In this document: in pieces, positions 1 through 64,000 of the stretch
Layout: the number at the start of each line of letters is the position of its first letter
How positions within the stretch are numbered: position 1 is the first letter of the stretch
NCBI GenBank assembly: GCA_963663765.2
Contig: CAXXUA010000004.1
Coordinates: 384,001 to 448,000, forward strand
Direction of reading: 5' to 3'
Origin: Candidatus Poribacteria bacterium
Lineage (GTDB): Bacteria > Poribacteria > WGA-4E > WGA-3G
DNA length: 64,000 bases
Translations under genes and position numbers: made by a program
Notes under the pieces: model-generated
Databases searched by the model: none
Told to the model about the DNA's origin: nothing
What the model saw: the letters and a program-made list of their open reading frames with translations, nothing else

Positions 1-20
1 TCGCTTAATAGAAAGGTTTT

Positions 21-908
21 ATGCCAAACACTATAGGTATTCTAAGTCCTGGAGACATGGGACACACAGTTGGAAATGTCCTACGTCAAAACGGATTACG
101 AGTAATTACTTGCCTTGAGGGTAGAAGTGACCGAACCTGTGAACTCGCACAGAGAGCAGGTATTGAAGATGTCAAGACATATCACCAACTCATCACACAA
201 GCAGACCTAATCCTGTCAATAATGGTACCTGCAAAAGCGTCTGCAGCAGCTCAGGTCGTTGCCGATACTCTGCAAAAAACAGACACTACAATAACCTATG
301 CAGACTGCAACGCAATTGCACCACAAACAGTCCGAAAGATTGGTAGTACAATTGAAGCCGCAGGTGGCAATTTCGTTGATGCTTCTATCATCGGTCCACC
401 ACCGCGAAGACCTAATACGACCCGTTTGTACGTGTCGGGTCCACAACTCAATACAATCTCTGTACTTAATGCGTATGGATTGGATATTATTCCACTTGGT
501 AAGGAAATTGGTCTCGCTTCCGCTATTAAGATGTGTTACGCATCTTTGACAAAAGGGTTAACAGCACTCTGTACAGAGTTACTGACTGCAGCTCAGATAT
601 TAGGTGTATCTGATGCACTAAAGAAGGAATTTCAATTGAGCCAAACCGCCTTATATGAAAGGATGGAGAGAGGATTGCCGGGCATGCCAACAAAGGCAAA
701 ACGTTGGATCGGCGAAATGGAAGAGATCGCCGATACTTACGATCATGTAGGATTAACACCTAACATATTGACAGGGACAGCGGACATTTACCGACTTGTG
801 AGTGACACACATCTTGCTGACATTTCACCCGAAGACAGAGACAAATTCCCAACTCTTAGTGAGTTAATTTCTGCATTAGCAGAACAGACAACGAAGAAGA
901 CATCATAA
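21..908 (+). CDS. NAD(P)-dependent oxidoreductase, 6-phosphogluconate/3-hydroxyisobutyrate dehydrogenase-like, with DUF1932-type C-terminus
   Basis: N-terminal IGILSPGDMG Rossmann motif; YADCNAIAP, VDASIIGPPP, ASAIKMCYASLTKG, RWIGEMEEIADT. Confidence 0.85.
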   Translation: MPNTIGILSPGDMGHTVGNVLRQNGLRVITCLEGRSDRTCELAQRAGIEDVKTYHQLITQADLILSIMVPAKASAAAQVVADTLQKTDTTITYADCNAIAPQTVRKIGSTIEAAGGNFVDASIIGPPPRRPNTTRLYVSGPQLNTISVLNAYGLDIIPLGKEIGLASAIKMCYASLTKGLTALCTELLTAAQILGVSDALKKEFQLSQTALYERMERGLPGMPTKAKRWIGEMEEIADTYDHVGLTPNILTGTADIYRLVSDTHLADISPEDRDKFPTLSELISALAEQTTKKTS

Positions 909-964
909 CACCCATGTTTCCTAAGTAGCCAAAGAAACAGCATGTATACGAAAAGAAGGAATAT

Positions 965-1783
965 CTATTTGTTTTCCTTTTCTTCTATAGTTTCTTCAAT
1001 ACCAAGTGGTTCATTCAACCATTTTTTGAATGTGTCAGCATCAGGAAAAAAGGATCGCATCAATGCAAACTCATCTGCTGTTGCAATAGCGCATCTCAGA
1101 TAACCTTCCCGAGCCCCATGTTTCTGTAGACGCTTTTGCCACGCTTCATGAAAAATTTCATTGTCATAAATCATAAATGTAGAAACCAATCCCATCTTAA
1201 CAAAGTGTGTGGAAAAACCTTCATTTTCAGAGCTCAGCTTAACTAACGGATTTAATAATTGGTTTTCTAAAAGTTCTCTGAATTCTTTCCCACTATTTTG
1301 TTGCGTTTTGCCGGTTTTACCCCATTCGCGAAAAATGTAATAACTATCAACCCAAATCATCTGTTGGTTTTCATTTACTTCTGTCTCTAAGAACTGATTA
1401 AGTCTTGATCGGACAACAGATTTATGATGTTCAGTCGGCATTGCTGCAATGTAAGAATGATAATCTGAAGTGTCTTGGTCATATCTTGCTTTGAGATAAG
1501 CGAGATAGTGTTCAGAAGACAACACTAATTCAACATCTGATGAATTTTCAACTTCGTTAGACTCTCCAGAGTATTCAAGTAGTTGTGTTAAAAGATTCTC
1601 CTGTTCCTCAGTAAGTGGTGCATTTGCGTATTCTCTTAGCGTGTTTGTATATTCCTGTTCTTGAACTGCCATCTGTTTGATATCTTGAAATATCTCAACA
1701 AACCAAGGCATTACAAATATGATACCTAAAACGAGAATCACAAGACTGATAATGGATAGAATTAGACAGGTTGGTTTTTTCAT
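965..1783 (-). CDS. hypothetical membrane-anchored protein
   Basis: Long ORF; likely start MKKPTCL (ATG 1783) followed by one hydrophobic helix; no recognisable motif. Confidence 0.65.
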   Translation of the reverse strand: MKKPTCLILSIISLVILVLGIIFVMPWFVEIFQDIKQMAVQEQEYTNTLREYANAPLTEEQENLLTQLLEYSGESNEVENSSDVELVLSSEHYLAYLKARYDQDTSDYHSYIAAMPTEHHKSVVRSRLNQFLETEVNENQQMIWVDSYYIFREWGKTGKTQQNSGKEFRELLENQLLNPLVKLSSENEGFSTHFVKMGLVSTFMIYDNEIFHEAWQKRLQKHGAREGYLRCAIATADEFALMRSFFPDADTFKKWLNEPLGIEETIEEKENK

Positions 1784-1874
1784 TTGATTGCTCCAAGTAT
1801 TTTTTATTTCTATCATATCATTTTCAAGTTTAGATTTCAATTACTTATGTGGGTGAGTTGCTTCTGTTATTAAT

Positions 1875-1903
1875 TTGACTTTTCTATTGATTATATGTAT
1901 AAT
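1875..1903 (+). promoter_or_regulatory. sigma70-type promoter of tRNA-Leu
   Basis: TTGACT(1875-1880)-N17-TATAAT(1898-1903), 14 nt upstream of the tRNA. Confidence 0.8.
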
Positions 1904-1917
1904 GTATTATTGTTTGA

Positions 1918-2003
1918 GCCGGGGTGCTGGAATTTGGTAGACAGGCTAGATTCAGGTTCTAGTGTGCAGATTGCGCGTAAGGGTTCGAGTCCCTTTCCCG
2001 GCA
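1918..2003 (+). tRNA. tRNA-Leu(CAG)
   Basis: Acceptor GCCGGGG/TCCCGGC+A; anticodon arm CTAGA-TTCAGGT-TCTAG; long variable arm; GGTTCGAGTCC T-loop; CCA not encoded. Confidence 0.95.
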
Positions 2004-2005
2004 TG

Positions 2006-3187
2006 TTATTCCCTTTGGAGTGTTTCTGGTACTAACCATAGGAAGATTGCGACTCCAATAAATCCGATTGTCCCTAAAGCAAAGCCAGAATAAACCAGTC
2101 CGAGCAGATCAGCGATATTACCGACGACGACTGGACCGGCTGCCCCACCAAAATCTCCTGTCAATCGCCACAATCCGAGGAATTCTCCTGTTCCTTGCTT
2201 AGGTGCTAAATCTGCTCCCATTGTCATCATCGTTCCGGATGCGATTCCGTTACCGAATCGCATGAGAACTGCTGCCAAAAGTAGCGGTGTGAATGTACGC
2301 GTAAACGGCATCAACATCATACCTGTGGCAAAGATGCTGATTCCCGGTACTGTCGCGAACCGTCTTCCAAAGCGATCCATCATGTGTCCTGCGACAGGAA
2401 ACATTGACATGTCAACAGCTGAAGATATTGTCTCTATCACGCGGATATTTCGTGTGGTTAATCCTGCCACGTCTTGGGCATAGAGTGGAATGATACTATG
2501 GCATCCACGCCGAATAGTTTGGACACATACTTGTCCAATACCTGCTGTAGCTAAAAGGTTGAAATGTTGTTTTGAAATATGGAACAACTGTTTGAAATAC
2601 GGCTGTTGTGTTTTTTGGGATTGAGCAGTTGCTTCCCGTTTGTTATCGGGTATTGAGTAAAAACACATTATCAAAGTCAAGACAGCGAATCCAGCATAGA
2701 CAAAGAACGGTAGACGTAGGTTTGTCCCGAGAAAAATCGCACCGAACTTACCTGCAAATGTTCCCATTCGATTAACACCGCCAAAAAGAGCAATAGACCG
2801 ACCACGTTTTACAAAAGGGATTACATCAGTCATATAAGCGTGACGTGATAGCATCCACAAAGCGTTCCCGATGCCACCAATAAGCTGCGCACCGAGAAGT
2901 TGGAATAGGTTCTGTGCTATCCCCATGGCAATAGTTGAAATGGCAACCATCACTAAACCAAGTAACATCGCAGACTTTCTACCGATTCGTTCAACCAGTA
3001 TTCCAGCAGGAATATTCCCTAAAACTCTAACAGATATAACGAATGTCGTGAGCGTATATGATAGTTTAAAAGAGTTAATGTAAATGGATTCTGTCGGGGA
3101 GACGATACCCGCACCTGTTGCAAGGAGAAAAGCGGGAAGATAGATAGGTAAAATCAGTGAAACACGACTGAACTTATTGGATGCCAA
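2006..3187 (-). CDS. MFS transporter
   Basis: About 12 hydrophobic segments; motif A GILVERIGRK and GHMMDRFGRR. Confidence 0.9.
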   Translation of the reverse strand: MASNKFSRVSLILPIYLPAFLLATGAGIVSPTESIYINSFKLSYTLTTFVISVRVLGNIPAGILVERIGRKSAMLLGLVMVAISTIAMGIAQNLFQLLGAQLIGGIGNALWMLSRHAYMTDVIPFVKRGRSIALFGGVNRMGTFAGKFGAIFLGTNLRLPFFVYAGFAVLTLIMCFYSIPDNKREATAQSQKTQQPYFKQLFHISKQHFNLLATAGIGQVCVQTIRRGCHSIIPLYAQDVAGLTTRNIRVIETISSAVDMSMFPVAGHMMDRFGRRFATVPGISIFATGMMLMPFTRTFTPLLLAAVLMRFGNGIASGTMMTMGADLAPKQGTGEFLGLWRLTGDFGGAAGPVVVGNIADLLGLVYSGFALGTIGFIGVAIFLWLVPETLQRE

Positions 3188-3320
3188 ACCTATGGTGACT
3201 ACCTTAGAATTTTATGCCAATTGCTTTGGTCAGTGTTGAGTGTGATGTTGTACCTTTTATATTGAATTTATCAATAGAAGGTATTACATCTGTTTTTCTG
3301 GTTTGAATCACATTTTTTGA

Positions 3321-4769
3321 TTATTCCTTGTATTCTGAACGATCTGTATTTCCACCGTATTTTAGAGCATAGACCATAAGGTTAGTCATAAACCTATATA
3401 CATCTGTGGAACGGCGCATTCGCAGTGCTGTTCGAGAGTTTATCTCTGCTGTTTCCATAGCACATAGATAGTCTTTTCTATTGAATACAACACCTAACCT
3501 GTTAGTGGTGCGCAGGACACCTTGCGCGTCTTTGTATTCAAGATTAGGTCGTTTTCTACCACCAGGTTCTCTTGGGACATATATTCCTCTATGGAATTTG
3601 TATTTTGTGGGTCGTGCTTTGTTTTCGCTCTGCCAAAAGACTTCTCCACCTTCAGGTGGTTTATCAAGTTCGAAATATATTTTATATATTTCATGGTCAT
3701 GAGGGAGTTTTTCTAAAGCATATTCAGGGAAAATCATCCGTAGTTCATGTTCAATGGTTTTTGAAAAACCTGCTTTGAGTCCGCAGTCATCAAAGAAAAG
3801 GGTTCCGCCTCTTTCCAGCACATAGATACGCAATGCAGCCCGTTCTTCTTCAGTGAATTCTGGTTTCATCGGTTCACCCTTCATCAACTTTCGGTTCATA
3901 GTCATTTCTTCTTCGTGTCCAGTCATGATGATGAGTGGTGCGTCCAAGATTTTTGGGTCAGTCATTGTTAATGCCCCGCCAGCGAAACTCATATCTGCGC
4001 GTACGGCTGTGTTATCTTCCAACCATTCAATGAGAGAAGGGATTGCAGTTGGGTCTTGCCACCAATCGCTAAGTGAGTGCTTTAGTCGGATGATACGTAT
4101 GTGTGCTTTCAAATCAGCGCCTTTACCTTTTATGACAGCCCCAAGTTTGTTTCCGATTTCATCTCGTAATGTGGGTAGTTTTCCGAAACCAGCACCTAAA
4201 CCTTCATATCCTGAACCGGTTCCAGTTCCTTCGGTCACCTTACCAAATCCTGATCTACCTTCACCTTGTTTGACGATAGACAAATTCCCACTACCTCCTG
4301 TACTTCTAATTGTTGAAACACTTTCGGGAGGACCTTCACCACCTGTCAATTCTGGACCGTCAATTTGAGACTGATTTAAGATGGATTCTGGTGATGGTGC
4401 GAGTCTTGTAACATTTTCAATCATTGAAGGTGCGTCTGAGGGTGTGATGTCTTCAATGGGAAGTACTGGATTTACAGGTGTTGGGATGCTTGTTGCGCTT
4501 GAAACCCCTTTCACACCAGTTGTTGCGATTTTTCTGATTACTTTCGTAATCGGCTTCGGTTTTGGCTTTGGTACGTCTTTTCTAATTGTTTCACGTTCTG
4601 CAAGGGGGTGCATTAATTCAACATACATCCGATTATCCGTTTGTTGTATGACAGGTTTTAATAACCACAAACCTAATACAATTATACCGACAAAATGTAG
4701 GACAAAAGAAACGATCAATGATTGCCATTTTCTTTTTTTTGAATATAATGTTGATGTGTTATATAACAT
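3321..4769 (-). CDS. DUF4159-domain protein with N-terminal membrane anchor and Pro/Gly-rich linker
   Basis: SFVLHFVG TM (TonB-like SxxxH), PKPKPKP linker; DWWQDP, PLIIMTGH, GGTLFFDDCG, LPHDHEIY typical of DUF4159. Confidence 0.75.
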   Translation of the reverse strand: MLYNTSTLYSKKRKWQSLIVSFVLHFVGIIVLGLWLLKPVIQQTDNRMYVELMHPLAERETIRKDVPKPKPKPITKVIRKIATTGVKGVSSATSIPTPVNPVLPIEDITPSDAPSMIENVTRLAPSPESILNQSQIDGPELTGGEGPPESVSTIRSTGGSGNLSIVKQGEGRSGFGKVTEGTGTGSGYEGLGAGFGKLPTLRDEIGNKLGAVIKGKGADLKAHIRIIRLKHSLSDWWQDPTAIPSLIEWLEDNTAVRADMSFAGGALTMTDPKILDAPLIIMTGHEEEMTMNRKLMKGEPMKPEFTEEERAALRIYVLERGGTLFFDDCGLKAGFSKTIEHELRMIFPEYALEKLPHDHEIYKIYFELDKPPEGGEVFWQSENKARPTKYKFHRGIYVPREPGGRKRPNLEYKDAQGVLRTTNRLGVVFNRKDYLCAMETAEINSRTALRMRRSTDVYRFMTNLMVYALKYGGNTDRSEYKE

Positions 4770-4804
4770 TTTTTGCTCCTAATGTATAGATTATATGGTA
4801 TAGA

Positions 4805-5350
4805 TTATATGGTGCTGAGTGCGGTTTCATAACATTTATAGGTTGCGTTGTCAAATAGAATAAATTGTATTATAGCAGGAGTTTTCTGTGAACAATAGAC
4901 TACTCTATCTCTAATTGTCTGTAATGCGACGAATGCTGCTAATTCAGTTGGATAACCGTAGACTCCTGTACTTATTGATGGAAAGGCGATTGAATTGATG
5001 TCGTTTTCTACTGCTAATTTGAGGCATTCTTTATAACAACTTGCCAGTAACTTATCTTCATCTTTGTTGCCACCTTGCCAGACTGGTCCGACGGTATGGA
5101 TAACGTATTTTACGGAAAGGTTTCCACCTGTAGTGATGACAGCGGTTCCCGTTGGGCAACCGCCTTGTTTCTTTCGAATTTCATCACAAGCTTTGACGAC
5201 TGCTTCACCACCCGCGCGACGAATTGCTCCATCTACACCGCCACCACCAATGAGTTTTTCGTTAGCGGCGTTTACAATTGCATCCACTTCAGCTTTCGTG
5301 ATGTCTCCTTGAATAAGTTCAACTTTAGAGTCTCCATAGATATTCTTCAT
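4805..5350 (-). CDS. macro-domain protein (O-acetyl-ADP-ribose deacetylase, YmdB-like)
   Basis: GDIT, DAIVNAAN, GGGGVDGAI, VIHTVGP, SIAFPSISTGVYGYP; probable start MKNIYG. Confidence 0.92.
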   Translation of the reverse strand: MKNIYGDSKVELIQGDITKAEVDAIVNAANEKLIGGGGVDGAIRRAGGEAVVKACDEIRKKQGGCPTGTAVITTGGNLSVKYVIHTVGPVWQGGNKDEDKLLASCYKECLKLAVENDINSIAFPSISTGVYGYPTELAAFVALQTIRDRVVYCSQKTPAIIQFILFDNATYKCYETALSTI

Positions 5351-5380
5351 TTGTCTACTCCTGAGTGACACTCAAGCGTT

Positions 5381-6259
5381 TTAGTATTTACGCTTTATGA
5401 ACCCAATTCGTTGCAGGTTGTTTAGGATAAGGGGCTCAAAGCCATCATCTGTGTTTATGCGGACATAACCTATACCACGTTGTTTACAATAGTTGTGGAT
5501 ACTTTCACAATAGTCTCTTTGTTGTTTTTCGTAATGTGTGATAGTTTCTTCATTGATCGTAATCTCTTTTGTCTCCCCTGTTTCAGCGTCTTCAAACTGC
5601 CATTCACCTTGTGGTGGTGGATTAATTTCTTCTGGACATTGTATTTGGATCATTGTTAAGTCAAACCCTCTACCTATCAACGAATTGATGCCTTTTGTAT
5701 ATCCTGCAGTATCCAAGAAATCACTTAACATGATGACGACACCAGTTTTCTGTTGTGATAGTGCAAATTGCTTTAGTGATTCTGTTATGCGGGTAGTTCC
5801 ATCTGATTCTATTGTGTTTATTGCTTTTTGTATACGATGATATTGTGCCTTTCCATAGGTTATTGGTAATATTGAAGTGAGTCTATCTGCAAATGAATAT
5901 AATGCGACACGGTCTGAGTTTGCTAATGCTATATAAGCTAATGCTGCTGCAATTCTTTTCCCATAATCTATCTTGGTCGGTTCCCCGTATTTCATGGATT
6001 GGCTGGTATCTATCAAGATAGAAACGACTAATTCTTGGTCTGTTTGAAACATTTTGATAAAAAGTTTGTCCAATCGTGCATAGATGTTCCAGTCAAGGTA
6101 GCGGAGATCATCTCCGTGTTCATATTGACGATAGTCTGCGAATTCCACACCAGTACCTCGGTTGAGGCTTCGGCGATCACCTCTGTATTTACCTCGGAAA
6201 GGTTGTTTGCATTGGATGCGTAGTTGCTCAAGTTGTGCAAGGAATTTGGTGCTTAGCAT
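5381..6259 (-). CDS. DUF58-domain (vWA-like, MoxR-associated) protein
   Basis: GxGVEFADYRQYxxGDDLRYLDWN, LIDTSQSM MIDAS-like motif, SDFLD, DAETGE. Confidence 0.9.
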   Translation of the reverse strand: MLSTKFLAQLEQLRIQCKQPFRGKYRGDRRSLNRGTGVEFADYRQYEHGDDLRYLDWNIYARLDKLFIKMFQTDQELVVSILIDTSQSMKYGEPTKIDYGKRIAAALAYIALANSDRVALYSFADRLTSILPITYGKAQYHRIQKAINTIESDGTTRITESLKQFALSQQKTGVVIMLSDFLDTAGYTKGINSLIGRGFDLTMIQIQCPEEINPPPQGEWQFEDAETGETKEITINEETITHYEKQQRDYCESIHNYCKQRGIGYVRINTDDGFEPLILNNLQRIGFIKRKY

Positions 6260-6476
6260 GATATTTCATTAGTATTTAAGTCCACTGTATAATAATTATA
6301 GCATGTCCTCTTAATAATAACAAGCGTTTGAGTGTGTAAAGTTTTTGGAAATTGTATTGTTAGCATCACCAAATCAAGAAAGTAACTGTAAGAATGCAAT
6401 TTCGGTATTCATCAGATGAACAGATTACCCAGATTGTATAGGGAATTGCGAATTTCTCGGATTATGCGGATTTGTT

Positions 6477-6601
6477 TCAGAATCACGGATTTCGCGGAGA
6501 AAACTTCAGCAACTAATCGTATTCCTTTGACTACGCTTATCTAAGCAATACGACCACAGTACCGTTTCTTATGCACGAAATCCGCGTCCTCCGTGATTCT
6601 A
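6477..6601. repeat. imperfect inverted repeat of short 9-nt-like units
   Basis: tcagaatcacggatttcgcgga ... aaatccgcgtcctccgtgattct; same style as 57059-57200. Confidence 0.5.
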
Positions 6602-6647
6602 ACTAAAGGTGTGACAATAACTTTACATATCCGCTTTAGAGTTTTAT

Positions 6648-6676
6648 TTGCAATTGAGCAAAAATTATATTATAAT
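6648..6676 (+). promoter_or_regulatory. sigma70-type promoter of tRNA cluster
   Basis: TTGCAA(6648-6653)-N17-TATAAT(6671-6676). Confidence 0.75.
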
Positions 6677-6711
6677 ATAAGCACTCTTTATCTTATGCGA
6701 GAGTATCTTTT

Positions 6712-6787
<76 letters not shown>

Positions 6788-6794
6788 TTCGGAT

Positions 6795-6868
<74 letters not shown>

Positions 6869-6878
6869 TATTGCTGTT

Positions 6879-6951
6879 GGTGGATGTAGCTCAGGGGTAG
6901 AGCGCCTGACTGTGGATCAGGAGGTCGTGGGTTCAAATCCCATCATCCACC
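6879..6951 (+). tRNA. tRNA-His(GTG)
   Basis: Encoded G-1, GTGGATG/CATCCAC+C; CCTGA-CTGTGGA-TCAGG. Confidence 0.95.
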
Positions 6952-6961
6952 TTTTTAGGGT

Positions 6962-7034
6962 GCGTCCGTAGTTCAATGGATAGAGCAATAGCCTTCTGAG
7001 CTATTTGTTGGGGGTTCGAATCCCTCCGGACGCA
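6962..7034 (+). tRNA. tRNA-Arg, anticodon reads TCT with atypical G37
   Basis: GCGTCCG/CGGACGC+A; ATAGC-CTTCTGA-GCTAT; Arg identity A20 (GGATA). Confidence 0.85.
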
Positions 7035-7035
7035 T

Positions 7036-7108
7036 GCGCTGTTAGCTCAATTGGCAGAGCATCTGACTCTTAATCAGAGGGTTGAAGGTTCGATTCCTTC
7101 ACGGCGCA
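7036..7108 (+). tRNA. tRNA-Lys(CTT)
   Basis: GCGCTGT/ACGGCGC+A; TCTGA-CTCTTAA-TCAGA. Confidence 0.95.
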
Positions 7109-7223
7109 TCGGTTCTTTAGTTTCGGAACTGATGCGTAAATCACCTTCTTTAGTGAAAACAAATACTCTTTGATGTCGTGTCATTTGAGAGTATTTTGCT
7201 TAATGCATTTGTTTCAGGAATAG

Positions 7224-7309
7224 GGGCGGGTGCTGGAATTTGGTAGACAGGATAGACTTAGGATCTATTGGGGTTATGCCTCGTGAGGGTTCAAGTCCCT
7301 CCTCGCCCA
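7224..7309 (+). tRNA. tRNA-Leu(TAG)
   Basis: GGGCGGG/CTCGCCC+A; ATAGA-CTTAGGA-TCTAT; long variable arm; directly upstream of tig. Confidence 0.95.
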
Positions 7310-7343
7310 TTTATACTTTGAGTTGAAATAGGGAGATTCTAAC

Positions 7344-8651
7344 TTGAGAGTTGAAGTTGAAACACTTGAGAGTACACAGGTCAGATTAGAGATTGAAATT
7401 CCCGCTGAAGATGTCAATGATGCGTTAACAGAAGCAATTCAAGCTTTGCGGAGTTATGTGTCTTTTCCAGGATTTAGGAAAGGTAGAGTGCCTTTAGCGA
7501 TTCTGAAGTCTCGTTTCCCAGAACATATTAGTAGCGAAGTTGTAAGACAGTTGGTAATTCCAGCTTACGAAGATGCACTATATGAGAAACATCTCATTCC
7601 CCTTACACAACCAGAATTTGACCCACCTTTGGAGCAGCTGAAAGTTGTTGAGAACGCACCCCTTGTTTTCGCTGCTAAAGTGAATATAAAACCGGATATT
7701 TCCATACCAGAATACGAAGAGATTGAAATAGACAAAACAGCAGTCAATGTACCGCGTGAAGATGTAGAAGTACATATTGAACGTTTGCAGTTACAATCTG
7801 CGACTTTTGAACCGATAGAAGAGGATCGTCCGGTAGAAGCGTCTGATTGTGTGCGTGTGGACTGGGAATGTACTTTAGATGGTCAAGTACTTGAGCAGGA
7901 ATCTGTTCAAGATATTGATATTGATCTAACATCAAAGGAGTTAAATTCTGACCTTAAAGATGGACTGCTTGGTATGCAGATTGGTGAGACGAAAGAGATT
8001 ACTGTAACTTATGACTCTTCATATTCAGTAAAGAATCTTGCGGGTAAACAGGTGATATATGAAGTATCACTCCATGCAATTACTCGGAAACATCTACCGG
8101 AACTGGACGATGAATTTGCGAAAGACCTTGGTTATGAAACCTTTAACCAGATGCATGGTATCATCTGGAACAATTTGGTAGAAAACGCACGCTATGTACA
8201 GATTGAAAAACAGAAAACTGAGATACTTGAGCAGCTAATTGATAGGGTAGAAATATCCATACCGGATGAATTAGTGGATCAATATGTACAACAGGCTTTA
8301 GAGAGGGTGCAAAAGCAGTTAATTTCAAAACAACAGACTCCCGAGGAAGCTGGAATAAACCTTGAAACTTTGCCAACGGAAATACGCGCGGATGTTATAA
8401 GGCAGACGAAACAGAATTGGATTTTTGAGGAAATTGCTGATTATGAAGAAATATACGTCAGTGATGATGAGTTGGAGTTAGCGATTCGTCGTGCAGCCGA
8501 ACAATTGAATCATGATACTAAGAACTATGCTGATTTACTCAAGGCAAACAACCAATTAGAAGATTTCAGAATACAGTTGCAGCATGAAAAGATATACCAG
8601 TTATTGATTGAAGAAGTAGCAGAAAAGAAGTCATTGATAATTACTGGATAG
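7344..8651 (+). CDS. tig: trigger factor
   Basis: Ribosome-binding motif PGFRKGRVP, LPELDDEFAK; upstream of clpP-clpX-lon; TTG start after GGGAGA. Confidence 0.93.
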   Translation: MRVEVETLESTQVRLEIEIPAEDVNDALTEAIQALRSYVSFPGFRKGRVPLAILKSRFPEHISSEVVRQLVIPAYEDALYEKHLIPLTQPEFDPPLEQLKVVENAPLVFAAKVNIKPDISIPEYEEIEIDKTAVNVPREDVEVHIERLQLQSATFEPIEEDRPVEASDCVRVDWECTLDGQVLEQESVQDIDIDLTSKELNSDLKDGLLGMQIGETKEITVTYDSSYSVKNLAGKQVIYEVSLHAITRKHLPELDDEFAKDLGYETFNQMHGIIWNNLVENARYVQIEKQKTEILEQLIDRVEISIPDELVDQYVQQALERVQKQLISKQQTPEEAGINLETLPTEIRADVIRQTKQNWIFEEIADYEEIYVSDDELELAIRRAAEQLNHDTKNYADLLKANNQLEDFRIQLQHEKIYQLLIEEVAEKKSLIITG

Positions 8652-8658
8652 TCTAAAC

Positions 8659-8748
8659 TACATTGTATCTCATAAATGCGATTTAGTCTATATTCATCGG
8701 ATTAATCCGGGTTAGAAACCCCTTCTACCATTTGTGAGATAGGTTGTA
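8659..8748. mobile_element. TA-ended MITE (family shared with 42553-42653)
   Basis: TACATTGTATCTCATAAATG ... CATTTGTGAGATAGGTTGTA imperfect TIRs; internal palindrome gggttagaaaccccttctac. Confidence 0.6.
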
Positions 8749-8992
8749 ACAAGACAATTGCTTTGGATATTCTTGCATCTCTGTCTTTGACTGTTGTGGT
8801 TGATATAATATCAGATCTAATAATGATGTTGCATGACAGGTTTTTGTGAAACTCTGATGCATACAGCACAAACTGTCAGTATGTGCTACAGAATAGGGAC
8901 AATTATTATTAAAAATGGAATAAGATTCCATACTATCATCTACTAAATTCATATTAACAGAAATTTACATCATAGAACTTACGGACACCACT

Positions 8993-9598
8993 ATGAATCT
9001 TGTACCCTTTGTTGTTGAGCAAACGAACCGAGGTGAAAGGTCTTATGACATCTTTTCTCGGCTGCTTGAGGACCGAATTATTATGATCGGTTCACTGATT
9101 GAAGATGATACAGTAGCAAATCTGGTTACTGCCCAGATGCTATTTCTTGAAGGGAAAGATCCTGATGCTGACATCATCCTATATCTGAATACACCTGGTG
9201 GATCGGTATCAGCGGGTTTAGCGATTTACGATACGATGCAGTATATTAGGGCGGATGTGCAAACGTGGTGTTTAGGAAGAGCATATAGTATGGGAGCGGT
9301 TTTGTTAGCTGCTGGTACACCGGGTAAGAGATATGCGTTACCCCATTCAAAAGCCTTAATTCATCAACCGATGGCAGGTGGTATAAGCGGACAAGCCACA
9401 GACATTAGTATCCATGCGAACGAGATTTTGCGTGAAAGGGAAAGGTTGTATACTATTTTGGCTCAACATACTGGACAAAGTATAGAAAAAATAGAAACAG
9501 ATGCTGATAGAGATTTTTATATGACAGCTCAGGAGGCACTTAAGTACGGTATTGTTGATACTGTTGTTACACATCGTCAAGAAAAGAGTTCAGAATAA
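8993..9598 (+). CDS. clpP: ATP-dependent Clp protease proteolytic subunit
   Basis: [28 protein letters not shown] (catalytic Ser), IHQP. Confidence 0.98.
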
Positions 9599-9671
9599 TT
9601 CCCAACATGCTTAAGTGTTAAGCGTGCTTTTAGATCTATAACTGAATTTTGGAAGTAAGTTGGAGGAAAGA

Positions 9672-10961
9672 ATGTCAGATTCAATCGAAGGTAGAATGAT
9701 TTGTTCATTCTGTAATAGAGAACGCAGCCAAGTCGGTGAACTGCTTCAGGGTAACGATGCGATGATTTGCAATATTTGCGTTGATCAATGCAATAGGTTG
9801 CTAACAAAGGGAAATCCTTCTTTAGATATACCGGAATCACCACCTGAAGCTGAAGAGCAGGAGGAGGAAGAACTTGAACCACCTGTGCTACTTCTTGATC
9901 CGTCGGAGATTAAGTCAAAACTTGATGAGTATGTAATCGGACAAGAACATGCGAAAAAAATCCTATCAGTTGCAGTTTACACACACTATAAACGATTACA
10001 GCATGAAAACACCAATGAAATTGAATTAGACAAAAGCAACATTCTTCTGATTGGACCGACAGGTACAGGTAAGACACTGCTTGCAGAAACCCTTGCGAAA
10101 GTTCTGAACGTGCCTTTTGCTATAGCTGATGCGACAACAGTTACGGAAGCGGGTTATGTTGGTGAAGACGTAGAGAACATTATCCTTAAGCTCGTTCAAG
10201 CGGCAGATGGTAACATTAAGCGTGCGCAAACGGGTATTATCTATATAGATGAGATTGACAAGATTACACGCAAATCCGAAAATCCATCTATAACTCGGGA
10301 TGTGTCCGGTGAAGGTGTTCAGCAGGCATTATTGAAGATTTTGGAGGGAACACTTGCAAATGTGCCTCCCCGTGGTGGCAGAAAACATCCCCATCAAGAA
10401 ATGCTTCAAGTTGATACTAAAGATGTTTTATTCATCTGTGGTGGTACCTTTATCGGTTTGGAAAACATTGTGAAGAATCGTATGGGTAGACAGAGCATTG
10501 GTTTTGGTTCAGAAATAAAAACTAAGGACAATAAGAAAGTCCACGAAGTTTTGGAACATGTAACTGCCAAGGACTTAACGAGGTATGGATTTATACCTGA
10601 ACTCATAGGTAGATTACCCGTTGTTGCTAATCTACATGAATTGGATGAACCTGCGCTCGTTAGAATTCTTACGGAACCGAAGAACGCGCTTGTCAAACAG
10701 TATCAGCAACTTTTGGCGTATGAAGGTGTGCAATTTGATGTAACTGATAGAGCCCTTTCTGCTATTGCGCACCAAGTCATAGAACGTGAAACGGGTGCTC
10801 GTGGTTTGCGAGCAGTCTTGGAAAGGATAATGTTGGAAACCATGTATAAGATTCCATCACTGTCGGAAGTACAAGCGTGTCAGATAACTGAAGATAACGT
10901 ATTAGGTAATAGTCCACCAGAGTTGATTATCAAGCCATCTGAAGTTCTTAAAACAGCGTAA
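9672..10961 (+). CDS. clpX: ATP-dependent Clp protease ATP-binding subunit
   Basis: CSFC..CNIC zinc finger, [22 protein letters not shown] loop; ATG 9672 after GGAGG. Confidence 0.98.
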
Positions 10962-10972
10962 AGGAGCAAACC

Positions 10973-13477
10973 ATGAACAGTGAATCTGGAAAAATAGCCA
11001 ACGTAACAGATATGTCTCTACCTGTTATAGCATTACCAACAGATTTTGATATTTTTTATCCAAGAACTAAAGTTATCTTTGATAACAATTTAGTAGATTG
11101 GGCACCCTTGTATATCAAACGCAAAATGGGTATCCTTGCTACGCGCGCAGCACTTGATACAGATTCTAAGATATTGCTCCTCCACCAAATAATAGAACTT
11201 GATGAAGAAGTTGAACCGACAGCAGAAGATCTACATTCTGTTGGTGTTGTTGCGAATATTATCCAAGATGTTGATCCGAAAAATGGCACACTTCGAATTG
11301 CAATTGAGACAACAAACAGAGCAAATGTTGTTGACTGTATACAAGTTGATGGTTACTTAAAGGCAGAAGTCAAAATCGTTCCTGAACATCGGGGTGATTC
11401 AGAGTCTGCTGCAAGACTTGTTAGTGCAACCAAAGGTGCTTTCCGCAATCTCATTAAAATAATACCCAATTATAGTTTTCCTGATGTTGAAAAATCCAGA
11501 CGTTTGATTCCTGAAATTGAAAGACATATACGTGACATCGTAGAACCTGGTGTTCTTGCTGACAATATTGCTCGTTTTGTCAAGTTTCCTGCTGAAAGAC
11601 GTTTAGAGATTCTTAAGGAACTCAACCCTATCAAACGTTTAAACTTGGTATGGTCACTTCTTGAAGCAGAGCTTGAGTTGCTTGATCTTGATGAAGAAAT
11701 TCAAACTGAAGTAAGTGACTCTGTGAAGAAAGCTCATCAAGAATTTCGTTTGCAGGAAGAGATGAAGGTTATTCAAAGGAAACTTGGTCGTGGTGATGAG
11801 ATTGATGAAATAGATGACTTGCGCGAACAGGTCAAAAATGCTGGTATGACTGAGGAGGCAGAGAAAAAAGCCTTGAAGGAGCTTGACAGACTTGCACAGA
11901 TACCACCGATGTCGGCAGAATCTGGTGTAATTCGGAATTATGTTGACTGGTTGCTTGCTGTGCCGTGGAAAGAACGCACTGAAAATACGATAGAACTTGG
12001 AGAAGCTGAGAAGATTTTAGATGAAGATCATTACGGGTTGGAGAAGCCGAAGACGAATGTATTAGAATACCTCGCTGTGCTAAAACTTGTTGAACAGCTC
12101 AAGGGCCCAATTCTGTGTTTAGTTGGTCCGCCGGGTGTTGGAAAAACCTCTTTAGGCAAATCCATAGCGCGTGCGACAGGTAGGAAATTCGTTCGTATGT
12201 CACTTGGTGGTGTGCGTGATGAAGCGGAGATACGTGGACATCGTCGTACTTATATTGGTGCGATACCGGGACGCATTATTCAAGGTTTGCGTGATGTGCA
12301 AACGAAAAACCCGTTATTTTTGCTTGATGAAATTGACAAACTCAGTTCTGATTGGCGTGGTGACCCTGCTTCTGCTCTTCTTGAAGTGCTTGATCCCGAA
12401 CAGAATGAGACGTTTCGTGACCACTATTTGGATGTTGAGTTTGATCTATCAGACGTTATGTTTATTACTACGGCGAATACTCGGATTACGATACCACCTG
12501 CGCTTGAAGATCGAATGGAAGTGATTGATATTCCTGGTTATACCGATTTTGAGAAACATAAAATTGCGACATTTCATCCAAACGGATTGATTCCTAAACA
12601 GTTGAAAAGTCATGGTCTGAAGGAAGATAATATTACATTTGATGATTCAGCGATATATGACATCGTCAATAAATATACGCGTGAAGCAGGTGTAAGAAGT
12701 TTGGAACGTAGTATTACGGGAGTTTGCAGAAAAATCGCAAAACAGATTGTTACAGAAGATTCACCAGATTTGCAGATTAATGTTACACCACTAAATTTGA
12801 GTGATTATCTTGGACCGCCAAAATGGACTCGCACAAAAGCACAGAAACATGATGAGGTAGGCGTGTCAACAGGAATGGTCTGGACACAGGTCGGTGGTGA
12901 TATCGTCTCAGTTGAAGCCACGCTTATGCCCGGTGAAGGTAAGCTGGATATGACAGGACAGCTCAAAGAGGTGATGCGGGAATCTGTACAAACTGCTGTA
13001 GCATATCTGCGTTCACGTGCCTCACACTATGACATCTCTAATGAAATTTTCGAAAAAAATGACATTCACATCCATATTCCTGAAGGGGCAGTACCTAAGG
13101 ATGGTCCTTCTGCAGGAATTACAGTAGCAACGGCTATTCTTAGTGCGATTACAGGGAAAAAAGTCCGCAAGGATGTGGCGATGACTGGTGAAATTACGTT
13201 ACGGGGTCATGTGCTTCCGATTGGTGGACTAAAAGAAAAAGCACTTGCAGCCTATCGGAATGGGATCGTTGACATTATAATGCCAGACGAAAATGAAAAA
13301 GACCTTGTAGATGTTCCAAATGAAATTCGTGAGAACATTAACTGGCATCAGGTTACGGATATTACACAGGTATTGGAATTAGCTTTTACAACTGATGATG
13401 AACCTGAAGTTATCACGCCAGCAACTGAAGATGTAGCCTTGCAGAATCCTGATGTTTTGGGGCAGACAGGAAATTGA
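10973..13477 (+). CDS. lon: Lon protease (endopeptidase La)
   Basis: [27 protein letters not shown] (catalytic Ser), GGLKEK. Confidence 0.98.
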
Positions 13478-13520
13478 TCCATGAGTCTTGACATCATTGA
13501 AATATGGACGTTGTGAAAAG

Positions 13521-13784
13521 ATGCGAGTAGACAAATTTCTTCAAATTTCACGTCTTGTAAAACGTAGGACAGCAGCGAATACACTTTGTAGTCGTGGTAG
13601 AGTATTAGTTAATGACCATCCTGCCAAACCGGGTAAATCACTTGTAGTCGGGGATCGTATAACCATTATCTCGGATAGACACCCCACAGAAGAATCACAA
13701 GAATTAACATACAAGGTTCTTGAGATTCCTACAGGTAATGTGACTAAGAGCCGTGCTGCGACATTGTATCGTCTTGTAAAGTAG
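13521..13784 (+). CDS. S4-domain RNA-binding protein (YabO/Hsp15/RqcP-like)
   Basis: MRVDKFLQISRLVKRRTAA..GRVLVN..AKPGKSLVVGD. Confidence 0.88.
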   Translation: MRVDKFLQISRLVKRRTAANTLCSRGRVLVNDHPAKPGKSLVVGDRITIISDRHPTEESQELTYKVLEIPTGNVTKSRAATLYRLVK

Positions 13785-13833
13785 GTTTATACCCCAGTTG
13801 TTCGTCATTTCACCCAACCTCACTCAATCTAAC

Positions 13834-14937
13834 ATGCTTCCACGTATAGGGATAACGATGGGAGATGCTGCTGGCATCGGACCTGAAATTATCGTAAAAG
13901 CACTCATCAACAATAACATCTACCAAATCTGTCAACCTGTTGTCATAGGTAGTGCAACAATCATTCAACACACCTTAAGCTGGTTATCTTCAAAAGAAAC
14001 TTCATCCGAAGAATCTAAGTACTTTCCCCAAGTTTCTGTCGTCCAACCGTCAAAAGAGTTTATTACACCTTTTGGACAGATTGATGTAGTAGATGTAAAT
14101 TCGTTGAGTCCTGATGATTTTTCACTTGGGACTGTGAACTCCTACTGTGGCTTAGCAGCAATTCAGTCAATTGAGGCAGCAGTAAAACTCACGCTGGATG
14201 GCGTTCTTGATGCCATTACAACAGCACCGATATGTAAGGCATCAATACAACGGGCAGGTTCACCATACCCAGGTCACACAGAGATGCTGACAGGTTTAAC
14301 AAATATTGAAAAATCTGTCATGATGCTCAAAACATGGAATACTGAATTGTTACCTAAATCGGCGTTTGGCAAAGCTACAAAAAAAATGAACAATTCTTCT
14401 ACTAATACAACAAACTTAGTAGGAGATCTGACAGTTTCGTTTGTTACAAACCACATTCCAATTTCTGAAGTTGCACAACATATTTCATCAGAAAGAATAA
14501 TTGATGTGATTCAATTAACCCATGATGCATTAGTCCGATATGGTATTGCAGAACCGCGTTTAGTAGTAACAGGACTAAACCCGCATGCTGGTGAACAAGG
14601 TATGTTTGGTAAAGAAGAAGAGGAGACCATCTTGCCTGCAATACGACAAGCAGCGTCAGCAGGTATGCATGTTGATGGACCGTTGCCAGCAGATACTCTA
14701 TTCCAAAAGGCTTTACGCGGAGATTGGGATGCTGTTGTTGCTATGTATCATGACCAAGGCAATATACCGATTAAACTGATTGGATTTGGTAATGTCGTGA
14801 ATATCACATTAGGATTACCTATTGTACGTACAAGTGTTGACCACGGTACAGCGTTTGACATCGCTGGACAAGGTGTCGCGAGTGAATCCAGTCTACTGGC
14901 TGCTATAGATGCAGCAGCACAATTAGTGAGTTTCTGA
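13834..14937 (+). CDS. pdxA: 4-hydroxythreonine-4-phosphate dehydrogenase family protein
   Basis: ITMGDAAGIGPE, TAPICK, GHTE, GLNPHAGE, AMYHDQG, RTSVDHGTAFDIAG. Confidence 0.93.
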   Translation: MLPRIGITMGDAAGIGPEIIVKALINNNIYQICQPVVIGSATIIQHTLSWLSSKETSSEESKYFPQVSVVQPSKEFITPFGQIDVVDVNSLSPDDFSLGTVNSYCGLAAIQSIEAAVKLTLDGVLDAITTAPICKASIQRAGSPYPGHTEMLTGLTNIEKSVMMLKTWNTELLPKSAFGKATKKMNNSSTNTTNLVGDLTVSFVTNHIPISEVAQHISSERIIDVIQLTHDALVRYGIAEPRLVVTGLNPHAGEQGMFGKEEEETILPAIRQAASAGMHVDGPLPADTLFQKALRGDWDAVVAMYHDQGNIPIKLIGFGNVVNITLGLPIVRTSVDHGTAFDIAGQGVASESSLLAAIDAAAQLVSF

Positions 14938-14940
14938 TTT

Positions 14941-17900
14941 ATGGTAAAACGTTTTATAATCACTCTATTCTTATCATGCTTGTTGATGACTTTTCTGCAA
15001 GCTGAAATATACGAAAGTGTTTATTGCAACCCAACCACAGACCAATTTCAAATTTCAGATAGCCAAAACCTATCCAGTACATTATCTAACAATCTGTTAG
15101 AAGTCGTAAAGACTGAACCTCATTACATTATACTTCGATTCCAAACTCCAAAACTAAAAGTGCTAAGTCTACAACAGGATGATGAGGTATACACACAAAT
15201 AGATTTTGATGGTGCACATTGGACAACGGAATTTGGACAACCGAAACTCCCAAAATGGACGGCACAGATCGGATTGCCAGCAGTCAGTAGTGTAACAACA
15301 ACGGTGCTTCAGAAAAAGAGCTCATTTAGAAAATTACAGAATCCGATTATAACAAATGAAATAATAGATCCATTCTTTCCAGATGCACACAAGAGAGATG
15401 ATGTATCCGATAAGGCAACACAATCTACGGGAACACAGTCATCAGTTATGTACCCTGCAGAGATGCTTCAAGTTATTCCAGTGGGTTTTGTGCGATCCCA
15501 ACGTATTGGTGCTTTACACATTCATCCGATTCAATACAACAGTGCGACTAATCAGATAAAAATCACTGAAGAGATAACGTTTCGCATAGACTTTTTTGGT
15601 GCTTCAACAGATAAACGTGCACCGTTGATTTCACTAGCCCATGAGAGTCCTATTTACGAAGGAATGTTTAGGACAATGCTTGTGAACAATACGCAGTCCT
15701 TACCTTGGCGGCAGGGATTGGGTCGAATGCGTACACATGCAATTCAAGGTGCACCAGCTGCACCGACAGAAACAAGGCGTCGATTTAAGATCGCTATTAA
15801 GCAAAACGATATGTATTTCGTTAGTTATAACAACCTTGTTACAGCTGGGGTGACACCAGAAACAATAGACTTAAATAGTATTCGAGTGGAGACAGGTAGT
15901 CGTCAACAGGGATTTTATGTCTTTGATGAAAACCAAAATGAGACACTTGATCGTGGGGATAAAGTAGTCTTTTACGCACGTGGTTTACAAAGCAATAAAT
16001 TTACCGATACAAATGTCTATTGGTTCAGTTTTGACGAAAAGGGTGCTGATGTATCACAAGAAACAGAGAATATTTATCGTATTGGTATTCGTTCCGCGGC
16101 ACCAAATTCAGAAAGCAAAGCTCCGCCAACAGCATTTAAAACAAGGATACGGTATGAGAAAAACAACTTCTATGACCCGCTTGATGGCGATGATATACAG
16201 GATGTGTTGGATGACCACTTTTTCTGGACTGGATTAAGGGGTGATAATTCAGATATTAGCAGAAAACATTTCTCAGTCTTGCTTCCTCAAGCAATTCCCC
16301 GTTATGAACTTGAAGAGGATGCCACGTTACGTGTAAAACTTCAAGGTGCTTCACGTAGGAATGCAGCGCTGCATAGAGCAGTATTGTATTTTAATGATAG
16401 ACAACTCGGTAATATAGAGGAGTGGAGACGACAGAAGGATCCAATTATTACTCGATTCATACCCCAAAACAGAATATCACATGATCAGGATAACATATTG
16501 CGTTTAGATGCACTTGATAGGAACAACACGCCAGAAGGTTCTTATGACTTTTACTTAGATTGGTATGAATTTGACTATTGGCGTAATTTCCGAGCAGATT
16601 CTAATAGGTTAGAGTTTAACTCTATTACTTTACCTGCGGTTAGTGGAATGTCAAGATTCAACGTCGTCAACTTTAGCAATGAAGTTATTGATGTTTATAC
16701 TATGAATCAGAGTACAGGGGTAACTGCTAAGCTTGTAGATGGTGTTGTTTCTCGATATAGTAGTGGCTACCAAATTGCGTTTGAGGATGAAGTTTTTGGA
16801 CTTACAAATTATTTTGTAGTTGGTAGCAATAACTATCGCAGCATTACAGCATTAACTGAAGTTCCACCAAGTAGTTTACGAAATCCGACAACACAAGCTG
16901 ATTATATTGTGATAACACATGAGTCCTTTATTGAAAACATAGCACCCTTAGTAGAGTATCGACGTTCACAAGGTTTGACGGTGAAAGTTGTGGATATAGA
17001 CGAAATTTACGACGAGTTCGGTGCGGGCCTTTTTGATCCGCTTGCAATTCAGCATTTCTTGCGTTATGTCTATGATACTTGGCAGCCGCCAGCACCAACC
17101 TATGTGTTGTTAGTAGGTGATGCACATTACGACTATAAAGAGGTGATTGTAAGACGTTATGCAGAGGACCCAAACATACGTCGCACCTATAATCTATACC
17201 CCAATTTTGTACCGACCTATCATGGATGGGCTCCGGAAAGTGGCGAAACAGCGATGGATCAAAGGTTCGTTAATATCAGTGGTGTTGACCGTTTACCCGA
17301 CATGTTAATTGGTCGTCTTTCTGTTCAAACAGCATCCGAACTTAAACCGATGGTTCAAAAGATTATTGACTATGAAGTAAAACCAAGAATTGGTCCGTGG
17401 CAAGCAACCTTGGTTCAAGTTGCAGATAACGAAGTGAATAATCCTGGTGATATAAGTTTTGAATTAAGTCGGAATGAACTAATTGATGATTATATCCCAC
17501 CTGCATATAATACCAAGCAGATCTACTTACGGAAGTATGAAAATTCACAAAGAACTAAAAGCGAAATTCTGAAATCGTTCGCTGAAGGTGCTCTCGTTAT
17601 AGAATATGCGGGACACGGAGGTATCCATACATGGGCTGATGAAGGAATATTCCATATTGATAATGTCAGTAGTTTACGCAACAGTCATCTACCGTTAGTC
17701 ATTACGACGACATGTTTGAACGGGGAATTTGATAGACCGCAAGAATATGGCAATCATTGTCTAAGCGAGGCATTCTTATTGAGTAGATATGGCGCGATTT
17801 CTTCTCTTTCTGCGACCCGTCTTACTTATGCACAAGCTAATTCGGAATTCGATGATGACCTTTTTACGGCTATGTTTACGCGTATCCCTTTCGATTCGAA

Positions 17901-20900
17901 GCAAGGACCGATTGAAGTATCAAATATTCCCTTAAGCATCGGTAAAATAGTCACAGATGCCAAGATTAGATTCATCTCACGTATAATTAATAGAAGGTGG
18001 ATTCCTGGTGCTGAACAATACACTCTCTTCGGTGACCCCGCAACGCAGCTTGCCCTTCCTGGACTTGATATACGTGTGAATCTGGCAGAATTTGCACTTA
18101 ATTCCACAAAGGATATTGTTGTTTTCAACAATGAAGTTGGTAGTTATGATTCAGATGGTGTATGGTGGAAAGCTGAAGAATTTAGCACAGAAAAACTTGT
18201 TGCCTCTGCTATATTTCAAAACAATTTTGATGATGATTTGAATAATGATTTTACACTTACCAGTGATGGACGGGTTTGGCAAGGTGAATTTGGAACGATT
18301 CGGGTAGATGTCCCATCTCGAGCGATTCCGGGCAAAGGTGCAATACGTTTGTTTGCGGATGATGGTAAACGTGCTGCTGTAGGAGGAGCATTTCTGTGGG
18401 TGGACACGCCCATCATAGGTGATGTCCGTGAAGAGATAGATGCTGTAAAAGACCATATCATCAATATTCAAGTGCTTATCTTTGACGACATGGGAGGTAC
18501 TCAAGGCATACGTTCTATAGATGTCGTATGGGATGTGAACTATGCTAACGATAGTACACCAATGGTCAAAATTCCACCTCCTCCGAGCACAGGTGAACTT
18601 CCTCAAGGTGGTCAGTGGTATGAAATTCAGACTCCAATTCCATTGCCTTTACCCGGATATAGAGTAAGATATCGCATTGTTGTCACGGATACGACAGGAT
18701 TGCAAGTGGCTTATCCATCACTGTTTAAACGTGTTGATGTAATTGTCCCAGAAGGCACAAACTTGTCCGTTGGTACTGACGGTACAAGCATCGCTCCCAT
18801 ACGTTATACATTCGATAAGAACACAGAGATTTATTCTCTCACTGCAGAAATTGTAAATATTGGTGGTAGAACTGCAAAATACTCCATAGATATTGTTTTT
18901 GCGGAAGGGAATCCTGATATAGATGGTAATCTTGTTATAGATGAGGACGTTGAAGAAATAGGAAGAGTTACTATTGAACCCGATGACTGGAATGATGGTG
19001 ATACGGTCTTACAACATACTATTGCTAATCTAAAATTGAAAGAGAACCTATCAACGGGTGTGCATAATATCTATGTATTGATTGACCCAGAAGAGGACTT
19101 AGATGAGGTAATGAAGGGGAATATCGCAGAATCGAAAGAATACGACAACACCTTGAATATCACCTTTGTTGTGAACGAGTTCTTTTATGAACCGACAAAA
19201 CCTTTATATGCTTTTAGTTTAGATAGGGTTTTTGATATTGATATTCCTGCAGAGGCAGCAACGGTTGAAGGTGAACGGGTACCCTTGACGATTTCTTCAA
19301 GTGCACCGTTTAATCTAACGCAAACGTCTCTTAAATATGCTACAATTCCTCACGTTGCTGCAATTCGTAGGGGCTTGATTCGCACAGGTGAAGAATTGTC
19401 ACAACAATATGAAGTATCATTCCGCACCCCAGATGTAACCCTGAAGAAACCAGCCAAAATCAAGTTGCGTTTTGATGTCAGCAGTATAGAAAATTATGTC
19501 AGAGAGAATACTGAATGGAAAGAAGGCACTGAGTATTTTAGGGATGCTATGATTGACGAGGCGGAGAAACTGAGTCTTTATACATGGCACCCAAAATATG
19601 AAAAGTGGAGACGTTTGCCATCAAAAGTAAATTATGTTACTGAGAACGAAAGACCTGATCCTAAAAAAGAAGGACCAATATTTCTACTTGAAAATTATGT
19701 TACACCCATTGAAACTGAAAACGCGAATAAACAATTAATTCCTTTAGATAGTATCAAAATCAATCGGAATCAAACACCAGCGGGTCTTTGGGTCATAATA
19801 TTTTTGGATTCAATAGAGTTTGAAGTATATTTGAAACGTGAAGAGTTCGTTGGTTTTGCTCGATTTGATAATCCTGGTCAGCTTGACAATACGTATCGGA
19901 TAGAAAACTACGGCATCGAATTTACCATACCGAGTAGTTGGACACCCCCGCCTGGACTAAATGATGGTTCACCTATTGTTCCCTTTGAATTTGCAGACAT
20001 TCTGATTTTTGAGACTGGATATGAACAGAACGCAACAGTTTTGGAAAATGTGCGGAATCAGAATGTTGGTAACGGCACAGCCACTATTACAGCAAGGGCG
20101 GGTCCAAAAGGTGAATTTGCAGTCGGGGATTGGTTCATCTTTTTTACATCCTTTAACAGATATGAACTCCGAGATAGAACTGGAGGTACGGTTTATTTGT
20201 CTAACGATATTCCTGTTGCGGGGGTAATCAATGAGAAACTCTACGTAAGTGAACTCGGTATTGAAATACTGGTTTCACCGAGTTCTGAACCATTCGTGTT
20301 CGGTGACAAAATTAAGTTCAGTACAGCACAAGTTGCAACGATCACCGCAGAAACGAATGAACTTACACCGTTTACTCTAATAAGTAGTGATGACACAGCA
20401 GCTCCGAGTTTCAATATATGGATAGATGGTATCCAACCGCAGACTGGGAGTATCATCAAACCGCGTCCACATTTTTCTATCTTGCTTGAAGATGCTGATG
20501 GCATCAACTTAGATACGTTAGTTTTCCGTAGAGGTGACAATGGTAACACGTTGGAACCCATCACAGATTTTGTTCTGAGAAATCCAAAGAACTTAGACAC
20601 TGTTCCGATAGACTATAATCCTGTATTGTTTCCAGGGGAATATGCTTTTGAGATTGAGGCGAGTGATTTCAACGGACATGCAATTGGAGGTAAAGCTGGG
20701 AAATATCAGACACGCTTCGTAGTAATTGAGGAGCCTGATGTTGATCCTCCTGCAATAGAGATTTTTGTAAATGATGAACTTCTTCCAATAGAGGAGGTTG
20801 CATCGGGAAATGGTGGGAATAGGGTAAATTCAGAAAATAGACGTTTCACTGAACAACCAAGTTGTGAAATTAGGGTTACTGATGATATTGCGATAGACAA

Positions 20901-21435
20901 TAACCTTCTTAACATAACATTCAGTATGATATCCGAAGATGGTATTGAGATTGATCCCACGCGGCGTTATCGTGAATTTGATGCTGCTTCTTGGAATTTT
21001 GATGAGGAGAATCCACTGAATGCAGAATTCCGTTTTGCTCCGGATCTACAAAATGGGACATACCGGATTCATGTGTCAGCGACAGATTCAAGTGGGAACT
21101 TGTCGGTAGTACATGCAGATTTCATACTTGATGAAGCAGTCACTCTAAGGGATGTATTCAATGTTCCGAATCCAGTAGACAAGGGTAAGACATTTTTTAC
21201 TTATCAGTTAGCGCAACCCCCAGATAAGGTAACTATCAAGATTTACACAGTTAGCGGTCGGCTTATCAAAACAATTGCAGATGCAAGTGCAAAGCGGGGA
21301 AACAATGAAACTTTTTGGGATGGAAAGGATGGGAATGGAATTCGTTGTGCTAATGGTGTATATCTCTATCGCGTGATTGCACAAACAGAGGAAAAGACTG
21401 TACAAAAGATAGGAAAACTTGCAATACTACGGTGA
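14941..21435 (+). CDS. very large secreted C25 (gingipain/PorU-like) cysteine peptidase with propeptide, Ig-like domains and FlgD-Ig/T9SS-CTD-like C-terminus
   Basis: Signal peptide; GQPKLP propeptide; ADYIVIT, EIYDEF, YVLLVGDA, LPDMLIGRL, YAGHGG (His), TTTCLNG (Cys), YTLFGDP; C-terminal NVPNP..VTIKIYTVSGRLIK..WDGKD..NGVYLYRV. Confidence 0.88.
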   Translation: MVKRFIITLFLSCLLMTFLQAEIYESVYCNPTTDQFQISDSQNLSSTLSNNLLEVVKTEPHYIILRFQTPKLKVLSLQQDDEVYTQIDFDGAHWTTEFGQPKLPKWTAQIGLPAVSSVTTTVLQKKSSFRKLQNPIITNEIIDPFFPDAHKRDDVSDKATQSTGTQSSVMYPAEMLQVIPVGFVRSQRIGALHIHPIQYNSATNQIKITEEITFRIDFFGASTDKRAPLISLAHESPIYEGMFRTMLVNNTQSLPWRQGLGRMRTHAIQGAPAAPTETRRRFKIAIKQNDMYFVSYNNLVTAGVTPETIDLNSIRVETGSRQQGFYVFDENQNETLDRGDKVVFYARGLQSNKFTDTNVYWFSFDEKGADVSQETENIYRIGIRSAAPNSESKAPPTAFKTRIRYEKNNFYDPLDGDDIQDVLDDHFFWTGLRGDNSDISRKHFSVLLPQAIPRYELEEDATLRVKLQGASRRNAALHRAVLYFNDRQLGNIEEWRRQKDPIITRFIPQNRISHDQDNILRLDALDRNNTPEGSYDFYLDWYEFDYWRNFRADSNRLEFNSITLPAVSGMSRFNVVNFSNEVIDVYTMNQSTGVTAKLVDGVVSRYSSGYQIAFEDEVFGLTNYFVVGSNNYRSITALTEVPPSSLRNPTTQADYIVITHESFIENIAPLVEYRRSQGLTVKVVDIDEIYDEFGAGLFDPLAIQHFLRYVYDTWQPPAPTYVLLVGDAHYDYKEVIVRRYAEDPNIRRTYNLYPNFVPTYHGWAPESGETAMDQRFVNISGVDRLPDMLIGRLSVQTASELKPMVQKIIDYEVKPRIGPWQATLVQVADNEVNNPGDISFELSRNELIDDYIPPAYNTKQIYLRKYENSQRTKSEILKSFAEGALVIEYAGHGGIHTWADEGIFHIDNVSSLRNSHLPLVITTTCLNGEFDRPQEYGNHCLSEAFLLSRYGAISSLSATRLTYAQANSEFDDDLFTAMFTRIPFDSKQGPIEVSNIPLSIGKIVTDAKIRFISRIINRRWIPGAEQYTLFGDPATQLALPGLDIRVNLAEFALNSTKDIVVFNNEVGSYDSDGVWWKAEEFSTEKLVASAIFQNNFDDDLNNDFTLTSDGRVWQGEFGTIRVDVPSRAIPGKGAIRLFADDGKRAAVGGAFLWVDTPIIGDVREEIDAVKDHIINIQVLIFDDMGGTQGIRSIDVVWDVNYANDSTPMVKIPPPPSTGELPQGGQWYEIQTPIPLPLPGYRVRYRIVVTDTTGLQVAYPSLFKRVDVIVPEGTNLSVGTDGTSIAPIRYTFDKNTEIYSLTAEIVNIGGRTAKYSIDIVFAEGNPDIDGNLVIDEDVEEIGRVTIEPDDWNDGDTVLQHTIANLKLKENLSTGVHNIYVLIDPEEDLDEVMKGNIAESKEYDNTLNITFVVNEFFYEPTKPLYAFSLDRVFDIDIPAEAATVEGERVPLTISSSAPFNLTQTSLKYATIPHVAAIRRGLIRTGEELSQQYEVSFRTPDVTLKKPAKIKLRFDVSSIENYVRENTEWKEGTEYFRDAMIDEAEKLSLYTWHPKYEKWRRLPSKVNYVTENERPDPKKEGPIFLLENYVTPIETENANKQLIPLDSIKINRNQTPAGLWVIIFLDSIEFEVYLKREEFVGFARFDNPGQLDNTYRIENYGIEFTIPSSWTPPPGLNDGSPIVPFEFADILIFETGYEQNATVLENVRNQNVGNGTATITARAGPKGEFAVGDWFIFFTSFNRYELRDRTGGTVYLSNDIPVAGVINEKLYVSELGIEILVSPSSEPFVFGDKIKFSTAQVATITAETNELTPFTLISSDDTAAPSFNIWIDGIQPQTGSIIKPRPHFSILLEDADGINLDTLVFRRGDNGNTLEPITDFVLRNPKNLDTVPIDYNPVLFPGEYAFEIEASDFNGHAIGGKAGKYQTRFVVIEEPDVDPPAIEIFVNDELLPIEEVASGNGGNRVNSENRRFTEQPSCEIRVTDDIAIDNNLLNITFSMISEDGIEIDPTRRYREFDAASWNFDEENPLNAEFRFAPDLQNGTYRIHVSATDSSGNLSVVHADFILDEAVTLRDVFNVPNPVDKGKTFFTYQLAQPPDKVTIKIYTVSGRLIKTIADASAKRGNNETFWDGKDGNGIRCANGVYLYRVIAQTEEKTVQKIGKLAILR

Positions 21436-21744
21436 CGTAGTTCATTGCAGTGGTTAATATCCTGTTGGTTCAAGGATTTTTACACTTACATTGTTAACCA
21501 ATGGTCCCTTCTGGAAGTCCGAGTTACTTCACGAACAAGAGAAAATGAGGAGGCAACCCCTTTTATCAATTGGGTAACGCGTAAGTTCTGTTTATTGAGA
21601 CATAAGACAGGAAATCGGAAGAATAGAAGATTCCTCCTCGCCCGCGAGCAAGGGAGAATAGTTTTTACATTGCATAGAGTTGCACCATTTTGTGCAATCC
21701 ATTGATAAAGTGTGCATTCTGGGGCATCTCGTAGATAGTCCATT

Positions 21745-22176
21745 CTAATTGTTCGGGTTTAGATGTTTTAATCGTACGCGTGCATCGTCCGTTGTCCATT
21801 GCCAGTTTACCTGCTTTTGCTCTGCATTTCGCCGTTTTTTCCAGGCTTGTGTCTCTCTATGGAGTGTCTCTATATCTGGGATACGCCGACACAAACATTG
21901 ACGCGTAAGGACACTCAGTTCTATTTCCGCTATATTCAACCAACTTCCATGTATTGGCGTATGCACGATTTCTAAACGCTTGACTTGCCCCGGTTTCACA
22001 GGATGCGGATCCCGAACATCATCCCTAAGCGTGACAGATTGTTCGTCCATGTTCACAACAGGTATTTCTGTATCTAAAGGTTTCTGGTAAAGATCAAGCA
22101 CTTCTTCCATCGACTTTACAAACTCAGCATCTTTTTCAGGGGGAATCACCCACTGTTGCTGAAGGTGCGGCTTCAA
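21745..22176 (-). pseudogene. IS630 transposase OrfB (DDE), central part deleted
   Basis: MDEQ (first Asp) and HGSWLNIAEIE (Glu) present but joined directly by PGQVKR|LEIVHTP; segment with the second Asp missing. Confidence 0.8.
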
Positions 22177-22616
22177 AGCGTTTTTTTTAGTGTCTGTCTT
22201 ACCGTTTCTGGAGAAATGCTTTCCACGATTTCAAGTCTTACCAATTCTGACGCAAGTAGGCGTAAAGTCCATTTAGCAGCACCTTCGGGAGGTTCGCTAC
22301 AACTCAGTGCTATCAAGCGTGCTTCAGCTTCACCATCAAGTTTACGAGGTGTGGGAGGATGCTCTCGCTTAGCACGAAATAAGACACGAGAAAAACCACC
22401 TACAGCAAAACGCTTACGCACTTTCGCGACTGTCCTATCAGTGCACTCATACGCTTCAGCTATTTTCCCATCAGTCCAACCGGGACCATTGACATCTGAT
22501 TTCAGCAAAATATGAGCATTCCTTATCTTATACGCCTCTTTTTTACCTGTGTTTATACAATCTAACAACTCCTGCCGCTCCGAATCAGTGAGTTTTACAA
22601 CATATTTCTTAGTCAA
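22173..22616 (-). CDS. IS630 transposase OrfA (HTH)
   Basis: KYVVKLTDSER, RKLDGEAEARLIALSCSEPPEGAAKWTLRLLA, ISPETVRQTLKK; A8 slippery run at 22181-22188. Confidence 0.9.
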   Translation of the reverse strand: MTKKYVVKLTDSERQELLDCINTGKKEAYKIRNAHILLKSDVNGPGWTDGKIAEAYECTDRTVAKVRKRFAVGGFSRVLFRAKREHPPTPRKLDGEAEARLIALSCSEPPEGAAKWTLRLLASELVRLEIVESISPETVRQTLKKTL

Positions 22617-23053
22617 GGTTGTGTTCCTCCTTAAGTTTTGCTATACTATAAGAGAAAAACTCTTGTTTGTCAAGATACTAAGAAACAAAAAAATAAATAC
22701 AAACTTTTAGTATGGACTATCTACTAGAGAGATTTTAGTTGTTGATTTTCAGTGTATTATTGATATCTTTGTTGGCATAAATGTTGCTGAACGTTAATAT
22801 AGTGAACCTTGAAATTATTGGGACACTTTGGTAAGTCTATTTTGAAACATAACGAACAACAGAAGTTGTAGCGTGCACATCTTGTTTGCAAAACTCAGGA
22901 TGCCAACAAGATGTGGACGTTGATGTGAACCAGGAAGAAATAGGGAATGTGTTCTGGGTGAAAAGAAAGTTCGTCCGGATCCGCGGAAAGAGCGGAAACA
23001 CACGACACCTTCACCTTGATGGAGAAGGTATTTATAGAAAAAGAGATGATCTG

Positions 23054-24334
23054 ATGTTATTCTTGAAAAAACATGCATGGTGGATGCTCGCGCTCGTTGT
23101 TGGATTGGGCACCTCTGTGCTAATTCTTGATCTAACTGCGCCGCCCCCGGCCGTTGTTGAAGTGCCGCCCCCTGTCATAGAAAGTAGCGAACCACCGAAG
23201 CTGGTGCTGCGTGCGCCCCCGCTGGGTGAGACGTATGGGACAGGGCATTGGGATGGCGACCAATGGCATCGCACTGTGCCGGCAGTGCCTGAAAAGATCT
23301 CAGTAGATGGAGAAATGCTGAGCTACGAAGAACTTAAAAAGAAGATGTGGAGAGGGACCTATCCATACGTCCAGCGTGTCATAGAAGAATATCCATATTC
23401 TGAAGCAGCGCTTATGGCGAGATATCGCATTGCAAGTGACGTTTGGCCGGACGAATCCCTCCTGTTGGCGCGGTATACAGAGATGCTGAAATACCATCCG
23501 GACTCTCCGCGTCTGCTTCAGAATTTAGCAGAGTTAACGTGGGAAAACTCTCCAGAAGAAGCGATTGCTTATGGTAAAGAAGCCCTCAAATACAAGCCTT
23601 TGTACCCAGAAGATACAATGTATGGTCTGTGGGCAGAATCTGTTGAAATTCATAATACTTTAGGTATGGCGTATCAACAAGCGGGTGATTACAAATCCGC
23701 TCTCGTGCATCTTAAAACAACAAAAAATTTGTTAGAATCTAACAACGTTCAAACAGATCAGATCTCCTACGACGTGGTCAATACTTGTATTGAATACATT
23801 GAGAAGGGAAGTCCGCTATGGGGTCCTGTACCACATCCTGATTTAGATGTTTCTGCCGAATCTATCGTTGATTTTTCTTCTATGCCTCCGTTGCCTACTG
23901 ATGTTATTGATGTGCCTGTTGATGCGTCTGTGGGTTCAGATTTTTTGCCGCCGCCTGTTCTTGAAGATCCTGTTTCTGAAGTGCCGATAAATCCTTCTGA
24001 AAGTGAGGCACTGCGTGTTGATGCCGTGAAACAAGCACGCGAAACGTTTATTGAGCAGCAACAAGAGATACAGCAAGAGTTTGAAGATTTTCTTCGGTGG
24101 TTGGAAACGATTGAGAAAGCGAAATCGCCTTCGGATTTAGAAGGCTTTTTGATGCGTGAGATGGCAAAGTATCTACAAGGAGAGTCTACCCAGTTTGAGT
24201 CAGAACGTGTACTTCGTGCCCATGAGGTATTGGATCGTTTTGGTGAGAAAGAAGGATTGAAACGTTTAGAGCATGTGGATCCGGAGCTGGCGCGTGAGAT
24301 ACGTCGGCAGCGGCCGCCTATTCCTAAGAAATAG
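23054..24334 (+). CDS. membrane-anchored TPR-containing hypothetical protein
   Basis: N-terminal TM (WWMLALVVGLG), PPLGETYGTGHWDGDQWH motif, TPR-like HNTLGMAYQQAGDYKSALVHL, Pro-rich linker. Confidence 0.7.
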   Translation: MLFLKKHAWWMLALVVGLGTSVLILDLTAPPPAVVEVPPPVIESSEPPKLVLRAPPLGETYGTGHWDGDQWHRTVPAVPEKISVDGEMLSYEELKKKMWRGTYPYVQRVIEEYPYSEAALMARYRIASDVWPDESLLLARYTEMLKYHPDSPRLLQNLAELTWENSPEEAIAYGKEALKYKPLYPEDTMYGLWAESVEIHNTLGMAYQQAGDYKSALVHLKTTKNLLESNNVQTDQISYDVVNTCIEYIEKGSPLWGPVPHPDLDVSAESIVDFSSMPPLPTDVIDVPVDASVGSDFLPPPVLEDPVSEVPINPSESEALRVDAVKQARETFIEQQQEIQQEFEDFLRWLETIEKAKSPSDLEGFLMREMAKYLQGESTQFESERVLRAHEVLDRFGEKEGLKRLEHVDPELAREIRRQRPPIPKK

Positions 24335-24347
24335 AGGAGTTTTTTTG

Positions 24348-26443
24348 ATGAGCAGGTATTTTATTTTTGCATTATCGTTTTATTTTCTTTTTTGTAGTTT
24401 TGCCTCTGCAAACGATATTTCCATAGAGTTGATGCCGAAGTTTACGGATGACAAGTTTTCTGAAGGGGGCATCCAGTGAATGCGGCGCATACGAATGCGT
24501 TTTCTTTTACGGTGAGCATGTCTGGTACTCCTACGTCATACGTGACGATAAAAGTGAAGTTAGATTCTACGAGTTATCCGGGGACGTGTGGTAACTTTGG
24601 GAGTCGGACGGATACGGATTTTAAGTTGATAGCGAATGATAATTCGGGTTGGACGAAGGTGAGTGATTCGGAGTTGACGTACGAGTTGAACTCTGTGAAT
24701 AGAAAGCTGCCGGGGACGTTGACTGTACGTAGTTACGATTGGGGTAGTTCCTGCAAGGTATCGGTGTGAGGATGCGACGTCTGCGCATTTTACGGCTTCG
24801 GCACCGATAGATACAAATAGTAACGGTATCGCGGATGGTTGGCAAGGTGACTTGAAGCAGGCATATACCAAGGATGCAGATGATGAGACGGGGCATGGAG
24901 ATAATAACAGACATCCTGGAGATGGCTGATCTGTCAGTGAAGAATCTCGTGGTATTTTTACAACAAAAACAGACACACAGGTCACACAGCTTGACCCGAA
25001 AAAGAAGGATGTGATGGTGTGTTCTGATGCGGCGATGACAAAATATGGCACAGGAAGTCTCCCTGAAATTGACAATCATAGGTTTTTGACGCTTGTTCCC
25101 TATCAACTGAATGGTACGTGGAAAATTGTCAAGGATCCGTGGGGGCCGTATTTACTGACACTGAGGAAATCGACACCGATATTAGTGAAGATACTGGCTG
25201 GGTCAACATCAACTCAGCGGGTGTCCCCGGCGGTGACAAACGCGTCTGGGCAATTCGAATCACAAACGGTGGATCTCATAAGAACACCAATAGAATGGGA
25301 AGTACATCGGCAGGCTCTCCTTCGCAATACACACTGATAGAAATTTTTACTCAGAATGCAGAGGTGAAAGTTAACGAACTGTACGTAAAAGCGAAGGCGT
25401 ACATTGAGAAAAAGCGTAAGAAGCAGTATGAAGATCGTGCAAAGACATGGCCGGATGGCGATTGGAGAAAGGCAAGAGATGAGAATCTCGCGAAAAATTT
25501 TGTGTGGAAATCAGGAACCGATGCCAAGAAAATAAACGCCAGAGAATTGGTAATCAACAACGCGATTGCGCATGAAATTGTGCATGATCTCAACATCATA
25601 CCGCACTGTGATAAGACGAGGCACCGGGGCTGTCTTATGAATGAACCGGGTATATTCCGTGGCAAATATACGATATAATTCAGTGGTACCATGGTGAATG
25701 CTGCAGGTGTGAATTGGGGGTTAAACACTGCACACTCCCCTGATTTAGCCGTAACAGAACAGACGAGAGGGTCTGGCAATGCAATAGAATGTGACATTGA
25801 GATAGAGATTTCAGTTGAAGACCCTCCCTCTCTTGTCAGTGAAGAAGACAGCACCACGTCATCGTCGTCTGTGTCGCTTGTTTCGTCCGATGTAATTTAT
25901 ACCGCCACGGCGGGGACTGGGCATGAAGCGAATTTGACATTGAGTGCTGCACCGAGTTATGTGTTTTGGTATGTTCAGGGTCCGAGTGATTCTGCTCCTG
26001 TGTTACAGTATCAGGATACCTCTGGGAGTCTGACATCACAGTTGAGTTATTCGTTTCCGATCGGTGTTTCTGGTGTTTATGTCATATCGGTATCTGGTAC
26101 TTCGGCATCTGGGGGATCAACGATCACAGCAAGTTATACTGTATCTGTCACAGTACCGAGTTTTTCACCGAGTGCGTCTTATACGCTAAATGGTCGGACG
26201 GTCTCCTTCACGATCACGACGGGGGCACCGATTTATGGCACCTATCTGTATGTTTCTGGTACATACATCTGGCACGGTATGAGTGGTGTCATTGCGAACA
26301 CACAGACGTTGAACTACACGTTCCCCGATACTGCAGCACAGGGCGCTACTTATACGATGTCGTTGTATGTGTATCCTCGGGTAGGGAATACGTATGGTGA
26401 ATCGGAAAGTGTGTATAACTATGTGACGTTGCCTCGTGAGTGA
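24348..26443 (+). pseudogene. fragmented secreted protein with Asp-rich Ca-binding-like motifs, HExxH zinc-protease motif and C-terminal beta-sandwich domains
   Basis: SD GAGGAG + signal peptide at 24348; frameshifts near 24470, 24767, 25145; in-frame TGA 24927 and TAA 25676; DTNSNGIADGWQ..PGDG*SVSEESRG..LDPKKKDV; AIAHEIVHDLNIIPHC. Confidence 0.7.
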
Positions 26444-26456
26444 AACAGATTTTCAT

Positions 26457-26599
26457 CCTAATGAACTTTGACGTTCAAGTTGTGTATTCGTAGGGCGTGG
26501 TCGCTATGCCCGATCCACGGAAAATAACAAACTAAGCAGGTTGGGAAACCCAACCCATACGCACTCAACTACCGATTTTAATTATCAAAAATCATTAGG
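26457..26599. mobile_element. MITE with CCTAATGA ends carrying REP-like palindromes
   Basis: CCTAATGAACTTTGAC ... TCAAAAATCATTAGG; same ends at 59284/59360/60035; internal gtagggcgtgg..gccc and ggttgggaaacccaacccatac. Confidence 0.6.
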
Positions 26600-26649
26600 G
26601 GACAACGTGTTTTCATCGTTCAATCTCTTTACTTCGGACAGGCAGGTAT

Positions 26650-27119
26650 GTGTTTTGTGTGCTGATGTCCTTTCGTTTATTTGATTTTATTTTAGTTGTT
26701 TTGCTGATCGTATTGTGTGCTGCTTTGTTTGTGCGTCCATGGCTGCGATCTGTCCTAGCTGTGTCTGTGCGTTCGGCATCTTCCCCTTGGGTATCTCCCA
26801 CAGCGTCTTCACTTGTTTTGGACACTGCTTCTGAGGACTATTACCAAGTGATTATATAGACAACAACATCTTCCGTCCGTTGGTTCCAGAGCCTTTAGGG
26901 CCGCCGCCTCGGTATATCCTGCTTTGCACGGTGGAGTATTCTGATGTGCGTTTATCGGATGTGTTGGTTCGGGATGTGTATAAGAAGCGGGTTCACAAGG
27001 TGCGCGTGGGTGAGCAGATCGAGGATTATGTTGTGAAATCTATAACGGCACGGCGTGTGGTTTTAGCGATAGGAGAAGAGGCGTTGGAGTTGGTATGCGA
27101 AGATAAAATATTTTACTAA
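26650..27119 (+). pseudogene. frameshifted GspC/PilP-HR-like membrane protein
   Basis: TM, then YYQVII[+TA]DNNIFRPL..YILLCT..VRVGEQIEDYVVKSITARRVVL; removing 2 nt at attatatagac joins the two ORFs. Confidence 0.6.
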
Positions 27120-27144
27120 CATTCAGGCAAGTCTATTTAAATTT

Positions 27145-27828
27145 CTATAAAATACCATATCTGTCATAGACTTCCTTAAGTGTTGCCCCTTCCCGAAGCT
27201 CATCACGAGTTTTATTTTCATCCTGCACCTTTTCAAGAGCAGCATGAACAACGGTATTCTCAATATCATTTGGAATGACGACAACACCGTCAGCATCTCC
27301 GAACACAATATCACCAGGATTTACGATGACCCCACCGCATTCTATCGGGACATTATAAGCGATAACTTCACCACGTCCATTAGAATCAACTGGTGAAATA
27401 CCAGTTGTGAAGATAGGAAATCTCATCTCCATTATTTTACGTGTATCCCGTATGAAACCGTCAATAACGGCACCGCGCGCACCACGTGCCATTGCTGCGG
27501 TTGAAAGGAGTTCACCCCAGAAACAGATTCTGGTGCTACCGTTCGTTGAGCAAACAAGGACATCATCCTGTTTTAGACTATCAACTGCAGCAATCTCTTG
27601 TTGGTATGGTTCTTCAGGAATCTCAAAAACATCCAGACAAAGAACAGGCATTGCGCGTCCGACTACAACGGTATCAGGAAGCAGTGGACGGATGGTGTGC
27701 TGAAGAGCTTGTTCACGGAAACCGTTAGCATCAAGTGCATCAGAAATAACAGCAGCATATAACTGCTCATGCATCAAGTCGAATAGTTCTTTGTCGTTTT
27801 CCCACAAGTATGTTTGTTCGGTATGCAT
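27145..27828 (-). CDS. RraA family / HMG aldolase-like protein
   Basis: AVISDALD, FWGELLSTAAMARGARGAVIDGFIRD, VNPGDIVFGDADGVVVIP. Confidence 0.9.
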   Translation of the reverse strand: MHTEQTYLWENDKELFDLMHEQLYAAVISDALDANGFREQALQHTIRPLLPDTVVVGRAMPVLCLDVFEIPEEPYQQEIAAVDSLKQDDVLVCSTNGSTRICFWGELLSTAAMARGARGAVIDGFIRDTRKIMEMRFPIFTTGISPVDSNGRGEVIAYNVPIECGGVIVNPGDIVFGDADGVVVIPNDIENTVVHAALEKVQDENKTRDELREGATLKEVYDRYGIL

Positions 27829-27853
27829 GATGGTGTATCAGAATTGGTATCAA

Positions 27854-28381
27854 CTAATAGTTTTGATAACCGACCTCTTTAAGACGTGCAGCTTTCTCGG
27901 CAACGCCATCACTCATTTTCTTTTTATAGTCCCAAAGTTTTGCGTCCAATTCCGGATAGTGGACAGCGAGTATTTGGACTGCAAATATACCTGCGTTGCG
28001 TGCCCCACCGGAACCGATTGCCATTGTTCCGACAGGAATACCTGGTGGCATCTGGACTGTTGCATAGAGTGCATCAACGCCATTGAGAGGTCCGCCATCT
28101 ATTGGTACACCAATCACTGGGAGGGTAGTGTGAGCTGCAATTACTCCTGCTAAGTGTGCTGCGCGTCCAGCACCTGCAATGATAACTTTTCCGCCTTCAG
28201 CTTTGATTTTTTCTGTCCACTCCATAGTTCGTTCGGGTGAACGATGTGCTGAGGAGACTGTGATTTCATAAGGAACTTCAAATTCCTCTAAGATTTTTGC
28301 GGCTTCAGACATTCTTTCTAAGTCTGAATCACTCCCCATCACTATACCGACAAGGGGAGTTTTTTGTTCTTTATATGACAT
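27854..28381 (-). CDS. purE: N5-carboxyaminoimidazole ribonucleotide mutase
   Basis: VGIVMGSDSD, SAHRSP, IAGAGRAAHLAG, VQMPPGIPVGT. Confidence 0.97.
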   Translation of the reverse strand: MSYKEQKTPLVGIVMGSDSDLERMSEAAKILEEFEVPYEITVSSAHRSPERTMEWTEKIKAEGGKVIIAGAGRAAHLAGVIAAHTTLPVIGVPIDGGPLNGVDALYATVQMPPGIPVGTMAIGSGGARNAGIFAVQILAVHYPELDAKLWDYKKKMSDGVAEKAARLKEVGYQNY

Positions 28382-28411
28382 ATTTGTAACCGTACCTCTG
28401 AATAAATTGAT

Positions 28412-28604
28412 CAGGACTTACGCACCCAACGGTAGGCGCGCTTTGTAGGCGGGGAATGCCAAAAGGCATTCATACCCGGGGAATGCCTAAATGGCATTCA
28501 TACCGTTGATTTCTTGATTTGGCGCTGGAAACCGAAAATATGCTGAAAATTACACGATTTTCGTCATAATTCTTCATCAAACCATGAAAACTGCGTAAGT
28601 CCTG
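28412..28604. mobile_element. MITE with perfect 13-bp TIR CAGGACTTACGCA, carrying duplicated REP-like units
   Basis: CAGGACTTACGCA 28412-28424 / TGCGTAAGTCCTG 28592-28604; two ggggaatgcc-aa-ggcattcatacc palindromes also found at 59605 and 59828. Confidence 0.72.
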
Positions 28605-28721
28605 TTGATATTATATAGTATGTGTTTCTGTAAATTAACAGATGTAATAAATGACAACTTTACAATTGAGAAAACTCGTATCATTTACTCATATCTTCAT
28701 GCTAATGTTATGCAATTTATA

Positions 28722-29123
28722 CTAACTATCGAATTCATCATTTACTTCTTCTGCTACATGTGGTGATGTACTTCTGTGTTTTAAAGTGTCAGTATAAGAG
28801 TCAATTATTTGGTTTTCTGTTTCTATTGGTTGTATGACAATTTGATAACCAAGCGACTTAAGCACAACGCCTATTACATCTATCAATTGTATTTCATTGT
28901 TAGACAATAAATTTGAAAATACTTGAGGGTCCATCTCTATCTCCTTAGCAAGTAGATTAACACCACCTTGAGCTTCAACCACTGTTTTTAGTGCTCTTCT
29001 TACTACAGATGGAATCTTATAGACTTGATAGTCCTCAAGGATTGCCTGTAAATAACCAATTGCTCTTTCTGGTGTGGCAATCCGTTCAACAAGACATTCA
29101 CGCCATGTTCTCATTTTTCTCAT
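28722..29123 (-). CDS. addiction-module antidote (HigA-like HTH antitoxin)
   Basis: YLQAILED..ALKTVVEAQGGVNLLAKEI..; directly downstream of toxin. Confidence 0.8.
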   Translation of the reverse strand: MRKMRTWRECLVERIATPERAIGYLQAILEDYQVYKIPSVVRRALKTVVEAQGGVNLLAKEIEMDPQVFSNLLSNNEIQLIDVIGVVLKSLGYQIVIQPIETENQIIDSYTDTLKHRSTSPHVAEEVNDEFDS

Positions 29124-29458
29124 AGGTATTCTCTCTTGTATTCCAACCAGAATGTTTTTGCTCTTTCAATATCTCATTTTTGTGAGGTTTTATCTCCGCC
29201 ACAAAGTAATAGTATGATTGTGTTTCCTATTCTTCCAAAATATATCCTACATCCTGCTCCAAAGTGTAATCTCAATTCAAAAATACCGTTCCCTATAGTT
29301 TGACAATCCCCAAAATTACCATCTTCAAGTCTTGCAAGACGCGATTGGATTCTATCTTGTGTCTTTAAATCTCTTATTGTATCTAACCACTCATTGAAAG
29401 GTTCTCTTCCGTTTTTAGTTTGATAAACTCGTACTTCTTGCGGATGTGTCGTTAGCAT
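29120..29458 (-). pseudogene. RelE/ParE-family (HigB/Gp49-like) addiction-module toxin with premature TGA
   Basis: GREPFNEWL..GNFGD..GIFELRLHFGAGCRIYF..LLLCGGDKTSQK*DIERAKTFW; read-through ends in ATGA overlapping the antitoxin start. Confidence 0.82.
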
Positions 29459-29499
29459 TGTTATGTATAATTTAAATGCAATAGAATTTCTTTGTTTTT

Positions 29500-30291
29500 C
29501 TATGGATAAACCAACAGCGTATTTCGCTCAATGATGAGTGGTTTGGGACCACTATCAGGAAATTGTGCTGCCCATTCTCTTTCATCATAATCGCGTTTGA
29601 CAAAACAGGCACGGTGAGCGGGAACAGCATGCTTCAGTCCTATGCGTGTCGCCATTTTGACGCATCCATCATAGAATGGGAATTCTCCTTCATTGGGATG
29701 GTTTGTCAAGAAACCGACATCCGGTTTATGTGCTGCCACTGCTGAAATTAAGTCATCATGTTCAACAAAGTTGTTGATTGGGTCACCACTGAAATAGAGA
29801 CTGACACCATCACAGACAATGACAAACCCCAAGTGTGTTACATCTGGGGGTGCTATGTTAACAGAAGGATCACCATCAGGTGGTTTTGCATAGACTGCAT
29901 GGAGGACAGAATTGTTTAGTTTGACTTCATCCCCTGCACGAATCTGGGTGACATTTTCCTCTTTAACATCAGTTTCCGATAGTATTTTCTGGACACTTTC
30001 CACAGGTCCGATAAACCGCGTTGCATTAGAAGCCTCCCAAATGCGGGAAATTGATTCTGGACAAGTATGGTCACCGTGTGCATGTGTCAATAGTACATAA
30101 TCGGAGGGGAGTTCCGTTTCATCAAGTGGTGGTTCGGAGTGAATAAAGCGGTCTGAAGGACGGTTGTGTGGAAAATAGGGATCAATTTGGATTATGGTTC
30201 CAGACGAGTCTTTAATTGCGAAGCTGCTCTGTTCAAACCAGTGAACAGCAACAGTGTCTTTTGAAACGTTTAAATTAACGAGTGTATGCAT
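29500..30291 (-). CDS. MBL-fold metallo-hydrolase (UlaG-like)
   Basis: IDPYF, LLTHAHGDH, LYFSGD, AVPAH. Confidence 0.85.
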   Translation of the reverse strand: MHTLVNLNVSKDTVAVHWFEQSSFAIKDSSGTIIQIDPYFPHNRPSDRFIHSEPPLDETELPSDYVLLTHAHGDHTCPESISRIWEASNATRFIGPVESVQKILSETDVKEENVTQIRAGDEVKLNNSVLHAVYAKPPDGDPSVNIAPPDVTHLGFVIVCDGVSLYFSGDPINNFVEHDDLISAVAAHKPDVGFLTNHPNEGEFPFYDGCVKMATRIGLKHAVPAHRACFVKRDYDEREWAAQFPDSGPKPLIIERNTLLVYP

Positions 30292-30452
30292 AAATAATCC
30301 TTGATAAATGTTACATATAGATTCGACATTTTTGGATATCTGAGTTTCCACCTAAATGAGATTTTGTTGAATTAAATTTTTGGATTTACCATAAATGAGA
30401 CATGGCGAGGTACAGTGACCTCGCCATACAATTGAATTGTGAGGTAAGCACT

Positions 30453-31457
30453 TTACCAGCAGCCGGATCTACCGGGGACATAGTGCTGAGAGAAAAAGAT
30501 ACCGAATGTAACAGGCATCATGTCATCTTCCGGTAAACTAAAGAAGGGTCTATCCACACGTATTTCCAATTTTAGACGACTTTTCGTTAGCCTAAGCATT
30601 GAAATTCCGCCGACAAAATATGCCCCTAAACCAGAATTTCTACCTGAATCGTTATAATCATCGTAGTAGTAACCATCATCGTAGTAGTAACCATCATCGT
30701 AGTAGTAACCATCATCGTCATAAGATCCACCAAATATGGAGAGTCCTCCTCCGACATAAGGTGAAAAGTTTTTTGTATTAAAGAAGTAACGTCCCCCGAT
30801 TGACCAAGATCCAAAATTATATTCTTCACCGAAACTTGCCCGGAATTCTGATGTCACTGCGTACCTTGGAGTCTCATAAGACCAACCAAATTCATAACCA
30901 GGTTCTGCGGAACTCTTTGTTCCTGGTACAAAAGAACCAAAAATACCCATATTCCATAGGGATTCACCGGGTAATTTGTTGAGTTCACCTGCTTCATGTT
31001 GCGTAACGGTATTCATGTCAGTTGTGTCGGTGATCTCTTTATTGTAGACAACGGCATCAACCAATCTTGGTGCAGCCTTAATCATATCTTCAATACTGTC
31101 AATCCATATCTGTTTCTCAATAGCAGGCATTCCTGGTACTTCTCGACTGATATGGACGAGTACCTTTTGACCCAGTCGTCCAAAAGAGAGACGATACACA
31201 TATCCTGATTTCGGTTCTTCGTAGACAGGACCACTCATTGGAATACCGAGTTTGCGGAATTCTGTGGCTATCAACAGTCCTGCGCTCTGTGCATCAACTT
31301 CCTCAACACCGAGATGATCTACAATATATAATGTGCTGGGAGTTGAAAGAGCGGCATTTGAGTCTGTACTCTGTTGTGCGTAGGTTGAGAGGGACACTAT
31401 GCAGGTCAGGACAAACATAATAATAATTAGTAAATAAGGCAATCTTTTGCTTTTCAT
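30453..31457 (-). CDS. secreted protein with C-terminal outer-membrane beta-barrel
   Basis: Signal peptide; amphipathic strands SIGGRYFF, FSPYVGGGL, GLGAYFVGG. Confidence 0.7.
   Translation of the reverse strand: MKSKRLPYLLIIIMFVLTCIVSLSTYAQQSTDSNAALSTPSTLYIVDHLGVEEVDAQSAGLLIATEFRKLGIPMSGPVYEEPKSGYVYRLSFGRLGQKVLVHISREVPGMPAIEKQIWIDSIEDMIKAAPRLVDAVVYNKEITDTTDMNTVTQHEAGELNKLPGESLWNMGIFGSFVPGTKSSAEPGYEFGWSYETPRYAVTSEFRASFGEEYNFGSWSIGGRYFFNTKNFSPYVGGGLSIFGGSYDDDGYYYDDGYYYDDGYYYDDYNDSGRNSGLGAYFVGGISMLRLTKSRLKLEIRVDRPFFSLPEDDMMPVTFGIFFSQHYVPGRSGCW
30657..30718. repeat. 18-bp tandem repeat x3.4 encoding (DDGYYY)n
   Basis: atcatcgtagtagtaacc repeated perfectly three times plus a partial copy. Confidence 0.95.
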
Positions 31458-31587
31458 TTTTAGTCCTTCATAACTGGAGTGATGACTTAATTGTAAATCA
31501 TCTGTGGGTTTTATATATTTTGGTTAGTGTTTAATTTATTTGTTTTTCTTCATTGAAATGATTTTGCATTACCATGGTCTATTATGA

Positions 31588-31926
31588 TCAATAACCCCTT
31601 ATAATTTCTGATTGTGTTGCAAAGAATATACTGAAAATAGCTATGATGAGAAAAACGTAGAGTAAGATACTGATGATGAAGCCAATAAACGCAGATGAAA
31701 GTTGAATTTGTCGTGCTTTTGCCTTATATGCGTCAGTGTACAAATATGTTTCTTCATCATCCATTCCATAAGTTTTGCTTAACGGTGGATTCTGTTGGTA
31801 TATATAAGCAGCCAGAAGTCCAAAAACGGAAAGTGCTGCACCGACAATCACCCAAAGTAATTTGTGTGTATCAGTTTCTGCATCATTTTCAGCTTCTACT
31901 TGTATTTTTTGTCGGTTTGTATTCAT
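31588..31926 (-). CDS. small membrane protein, paralogue 1 of 3
   Basis: Shared pattern DAxxD..LLW..G..A....P(P)....YTDAYK.KAR.IQ plus TM helices. Confidence 0.75.
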   Translation of the reverse strand: MNTNRQKIQVEAENDAETDTHKLLWVIVGAALSVFGLLAAYIYQQNPPLSKTYGMDDEETYLYTDAYKAKARQIQLSSAFIGFIISILLYVFLIIAIFSIFFATQSEIIRGY

Positions 31927-32004
31927 AGATTCTTAATTGTATATAACATAATTGAGTTTAAAGGTTCGCATTACTTATGTTCCATCCATATTTGGGAATT
32001 CCAA

Positions 32005-32331
32005 TCAAGTGAATAGTTCTAACCAAACGAAGAACAAAATTATAATAACAAATTGGCTAACAAAACCTATAGCAGCCCAGACTTGTTGAATGCTTTTTGC
32101 CTTGATTTTATAGTTATCTGAATAATACGCAATGTATTCTGGTGTGCATTCAAATAAATATAAACGTGATGTTGGGGCTGATGGTTCAATTACAGCAGCA
32201 ATGATTACACCAAACAAGTTTCCAACGATACCCACAAGAAACCAAAGTAATTTGTTTATATCTTTTTTGGCATCATAATAGGCGTCAACGTGTGCTTTGT
32301 GCAAATCGTTGTTCATACTTATTTTCACCAT
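32005..32331 (-). CDS. small membrane protein, paralogue 2 of 3
   Basis: DAKKDINKLLW..SRLY..PEYIAYYSDNYKIKAKSIQ. Confidence 0.75.
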   Translation of the reverse strand: MVKISMNNDLHKAHVDAYYDAKKDINKLLWFLVGIVGNLFGVIIAAVIEPSAPTSRLYLFECTPEYIAYYSDNYKIKAKSIQQVWAAIGFVSQFVIIILFFVWLELFT

Positions 32332-32481
32332 CCAGAAAAAGCGGTTAGGTATTGAAAGTAACTATTGGATTCTACCTGAATAGCGCTTAGGATGTCAACG
32401 TTTTTTATTGTATGTCCAGAGTTAGTTGAAATCATAACACTTTGTCATGAACAACACATAAAACTCTTGATAACAGAAGAT

Positions 32482-32817
32482 TTACATAATCCATCGGTAA
32501 ATATTAGTTTCCATAACAAATATAACTACTACGACTAATAAAAGAACGACAACACCTAAACATGCAAAGTTAATCCGTATACTTCTCCCTTGTGCTATAT
32601 AAGCATCGGTGTAAAACGCGGTGTATTCTTGTGATTTTTCATATTCTTGTGATTTTACATATAAACGTATTGAGGGTGGCATAGGTTGACATATACATGC
32701 TATTAAAATAGCAATTATGCTGAATAAAAAACCTGCAATTAACCACAAAAAAGTGTTGATGTCTTGATATGCATCATTTACAGCATCAATGCGGGCTTGG
32801 TCTCGTGGATTGTTCAT
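32482..32817 (-). CDS. small membrane protein, paralogue 3 of 3
   Basis: DAYQDINTFLW..PPSIRLYVKSQEYEKSQEYTAFYTDAY. Confidence 0.75.
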   Translation of the reverse strand: MNNPRDQARIDAVNDAYQDINTFLWLIAGFLFSIIAILIACICQPMPPSIRLYVKSQEYEKSQEYTAFYTDAYIAQGRSIRINFACLGVVVLLLVVVVIFVMETNIYRWIM

Positions 32818-32945
32818 TTTACACCTTTTATTTTAAGTCTATTTTGATGAGATTATTCAGCTTTGTAGTTTGGATTGAGGCACGAAACCCAATAAAAAAA
32901 CGCTTGGACATACTGGAAAAGTTGAGTTTCACCTGCGGTTCAACC

Positions 32946-33285
32946 CATGGGTGTCAACTTAGCGATTCATATTATTTGTAGGAGGGAAACCTTGAAATCC
33001 CGATTTTCTCACTCAAGGTAGGCGTGCTTTGTAAGCGCGCCCCTCAACTGTACTCAACTGCAGGCGTGATTTGTAAGCGCGCCCCCTACTCACACGCACT
33101 CAACTGCAGGCGTGATTTGTAAGCGCGCGCCCCAACTGCACTCCCATGCAGGCGTGCTTTGTAAGCGCGCCGTTGCCAATAGTAAGCGCACCGTTGCCAA
33201 TCCTGTGTTTATCGGCGCACTTACAAAGCACGCATACCGGGATGGGATATTTAGCACTTGACTTTTTCTTAAGTTGACACCTATG
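32946..33285. mobile_element. MITE with CAT..ATG ends, 20-bp flanking direct repeat and REP-array cargo
   Basis: TIR CATGGGTGTCAACTTA / TAAGTTGACACCTATG; DR gtttcacctgcggttcaacc at 32926-32945 and 33286-33305. Confidence 0.75.
33018..33237. repeat. GTAG-type REP-like cluster (4 direct copies + 1 inverted)
   Basis: g(t/c)aggcgtg(c/a)tttgtaagcgcgc x4 and ggcgcacttacaaagcacgcatac. Confidence 0.8.
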
Positions 33286-33317
33286 GTTTCACCTGCGGTT
33301 CAACCCAACATACAAGA

Positions 33318-33964
33318 CTAATTTTGTTCTGCAGTTTTAAAACCGTAAATCTCAATTTCACGAATTCTGCCTGGTCTATGCATAGGTGTGCTAATATTGG
33401 AAATAACTGTTCTATCAAGCCTTCCTGAACCTAATAAGGTACTAAATGTAAATGTTTTTGACTTTTGAACAGGTGAATTAAAAGTTCTCAATATACGAAT
33501 CTTTATCTGATTAGTATAATATGGCTTCCTTAGTTTAAGGTCGATTATTTTAGACCTTACATCCCGCATCTCTATAATATGTTCCCAATTTTCTCCTTTT
33601 GCCCTTTTACCCTCATTCACATATACAACAAAATGTTTTAAATTATCCGAGTGAAGTATAATCCTATAGATTTTTTTCCTTTCTGGTAATGAAACAACCA
33701 CTATAGAATCATTTCGGAAAAATTCTGCATTATCCTTCGCTGCAGACACTTTTGCTGCATACTCTTTATTATTGATGTTAACGATAACGCTGCTTCTCCT
33801 ATAGTCTCAAAATTTCCATCAATCATTTCCGGACTCGTTGATTGTACTCCATCCATAAGTGCATAATTATTACTCCATTCTTGTGCTGAAAAAATCGTGC
33901 TACATCCAGTAATCATACAAGAAATACAAAACATAAAGAAGCAATCGAAACATTTATTGAACAT
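33318..33964 (-). pseudogene. frameshifted lipoprotein with galactose-binding/discoidin-like domain
   Basis: Lipobox ITG-C, WSNNYALMDGV..MIDGN; frameshift near 33790 continues VVVSLPERKKIYRIILHS..IREIEIYG. Confidence 0.65.
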
Positions 33965-34021
33965 AGTCTATCCGATGATATTAACCTGTATATTTCCGTG
34001 CGATGCTGTGCATTTCACATC

Positions 34022-35605
34022 TTATACGGTTTGCAAGTTGCTTATAGAAAGCAACCAGGGTTCATCTACCAAAGCACGCAAAAATATCCCGCGTGCGCCA
34101 TTTAAGTCTCTGTCCATCTTGAGTCCCATGCTATCTTTTATTATCTTTCGTCCACCGAGTGATTTTCTAATCTCACCATTCCACGAAACTGTTTTTGATG
34201 TGTATGCTTCACAGACATCAATGACGAGACATCCAGTCTCTTTCGCTTTGTGCTTTAGAAAATGTTTGAATCTGTAGTGCGACAGTGTCAACATTTGTCG
34301 GGCAGACTTCTTGTGTAGTTTGCGGTTTCCACGCATTACCATATCTGAAGTCTCAAAAGTAGGGAGTAGGATAATATCAAAGGTATCCACAAGGAAACGT
34401 GCTATTTTATGATGCAACTCGTCAACAAGATATCTGATACGTTTTCTGATGCGATTTGCAGCACGTCTCATATTCTTGCGTGATTGTTGTGTCGCTTTTA
34501 TTGCACGGGATAAAAGATTATCAAGGTATGAACAAAGTCTTTGAATCCGATTGATAGCATGGTGTCCAAGCCATCCGAAACCACGCTCATGGAAATATGT
34601 GAGGAATGTTCTCACGCCAGGGTCTAAAGCAACAACACTTCCGTTTGGTTTTCGCTTCGGAGTTGTCACAGTATAGGAAACACAGAGATAGTATTTATCA
34701 TTCTCTTTCACGAGGCGTGAGTCACAGATATTATCAGGTAACATCTCTGACATTTTGAGATCACCAAGCACTGTGTGATAAACACCGCGAGGTTTTATAG
34801 CAGACTTTGGTATGAAAATACTATCTGATGGATGACGTTTGGATTTGAAAAAAACAGACTGATATTGACCTGTTTTCTTGCATTTTCGCTTTGCTTCTCG
34901 GACAGCAATACAAGCGTCACGGATAGCAACAGATTTCACTTGATACGGTGTTTCTTTGCTCCAATCAGGAAGATCGTGAAGAATACCTGTTTTTATCGCT
35001 TTCCAATTCGCTTTTGTGTCTGTTTCGTTCAACAAAGCAATTGTTTTATTATAAGTAAAACGTGCTGTGCCAAACCACTGACGCAGTGTTTCACGTTGTT
35101 CTGTTGTCGGATAAACTCTTATCTTCTTTGATTTTGTCACGGTAACTTCGGAGTCCGTGCATTCTGTAACTGAAGACGTGCAGGATTGCGAGAAGATCCG
35201 ACGTGAGTTCTTCTTGCGGACTGTGTTCTGTTTGATCGAGAACCACGAGTTCGCCACCGTTTTGTTCAATGAGGTATTGTATAAGGTCGATACCGAAGCG
35301 GGCGAGTCTATCCCGATGGGCAATAACAACTTGGAGCTTATCACCTTGCATAAGCCGTTCCAATAAGGTTCTAAGCCCTTTTCTTTTGAAGTTGATTCCG
35401 CTTCCGATGTCTCGGATAACTTCTGCTTCGGGGTAGATACTTCGCATATATTCAACTTGTCGTTCAAGGTCTTCTCTTTGCTTTGTGCTGGATACTCTGC
35501 AGTAGCAAACAGTTGCAATTGATGTGGATTTGCTTTTGATGTATCCGTCAACATCATAGCGTCTGTGTCCGCCTCCTGTGCGGATAATATCAATCTTTCC
35601 TTCAT
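34022..35605 (-). CDS. tnpB: RNA-guided endonuclease TnpB, pro-Fanzor-type; start uncertain (ATG 35605 with SD, or GTG 35140)
   Basis: KIRVYPTTEQ..WFGTARFTYN; RuvC-I ALDPGVRTF; LLPTF in place of canonical Glu; EAYTSKT; RuvC-III DRDLNGARGI. Confidence 0.9.
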   Translation of the reverse strand: MKERLILSAQEADTDAMMLTDTSKANPHQLQLFATAEYPAQSKEKTLNDKLNICEVSTPKQKLSETSEAESTSKEKGLEPYWNGLCKVISSKLLLPIGIDSPASVSTLYNTSLNKTVANSWFSIKQNTVRKKNSRRIFSQSCTSSVTECTDSEVTVTKSKKIRVYPTTEQRETLRQWFGTARFTYNKTIALLNETDTKANWKAIKTGILHDLPDWSKETPYQVKSVAIRDACIAVREAKRKCKKTGQYQSVFFKSKRHPSDSIFIPKSAIKPRGVYHTVLGDLKMSEMLPDNICDSRLVKENDKYYLCVSYTVTTPKRKPNGSVVALDPGVRTFLTYFHERGFGWLGHHAINRIQRLCSYLDNLLSRAIKATQQSRKNMRRAANRIRKRIRYLVDELHHKIARFLVDTFDIILLPTFETSDMVMRGNRKLHKKSARQMLTLSHYRFKHFLKHKAKETGCLVIDVCEAYTSKTVSWNGEIRKSLGGRKIIKDSMGLKMDRDLNGARGIFLRALVDEPWLLSISNLQTV

Positions 35606-35678
35606 TTGCCAACCTCCGTAAATGGTCAGGTGTATAATCCAGCAGCTCACTTGCTTTGCGCGCTGATACATAAGTCAT
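35091..35678 (-). CDS. tnpA: IS607 transposase (MerR-type HTH + serine recombinase)
   Basis: RTGGGHRRY, YCRVSS (catalytic Ser), DLERQ, DIGSGINFKRKG, DRLARFG, EELTSDLLAILHVFS. Confidence 0.96.
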   Translation of the reverse strand: MTYVSARKASELLDYTPDHLRRLANEGKIDIIRTGGGHRRYDVDGYIKSKSTSIATVCYCRVSSTKQREDLERQVEYMRSIYPEAEVIRDIGSGINFKRKGLRTLLERLMQGDKLQVVIAHRDRLARFGIDLIQYLIEQNGGELVVLDQTEHSPQEELTSDLLAILHVFSYRMHGLRSYRDKIKEDKSLSDNRTT

Positions 35679-35813
35679 GTATATAGTAGCACATAAATAT
35701 CAAGGAATGTCAAGAAATATGTAGATATTTAGATACTGTCACTCTACCTTTTTGTTAATTTAGATATAATAAAGATTTACATAATTTGGTCTGAAGGTGA
35801 ATGCAGTATTAGA

Positions 35814-36863
35814 TTATGTTATCTCAATTGCACGACGTTCGATTGTTGCTTTTCGTGCGGCATCTATGATAGCAAGATTGTGATATGCATTTTCTGCACT
35901 GATTGGCATTGGTTTGTCTGCTGCAAGTGCATTCAAGGTTGCGGTAAAATATCCGATGTGTCCGCTTGCATCTTTGAGTCCCTCTTCATCAAGATTTGTG
36001 AGTTCCAATTGCTTCCATCCATCTGCTCTTGTATATTGACGAAGTGCGTCGCGGACATTATAGCGATGGCGCACTTGAAGGGAACCGTTTTTTGCATGCA
36101 CTTCGCACCAACCAAAATCGGTTTCGGGGACACACCATGCACCAGAAACTGTTGTAATAGCACCGTTTTCGTGTTCACAGAGTAGCATTGCGATGTCGTC
36201 AACATCTATATCAAAGCACATTGTCTTGACGCGTGCTTCAACGTACCGAACTGGTGATTGGATCAGTGTCGTGACGGCATATATTTCATGATAACTGGTA
36301 TCGCTAACACATCCGCCACCTTTTGCCTTGCTTGCGCGCCATGCAAACGCAGGTGTTGAATGGTCGGGAGAAAAATCTGTAGGTTTTAATCCCATTCCGG
36401 TGCTGCGTCCAAAATGGGGTTTACCTATTTCAGATAGTAGTGAAATTGCTCTTTGCATTCCAGCAGTAAAAAGATAATTGTGAATCACTGTGTATGGAAC
36501 ACCGTTTTTGCTGATGGATTCTACAATCCTGTCTGCTTCTTCAAGGGTTGTCGCCATCGGTTTTTCAGAGATAATCGCTACCCCCGCGTTAGCGGATTCA
36601 ATCACCTGTTCAGCATGTAGTGAATGTGGTGTTGCAATTGTAACTGCGTCAATATCGGATTGTGCAAGCATATCCCGATAGTCAGAGAAAAGATTTTCTT
36701 TTGAAACAGCAAACTGTTCACCAACCTTTTCCATATTCTCTGTTATTACATCTGTAAGAGCAGTGACTTTGACGGTATCTGCAAGTGAAAGATAGGCGCG
36801 AGCATGGGTTTGCTGAACGATTCCTCCACACCCTATTAGTCCTAAACGTATCGGTTTTCTCAT
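35814..36863 (-). CDS. Gfo/Idh/MocA-family oxidoreductase
   Basis: LGLIGCGGI, DAVTIATPHSLH, SEKPMA, GGGCVSDTSYH. Confidence 0.92.
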   Translation of the reverse strand: MRKPIRLGLIGCGGIVQQTHARAYLSLADTVKVTALTDVITENMEKVGEQFAVSKENLFSDYRDMLAQSDIDAVTIATPHSLHAEQVIESANAGVAIISEKPMATTLEEADRIVESISKNGVPYTVIHNYLFTAGMQRAISLLSEIGKPHFGRSTGMGLKPTDFSPDHSTPAFAWRASKAKGGGCVSDTSYHEIYAVTTLIQSPVRYVEARVKTMCFDIDVDDIAMLLCEHENGAITTVSGAWCVPETDFGWCEVHAKNGSLQVRHRYNVRDALRQYTRADGWKQLELTNLDEEGLKDASGHIGYFTATLNALAADKPMPISAENAYHNLAIIDAARKATIERRAIEIT

Positions 36864-36981
36864 CTCAAACTCCTTTGTTAGAGTTTACCACAATCAGATA
36901 AATTATCAAACAATTTTGTAACACCTATATTAGGAAATGTGCTACAATGACATACAAAATCTGCAAGGAAAGGAACTACGC

Positions 36982-38478
36982 ATGAGTAAAGAAGAAAAGA
37001 AAGATTCTGATGAGCAAAAGTCTGAAGAAAAGGACAACTCAACTCCTGATGATAACCTTTCTGTTACGCACCATAGTGTAACGATAAACGGTAAAGAGTT
37101 GAAGTATACTGCGACAGCAGGGACACTTGTCTTGAAGAAAGAGGTTGACAAAGAGGGTGAGAAACCGAAAGCGTCAATTTTCTTTGTTGCATATACGTTG
37201 GACGATGTGGAGGATAAGTCTAAACGTCCAATAACATTTTCATTTAATGGGGGACCGGGGTCATCATCGGTTTGGCTACACTTGGGTGTATTAGGTCCAC
37301 GGCGCGTTAAGCCGGATGAGGATGGAAATCCACCCCAACCACCGTATGAACTGACCAACAACGAATTTTCCATTTTGGATAAAACGGATCTGGTCTTCAT
37401 TGATCCTGTGAGTACGGGATTTAGTAGAGCAGTACCAGGTGAAGAAGCAAAGCAGTTTCATGGATTACAAAAGGACATTGAATCGGTTGGCGATTTTATT
37501 TTACTATTTTTGGGTAGGTATAAGCGATGGCGGTCTCCGAAATTTTTGATTGGTGAAAGTTATGGGACAACGCGTGCATGTGGATTATCTGGGTATCTTC
37601 AAGACAGAAATGGTACTTATTTGAACGGCATCATGTTGGTTTCGGTTGTGTTAAATTTTCAGACAATTCGGTTTGCGGTTGGGAACGACCTACCGTATAT
37701 CCTTTTTCTGCCAACATATACTGCGACAGCATTTTGGCACAACAAACTTAGCGAGATGGATACAAAACAGGAAGGCAGTTTTGAAAAAATCTTGGACGAA
37801 GCAAGGTCGTTTGCATTAGGGGATTACACCGTTGCATTGATGCAGGGAACAAACCTGACAGATCGCAGAAAGCAAGCGATTGTTAAGAAGTTGTCAACAT
37901 ACACTGGACTTTCCACCGATTACATTGAAAAAACTGATCTTCGTATTCGGATAAACAGGTTCTGCAAAGAGCTTCTGCGAGAAGAAGGACAAACGGTTGG
38001 TCGTTTTGATAGTCGTTTTACTGGCATCGACCGAGATTCCGCTGGTGAGAATTATGAGTATGATCCGAGTTCTGCAGTAATTCAAGGTGCATATACTGCT
38101 ACACTTAATGATTATGTGCGGTGTGAACTTGGGTTTGAAAGCGATCTCCCTTATGAAATCCTTAGTGGACGTGTGCATCCTTGGGACTATAAAAGTCATC
38201 AGAACGAGTATGTGAACGTTGCAGATACACTACGCAAGGCAATGACGACAAATCCTGCGTTAAAAGTGTATGTTGCAAATGGATATTTTGATTTAGCAAC
38301 ACCATTTTTAGCGTCTGAATACACATTTTCGCATCTTGGATTGGACAAGTCTTTACAGGACAACATCACTATGGCTTACTACAAAGCTGGACACATGATG
38401 TATATTGATATGGACGAATTGAGAAAGATGAAAGAAGATATGGACGCATATCTTGATGGTGTACTTGCTGATAATTAG
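36982..38478 (+). CDS. peptidase S10 (serine carboxypeptidase)
   Basis: [23 protein letters not shown] (catalytic Ser), [14 protein letters not shown]. Confidence 0.93.
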
Positions 38479-38510
38479 GAATTGAATGTAATGAGATTCT
38501 AACAAAAGTT

Positions 38511-39557
38511 ATGAGTTATCAAAGAGACTTTGAGAAAAGGCTTAATGTTGCTGTTGTTGGTGTTGGTTCACATGGATATCGGAATGTCCTACCAACAATG
38601 ACATTTCTACCAATTTGTATAAAAGCGTTCTGTGATGTGAACATTGACCGTGCTAAACTAACTGCTGAACAGTATGGTGTTAAGTCGTGCTATGCTGACA
38701 TGGCTGAGATGTTGCGGCATGAGAAATTAGATGCGATATTCCTTTGTGTTCCACCCCGTCTTCACCCTGAACTGACTTGCGAAGCGTTGGATGCGGGGAT
38801 GCATGTTTGGTTGGAAAAGCCACCTGGTATGTTTGCAAGTGAAGTTGGGGAGATGATAAGTCATCGCAAAGACCGTGTCGTTGTGGTTGGTTTCAAAAAA
38901 GCGTTTATGCCTGCTACACAGAAAATCATTGAAATCTTCAATTCGGATGAATATGGTCCACTGCGGACAATGTTGGGTGTGTATCCGATGGCGATTCCGA
39001 GTGATGGTGAACGTATTCTTCGTGAGCATGAACATACGAATTGGCTTCAAAACGGAGTGCATCCGTTATCATTGCTGCTTGCTGTTGGTGATAAGGTTTC
39101 TGGCGTTACCGTCCACCGTAGCAAACTTGGTGGTGGTGTTTGTATTATAGAGTTCGCAAGCGGTGCGATTGGTAACTTTCATCTTGCAGACGGTGCAAGA
39201 CATGGACAACCATCTGAACTGTATCAATTCTTTGGTGATGGTTGTCATGCTGAAATTCGGAACGGAACTCAGATTGTTTTACAACGCGGTATGCAATTCG
39301 ATTATCATGGCAGCACAAGTTTTGTCGCTGAAGGTTATGACAGTGGGGCAATTGTATGGGAACCACAACACAGTCTTGGAACACTTGAAAACAAAGGTCT
39401 TTTCATTCAAGGATTTTACCAAGAAATGCGTTATTTCTGTGATTGCATTTTGGACGGTAAACCTGCTGAAAAAGGTTCGCTTGAGTTTGCATTAGAGGTA
39501 ATGAAAGTATATGAGGCTGGACTTCGTTCTGAGGGAGATACAATAACCATTGCGTAG
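38511..39557 (+). CDS. Gfo/Idh/MocA-family oxidoreductase
   Basis: [26 protein letters not shown]. Confidence 0.9.
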
Positions 39558-39581
39558 GTTTCACACTTTGCTGGAGAGAAA

Positions 39582-41288
39582 ATGCTAACGAAGTTGATCT
39601 GTCGAAATTTTAAGATGTTTGACGAAATAGAAGTTGAATTAGGGAATCCGGTTGTCTTCATCGGTCCAAATAATTCTGGTAAATCGACAGCGTTGCAAGC
39701 TTTGGCATTATGGGAGATTGGTCTAAGACGGTGGAATGAAATTCGAAAGGGAAAATCTATTCCAGAAAAACAACCGGGTGTTGTCATTAACCGTCGTGAC
39801 CTAATCTCTGTTCCAGTGCCAGAAGCACGATTGCTTTGGCGAAATTTGCAAGTGCGAGCTAAAAAGAACATTCGTATAGACATTATTGTTGAAGGTGTTA
39901 CCAATAATAAGACATGGCAATGTGGTTTAGAATTTGATTATGCAAATCAGGAATCCATTTATTGTGGTCCGTTAAGAAATACAGAAGGAAGTGGTAAAGT
40001 TAGCAGTCGAATGTCAATTCCTGAAGAAGTAGGAAACATGTCTTTTGCTTTTCTTCCACCGATGTCAGGACTTGCATCTAATGAAACACGACTTGATCCA
40101 GGGGCTATTAATGTTCGGATCGGAGAAGGACGAACAGCAGAGGTGCTTCGTAATCTTTGTTACCAAGTAGCGGAGAAATCTGAGACTTGGGATAGACTGT
40201 GTGAGCAAATCAGAGATTTGTTTGGTGTTAATCTTGACTTACCCAATTATATTCAGGAACGTGGCGAGGTTACAATGAACTATCGTGATAACTCTGGAAA
40301 TGCTTTAGACCTTTCCTCTTCAGGTCGTGGTTTTCAACAGACATTACTATTACTTGCGTATATCGCTGCACATCCTGGTTCTGTCCTATTACTTGATGAA
40401 CCTGATGCTCATCTTGAAATCCTTCGGCAAAGGCAAATTTATCAAGTACTCACAGAATCAGCTCGTGAATATGATAGTCAGATTATTGCTGCCAGTCATT
40501 CTGAAGTGATTCTGAATGAAGCTGCAGACCGGGATGTTGTAATTGCTTTTCTTGGAACCCCTCACCGAATTGATGACCGTGGGAGTCAGCTGCTGAAATC
40601 GCTGCGAGATATTGGTTTTGAACAATACTATCAGGCAGAACAACAGGGATGGGTTCTCTATCTTGAAGGATCAACGGATCTTGCAATTCTGCGATCATTT
40701 GCAAAGAAACTATCACATCCTGCTGCAAGTCTGTTAGAACGTCCTTATGTTGATTATGTTTCCAATCAACCAACAAAAGCTCGTGAACGCTTTTATGGAT
40801 TAAGGGAAGCAAAAAAAGATCTATGTGGGTTCTGTTTGTTTGATCGGATTACTGATGAACTCAAGACACGTCCAGAATTAATTGAGTACGCATGGAAGCG
40901 ATGTGAAATTGAGAATTACATAGTTTACGACAAACAAGTGCTAATAGATTGGGCTTGGGAAGAAGCACCTAATCATGAAGTAGGTCAATTATTTGGTGCA
41001 AACTGGATAACAATTATGGAAGACACAATTAAAGAAATAGAAGATGCCCTTGAAACACTAGGGAAAGGTTCTCCATGGTCACCGGTTGTTAAAGTAAGTA
41101 CTGATTTTCTTGACCCGTTGTTCGCTTCATTCTTCAAAAAGATGGAGTTACCTAACCTCATGCAAAAGACAAATTATCATACACTCGTCAAATTTGTACC
41201 TACAGATCAAATTGATCCAGAAGTTTCAGTTGTACTTGACGCGATATTAGAAGTAGCGAATAAGGCAAAACCGCTTAGTAGTTTGTAA
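39582..41288 (+). CDS. ABC/AAA_21-type ATPase fused to a TOPRIM-like domain (OLD/DUF4435-like)
   Basis: RNFK, GPNNSGKS, SSGRG signature, LLLDEPDAHL, ASHS; C-terminal LYLEGSTD, LFDR, RCEIENY. Confidence 0.8.
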   Translation: MLTKLICRNFKMFDEIEVELGNPVVFIGPNNSGKSTALQALALWEIGLRRWNEIRKGKSIPEKQPGVVINRRDLISVPVPEARLLWRNLQVRAKKNIRIDIIVEGVTNNKTWQCGLEFDYANQESIYCGPLRNTEGSGKVSSRMSIPEEVGNMSFAFLPPMSGLASNETRLDPGAINVRIGEGRTAEVLRNLCYQVAEKSETWDRLCEQIRDLFGVNLDLPNYIQERGEVTMNYRDNSGNALDLSSSGRGFQQTLLLLAYIAAHPGSVLLLDEPDAHLEILRQRQIYQVLTESAREYDSQIIAASHSEVILNEAADRDVVIAFLGTPHRIDDRGSQLLKSLRDIGFEQYYQAEQQGWVLYLEGSTDLAILRSFAKKLSHPAASLLERPYVDYVSNQPTKARERFYGLREAKKDLCGFCLFDRITDELKTRPELIEYAWKRCEIENYIVYDKQVLIDWAWEEAPNHEVGQLFGANWITIMEDTIKEIEDALETLGKGSPWSPVVKVSTDFLDPLFASFFKKMELPNLMQKTNYHTLVKFVPTDQIDPEVSVVLDAILEVANKAKPLSSL

Positions 41289-41306
41289 TGTTGAGTCGGA
41301 GGAAAT

Positions 41307-42326
41307 GTGGAATACAGGAGATTAGGTAAGAGCGGATTGAAGGTTTCCGAAATATGCTTGGGGACAATGACATTCGGTCATGGTGCAGATGCATCAGAAT
41401 CGGAACGGATGGTGCATCTTGCATGGGATGCTGGTGTGAACTTCTTTGACACAGCTAATTCCTACGGTGAAGGACAGTCAGAGATAATGCTTGGAAAAGC
41501 ACTCAAGGGTAGGCGGCGCGATGCTGTAGTTGCTACAAAGTTTTTCAATCCAATGGGTTCAGGTCCGAATGACTCTGGTATGTCACGTGTGCATATCATG
41601 CAGGCAATCGATGATAGTCTGAAGCGACTACAGATGGATTATGTTGACATCTACTATATTCACCACGTTGATACGCAAACACCTTTAGAGGAGATGCTGA
41701 GAGCATTACATGACCTTGTTAGGCAAGGTAAAGTTAGGTACACAGCATGTAGTAACTACCAAGCATGGCGATTGTCAGAAGCGCTGCGGATCAGTGAATC
41801 TCAAAACTTAGCGAAGTTTGTGTGCTATCAACCCTTGTATAACCTTGTCGTAAGAGATATTGAGCAGGAATTGGTGCCACTCTGCGAGTACAAAGGATTA
41901 GGCATAGTTGTGTGGAGTCCTTTAGCAGGTGGGTTTCTCTCTGGTAAATACAAGCCTGGTGAACGTACGCAAACAGAGTCTCGATCGGAAGAAGGATGGG
42001 CATTTCCACAACGATACTTTGCAGCAAACGCAGATGAGATATTAGAAACCTTGTTGACGGTTTCAAAGGAAATTGGATGGACACCTGCGCAAGTCGCACT
42101 CAGATGGGTGCTTCAGCAACCAACGATCACCTCAGCAATTGTTGGTGCAAGACATGTGGCACATTTAGAGGACAATCTCGGAGCAGTTGGAGGGGAGTTG
42201 AATACTGAGAATCTGCAAACACTATACAAAGTATCACAACTTCCTGACCGTTATCCAGAAGCGATGGAAAAGAATATGCACGAACGCAGGGATAATGCTG
42301 TTGATATGGCACTTCGGATGCCTTGA
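41307..42326 (+). CDS. aldo/keto reductase
   Basis: LGKSGLKVSEICLGTMTFG, FFDTANSY, ATK, SLKRLQMDYVDIYYIH, WSPLAGG. Confidence 0.95.
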   Translation: MEYRRLGKSGLKVSEICLGTMTFGHGADASESERMVHLAWDAGVNFFDTANSYGEGQSEIMLGKALKGRRRDAVVATKFFNPMGSGPNDSGMSRVHIMQAIDDSLKRLQMDYVDIYYIHHVDTQTPLEEMLRALHDLVRQGKVRYTACSNYQAWRLSEALRISESQNLAKFVCYQPLYNLVVRDIEQELVPLCEYKGLGIVVWSPLAGGFLSGKYKPGERTQTESRSEEGWAFPQRYFAANADEILETLLTVSKEIGWTPAQVALRWVLQQPTITSAIVGARHVAHLEDNLGAVGGELNTENLQTLYKVSQLPDRYPEAMEKNMHERRDNAVDMALRMP

Positions 42327-42369
42327 AGAAGGAAGATTATTTGACTAAATTGAGAAAAAAACACACAAT

Positions 42370-42519
42370 CAACTAGTGCTTAGTCACGTGTTTATTGATG
42401 GGTCTAAAAAGAAGTCGGGAATCGGAGTTCCCTCCTACAATACACACAATACACAAGACTTCTGTAGGAGCGATCTCCGAATCTCAACCTACAATAGTAT
42501 GTTGACTCAACACTAGTTG
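42370..42519. mobile_element. MITE with CTAG-containing ends enclosing a REP-like doublet
   Basis: caactagtgcttagtca / tgactcaacactagttg; internal gtcgggaatcggagttccctcctac (also at ~59900) and gtaggagcgatctccgaatc. Confidence 0.6.
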
Positions 42520-42552
42520 TACATATACGAACATTTCTTCTAAACAATTGAC

Positions 42553-42653
42553 TACAGCGTTTCTCATAAATGCGAATTTGTTCAAATTCACAGGATTGTG
42601 TGTCTGGCAAATCGGGTTAAATACCCCTCCTACCATTTATGAGATAGGTTGTA
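42553..42653. mobile_element. TA-ended MITE (family shared with 8659-8748)
   Basis: TACAGCGTTTCTCATAAATG ... CATTTATGAGATAGGTTGTA. Confidence 0.62.
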
Positions 42654-42699
42654 AATATAGTGTGGTAATTAAGATTTAAATACTGTATTTTCTTTATTC

Positions 42700-43080
42700 T
42701 CTAACATGTATGTTTGCTGTGGTATCATTGCTTGTTAGTAGAAATGGTATATTTATTATAATGCTGGTTTCTGTTACAGAACGAAGGAGATTGGTTTACG
42801 TAAAACGGTCGGTGCACAAAGGCTTGATATCCTTGCTCAATTTCTGGTAGAATCTACTACGTTAGCACTAATAGGTGGTCTTGTGGGTGTAGGTGTTTGC
42901 ATTGTCGGTGCTAAAATGGTTCCGTCACTTTGGGGTTGACGGACTGTCATCTCACCAATTTACGGGTTTCTCTCTTTCGTTGTAAGTGCATTGGTAGGTG
43001 TTTTCTTCGGTGCATATCCTGCGTGGAAAGAAGCGAAACTTCATCCGATAGATGCGCTAAGGCACGAATATACATCCTGA
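42700..43080 (+). pseudogene. C-terminal remnant of MacB/FtsX-type ABC permease
   Basis: Stitched frames read [69 protein letters not shown]. Confidence 0.82.
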
Positions 43081-43140
43081 TGTTAGGAAGTCATGGATTT
43101 TCAATTTTGATAGTACACATTGTGTATAGGAGGATTCAAC

Positions 43141-43857
43141 ATGTCAAAAGTTGCAGTGATTGCAGGTGTAGGTCCTGGTTTAGGTGCGGCGATTGCACGG
43201 AAATTCGCGAGTGAAGGGTGCAACCTTGCATTGCTATCGCGTTCTTCTGCTTATAGTATCAACTTATCAAACAGATTGGAAGAAACAGGTATAACAGCCA
43301 TCCCGATTCCAACTGATATTACGGATGCTGCGCAGGTCGCTGCAAGTTTTGCACAGATTCGTGAGGAGTTAGGTGCTCCAGATATTTTGGTCAATCATGC
43401 GGGAAATGCGGCATGGGGCAATCTATCAGAACTGACACCCGTTGCATTCGAAAACTCATGGCGTGTCTGTACACTCGGTGCATTCATTTGCACAAAGCAG
43501 GTCGTGCCTGGGATGATTGCTAAAGGTAGTGGAACGATTTTGTTTTCGGGTGCGACTTCTTCTGTGCGTGGAAGAGCGGGTGCGATTGCATTTAGCAGTG
43601 CAAAATTCGCGATGCGCGGATTAGCTTCTTCACTTGCTCGTGAGGTAGGACCACAAGGTATCCACGTTGCACATGTTATCATTGATGGTGTAATTGATAC
43701 CCCTGGTGTGCGGGAACGGTATCAACTAAAAGAAGATGAACCGCTGCTCTCCACGGATTCTATTGCGGATACGTATTGGGCATTGGTGCAGCAGGAACGT
43801 AGCGCATGGAGTTTTGAGATAGATGTCCGACCATACAATGAGGAATTCTTTACATAG
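43141..43857 (+). CDS. short-chain dehydrogenase/reductase
   Basis: IAGVGPGLG, NHAG, SGATSS, FSSAKF, HVAHVIIDG. Confidence 0.92.
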   Translation: MSKVAVIAGVGPGLGAAIARKFASEGCNLALLSRSSAYSINLSNRLEETGITAIPIPTDITDAAQVAASFAQIREELGAPDILVNHAGNAAWGNLSELTPVAFENSWRVCTLGAFICTKQVVPGMIAKGSGTILFSGATSSVRGRAGAIAFSSAKFAMRGLASSLAREVGPQGIHVAHVIIDGVIDTPGVRERYQLKEDEPLLSTDSIADTYWALVQQERSAWSFEIDVRPYNEEFFT

Positions 43858-43865
43858 TCTATAAA

Positions 43866-43904
43866 TATACTTTAGGCGCGCTATTTGAGCGCACCTAAAG
43901 TATA
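43866..43904. terminator. hairpin between convergent genes (likely bidirectional terminator)
   Basis: tatactttaggcgcgct-attt-gagcgcacctaaagtata. Confidence 0.65.
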
Positions 43905-43926
43905 ATGACTTGACAATTTTGTGGTC

Positions 43927-45297
43927 TTAAAAAGTACTCTCCCGATTTGTTATTGGACACCATCGTGTTGTTTGAAGGTGTTGGAGCAATACATTTTTCG
44001 CTTTTGGGGTGCCGATACGGTATAATGCATGTACTGTATCACCACGGACGTAGCGGTTCTCATGAAAAAGTAGATTTTCCAATCCTTCAACTGCATCTGC
44101 TGCGTTTTCACCTATCCGTGCTAGCGCGATAACTGCATTTCGTATAATACCTCCATTCCCACTTTCCAATGCTTCAATTAATGCTGGTACTGCCGCCGTG
44201 CTTGATTGACTGGTTGTACCTAACGCCTCAGCAGCTCTTCCCCTGACATTCCCTGATCCATCTTGTAATGCTTCAATTAGTGTAGGTACAGCAGATTCAG
44301 CTTTCGTCCCCAGGTCCCCCAGTGCTTCTGTGGCGTTTGCACGGACCTGTTCAGGAGAGTTTTCCAAAGCATTTTGTAAAGCATTTACTGCCGGTTTTCC
44401 TACTGCATTCAGTGCATAACTTGCATTTCGTCGGGTCATATCCGATTCTTCAAATAAGCATCTAATCAATGGGCGTACTGCTTCTTCACCAAACTTTGAT
44501 ATATGGTATGCAGCCTGCAATCCTGCTGACTCATTTGTGTCGTTTAGAGTGCTAATTAATTCAGACAACGATTCCCCATTAGGTGATGGTTTATCTGCAT
44601 TCTTTTCACCGAGATGCCAATTCCAAAGATGTTTGAACATCTCCTGATGTTCTGCTGGTCCGTGTTCTGTGCCGTTAGTCCATTCAGTTTCTTTGTTATC
44701 CCAAGTCGGTTCCGGTGGTTCGGTCATACGTAGATAGAGAAACTTCATCATATAACGTTTATGATCTGTCTGATTCGGCATTGCGCGGTGCCATAAGTCA
44801 TAATTTGCAAAGGCAACCGTCCCAGCTTTTCCTGAGATTGGATATTCGGGAGCTACCTCCTTGCCTTCCTGCGTGCTAAAGTAATGACTGATTGGAACAA
44901 CCCCTGTCGGACCTCGTTCAACGGGTGTATCTTGTGGATAATAGAAAGCAAGCAACCTACGTGTGTGGTGCGACCAGCGTTTACCACCGTCCTGATGTAA
45001 CCCTTGTCCCTTGCTACCGGGCGGATTGTAGTGCGGGTGACGGTGCGGTTGCATATAGTAATCTGGTCCTAACAAACTTGTCAATGCTCCTATTACATTC
45101 GGATCATCAAAAACGCACTGAATCTCGGGTATTCTGGGTAAAAGGTTATTGCCTGGATTGCCTTCCTTATCAAAAACGTTGACGGTTTTATTAAAGATTT
45201 CCTCATGGAATGTAATGGGCAAGTCAGTTGTAACGGTGATGAAACCGTTGACAACGAATTGTCGCATCTGCTCATCTGATAATAGGTTCTCAGCCAT
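43927..45297 (-). CDS. phytanoyl-CoA dioxygenase (PhyH) domain + HEAT repeats
   Basis: LHQDG (HxD), YYPQD..GPT, DLWHRA; C-terminal AVPALIEAL..VR..AAEALG repeats. Confidence 0.9.
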   Translation of the reverse strand: MAENLLSDEQMRQFVVNGFITVTTDLPITFHEEIFNKTVNVFDKEGNPGNNLLPRIPEIQCVFDDPNVIGALTSLLGPDYYMQPHRHPHYNPPGSKGQGLHQDGGKRWSHHTRRLLAFYYPQDTPVERGPTGVVPISHYFSTQEGKEVAPEYPISGKAGTVAFANYDLWHRAMPNQTDHKRYMMKFLYLRMTEPPEPTWDNKETEWTNGTEHGPAEHQEMFKHLWNWHLGEKNADKPSPNGESLSELISTLNDTNESAGLQAAYHISKFGEEAVRPLIRCLFEESDMTRRNASYALNAVGKPAVNALQNALENSPEQVRANATEALGDLGTKAESAVPTLIEALQDGSGNVRGRAAEALGTTSQSSTAAVPALIEALESGNGGIIRNAVIALARIGENAADAVEGLENLLFHENRYVRGDTVHALYRIGTPKAKNVLLQHLQTTRWCPITNRESTF

Positions 45298-45447
45298 TTT
45301 CAATTCCTCCAAAGGTTCGCTATTTTCTAATTTCAAATCACAATTTTGAATAATTATGTCATAATTCTGGGTGATTTACAACAAAAAACGTTCCTTCAGT
45401 TGGAAATTGTGGTATACTAATTCTCAAATTGCGTTGAGGAGACTTAC

Positions 45448-46647
45448 ATGGGAAGGTCTTTTGAGAAATCGTTAGCATGGCGTGAACGTGCAAGAGCAGC
45501 GTTAGTCGCTGGAGGGCAAGTGCATAAACAGAGCAATCCTCCGCAACCGATTATGATCGCTGGTGGGAAAGGTTCACACTTCTGGGATGCTGATGGAAAT
45601 GATTATATTGACTATCTGATGGGTTATGGTCCGATGATTCTCGGACATGCTTATCCTACCGTGATTGAAGCGGTTGCTAAAGCATTGGAACGCGGAAATG
45701 TATATAACGTAGGGCACACGTTGGAAATTGAACTTGCTGAGAAACTGATTGAGATAATTCCATCTGCAGAGAGAGTCGCTTACTTTGTTGGTGGTTCCGA
45801 TGCAACGACTGGTGCTTTGAAGTTTGCACGCGCTTATACAGAAAAGGAGAAGGTGATCCGCTGCGGATACCACGGTTGGCACGATTGGTGTCATAACACT
45901 CGTGGACACTTACTCAGTAGTGCTGCAACAACGTTAAGCGTTCCTTTTAACGATATGGATTCACTGGAGGATCTCTTCAAGGAACATACAGGGGAAATTG
46001 CGTGCATGATAATGGAACCTTCTGGACACGACTTACCTGCAGATGGATATTTGGAAAATGTTAAATCAATTGTAAATGCAAACGATGCGCTGTTGATTTT
46101 TGATGAGGTTAAAACTGGATTCCGATACGGTTTAGGTGGTGCGCAAAAGTATTTCGGTGTAACACCCGATATGTCGGTCTTTGGAAAGGCACTTGCTAAT
46201 GGGTTTGCCACTGCTGTTGTTGTTGGTAAGCAAGAAATAATGGACGAAGTTGCTGACGTTTGGGTTGCTGCTACCTTCCACGGAGAGGTCTCACTTGTTG
46301 CTGCCGCTATTGCTACAATTGCAGAATTGGAAGCGAAGGACGGTGTTGCTTTTATGTGGAAACAGGGAGAAAAACTGTTAAATGGTTTTATGGAAATGAC
46401 GCACCGATTGAGTATTAATCATGCCCGTTTTGGTGGGATCGGTCCGATGCCTTTTTTCGGTTTGAATGCAAACAACGATCAACAAGGTCGGTTCCGTAGA
46501 ATATTTTATGAACAAACATTAGATGGAGGATTATATCTACCTGAAGGACATATTTGGTTCATGTCTCTTTCTCACACGGATGAAGACATTGCAAAGACAC
46601 TGAGTGTAACAGAAGATGCACTCAAACACGCTAAAGCGAGAACATAA
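45448..46647 (+). CDS. class III aminotransferase (GSA aminomutase-like)
   Basis: WDADGNDYIDY, GYHGWHD, LIFDEVKTGFR, FGKALANG (PLP Lys). Confidence 0.9.
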   Translation: MGRSFEKSLAWRERARAALVAGGQVHKQSNPPQPIMIAGGKGSHFWDADGNDYIDYLMGYGPMILGHAYPTVIEAVAKALERGNVYNVGHTLEIELAEKLIEIIPSAERVAYFVGGSDATTGALKFARAYTEKEKVIRCGYHGWHDWCHNTRGHLLSSAATTLSVPFNDMDSLEDLFKEHTGEIACMIMEPSGHDLPADGYLENVKSIVNANDALLIFDEVKTGFRYGLGGAQKYFGVTPDMSVFGKALANGFATAVVVGKQEIMDEVADVWVAATFHGEVSLVAAAIATIAELEAKDGVAFMWKQGEKLLNGFMEMTHRLSINHARFGGIGPMPFFGLNANNDQQGRFRRIFYEQTLDGGLYLPEGHIWFMSLSHTDEDIAKTLSVTEDALKHAKART

Positions 46648-46671
46648 ACAAGCAAGAAAGGAAGTACATAT

Positions 46672-47544
46672 ATGGAACAAACGATAGATTACACAAAACC
46701 CTTTATCGTTGATAAAAACTTAGGTGCGGCACTTGATATCGATAATACCTCACTACCACAAACAACCTCTGATGGAACACCTGTTGTGCCACCAACTCAG
46801 GAGCAGAAATACTTGTTTGATATGCGCGGGTGGCTTTTAATTCCCAGTGTGTTGTCTGGTGATGAACTTGAAGAAATGCAGGAATTCTGTCATCGTCTCC
46901 GCAACGATCCGGAATCTATTCCAGAGCATGAACGTTCACCGCTTGGGGGACCGATGCAGAAGTTAGCTGATCACCCCAATGTTGTTGGATTTCTGAACGA
47001 GTTTCTTGCTCATCCAGCTTTATCAAGTCCAGAATGTTACGGTTTCAGGATGGAATCGTGCCACATGTTCCACCGTACTGTAGGAGATGGTAATTTTGGT
47101 CCTCACAACGGGAATGGTCTGTTACGATTTCCCGGTGATTCGCATCTGTATCGGTGTATACCGGGTAGAGGATACAGTGGATTGACTCGGATTGTTTGGG
47201 AGCTCAACCCAGTCAAGTATAGACAAGGTGGAACACTTTTTATCACTGGAAGTCATAAGGCAGTTTATACTGCGCCAGAAAGTATCCGTACACCTGATTC
47301 CCCAATTTGGGATACATACGAGTGTCCAGCAGGTTCGTTGCTATTCTTCACAGAGGCGCTGACACATAGTACACACAAATGGACGAATGAGGAAAATAAC
47401 CGTTTAGCGATTTTTAGCTGCTATAACACTGTAAATAGTAAATGGCATCAATGGAATCCGCATCCGAAGTTGCTTGAGGAAATGCCGCCGAAACGACAAA
47501 CACTATATAGACCTGTTCGTGCAGCAAATAACTTGATTCAGTAA
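46672..47544 (+). CDS. PhyH-family 2OG-Fe(II) dioxygenase-like protein
   Basis: QKYLFDMRGWL, PHNG, GGTLFITGSHK, AGSLLFFTEALTH. Confidence 0.85.
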   Translation: MEQTIDYTKPFIVDKNLGAALDIDNTSLPQTTSDGTPVVPPTQEQKYLFDMRGWLLIPSVLSGDELEEMQEFCHRLRNDPESIPEHERSPLGGPMQKLADHPNVVGFLNEFLAHPALSSPECYGFRMESCHMFHRTVGDGNFGPHNGNGLLRFPGDSHLYRCIPGRGYSGLTRIVWELNPVKYRQGGTLFITGSHKAVYTAPESIRTPDSPIWDTYECPAGSLLFFTEALTHSTHKWTNEENNRLAIFSCYNTVNSKWHQWNPHPKLLEEMPPKRQTLYRPVRAANNLIQ

Positions 47545-47579
47545 AGGTTTGTTATCATGATTAAACATTTTGGTTTTTC

Positions 47580-47608
47580 TTGAATTCTACTCCGATATGT
47601 GATAGAAT
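47580..47608 (+). promoter_or_regulatory. sigma70-type promoter ahead of Uma2 array
   Basis: TTGAAT-N17-TAGAAT. Confidence 0.55.
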
Positions 47609-47665
47609 TTTCTGCAATAGTTATACTAAGGACCTATCTACAATATTAGCAACTAAGGAAGTGCT

Positions 47666-48400
47666 ATGATGACAGCTAAAAATGGAAATCCACAACCATC
47701 TCCGAATATAGATGTCGGCTATCGCATAGGTCATGCACCGACTTTAGAAACGGATATATACTATCCAGAATCGGATGGAAAACCTATGGCAGAGACAGAC
47801 CTACATCGAGATGCAATGATAAAAACGATTCAAATACTTTCTGAGTATTACAAAGAATACTGGGATGTGTATATATCTGGTAATCTCATGATGTATTATA
47901 TCAAAGGCAATCCTCGGAAATCTATTTCACCTGATGTATTTGTCGCTTTTGGAGTCGGTAAAAAACAAAAAAGAACATACCAAATTTGGAATGAGGGTAA
48001 ACCACCAGACTTTGTCTTAGAGTTTTCAAGTGAAAATACTTATAGAAATGATCTCAATGCAAAAAAGGATTTATATGCGTCAATAGGAATAACTGAGTAT
48101 TTCCTTTACGACCCTGAAAGATGCCATTTACCATCACCGCTGATGGGATTTCGTCTTGTAGATGGTGAGTATGAAGACATTCCTCTTGATGCAGATGGTC
48201 ACCTGTTTTCAGATTCGTTAGGTTTGTCTTTGCGTTTACGAGGAGAGGGTCTGGGTTTCTATGATACTACAAAGGACAGATGGTTAGAAACACCCGCTGA
48301 AGCAGCAGCAATCCGAGCAGAACAAGAAGCTGCAGCAAGAAAGCAAGCAGAAGCAGAAATAGCAAGACTCCAAGAGGAAATTAATCAGTTAAAAGCATAA
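47666..48400 (+). CDS. Uma2 (DUF820) family putative PD-(D/E)XK endonuclease, copy 1
   Basis: YPESDGKPMAETDLH, SPDVFV, PDFVLEFSS, K..LY...GI.EYFL.DP; short coiled-coil tail. Confidence 0.92.
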   Translation: MMTAKNGNPQPSPNIDVGYRIGHAPTLETDIYYPESDGKPMAETDLHRDAMIKTIQILSEYYKEYWDVYISGNLMMYYIKGNPRKSISPDVFVAFGVGKKQKRTYQIWNEGKPPDFVLEFSSENTYRNDLNAKKDLYASIGITEYFLYDPERCHLPSPLMGFRLVDGEYEDIPLDADGHLFSDSLGLSLRLRGEGLGFYDTTKDRWLETPAEAAAIRAEQEAAARKQAEAEIARLQEEINQLKA

Positions 48401-48480
48401 TTGACATTCTCAAATTCAAATCCTCAAGACTAATTGTAATTAGACTCTGTCGCTATTCTACATACTAAGGAGGTGCGATA

Positions 48481-49254
48481 ATGGCAGATAAAATAGGGAA
48501 ATCTAATAATTCATATATTTCTGATACCGAAAAACGCCTACGATATGCACCGACTTTAGAAACGGATATATACTATCCAGAATCGGATGGGAAACCTATG
48601 GCAGAGACAGACCTACATCGAGATGCAATGATAAAAACGATTCAAATACTTTCTGAGTATTACAAAGAATACTGGGATGTGTATATATCTGGTAATCTCA
48701 TGATGTATTATATCAAAGGTAATCCTCGGAAATCTATTTCACCTGATGTATTTGTCGCTTTTGGAGTCGGTAAAAAACAAAGAAGAACATACCAAATTTG
48801 GAATGAGGGTAAACCACCAGACTTTGTCTTAGAGTTTTCAAGTGAAAATACTTATAGAAATGATCTCAATGCAAAAAAGGATTTATATGCGTCAATAGGA
48901 ATAACTGAGTATTTCCTTTACGACCCTGAAAGATGCCATTTACCATCACCTCTGATGGGATTTCGTCTTGTAGATGGTGAGTATGTAGACATTCCTCTTG
49001 ATGGTGATGGTCACCTGTTTTCAGATACATTAGGTTTGTCATTACGTTTGCGAGGAGAGGGTCTGAGTTTCTATGATACTACAAAGGACAAATGGTTGGA
49101 AACACCCGCTGAAGCAGCAGCAATCCGAGCAGATGAGGAAAAAACACGAGCAGAGCAAGAAGCTGCACGAGCAGAACAAGAAGCTGCAGCAAGAAAGCAA
49201 GCAGAAGCAGAAATAGCAAGACTCCAAGAGGAAATTAATCAGTTAAAAGCATAA
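48481..49254 (+). CDS. Uma2 family endonuclease, copy 2
   Basis: Near-identical to copy 1 from APTLETD onward; tail +2 heptads. Confidence 0.92.
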   Translation: MADKIGKSNNSYISDTEKRLRYAPTLETDIYYPESDGKPMAETDLHRDAMIKTIQILSEYYKEYWDVYISGNLMMYYIKGNPRKSISPDVFVAFGVGKKQRRTYQIWNEGKPPDFVLEFSSENTYRNDLNAKKDLYASIGITEYFLYDPERCHLPSPLMGFRLVDGEYVDIPLDGDGHLFSDTLGLSLRLRGEGLSFYDTTKDKWLETPAEAAAIRADEEKTRAEQEAARAEQEAAARKQAEAEIARLQEEINQLKA

Positions 49255-49334
49255 TTGACATTCTCAAATTCAAATCCTCAAGACTAATTGTAATTAGACC
49301 CTGTCGCTATTCTACATATTAAGGAGGCGCGATA

Positions 49335-50129
49335 ATGGCAGATAAAATAGGGAAATCTAATAATTCATATATTTCTGATACCGAAAAACGCCTACGATAT
49401 GCACCGACTTTAGAAACGGATATATACTATCCAGAATCGGATGGGAAACCTATGGCAGAGACAGACCTACATCGAGATGCAATGATAAAAACGATTCAAA
49501 TACTTTCTGAGTATTACAAAGAATACTGGGATGTGTATATATCTGGTAATCTCATGATGTATTATATCAAAGGTAATCCTCGGAAATCTATTTCACCTGA
49601 TGTATTTGTCGCTTTTGGAGTCGGTAAAAAACAAAGAAGAACATACCAAATTTGGAATGAAGGTAAACCGCCAGACTTTGTGTTAGAGTTTTCAAGTGAA
49701 AATACTTATAGAAATGATCTCAATACAAAAAAGGATTTATATGCGTCAATAGGAATTACTGAGTATTTCCTTCACGACCCTGAAAGACGCCATTTACCAT
49801 CACCTCTGATGGGATTTCGTCTTGTAGATGGTGAGTATGTAGACATTCCTCTTGATGCAGATGGTCACCTGTTTTCAGATACATTAGGTTTGTCATTGCG
49901 TTTGCGAGGAGAGGGTCTGGGTTTTTACGATAATACAACGGAAAAATGGTTGGAAACACCCGCTGAAGCAGCAGCAATCCGAGCAGATGAGGAAAAAACA
50001 CGAGCAGAACAGGAAGCTGCTGCAAGACAGACCGCTGAATCTATAGCACTGCAAGAAGCCGCTGCAAGAAAGCAAGCAGAAGCAGAAATAGCAAGACTCC
50101 AAGAAGAAATTAATCAGTTAAAAGCATAA
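49335..50129 (+). CDS. Uma2 family endonuclease, copy 3
   Basis: Near-identical; tail +3 heptads relative to copy 1. Confidence 0.92.
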   Translation: MADKIGKSNNSYISDTEKRLRYAPTLETDIYYPESDGKPMAETDLHRDAMIKTIQILSEYYKEYWDVYISGNLMMYYIKGNPRKSISPDVFVAFGVGKKQRRTYQIWNEGKPPDFVLEFSSENTYRNDLNTKKDLYASIGITEYFLHDPERRHLPSPLMGFRLVDGEYVDIPLDADGHLFSDTLGLSLRLRGEGLGFYDNTTEKWLETPAEAAAIRADEEKTRAEQEAAARQTAESIALQEAAARKQAEAEIARLQEEINQLKA

Positions 50130-50209
50130 TTGACATTCCCAAATTCAAATCCTCAAGACTAATTGTAATTAGACCCTATCGCTATTCTACATATTAAGGA
50201 GGCGCGATA

Positions 50210-51025
50210 ATGGCAGATAAAATAGGGAAACCTAATACTTCATATATTACTGATACCGAAAAACGCCTGCGATACGCACCGACTTTAGAAACGGATATAT
50301 ACTATCCAGAATCGGATGGGAAACCTATGGCAGAGACAGACCTACATCGAGATGCAATGATAAAAACGATTCAAATACTTTCTGAGTATTACAAAGAATA
50401 CTGGGATGTGTATATATCTGGTAATCTCATGATGTATTATATCAAAGGTAATCCTCGGAAATCTATTTCACCTGATGTATTTGTCGCTTTTGGAGTCGGT
50501 AAAAAACAAAGAAGAACATACCAAATTTGGAATGAAGGTAAACCGCCAGACTTTGTCTTAGAGTTTTCAAGTGAAAATACTTATAGAAATGATCTCAATG
50601 CAAAAAAGGACTTATATGCGTCAATAGGAATAACTGAGTATTTCCTTCACGACCCTGAAAGACGCCATTTACCATCACCACTGATGGGATTTCGTCTTGT
50701 AGATGGTGAGCATGCAGACATTCCTCCCGATGCAGATGGTCACCTGTTTTCAGATACATTAGGTTTGTCATTGCGTTTGCGAGGAGAGGGTCTGGGTTTT
50801 TACGATAATACAACGGAAAAATGGTTGGAAACACCCGCTGAAGCAGCAGCAATCCGAGCTGATGAGGAAAAAACACGAGCAGAGCAAGAAGCTGCACGAG
50901 CAGAACAAGAAACTGCTGCAAGAAAGACAGCTGAATCTTTAGCACAACAAGAAGCAGATGCAAGAAAGCAAGCAGAAGCAGAAATAGCAAGACTTCAAGA
51001 GGAAATTAATCAGTTAAAAGCATAA
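50210..51025 (+). CDS. Uma2 family endonuclease, copy 4
   Basis: Near-identical; tail +4 heptads relative to copy 1. Confidence 0.92.
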   Translation: MADKIGKPNTSYITDTEKRLRYAPTLETDIYYPESDGKPMAETDLHRDAMIKTIQILSEYYKEYWDVYISGNLMMYYIKGNPRKSISPDVFVAFGVGKKQRRTYQIWNEGKPPDFVLEFSSENTYRNDLNAKKDLYASIGITEYFLHDPERRHLPSPLMGFRLVDGEHADIPPDADGHLFSDTLGLSLRLRGEGLGFYDNTTEKWLETPAEAAAIRADEEKTRAEQEAARAEQETAARKTAESLAQQEADARKQAEAEIARLQEEINQLKA

Positions 51026-51105
51026 TTGACATTCTCAAATTCAAATCCTCAAGACTAATTGTAATTAGACCCTGTCGCTATTCTACATATTAAGGAGGCG
51101 CGATA

Positions 51106-51978
51106 ATGGCAGATAAAATAGGGAAATCTAATAATTCATATATTTCTGATACCGAAAAACGCCTACGATATGCACCGACTTTAGAAACGGATATATACTA
51201 TCCAGAATCGGATGGGAAACCTATGGCAGAGACAGACCTACATCGAGATGCAATGATAAAAACGATTCAAATACTTTCTGAGTATTACAAAGAATACTGG
51301 GATGTGTATATATCTGGTAATCTCATGATGTATTATATCAAAGGTAATCCTCGGAAATCTATTTCACCTGATGTATTTGTCGCTTTTGGAGTCGGTAAAA
51401 AACAAAGAAGAACATACCAAATTTGGAATGAAGGTAAACCGCCAGACTTTGTGTTAGAGTTTTCAAGTGAAAATACTTATAGAAATGATCTCAATATAAA
51501 AAAGGATTTATATGCGTCAATAGGAATTACTGAGTATTTCCTTCACGACCCTGAAAGACGCCATTTACCATCACCTCTGATGGGATTTCGTCTTGTAGAT
51601 GGTGAGTATGTAGACATTCCTCTTGATGCAGATGGTCACCTGTTTTCAGATACATTAGGTTTGTCATTGCGTTTGCGAGGAGAGGGTCTGGGTTTTTACG
51701 ATAATACAACGGACAAATGGTTGGAAACACCCGCTGAAGCAGCAGCAATCCGAGCTGATGAGGAAAAAACACGAGCAGAGCAAGAAGCTGCACGAGCAGA
51801 GCAAGAAACTGCACGAGCAGAGCAAGAAACTGCACGAGCAGAACAAGAAACTGCTGCAAGACAGACAGCTGAATCTTTAGCACAACAAGAAGCAGATGCA
51901 AGAAAGCAAGCAGAAACAGAAAACGCACGGCTACAAAAGGAAATTGAGCGGTTGAAGGCACTAACCACATCCATCTAA
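51106..51978 (+). CDS. Uma2 family endonuclease, copy 5
   Basis: Near-identical; tail +6 heptads relative to copy 1; distinct last residues. Confidence 0.92.
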   Translation: MADKIGKSNNSYISDTEKRLRYAPTLETDIYYPESDGKPMAETDLHRDAMIKTIQILSEYYKEYWDVYISGNLMMYYIKGNPRKSISPDVFVAFGVGKKQRRTYQIWNEGKPPDFVLEFSSENTYRNDLNIKKDLYASIGITEYFLHDPERRHLPSPLMGFRLVDGEYVDIPLDADGHLFSDTLGLSLRLRGEGLGFYDNTTDKWLETPAEAAAIRADEEKTRAEQEAARAEQETARAEQETARAEQETAARQTAESLAQQEADARKQAETENARLQKEIERLKALTTSI

Positions 51979-52033
51979 CCTTGACTTCAGGGTAATGATT
52001 AATTTTATATATCCGGAAATGTTTGTAGAACGA

Positions 52034-52738
52034 CTAAAAAGTCTTTATCAGTTCCGGCAATTCAGAGAGACTCCGAATCGTTTCATGCCATCTGCCGACT
52101 TGCGAACCTTCACGATCAATTAGAATTGGACGAATACCGACGTTCTTTGCTCCGATAATATCCGCTTCGTAAGTATCCCCAACATGCACAGTTTTCTCTG
52201 CTGAAACACCAACTGCCTTAAGTGTATATTTAAAGATGTGTGGATCTGGTTTTGCTGACCTAACACGTTCGTCGTGTGATGAGGTTATCGTATCAAAATA
52301 CGTGTCAATCCCCAACCGTTCTGCAAGGGGGTCTAATGGGGTATCCCAATTTGAAACAATTGCTAACTTGTACCCATCATCCCGTAAACGTTGAAGTGTC
52401 GGCACAACGTCGTCGTAGAGTTTAGCAACATTTGCAGCAAAAAGTGAGTGTCCTGCTTGCAACAATTCCCATGCCATTTGATCCGCAAGTTCCTTAACAC
52501 CAAGATTTTTCATCAAATTGCTGTAACTTTCAACAATTCTATCCATCGTTGATAACAGTGAATGATTGGCAGGATCAGTGTCAGACGCTTCTGCAAACAG
52601 ATTCAGGACAACCTCACCATAGAGATCCCAATCAATTTCAAAGTTGTATCTATCGGCTATCTTCTGAAGACTCTCCTCAAGCGGCAGTCCCCAAACACAT
52701 AGCGTATAATAAAAATCAAAGAATATGGCTTTTATCAT
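52034..52738 (-). CDS. HAD-family hydrolase
   Basis: [36 protein letters not shown]. Confidence 0.9.
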
Positions 52739-53465
52739 GTTGTTTTGCCTTTCGTTTATAAGGGGTTGGGTCAGTGATACCAGCATCTTCAAAACCTTTC
52801 TTACGAAGTTGGCAGCTATCACAACTACCACATGCCCTACCCTCTGTGTCAGGATCATAACAGCTGAGTGTGAGGCTATAGTCTACACCGAGTGCTGTAC
52901 CGATACTGATAATTTCTGCTTTCGTTTTTTCAAGAAGTGGTGTTCTGATAGTAAGTTCTGTATCGGCTTCTACTGCAGCTTGCGTTGCAAGGTTTGCCAT
53001 CTTTTGATAGGCGAGGATATATTCAGGACGGCAATCGGGATAACCGCTGTAGTCAATAGCATTCACACCGATAAATATGGTATCTGCAGTAAGCACTTCA
53101 GCCCATGCAAGCGCGTAGGACAAGAAGATAGTATTCCGTGCGGGTACATAAGTTATCGGAATGTTCCCAGACATGTCAATTTCTGATCTCTCTTTAGGTA
53201 CATCAATATCCGCGGTCAATGCTGATGCACCAAAGATACGTAGATCAATATCAATGATGTTATGTTGTTTTGCACCAAGTGCCTTTGCTATGTTTTCTGC
53301 GCTTATGAGTTCTATTCTGTTTCGTTGCCCGTACCGAAAACTCATGACATAGGTATCATAACCCTCTGAACGTGCGATTGCTAAGGTTGTTGATGAATCC
53401 AATCCGCCGCTGAGTAGGACAACAGCTTTTTTTGATTTATTGTAATGAGTTGTTTTTGTAGTCAA
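52716..53465 (-). CDS. queC: 7-cyano-7-deazaguanine synthase
   Basis: [38 protein letters not shown]. Confidence 0.97.
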
Positions 53466-53481
53466 TTTCTTGTAGTAGAAT

Positions 53482-53503
53482 AGGGGCAGTTGTTGCTGCC
53501 CCT
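53482..53503 (-). terminator. GC-rich hairpin
   Basis: aggggcag-ttgttg-ctgcccct, 13 nt downstream of the 53517 stop. Confidence 0.45.
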
Positions 53504-53516
53504 GAAAATGTAAAGG

Positions 53517-54044
53517 TTATTCCTTTTCAAATTCAAGTTTTGCGAATCTGAGAAAGATACCGCCTCCCGGTTTTCCAAAAGGTCCGTTGACTGCTAAGCA
53601 TGCGATGACATGTTTTGCACCAGGTTCAGCACTTTCGGATACGATAACGCGTTGCGGCGCGTTGAAACCAGAAGCAGCACCACGTCCTGACTTACCAAAT
53701 GCCAAGTCAATATTACCATCTACCCAAACTTCACCGTAATCGTCAATGCATGTGTGAAACCACACTTTTGAACCTGCGACAGATTTTCCATCTACTTCTT
53801 CGGGAAGCGTAACGGTGATGCGATACCAACCAAAACATAATCCCGACAGAACGATTGCTTGTATGTTTTCACACACATCCCATTCTGAATCGTCGTAATC
53901 TGCGAGACGTGCTCGTGTTTCCGGTAATCGATCAACCAAACCGCCATTCGGTTCACCAGGGACAAGACCATCCGCATAACGCCATTGTGCGTCCGTGAGT
54001 TCAAGGTGTTCAGCATTTTCTAAATCAAGTTCAGCTATAATCAT
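53517..54044 (-). CDS. hypothetical protein, galactose-binding-like (GH2 N-terminal-type) fold
   Basis: ADYDDSEW, GWYRITVTLP, IDDYGEVWVDG. Confidence 0.65.
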   Translation of the reverse strand: MIIAELDLENAEHLELTDAQWRYADGLVPGEPNGGLVDRLPETRARLADYDDSEWDVCENIQAIVLSGLCFGWYRITVTLPEEVDGKSVAGSKVWFHTCIDDYGEVWVDGNIDLAFGKSGRGAASGFNAPQRVIVSESAEPGAKHVIACLAVNGPFGKPGGGIFLRFAKLEFEKE

Positions 54045-55237
54045 AAATGTTCCTCTCTAAGTTTAGTATTTGTATGCCAAAGTTTGTAGGCAATACATGT
54101 TGAACATATCAGGAAAAATCCTGCGACAATAAACGGTAGATGTGTTGAAATGTTAATTAAGAATCCGCTTGCGACAAACCCAAGAAAGAACCCGGTACTC
54201 CATGCTAAGTGTGTTATACCGACACCGTGTCCTTTCTCATGGGGATCGGTAAATTCATTGATAAATCTTGGGATCGTGATTGAGAGTGCCCATGCAGCTC
54301 CCGCGCCAAGTACCCCAAATAATTGGAGAAAAATTACAGAATTGTGATAGAAAACTAATCCAAAAGCCAGAAATGTCACAACTATATTGGTAACTAAAGC
54401 AGTGATACGGTGACCGACGACATCACATATTCTTCCTGATATAAATTGGCATGTAAAAGCAAATAGCAAACTCATTGCCCCGTAATAACCCGTTGCTTTG
54501 TCTCCTGCCATGCGATAAATCAGGAGTGGTAGTAAGAAGTTTACTGAACCCCAATAATATGTTGGAAAAACACGTAAACCTATTAACTTTTGAATGTCAG
54601 TTCTGCGGCACAAGTCTAAGTATTTTCCTATGTCTATGGTGGACTTCCATATACTTTTCCGTTCATTTTGTTTGTTATTTTCTTGCTGACTAACACGCGG
54701 TAGAAATGTCCAAGCAAGTGCAAAGAGTATAATTGTAAAAAAGACCGCGTTTGTACCGAAAACTGTGTAATTTATCCGGGAGATAGTCTCACCAGCAATG
54801 ACATCGCCAATTGCGTTTCCAACTGTGCTACTAATAAAGTATAGTGCTGTTGCTCTACCCAAATAATTTGGTGGCACTGCACTGATAAGATATGATTGTC
54901 CTCCTGCCGTCTTAAATCCTGAAGCGATCCCTTCATAGCATAGGATACCCCATATAAATAAAGGCAATTGTGTGGTAAATAAACTACCGATAACAACAGC
55001 ACCGGTCATGCCGATAAGCAGTGTTGGTTTTCGTCCGAATCGGTCACTAAAAGTGCCACCTATAAGTGCAGTTAGACCTCCAAGAACGATAGGTAATGCA
55101 CGCAATAGAGAAGTATATAGTGGGTTTTTACCTAAAACTGATTCAACGTAAACTGGCAAAAACAGATGAACTGGTCCTGTAATCAGACCGACTACGAACA
55201 CAACGAGACAGAGAGCGATAAATCCGCGTGTCCACAT
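54041..55237 (-). CDS. MFS transporter
   Basis: GTFSDRFGRK, GRICDVVGHR, about 12 TM segments. Confidence 0.9.
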   Translation of the reverse strand: MWTRGFIALCLVVFVVGLITGPVHLFLPVYVESVLGKNPLYTSLLRALPIVLGGLTALIGGTFSDRFGRKPTLLIGMTGAVVIGSLFTTQLPLFIWGILCYEGIASGFKTAGGQSYLISAVPPNYLGRATALYFISSTVGNAIGDVIAGETISRINYTVFGTNAVFFTIILFALAWTFLPRVSQQENNKQNERKSIWKSTIDIGKYLDLCRRTDIQKLIGLRVFPTYYWGSVNFLLPLLIYRMAGDKATGYYGAMSLLFAFTCQFISGRICDVVGHRITALVTNIVVTFLAFGLVFYHNSVIFLQLFGVLGAGAAWALSITIPRFINEFTDPHEKGHGVGITHLAWSTGFFLGFVASGFLINISTHLPFIVAGFFLICSTCIAYKLWHTNTKLREEHL

Positions 55238-55302
55238 CAGAATGTACCAGAAAATGTGGTCGAAATGATAATACGTCTATCCTGCCTTTAATGTAGTGTG
55301 AT

Positions 55303-56931
55303 TTATCCTGTTATTCGCATCAAACTATCTGTAATATTAGGAGCAGCAGTTCCAAGTCCACAAGCACTTGTCTGTTTCATGACTGTGCCTATTTCTAACA
55401 TCAACCTTTTTGACTTTGCATGCATAGGACCGGATAACAGTTCAGTAAGGCGATGAGTGCCGATTCGGCAGGGAAAGCATTTACCACAAGATTCTTCTGC
55501 GAAGAACTCCATTGCATTATGTGCTACTTCATACATATCCCGCGTATCATCAAATACCATGATGCCACCTGCCCCGAGCATAGCACCAACCTTTTGAAAA
55601 CTTGGTTCATCAATTGTAATATCCAGTTCCTTTTCTCCTATAAACCCACCCGATAGACCTGCTGATGAAATCGCTTGAATTGCACGACCTTCGTGTGGAC
55701 CACCTGCCCATTCATATAGAAGCGTTTGCAATGGAAGACCAAACGGCACTTCGTAATTCCCAGGTCTTTGTATATCTCCAGATAAACTTATGATCTTTGT
55801 TCCAGCGATGTTTTTATCATAACTAAGATTTTTATACCACTTTGCACCGTGTCGTAATATTTGTGCTGTAGCTGCCAAAGTTTCTACGTTATTAACGACG
55901 GTGGGTAAGTTTTCAAAACCATGTGTTACAGGATATGGAGGACGGTTTCTTGGGAAAGGGTGTTTTCCTTCCAAACTGTTCAACAACGAACCTTCCTCAC
56001 CACAAACATACGCACCTGCTCCGCGTCGAATATAGATGTGAAAATCAAATTGTTCTCCAAGGATAGTATCACCTACCAAACTTTTTGCTTCAGCATCGGA
56101 TATGGCTCGTTCAAGCGTTTTTAGGGTTTCTGGATATTCATATCTGAGATATATAAATCCCCATGTTGCACCTGTTGCGTAAGCTGCAAGTGTCATTCCT
56201 TCAATAATTGCGTGAGGATCATAGTCAAGAATCACTCTATCCTTAAAGCAACCGGGTTCACCTTCATCTGCGTTGCAGACGATCGTTTTAGGTTGTCCGG
56301 GTGCATTGAGTACAGATTCCCATTTCGTACCTGTTGGAAATCCTGCACCACCTCTGCCTGCAAGTTGGCTCTCTTTTAGTGTATCAATCACTTCCTGTGG
56401 AGTTAGATTTGATATTGCATGTTTCAATCCTTCATATCCCCCAGTCTGTTGATACCCTTCAACCGTATTACGTATCGGATTCCTGATATCTGCAAAGATA
56501 CATTCCTCTTTGTCCCCAGGATAAAGTGGTGGTAATGGTGTTGGATTGACAGAGAGTGAGTCTACACCTTTACCTATGAGAACCTGATGTTCTTTGAGAA
56601 CTGGGATACAATCATCACATCTCCCAGCACAAGGCATCGCAATTGCTCCTTCAGATTTTAGTGCATCCAGTATTTCTAAACCTCCTTGTAACCGACAGAT
56701 AGGACCTGTGCAGACGCGCGGTGCTTTTTGTCCTGGTTCTTCACGTGCAAAATGATGATAGAAAGTTACGGTACCAAAGAGTTCTGCAAGCGGAATGCGA
56801 AGACCTACTGCAATGTCGCGCAGGGCATCTTCAGAGATATATCCATCTCTATCATGGAATGCGTGGAGTAGACTGAGTAGTGGTGCAGGTTCGTCGCACC
56901 ATTGTGCAATCAGTTCTTCATTAGTTTGCAT
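55303..56931 (-). CDS. fused NuoE-NuoF-like diaphorase (NADH-binding FMN/Fe-S subunit)
   Basis: TFYHHF..CTGPIC..CAGRC (2Fe-2S); GRGGAGFPTG, NADEGEPG, GAGAYVCGEE, SCGKCFPCRIG..CGLG. Confidence 0.88.
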   Translation of the reverse strand: MQTNEELIAQWCDEPAPLLSLLHAFHDRDGYISEDALRDIAVGLRIPLAELFGTVTFYHHFAREEPGQKAPRVCTGPICRLQGGLEILDALKSEGAIAMPCAGRCDDCIPVLKEHQVLIGKGVDSLSVNPTPLPPLYPGDKEECIFADIRNPIRNTVEGYQQTGGYEGLKHAISNLTPQEVIDTLKESQLAGRGGAGFPTGTKWESVLNAPGQPKTIVCNADEGEPGCFKDRVILDYDPHAIIEGMTLAAYATGATWGFIYLRYEYPETLKTLERAISDAEAKSLVGDTILGEQFDFHIYIRRGAGAYVCGEEGSLLNSLEGKHPFPRNRPPYPVTHGFENLPTVVNNVETLAATAQILRHGAKWYKNLSYDKNIAGTKIISLSGDIQRPGNYEVPFGLPLQTLLYEWAGGPHEGRAIQAISSAGLSGGFIGEKELDITIDEPSFQKVGAMLGAGGIMVFDDTRDMYEVAHNAMEFFAEESCGKCFPCRIGTHRLTELLSGPMHAKSKRLMLEIGTVMKQTSACGLGTAAPNITDSLMRITG

Positions 56932-57058
56932 CTATCTCTCCACAGTCGTTTGTGTTATTCCATTCAAAGACTATCATGTTAACAAAAACCTGCAAATTAG
57001 AATATCAAATTATCTTCTTAAGGTCAACGTTTTTTGAATTGAGTGTTAAGAGTTTTTT

Positions 57059-57200
57059 TCTGAACCAGGATTTACAGGATTATCAGATTTTCAGGACTAT
57101 CCTATCAAGGACTTTGATGCGCGTTGATCTTTTCTTTTTGACATGGATTTGATGAGGTAGATCTTGGAAATCTGGAAATCCTGTGAATCCTGGTTCAGAC
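57059..57200. repeat. inverted repeat built from ~9-nt units
   Basis: tctgaaccaggatttacaggatt.. / ..aatcctgtgaatcctggttcaga. Confidence 0.7.
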
Positions 57201-57911
57201 AGTCTCGCGTATTTTACGGATGACGCGGAGAAGATACCCGCAACAGAACGCCAACCTTAGAAAACGCGTATCCTAACCTAAAATATATTAGCAAGATGTT
57301 TTATCCGCGTCGCTTGCGCTATCCGTGTCATCCACTATTCTGAAATCGGGGTTGAAAACCCCTCTCACAAGAAGAATGACTCCTACCCGTTGATAGGTTA
57401 TACCATTTCTAAATGACAAATTATCATAATAAACTTTACTATAGTTTCCTTGTTTTCGTCCAAACATGTCGGGATCCAGTTGATCAATGAGAGGTTATCA
57501 ATCCCAGTCCCTATCTGATTTCAAAAGGGATCGAAAGGTCTCAAATCACGATACCCTACCTTTGAAACCCACATCATGACTGGGTACCAACATTTTCAAG
57601 GCATCTTTGTTATCGGAAAAAGCGATAAAATCGTAGTTTTTGTTTCCTTTTTCTTTGAAAGGTTCGTTCAAGTTCTGTGCTACCTTTTGAGGTATTATTT
57701 TCTCAATGCGGGTATGGGTTTGTGTGTGCTCATAGTTGGTATGGTTTTCCACATTCATTGGACAAAAACAAGGTAGTTTGTACATATTCCGTTTGTTGCA
57801 AGTTGGTTTTCAAAGGTGTTTCTATTTTTCTACAAGTTTCGTATATTCACGACTTGTGCCAGTTAACCCATTGTTTTCAAAGTTTTTACATATATTAGGT
57901 TTATAATGCAC

Positions 57912-58038
57912 ACATATCGTCCCTACGGGACTAAAGAGGATGTACTATGACATTTTCTATAAACATATCGTCCCTACGGGACTAAAGAGGATGTACTATG
58001 ACATTTTCTATAAACATATCGTCCCTACGGGACTGAAG
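57912..58038. repeat. 51-bp tandem repeat x2.5 with gtccctacgggac palindrome
   Basis: acatatcgtccctacgggact at 57912, 57963, 58014; same palindrome at 59400-59560. Confidence 0.9.
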
Positions 58039-58147
58039 ATCGTTTCAAACTATGAAGACACCTGCGAAACGTCATACTTATGTGAAACAATGATTAACAT
58101 ATAGTTATTTAGCACAACTCGTTATATTCGTGAAACTGAAGAAAAGG

Positions 58148-58300
58148 CTGCACTCCAGCGGAGTGCTATGTTTATAGAAAACGGAATATCCACATTCTTG
58201 CACTCCAGCGGCGTACTATGAGCGGCTCCCACATACCGCTCCGCTGGAGCGGAGTTGTCAGTTGACAATGTGACTATAAACATATTGCTCCGCTGGAGCA
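58148..58300. repeat. cluster of four gc(a/g)ctcc(a/g)(g/c)cggag palindromes
   Basis: gcactccagcggagtgc, cactccagcggcgta, cgctccgctggagcg, tgctccgctggagca. Confidence 0.75.
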
Positions 58301-58694
58301 AAGAGGGTTTGCGTTTAGTTCGTTGTGTCTTGATTTGGTAACATAAGCGGTGAACCAATTTCTTATCAACACATGTTTGGAAAAAAATTGTCCAAACTAT
58401 ATTATAGCTTATAGGAATCAGGTATTTTGTTTGCACAAGAAGTGGAGATATGTTAGACTGAATCCACCTCCTTGAATCCTTGTTGCAAATCAATTAGCAG
58501 GAAAAATCAACACCAGACGTCGGTTATATAAACAACAGTACTTGATAAATGGAGCAAAATTTGATAAAGGATGCAACGTCACACGTATCATCTTGTAGAT
58601 TCACGAGCAGTTTAGATGCCGCTTACATTCAGACAGTCGTTTATAGAAAACAATCTATCTTTTTAATTCTTCAGAACATAAAATAAGAATTTGT

Positions 58695-59228
58695 ATGCGC
58701 AAAAATCCGTCTCCGAAACACAAGGATTGGTTCTTCATAATCATGGTGATAGAATGGTGTTTTTTCACTGCTATATCGCTCATTTTTAGTGATTTAGTTA
58801 TAAAAGTGGTGTTTTATTCATTTCTTTTTTTACAGATTGTAATAAATTGGATAAAAAAGAAATGTCATGCTTTTTTTAGGGGGACGATACACGGAAAAGT
58901 CGTTATGAAAAATAGCGATACAACAATTACCCCACTCCGTAATATTGAAGTATATTTTAGTTACCCTACAGCAGAACCACGTAAACCCGTATTTACCGAT
59001 GCCACAGGAAAATTTCGTTTTGAATGTGAGATACCTATAGGAAAAAGTATAACTGTGTCAGTTAAAATAAGAAAAACAGGAAAAAGTCGTTTCATACATC
59101 AAGATATTGGTGAGATTGAAGCTGTAAAATGGTTACTGGGTAAACGTTGGATTGGAATACCGATTTCTTCAGGTGATCTAAAACACGTTGATTTTGTTGT
59201 GACTGACTTTGAAAGAACATTCGTGTAG
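58695..59228 (+). CDS. hypothetical membrane protein with carboxypeptidase-regulatory-like beta-sandwich
   Basis: Two TM helices then GTIHGKV..PL.NIEV..FTDATGKFRF. Confidence 0.55.
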   Translation: MRKNPSPKHKDWFFIIMVIEWCFFTAISLIFSDLVIKVVFYSFLFLQIVINWIKKKCHAFFRGTIHGKVVMKNSDTTITPLRNIEVYFSYPTAEPRKPVFTDATGKFRFECEIPIGKSITVSVKIRKTGKSRFIHQDIGEIEAVKWLLGKRWIGIPISSGDLKHVDFVVTDFERTFV

Positions 59229-59283
59229 AAGGTGCGTTAAGTCGGTAATTTTGCAGTGAAGTCCGGCACGTTTACAAAACGCG

Positions 59284-60035
59284 CCTAATGAACTTTGACA
59301 ATCAAAAGAGGTAATTTATTTGGGAAATTTTACCGGAATTGAACGTCAAATATCATTAGGTGTAAAGTTAAGGAATATTCAGATGCATAAACCCTCTTTA
59401 GTCCCGTAGGGACGGAATGTTTATAGCACAACGTTGGCACCACCCTCTTTAGTTCCATAGGGACGGTATGTTTATAAATTGCGGTAAGAACAAACATACC
59501 GTCCCTACGGGACTAAAGAACTTTTCTTTGACGTTTTTCTATAAACATATCGTCCATAATGAAGATTAATAAATAAATGAGGTAATTCTATCAAACCCAC
59601 ACTGGTAGGCGGGGAATGCCTAAATGGCATTCATACCGTTGATTTGGTGCTTTGTATGCGCGCTTGCACATCAAGTCCCAACAGTGCGGTTAGGAAACCG
59701 CACCTACCGGGTTTGGGAAAACTAATACTACCCGTTTAATAACTTAATCTTCATAAGGGACTGAAGAGAGTTCCCACACTTAAAAATTACTTATAGTGAA
59801 ATATACAATTAAGTTTACACTTTTTCTGTAGGCGGGGAATGCCAATAGGCATTCATACCGTTGATTTCGATCTCCGAATCGCGACCGAACGCCTTGATAG
59901 TCGGGAATCGGAGTTCCCTCCTACACCTGAAAGTGTAAAAATAATTCTAAAATCCACTATAAGTTGACACGTATGGGTTGGGAGACCCGACCCATACGTT
60001 TGCATTACCGAATTTGAATGTCAAAGTTCATCAGG
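59284..60035. mobile_element. nest of MITEs and REP-like palindromes
   Basis: Outer CCTAATGAACTTTGACA / TGTCAAAGTTCATCAGG; inner ATGAAGATTAA/TTAATCTTCAT (59559-59754); TTATAGTG..CACTATAA (59791-59962); TAAGTTGACACGTATG end (59960-59975). Confidence 0.7.
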
Positions 60036-60246
60036 GTTTGTGGAAAATTAGAATTGCCGAATTAATAAATTAATCTTCATTTATGTTGTGCAGAAACGGA
60101 GCACAACATAATAGGTTGTGCTGCAACACATGCAGTCCGTTTGGTTTGCTTAACGCACATAGCTCAAAGTCTTCAGGCAATTCTAAAATCTACTATAATA
60201 TTCTTCAGTTTTGTCATGCTTTTTAGCATTTGAGAGGATAGACCAA

Positions 60247-60654
60247 ATGAAATACGTACACAACATAGAAGATGCGGAAGTTGTTCGGATAGAAGGTGAC
60301 GCCCCGCGAACACTGTATACACTGATTGAACCGAATACGAGAAATACGAAACACTTTGCGATGGGATTGGAAGAAATTGACCAAAACAGTGAAATACCAT
60401 TGCACTCACATAGTGAAGCAGAAGAGATAATATTTGTCATTAGCGGTGAAGGGATAGTCTACATAGATGATGAAAAAGCAAACTTGAAAACGGGTACAGT
60501 TATCTTTATCCCTCCGAATGTTGAGCATCGGTTTGTCAATACGGGTGATGAACCACTCTGGATAACATGGACACTTTCACCACCGGGTTTTGAAAAACAG
60601 ATTAGGAAAATTGCAGATGGTTCAGCAGGAATGGAGGTGTATAGTGAGAAATGA
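60247..60654 (+). CDS. cupin-domain protein
   Basis: PLHSHSEAEEIIFVISGEG, GTVIFIPPNVEHRFVNTG. Confidence 0.9.
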   Translation: MKYVHNIEDAEVVRIEGDAPRTLYTLIEPNTRNTKHFAMGLEEIDQNSEIPLHSHSEAEEIIFVISGEGIVYIDDEKANLKTGTVIFIPPNVEHRFVNTGDEPLWITWTLSPPGFEKQIRKIADGSAGMEVYSEK

Positions 60655-62748
60655 TTACGTCAACATAGATGATGGTGCAATGTCGTAATGTGAAAATTCC
60701 AATGTAAAAGCTCCACGTCCTTGTGTCATGGATCGCAGTCGGGTTGTGTATTGAAACGTCTCTGCTAATGGGATGATAGCGTTGATGATGTTGTTAGAAT
60801 CTTGAGAGGTCGTCTCACTGATCTGTGCGCGACGAGAATTCAGATCACCAATGACTTTACCAACATGTTCATCGGGTACAGTGATGTGAATTTGCATAAT
60901 CGGTTCAAGCAGTAAAGGTTTTGCTGACTTGACAGCCTTTTCAAATGCAAGTACTGCGGCTGCTTCATACGCCATCTCAGATGAATCCGTAGTATGGGTT
61001 GAACCCCCTGTAAGTGTTACCTTTATATCTTGCAAAGCGTATCCCAAGACCGCTCCAGAACCCATTGCATTTTCCAAAGCTGCTTCAATTGATGGGATAA
61101 ATTGGCGGTGAATCTGTGTTTCATCTGTCCTATCTTCAAACTCAAAGCCAGCATCACGTTCTAACGGTTCTACGGTGAGTTTCACATCACCATAAATGCC
61201 TTCTTCATCAGTCTTGTGGATATGTGTTGCGCGCCCTTCAGATTTCATACTGATTGTTTCGTGATATGCTACTTGGAGTTTACTGACGCGTGCATTCACA
61301 CCGAATTCACGAATCATGCGGTCGGTGAGGATTTCTAAATGAAGTTCTCCCATACCTGAGATAACCCGTTGTCCTGTTTCCTTATCAATGCCGACGGTAA
61401 AAGTTGGGTCTTCATCCATAAGTTTTTCAAGGGTTTCTTCTAATGCTTCAGCATCACTTGCCCGTTCAGGTTCAATTGCAACAGAGATGACAGGTGGTGG
61501 GAATTCAATAGATTCAAGGAGGAGTGGATGTGCGATATCGCTCAAAGTGTGTCCAGTTTTCGTGCTACGCATACCGACAAGTGCAACGATGTCCCCTGCA
61601 TAAGCCGCATCGCAACTTGCTTCTTTGTTCGCATGCATCTGTAAAATTCGGTTCACACGTTCCCTTTTCTCTGTAGCAACGTTATAGACAACCTCACCGC
61701 GTTTGAGTGTCCCTGAATAGACGCGACAGTAGACTAACTTATCCACTGTGTCATGACTTGCGACCTTAAATGCTAATGCAGAAAATGGTTCCTTATCATC
61801 AGGTTGTCGAACCACTATTTCAGAGGACTGGTCTGTACCCTTTTTTGTTGATTTGCTTTTTGATGTCTTTGTTATTTCACCTTCAATCGGTGGCACGTCT
61901 AATGGTGAAGGTAAATAACTTATGACAGCGTCAAGGAGCGGTTGGACCCCTTGATTTTTTAGCGAACTACCGCATAACATAGGGATTAAACTTCCCTTCA
62001 GAGTTGCATTGCGAATTCCAGCGATTAATTCAGTTTCTTCAATGTTTCCACCTTCAATATATTTTTCAAGCAGGTTGTCGTCTTCGGCTGCGACATTTTC
62101 TATGAGACTTTCACGCGCGATATTTGCATCATCCTGAAATTCACTTGGAACATCTACCATCTCATAAGTCTTGCCTTGATCAGTTTCATCCCAAATAATT
62201 GCTTTCATTCGTATCAAATCAATCACGCCTTCAAAGTCGCGTCCTTCCCCAAGTGGTATCTGGAGTGGTACTGGATTTGTACCGAATCGTTCCTGCATCA
62301 TCTCAGTCACACGACTGAAATTAGCACCTGCGCGGTCCATCTTATTTACGAAAGCAATTCGCGGAATCTGATAACGTTCAGCTTGATTCCAAACAGTTTC
62401 CGATTGCGGTTCCACACCACCGACTGCACAGAAAAGCGCGATGACGCCATCCAAAACCCGTAGTGACCGTTCAACTTCAACCGTAAAATCTACGTGTCCT
62501 GGAGTATCAATTAGGTGGAATGCATAATCTTGCCAGTAGCATGTGGTTGCAGCGGCAGTGATAGTGACACCGCGCTCACGTTCCTGCACCATCCAGTCCA
62601 TCTCTGCGGTGCCATCATCTACTGTACCGAGCTTATGTTTTTTGCCCGTGTAAAAAAGGATACGTTCGGTAGTTGTTGTTTTACCTGCGTCAATATGTGC
62701 AGCAATACCGATATTTCGTACTTTTTCTATTGGATATTCGCGTGCCAT
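60655..62748 (-). CDS. fusA: elongation factor G paralogue (stand-alone, EF-G2-like)
   Basis: [43 protein letters not shown]; no rpsL/rpsG/tuf neighbours. Confidence 0.9.
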
Positions 62749-62819
62749 TTGTTGTTTGTTGTTTCCTTTGTGTACGTTTGGACGAATACACCAAATTCTG
62801 TTTCAGACAGATTATGATG

Positions 62820-63275
62820 TTACGGGTTCACAATACGCTGCTGTTCAAGCATCTCAATTCTTTGAACAAGTGTATCTATTTTTCTATCTAATTCCTTTTG
62901 TTGTCTGCCTTGCCACACAGAGATGACCTGTGGAATGTTTACTGCGACAACAATCAAAGCAATCAATCCATAGGTGATATTAATTCCTTGTGTTACTCGT
63001 TTATCAACACTCTCAATTTGTTTTTCAATACCTTCAAATCGTTTTTCAATTCCTACAAATCGTTTTTCAACGCCATCAAATTGTCTTTCAATACTGTCAA
63101 ATCTCACATTCACATAATCCTTCATCCGTGCTTCAGAGTCGGTGATCTCTTTCTTAACAACATCGTTGACAATCAACCTGATTTTATCTAGGTCATCGGG
63201 TTTGAGGGATACTTGGCTGAATGCTGGTACTGCGATTATACAACAAAAAAATGTTATTGCCCACATTGTTTTCAT
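62820..63275 (-). CDS. signal-peptide + heptad coiled-coil + TM protein
   Basis: Repeats RFDSIER/QFDGVEK/RFVGIEK/RFEGIEK then LIALIVVAV helix. Confidence 0.7.
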   Translation of the reverse strand: MKTMWAITFFCCIIAVPAFSQVSLKPDDLDKIRLIVNDVVKKEITDSEARMKDYVNVRFDSIERQFDGVEKRFVGIEKRFEGIEKQIESVDKRVTQGINITYGLIALIVVAVNIPQVISVWQGRQQKELDRKIDTLVQRIEMLEQQRIVNP

Positions 63276-63664
63276 TGTCGTTGTTCCTTCATGCACAGTG
63301 TAGTCTGTATATTTGCTTGTCTAATGATTGTATTGTAACAGTGTCATTCAATAGTCGAAATGTGCACTTGTATTAAGAGTTTTCAACCCCGATTTTCCCT
63401 TTTTCTGTCTAATTGGAATACCCAAAATTGTGATCCCTGTCCCAAAAGTGGAATTTTTTAGGTGTTTTCTTGGTGTTTTTTGTGATTTTTTCACAAGTGT
63501 TCTCGATCCTGTCACAGTGCAGGTTTATGTGGGTTTTTTAAATTTACGATATTTTGAAAAAAACAACTAAATGGATGTTTTATCGTTTTTTACTGTGTAT
63601 TATTGTTTATGGTGAAATTTGAAAATAAGTTAACATTTCTACTAAGTATTCTATTCTTTTATTG

Positions 63665-63814
63665 GTAGGAGCGACCTCCTGGTCGCGACTGTTTTGAAAC
63701 ATTGTCTCCATACGGTCGCGACTGGTAAATTAACGGCATGAATACCATTAAAGCATTCCCCGGGTCCGATCCTACCAACGCAGAGAACGGTCGCGACAAG
63801 GAGGTCGCTCCTAC
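63665..63814. repeat. GTAG REPIN-like inverted pair
   Basis: gtaggagcgacctcctggtcgcgac ... gtcgcgacaaggaggtcgctcctac. Confidence 0.8.
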
Positions 63815-64000
63815 CTGTACATGTATGTAATTAATTCCATAATTTACCATAGTAAGAAACAGTTCTGTGAAAATTATATTTTTTGCTGAAAGCGTTATTC
63901 ATCTTCGGAGTTCTCATCATTTTGGTCAAAATATTTGAACTTGTCGTTCTCATCAAATATGAAGGTAGCCGACCCTACTCCGTCAACACGCACTTTAATA

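What the first reader, a model, noticed from the sequence alone, without database searches (positions are those of the whole stretch)
47666..51978. Five tandem near-identical Uma2 nucleases forming a monotonic ladder of coiled-coil lengths
Seen: between AAAIR and RKQAE the copies carry 1, 3, 4, 5 and 7 heptads in strict 5'->3' order. Repeat periods are 812, 854, 875 and 896 bp, all differing by multiples of 21 nt, and every frame is intact. The tails are assembled from a small kit of 21-nt modules (ADEEKTR, AEQEAAR, AEQETAR, RQTAESL, AQQEADA). Random unequal crossover would not obviously give an ordered ladder. Inference: a graded set of stalk lengths for an oligomeric nuclease (ruler or hetero-oligomer repertoire), or a polar amplification process adding heptads each round. 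Uma2 function is unknown, so this may be an undescribed diversifying system.
Basis: partly seen in the sequence, partly recalled or inferred. Interest (0 to 1): 0.78.

Follow-up and report, generated by a model that had tools for sequence, protein, structure and literature searches.

The report
Tandem Uma2 nuclease genes, graded stalks
Five head-to-tail copies of a nuclease-like gene of unknown function really do carry helical tails of steadily increasing length, but ordinary unequal recombination and repeat slippage in a gene array can produce this ladder without any special diversifying machinery.

Summary
Five intact + strand ORFs (244, 257, 264, 271 and 290 aa) all match Pfam Uma2. They are separated by four 80-nt spacers and carry 1, 3, 4, 5 and 7 heptads between AAAIR and RKQAE. 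Repeat periods are 812, 854, 875 and 896 nt.

- **Array structure:** copy 1 has a private head and copy 5 a private tail end. Copies 2-4 have the copy-5-type head and the copy-1-type end, the signature of unequal crossover between two older paralogues.
- **Concerted evolution:** cores are 96-98% identical within the array but about 84% identical to the single syntenic gene in a related Poribacteria MAG.
- **Gene conversion:** copies 3 and 5 differ at 2 of 728 nt across copy 4, which argues against polar stepwise amplification.
- **The ladder:** chimeras between a short-tailed left copy and a long-tailed right copy have intermediate tails in positional order. In a toy model 12-100% of all-distinct arrays ascend, against 0.8% for random order.
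- **Family context:** heptad-number variation is general in this subfamily. One 4.25-Mb contig encodes at least 10 paralogues with tails of 78-155 aa.
- **Protein model:** a parallel coiled-coil homodimer is predicted.

Function remains unknown, and selection on stalk length is neither shown nor excluded.

The parts
47666..48400 (+). Copy 1 (244 aa), Uma2 nuclease-fold gene. It has a private 23-codon head (type A), a type-A tail end and 1 heptad.
48401..48480 (+). Spacer 1 (80 nt). It has AAGGAGG upstream of the next ATG and is homologous to, but diverged from, the region upstream of copy 1.
48481..49254 (+). Copy 2 (257 aa): type-B head, type-A end, 3 heptads. Its tail is two B-type modules followed by the A-type unit of copy 1.
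49255..49334 (+). Spacer 2 (80 nt), identical to spacer 4.
49335..50129 (+). Copy 3 (264 aa): type-B head, type-A end, 4 heptads. Its spacer, head and core differ from those of copy 5 at 2 of 728 nt, but its tail modules carry private substitutions.
50130..50209 (+). Spacer 3 (80 nt), 2 differences from spacers 2 and 4.
50210..51025 (+). Copy 4 (271 aa): type-B head with 5 private changes, type-A end, 5 heptads. Its tail is that of copy 5 minus two AEQETAR units.
51026..51105 (+). Spacer 4 (80 nt).
51106..51978 (+). Copy 5 (290 aa): type-B head, private type-B tail end (orthologous to the end of the single gene in L001), 7 heptads.
48317..48337 (+). Heptad tract of copy 1 (1 x 21 nt).
49129..49191 (+). 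Heptad tract of copy 2 (3 x 21 nt).
49983..50066 (+). Heptad tract of copy 3 (4 x 21 nt).
50858..50962 (+). Heptad tract of copy 4 (5 x 21 nt).
51754..51900 (+). Heptad tract of copy 5 (7 x 21 nt). It includes a 21-nt tandem repeat of 4.0 copies at 96% matches (51770-51854).
47735..51915 (+). The homogenised block. It runs from codon 24 of copy 1 to the RKQAE codons of copy 5. Outside it, the array edges are diverged and unique.

Best explanation
The locus is a chromosomal cassette of five Uma2-family (PF05685, PD-(D/E)xK fold) paralogues in a Poribacteria genome.

**Origin of the array.** It grew from two older tandem paralogues. Type A is copy 1: private head, short tail, end ...EEINQLKA. 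Type B is copy 5: long tail, end ...ERLKALTTSI. Growth was by unequal homologous recombination, so every inner copy carries the B head, the 80-nt junction spacer and the A end.

**Maintenance.** Continuing crossover and gene conversion keep the nuclease cores nearly identical (concerted evolution).

**The tails.** Each tail is encoded by 21-nt in-frame repeats. They change in number by recombination within the repeat tract and by replication slippage.

**The ladder.** Chimeras formed between a short-tailed left copy and a long-tailed right copy have intermediate tails and are inserted between their parents, so an ascending ladder is a by-product. A recent +2 slippage in copy 5 sharpened it.

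**The protein.** Each protein is most likely a homodimer: two nuclease-fold cores joined to a parallel coiled-coil stalk of about 5 to 12 nm. Biochemical role is unknown, possibly a solo toxin or defence nuclease.

**Shown versus inferred.** Shown: the anatomy, the chimeric pattern, the homogenisation, purifying selection and the family-wide length variation. Inferred: the order of events, the dimer model and any activity.
For: **Chimeric anatomy**
- Copy 1's upstream region and first ~23 codons are unique, and copy 5's last ~20 codons are unique.
- Copies 2-4 share the copy-5 head and the copy-1 end. Copy 1 against copies 2-4 shows 0-1 differences in the 63-nt end, against 14 differences for copy 1 against copy 5.

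**Comparison with the syntenic relative**
- The syntenic locus L001 in a Poribacteria MAG has the same neighbours: PhyH-HEAT, PhyH, HAD, QueC, MFS and NuoF-like genes.
- It holds one Uma2 gene with an A-like head (59/69 nt to copy 1) and a B-like end (69/77 nt to copy 5, against 49/63 to the A ends).
- Nucleotide identity between copies 1 and 5 is 0.73 in the head, 0.96 in the core and 0.81 in the end. Core identity to L001 is about 0.84. The A/B duplication is therefore at least as old as the species split, and the cores have been homogenised since.

**Recombination**
- 3 of 66 informative site pairs fail the four-gamete test.
- Copies 3 and 5 differ at 2 of 728 nt, while copy 4 between them differs from copy 5 at 18.

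**Tails**
- The tail of copy 2 is two B-type modules plus the exact A-type unit of copy 1.
- The tail of copy 4 is that of copy 5 minus two identical units. TRF finds 4.0 copies at 96% matches in copy 5.

**Toy model**
Among arrays with five distinct lengths, 12-100% were ascending across 18 parameter sets, against 0.8% for random order.

**Selection**
32 variable sites in 582 nt, 14 synonymous and 18 non-synonymous. dN/dS is 0.18-0.33 in 9 of 10 pairs; the tenth has dS = 0.

**Family context**
- Makarova et al. [quoted passage not shown]
- Tails of 22-155 aa occur in the 102 of 120 close homologues where the landmark motif was found.
- 10 paralogues listed with one 4,252,156-bp contig have tails of 78-155 aa, all equal to 1 mod 7, with median core identity 0.95.
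- 127 of 150 best 50%-cluster representatives carry a stretch of at least 28 aa rich in A/E/R/Q/K/D.

**Fold**
The AF2 model has mean pLDDT 85.3 and a helix at 209-289. Foldseek hits are the DUF820 entries 6okh, 9y1l, 3ot2, 3ijm and 1wdj, with E from 3.8e-08 to 1.7e-03.

**Dimer model**
- ipSAE 0.73, best of 3 controls 0.00.
- The mark was reached by 20 of 30 proteins solved as pairs of one chain and by 1 of 23 solved as single chains. These counts hold only roughly, because my own alignment was used.
- The runs agree in at least 97% of contacts, and partner pLDDT is at least 83.
Against: **History is not a clean series of single-switch chimeras**
- Copy 2 alternates between A-like and B-like patches in the core.
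- Copy 3's tail modules carry 6 private differences in 42 nt relative to copy 5, although its upstream 728 nt are almost identical to copy 5.
- The stepwise model therefore explains copies 2 and 4 directly, but copy 3 only loosely.

**Limits of the toy model**
- It is my own model. It assumes that a hybrid tail length lies between those of its parents.
- All-distinct arrays were rare in it: 61 to 29,233 of 200,000 runs.

**Limits of the comparison**
- L001 comes from a short-read-style contig (k141 in its title). Its single copy could be a collapsed array.
- Only one syntenic relative could be examined. Array order in other genomes could not be checked.

**Limits of the dimer model**
- The core-core part of the interface may be recalled from solved DUF820 entries that hold two chains.
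- The variable heptads put Ala, Thr, Arg and Glu at the modelled contact positions. That part could instead be a single stable helix.
Confidence: 0.7

Rival explanations
1. The set of stalk lengths is itself selected. The five dimers, or up to 15 homo- and heterodimers, give a repertoire of reach or ruler lengths for a nuclease that acts at a set distance from whatever the stalk tip binds. The array is kept as a length library.
For: - All five frames are intact, all have a strong ribosome-binding site, and all are under purifying selection.
- Near-identical paralogues that differ mainly in heptad number recur: 10 proteins listed with a 4.25-Mb contig show 8 distinct lengths, and 3 listed with a 2.54-Mb contig differ in length.
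- The stalk is a hallmark of a large subfamily (127 of 150 representatives).
- Only 1 of the variable residues (position 101, K/R) lies in the predicted core interface, so mixed dimers are sterically plausible.
- Coiled-coil repeat number is a proven ruler in type I restriction enzymes: the TAEL repeats of HsdS set an N6 or N7 gap (PMC3874165, passage read).
Against: - No test here shows selection on length. 21-nt in-frame repeats vary by slippage whether or not the variation matters.
- In the modelled parallel, in-register dimer, stalk length does not change the spacing of the two active sites.
- The three closest orthologue clusters (P0003, P0004, P0006) each show a 3-heptad tail, and L001 shows one gene at the locus.
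- Gene order has no known functional meaning for such a repertoire.
- No partner gene is conserved next to the array.
Confidence: 0.15
2. Assembly artefact: the true genome has fewer copies, for example two, and the assembler strung strain alleles or mis-resolved repeats into five.
For: - The source is an uncultivated Poribacteria lineage, so the window probably comes from a metagenome assembly.
- No read data could be examined.
- Copies 3 and 5 are almost identical over 728 nt, a hard case for assemblers.
- The related MAG shows one copy.
Against: - Inner copies carry a head and spacer that differ strongly from copy 1's head and upstream region (57-58 differences in 80 nt). Alleles of a single-copy gene cannot produce them, so at least two tandem genes must exist.
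- Each copy has a distinct tail architecture. Private substitutions occur in copies 1, 2, 4 and 5, while copy 3's private changes lie in its tail.
- All four spacers are exactly 80 nt, and all frames are intact.
- The homologue table lists the window's own proteins with a 1,193,507-bp contig. I infer long reads from that length.
- Short-read assemblers usually collapse such arrays; they rarely expand them (general knowledge).
Confidence: 0.07
3. A polar amplification process copies the last unit and adds heptads at each round, so position records age.
For: - The ascending order is 1, 3, 4, 5, 7.
- Several core sites split as 1|2345, 12|345 or 123|45 along the array.
Against: - Neighbours are not the most similar pairs. 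Copies 3 and 5 differ at 2 of 728 nt, whereas copies 4 and 5 differ at 18.
- Tail and core histories disagree. The tails group copies 4 and 5, while the cores group copies 3 and 5.
- The added modules differ in kind and in position from step to step.
- No enzyme that could drive such a process lies nearby.
Confidence: 0.03

Closest known systems
Uma2 / DUF820 / COG4636 paralogue cassettes (cyanobacteria, Thermus)
   Same: - Same Pfam family, with all five copies above the cut-off.
- Same fold as the solved DUF820 entries.
- Same habit of lying in cassettes of paralogous genes and of expanding within genomes (PMC2701414, PMC1274311 and PMC9403480, passages read).
- Function unknown there too.
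   Different: - This subfamily adds a C-terminal heptad-repeat helix of about 35-82 residues. The solved chains (146-190 residues as listed) do not contain it.
- The copies are far more alike (96-98% in the core) than typical cassette paralogues.
- My searches found no paper describing the stalk or its length variation. Supplements were not opened.
Concerted evolution of tandem gene arrays by unequal crossover and gene conversion (textbook process; recalled, no paper read here)
   Same: - Inner copies are chimeras of the two edge copies.
- The edges escape homogenisation.
- Identity within the array exceeds identity to the orthologue.
- Non-neighbour conversion tracts are present.
   Different: The unit contains an internal 21-nt minisatellite, so recombination also grades the length of a protein domain along the array.
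Type I restriction enzyme HsdS coiled-coil spacer (EcoR124I / EcoR124II TAEL repeats)
   Same: An in-frame short repeat in a coiled coil of a nuclease-related system changes helix length. There it works as a ruler, setting an N6 or N7 gap (PMC3874165, passage read).
   Different: - HsdS has an antiparallel coiled coil linking two DNA-reading domains and works with HsdM and HsdR.
- Here the model is a parallel, in-register homodimer.
- No HsdM or HsdR partners turned up in the window.
- The repeat is 7 residues, not 4.
PADLOC candidate single-gene defence system PDC-S03
   Same: Copies 1 and 5 match four PDC-S03 models each, with best E-values of 9.1e-10 and 5.9e-09.
   Different: - The matches are weak and partial, covering only part of the nuclease core.
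- PDC-S03 is only a candidate system, and no paper was found for it.
- The array does not sit in a clear defence island, although L001 carries an MjaI-like restriction-modification pair about 1.7 kb upstream of its Uma2 gene.

Membership tests
Uma2 family (Pfam PF05685 / DUF820 / COG4636) | Match to the family profile above the curated cut-off | tested here: met
   5 of 5 copies score 60.8-66.1 bits against a cut-off of 27. The L001 orthologue scores 68.4 bits.
Uma2 family (Pfam PF05685 / DUF820 / COG4636) | Restriction-endonuclease-like (PD-(D/E)xK) fold | tested here: met
   The AF2 model has mean pLDDT 85.3. The top Foldseek PDB hits are DUF820 entries 6okh, 9y1l, 3ot2, 3ijm and 1wdj, all with probability 1.00. 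phmmer against PDB finds 6okh at E = 0.0014.
Uma2 family (Pfam PF05685 / DUF820 / COG4636) | Conserved acidic and lysine residues of the predicted active site retained | tested here: inconclusive
   D36, D89, E118, D128 and K132 (copy-5 numbering) are invariant in 80 aligned homologues and in all five copies. Which of them are catalytic is recalled, not tested. The classic K of (D/E)xK is S120 here.
Uma2 family (Pfam PF05685 / DUF820 / COG4636) | Nuclease activity | not testable with these tools
   None of the passages I read reports an assay.
Tandem array under concerted evolution (unequal crossover / gene conversion) | Head-to-tail repeats whose inner units are chimeras of the two edge units | tested here: met
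   Copies 2-4 have the copy-5 head and the copy-1 end, and the spacers are identical in length.
Tandem array under concerted evolution (unequal crossover / gene conversion) | Paralogues more alike than orthologues although the duplication is older | tested here: met
   Core identity is 0.96-0.98 within the array and about 0.84 to L001. Between copies 1 and 5, head identity is 0.73 and end identity 0.81. Only one relative was compared.
Tandem array under concerted evolution (unequal crossover / gene conversion) | Direct signs of recombination between copies | tested here: met
   3 of 66 site pairs fail the four-gamete test. Copies 3 and 5 differ at 2 of 728 nt across copy 4.
Dedicated diversifying systems (diversity-generating retroelement, invertible shufflon, phase-variable simple repeats) | Reverse transcriptase with template repeat, or a site-specific recombinase or invertase, next to the variable gene | tested here: not met
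   No such Pfam domain is found in the 56 window ORFs scanned: 9 and 47. The only mobile-element genes are an IS630-like fragment at 21745-22616 and a TnpB-like ORF at 34022-35671, both more than 12 kb away.
Dedicated diversifying systems (diversity-generating retroelement, invertible shufflon, phase-variable simple repeats) | Repeat changes that switch the frame or expression on and off | tested here: not met
   The repeat unit is 21 nt, so every change keeps the frame. All five frames are open.
Type I restriction HsdS-type coiled-coil ruler | Antiparallel coiled coil between two DNA-recognition domains, with HsdM and HsdR partners | tested here: not met
   The model is parallel and in register, with contacts such as 252-252, 245-245 and 266-266. 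This is a prediction only. No HsdM or HsdR domains appear in the window scans.
Known anti-phage defence system (PADLOC) | Match to a model of a validated system, and defence-island context | tested here: inconclusive
   There are only weak hits to the candidate PDC-S03, with best E-values of 9.1e-10 (copy 1) and 5.9e-09 (copy 5). The neighbours are metabolic: aminotransferase, PhyH, HAD, QueC. A GajA/AriA-like ATPase lies 6 kb upstream.

The most novel reading that the evidence does not exclude
'Stalked' Uma2 nucleases may form a family whose coiled-coil stalk is a deliberately mutable length element encoded by a 21-nt minisatellite. On this reading, genomes keep cassettes of near-identical paralogues as a library of stalk lengths. 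Homodimers and mixed dimers would place the nuclease at different distances from whatever the conserved stalk tip binds, for instance in defence against mobile DNA. The window's ladder would then be one snapshot of a selected length repertoire. The order itself would still be a by-product of recombination.
Probability: 0.12. Interest if true: 0.7.

Novelty: new variant of a known kind. Interest (0 to 1): 0.35.

Why it matters
Uma2 is among the larger bacterial families still without a function. One search finds 6,694 50%-identity cluster representatives at E <= 0.001 for this query alone.

This locus matters for three reasons.
- It shows that an apparently designed ladder can come from plain unequal crossover between two unlike founders. 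That is a useful caution for genome scans.
- It flags a large stalked subfamily in which near-identical paralogues differ almost only in the number of heptads. Nature has supplied a ready-made length series for testing what the stalk does.
- It is a clean bacterial example of concerted evolution, with the array edges preserved.

If stalk length turned out to be selected, that would be a new way for a nuclease family to diversify.

Tried and rejected
- **Array order in other genomes.** One is syntenic (L001). The other is a remote partial match at 39% identity in an archaeal MAG, which I did not use.
- **Cluster look-up.** A look-up of cluster members, which might have given accession order for the 10 paralogues of the 4.25-Mb contig, did not complete because the shared database is switched off.
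- **Plasmids.** tblastn against plasmids found 15 records, each with a single place and below 40% identity, and no arrays.
- **NCBIfam.** It has no model that matches the Uma2 copies.
- **Literature.** Searches for PDC-S03 and for heptad or coiled-coil length variation in tandem paralogues returned 0 papers. Poribacteria/DUF820 searched together listed no paper holding both terms among the 15 shown.
- **Promoters and terminators.** The scan gave no excess of promoter-like sites (10 found, 14.5 +/- 3.6 expected). The terminator-like excess (10 found, 3.3 expected) is mostly the same weak in-gene hairpin repeated in each copy, so it says nothing about transcription units.
- **Landmark motif.** A motif used to measure tails worked in 102 of 120 close homologues but in only 13 of 150 distant representatives. 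I replaced it with a composition measure.

Full report
**1. What is there**

The window carries five intact + strand ORFs: 47666-48400, 48481-49254, 49335-50129, 50210-51025 and 51106-51978. They encode 244, 257, 264, 271 and 290 aa. All five match Pfam Uma2 (PF05685) at 60.8-66.1 bits against a cut-off of 27.

The four spacers are each exactly 80 nt and nearly identical. Each has AAGGAGG a few bases before the next ATG. Start-to-start spacings are 812, 854, 875 and 896 nt.

Between AAAIR and RKQAE the copies carry 1, 3, 4, 5 and 7 heptads. These are built from 21-nt modules: ADEEKTR, AEQEAAR, AEQETAR, RQTAESL and AQQEADA, plus the variants AEQEAAA, AEQETAA, RQTAESI, RKTAESL and ALQEAAA.

**2. 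Where it sits**

- The rest of the window is ordinary chromosome: trigger factor, ClpP, ClpX, Lon, EF-G and a tRNA cluster. It has 41% G+C.
- No other Uma2 gene is present among the 47 further ORFs scanned.
- The nearest homologues are named Candidatus Poribacteria.
- The homologue table lists the window's own proteins with a contig of 1,193,507 bp.
- The immediate neighbours are metabolic: a PhyH-HEAT protein, a class-III aminotransferase, PhyH, a HAD hydrolase and QueC.

**3. Anatomy of the array**

An alignment of the five units with their flanks shows three things.
- Copy 1's upstream region and first 23 codons are unique.
- Copy 5's last ~20 codons (...TENARLQKEIERLKALTTSI) are unique.
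- Copies 2-4 carry the copy-5-type head (MADKIGK...) and the copy-1-type end (...AEIARLQEEINQLKA).

In numbers:

| Comparison | Segment | Differences |
|---|---|---|
| Copy 1 vs copies 2-4 | 63-nt end | 0-1 |
| Copy 1 vs copy 5 | 63-nt end | 14 |
| Copy 1 upstream region vs the spacers | 80 nt before the start | 57-58 |

This is the pattern expected when an [A][B] pair of tandem paralogues expands by unequal crossover. Every new unit must carry the B head, the junction spacer and the A end.

**4. A relative**

Its gene order is the same: PhyH-HEAT, PhyH, Uma2, HAD, QueC, a conserved 175-aa ORF, MFS and a NuoF-like gene. It holds one Uma2 gene.

That gene has an A-like head and a B-like end, and carries 3 heptads.

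| Segment | Comparison | Identity |
|---|---|---|
| Head | L001 vs copy 1 | 59/69 nt |
| End | L001 vs copy 5 | 69/77 nt |
| End | L001 vs the A ends | 49/63 nt |
| Core | L001 vs each copy | about 0.84 |
| Core | within the array | 0.96-0.98 |
| Head | copy 1 vs copy 5 | 0.73 |
| End | copy 1 vs copy 5 | 0.81 |

So the A/B duplication is at least as old as the split from the L001 lineage, and the cores have been homogenised since. This is concerted evolution.

L001's single A-head/B-end gene is what a deletion by unequal crossover would leave. It is also what a short-read assembler would leave after collapsing an array, and I cannot tell which applies. The two next-closest orthologue clusters (P0004, P0006) have the same head and end types and 3 heptads.

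**5. Recombination among the copies**

- The 582-nt core has 32 variable sites.
- Many split along the array as 1|2345 or 12|345. One site at the start of the tail splits as 123|45.
- Three core sites group copies 1, 2 and 4 against copies 3 and 5.
- 3 of 66 informative pairs fail the four-gamete test.
- Copies 3 and 5 are identical in spacer, head and the first 291 nt of the core, and differ at 2 sites in the rest. That is 2 of 728 nt. Copy 4, which lies between them, differs from copy 5 at 18.
- The tails tell a different story (read). Copies 4 and 5 share their RQTAESL/AQQEADA-type modules with 1 difference in 42 nt. Copy 3's versions differ from copy 5's at 6 of 42.

Core and tail histories are therefore discordant, which means gene conversion. 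A polar process in which each round copies the last unit and adds heptads is not supported.

**6. Why a ladder**

Consider one-unit unequal crossover. Copy i+1 on one chromatid pairs with copy i on the other. The new unit takes its left part from copy i+1 and its right part from copy i, and is inserted between them.

If the flanks anchor the pairing, a crossover inside the heptad tract gives a tail no shorter than the shorter parent and no longer than the longer parent. Starting from a short-tailed left gene and a long-tailed right gene, lengths then stay ordered. This is my own argument, not a published result that I read.

Two copies fit directly.
- The tail of copy 2 is two B-type modules followed by the exact 21-nt unit of copy 1.
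- The tail of copy 4 is that of copy 5 minus two identical AEQETAR units, followed by the A end.

Copy 5's tract is a 4.0-copy tandem repeat at 96% matches, which points to recent slippage. Without those two units, copies 4 and 5 would tie. Copy 3 fits only loosely.

I ran a toy simulation. It starts at [1,7] and grows to five copies, with or without multi-unit shifts and slippage, over 18 parameter sets of 200,000 runs each.
- Among arrays with five distinct lengths, 12-100% were ascending.
- Random order gives 0.8%. With the two ends taken as given, the figure is 1/6.
- All-distinct arrays were themselves uncommon: 61 to 29,233 of 200,000 runs.
- The model is only as good as its anchoring assumption.

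**7. The protein**

- **Monomer model.** AlphaFold2 with an 80-sequence alignment gives mean pLDDT 85.3. It shows a mixed alpha/beta core and one unbroken helix from 209 to 289.
- **Fold.** The core matches the structural-genomics DUF820 entries 6okh, 9y1l, 3ot2, 3ijm and 1wdj. All are uncharacterised.
- **Dimer model.** Two copies of copy 5 are predicted to pair core to core, with a parallel, in-register coiled coil from about residue 208 to 287. ipSAE is 0.73 and the best of 3 controls is 0.00. The mark was reached by 20 of 30 proteins solved as pairs of one chain and by 1 of 23 solved as single chains. These counts hold only roughly, because my own alignment was used. The runs agree in at least 97% of contacts, and partner pLDDT is at least 83.
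- **Caveats.** This supports binding but does not show it. The core interface may be recalled from solved two-chain DUF820 entries.
- **Contact residues.** In the variable heptads the modelled contact positions are Ala, Thr, Arg and Glu. Only the last three heptads have Leu and Ile. The variable part could be a weak alanine coil or a single stable helix capped by a short zipper.
- **Stalk lengths.** At 0.15 nm per residue the helices would span about 5.2, 7.3, 8.4, 9.4 and 12.3 nm.
- **Geometry.** In a parallel dimer the stalk length does not alter the spacing of the two active sites.
- **Selection.** dN/dS in the core is 0.18-0.33. Residues invariant in 80 homologues (D36, D89, E118, D128, K132) are kept in all five copies. 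All copies look functional.

**8. The wider family**

- Tails of 22-155 aa made of RAEQEAA-like heptads occur throughout the close homologues. The landmark motif was found in 102 of 120 of them.
- Ten proteins listed with one 4,252,156-bp contig have cores of median 95% identity and tails of 78, 78, 92, 113, 127, 127, 134, 141, 148 and 155 aa, all equal to 1 mod 7.
- Three proteins listed with a 2,537,461-bp contig (tails of 80, 87 and 101 aa) and a close relative from another contig (P0050, 136 aa) behave alike.
- Of the best 150 representatives at 50% clustering, 127 have a stretch of at least 28 aa rich in A/E/R/Q/K/D. In 126 of them it lies in the last 40% of the protein.
- The stalk and its variable heptad number are therefore traits of a large subfamily, not of this locus.
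- Whether those paralogues are tandem, and in what order, could not be checked.

**9. What is known**

From passages I read:
- Uma2/COG4636 is expanded in cyanobacteria and Thermus, and its function is unknown (PMC1274311).
- It is a predicted PD-(D/E)xK endonuclease (PMC3424549).
- It is a likely solo toxin that 'mostly form[s] cassettes of paralogous genes' (PMC2701414).
- It is present in 15-17 copies in some Thermosynechococcus strains (PMC9403480).

A tandem cassette is thus known in kind. I found no description of the heptad stalk or of its length variation (searches; only listings and passages were seen, and no supplements).

The nearest functional analogy is the TAEL repeat in the HsdS coiled coil, which sets the N6 or N7 gap of EcoR124I/II (PMC3874165). 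The geometry and the partners differ.

PADLOC gives weak hits to the candidate PDC-S03, for which I found no paper.

**10. Verdict**

The ordered ladder needs no new mechanism: it is what unequal crossover, gene conversion and 21-nt slippage produce from a short-left/long-right founder pair.

What remains interesting is the stalked Uma2 subfamily, with its recurrent sets of near-identical paralogues that differ in stalk length. Whether that variation is used is open.

Interest is 0.35, and the novelty class is a new variant of a known kind.

Noticed in passing
L001 6455-8206 (- strand): In the related Poribacteria MAG, an MjaI-like restriction endonuclease (PF09568, E = 2.4e-64) and an N6/N4 DNA methylase (PF01555) sit between the PhyH-HEAT gene and PhyH. 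The window has a class-III aminotransferase (45448-46647) at that position. The neighbourhood just upstream of the Uma2 locus is therefore variable and can host a restriction-modification pair.
   Followed up: partly
window 39582-41288 (+): A 568-aa AAA_21/AAA_15 ATPase matches PADLOC models NsnB (6.4e-24), AriA (1.2e-21), MAD3 and GajA. It may be a defence-type ATPase lying 6 kb upstream of the array, between an oxidoreductase and an aldo/keto reductase.
   Followed up: partly
window 34022-35671 (-) and 31588-33964 (-): A TnpB/Cas12f-like ORF has OrfB_IS605, HTH_OrfB_IS605 and Cas12f1-like TNB domains. Next to it is a run of five small ORFs without Pfam matches.
   Followed up: no
window 21745-22616 (-): An IS630-like transposase is split into two overlapping ORFs, HTH_32/HTH_23 and then DDE_3. 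This is either a frameshifted or a degraded element.
   Followed up: no
window 14941-21435 (+): A 2,164-aa protein has a gingipain-type Peptidase_C25 domain, its propeptide and a C-terminal FlgD Ig-like domain.
   Followed up: no
window 6711-7309 (+); 1918-2003; 30162-30252: A cluster of six tRNA genes (Pro, Arg-tct, His, Arg-tct, Lys, Leu) includes two adjacent tRNA-Arg(tct) copies. ARAGORN alone also calls a tRNA-Leu(cag) at 1918-2003 and an odd tRNA-His(atg) at 30162-30252. The latter falls inside the Lactamase_B ORF at 29500-30351. Rfam does not report either at its gathering score.
   Followed up: no
window 52034-52858 (-): The HAD hydrolase ORF as listed (274 aa) overlaps the end of QueC (52716-53465) and is 40 residues longer at its N-terminus than the L001 orthologue (234 aa, starting MIKAVFFDF). 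The real start is probably the internal ATG.
   Followed up: no
window 48431-48444 and the same place in each spacer: Each 80-nt spacer contains a small A+T-rich palindrome (CTAATT-GT-AATTAG). The spacer begins with TTGACA immediately after the stop codon. The consensus scan did not call a promoter there. A possible operator or promoter element was not tested.
   Followed up: no
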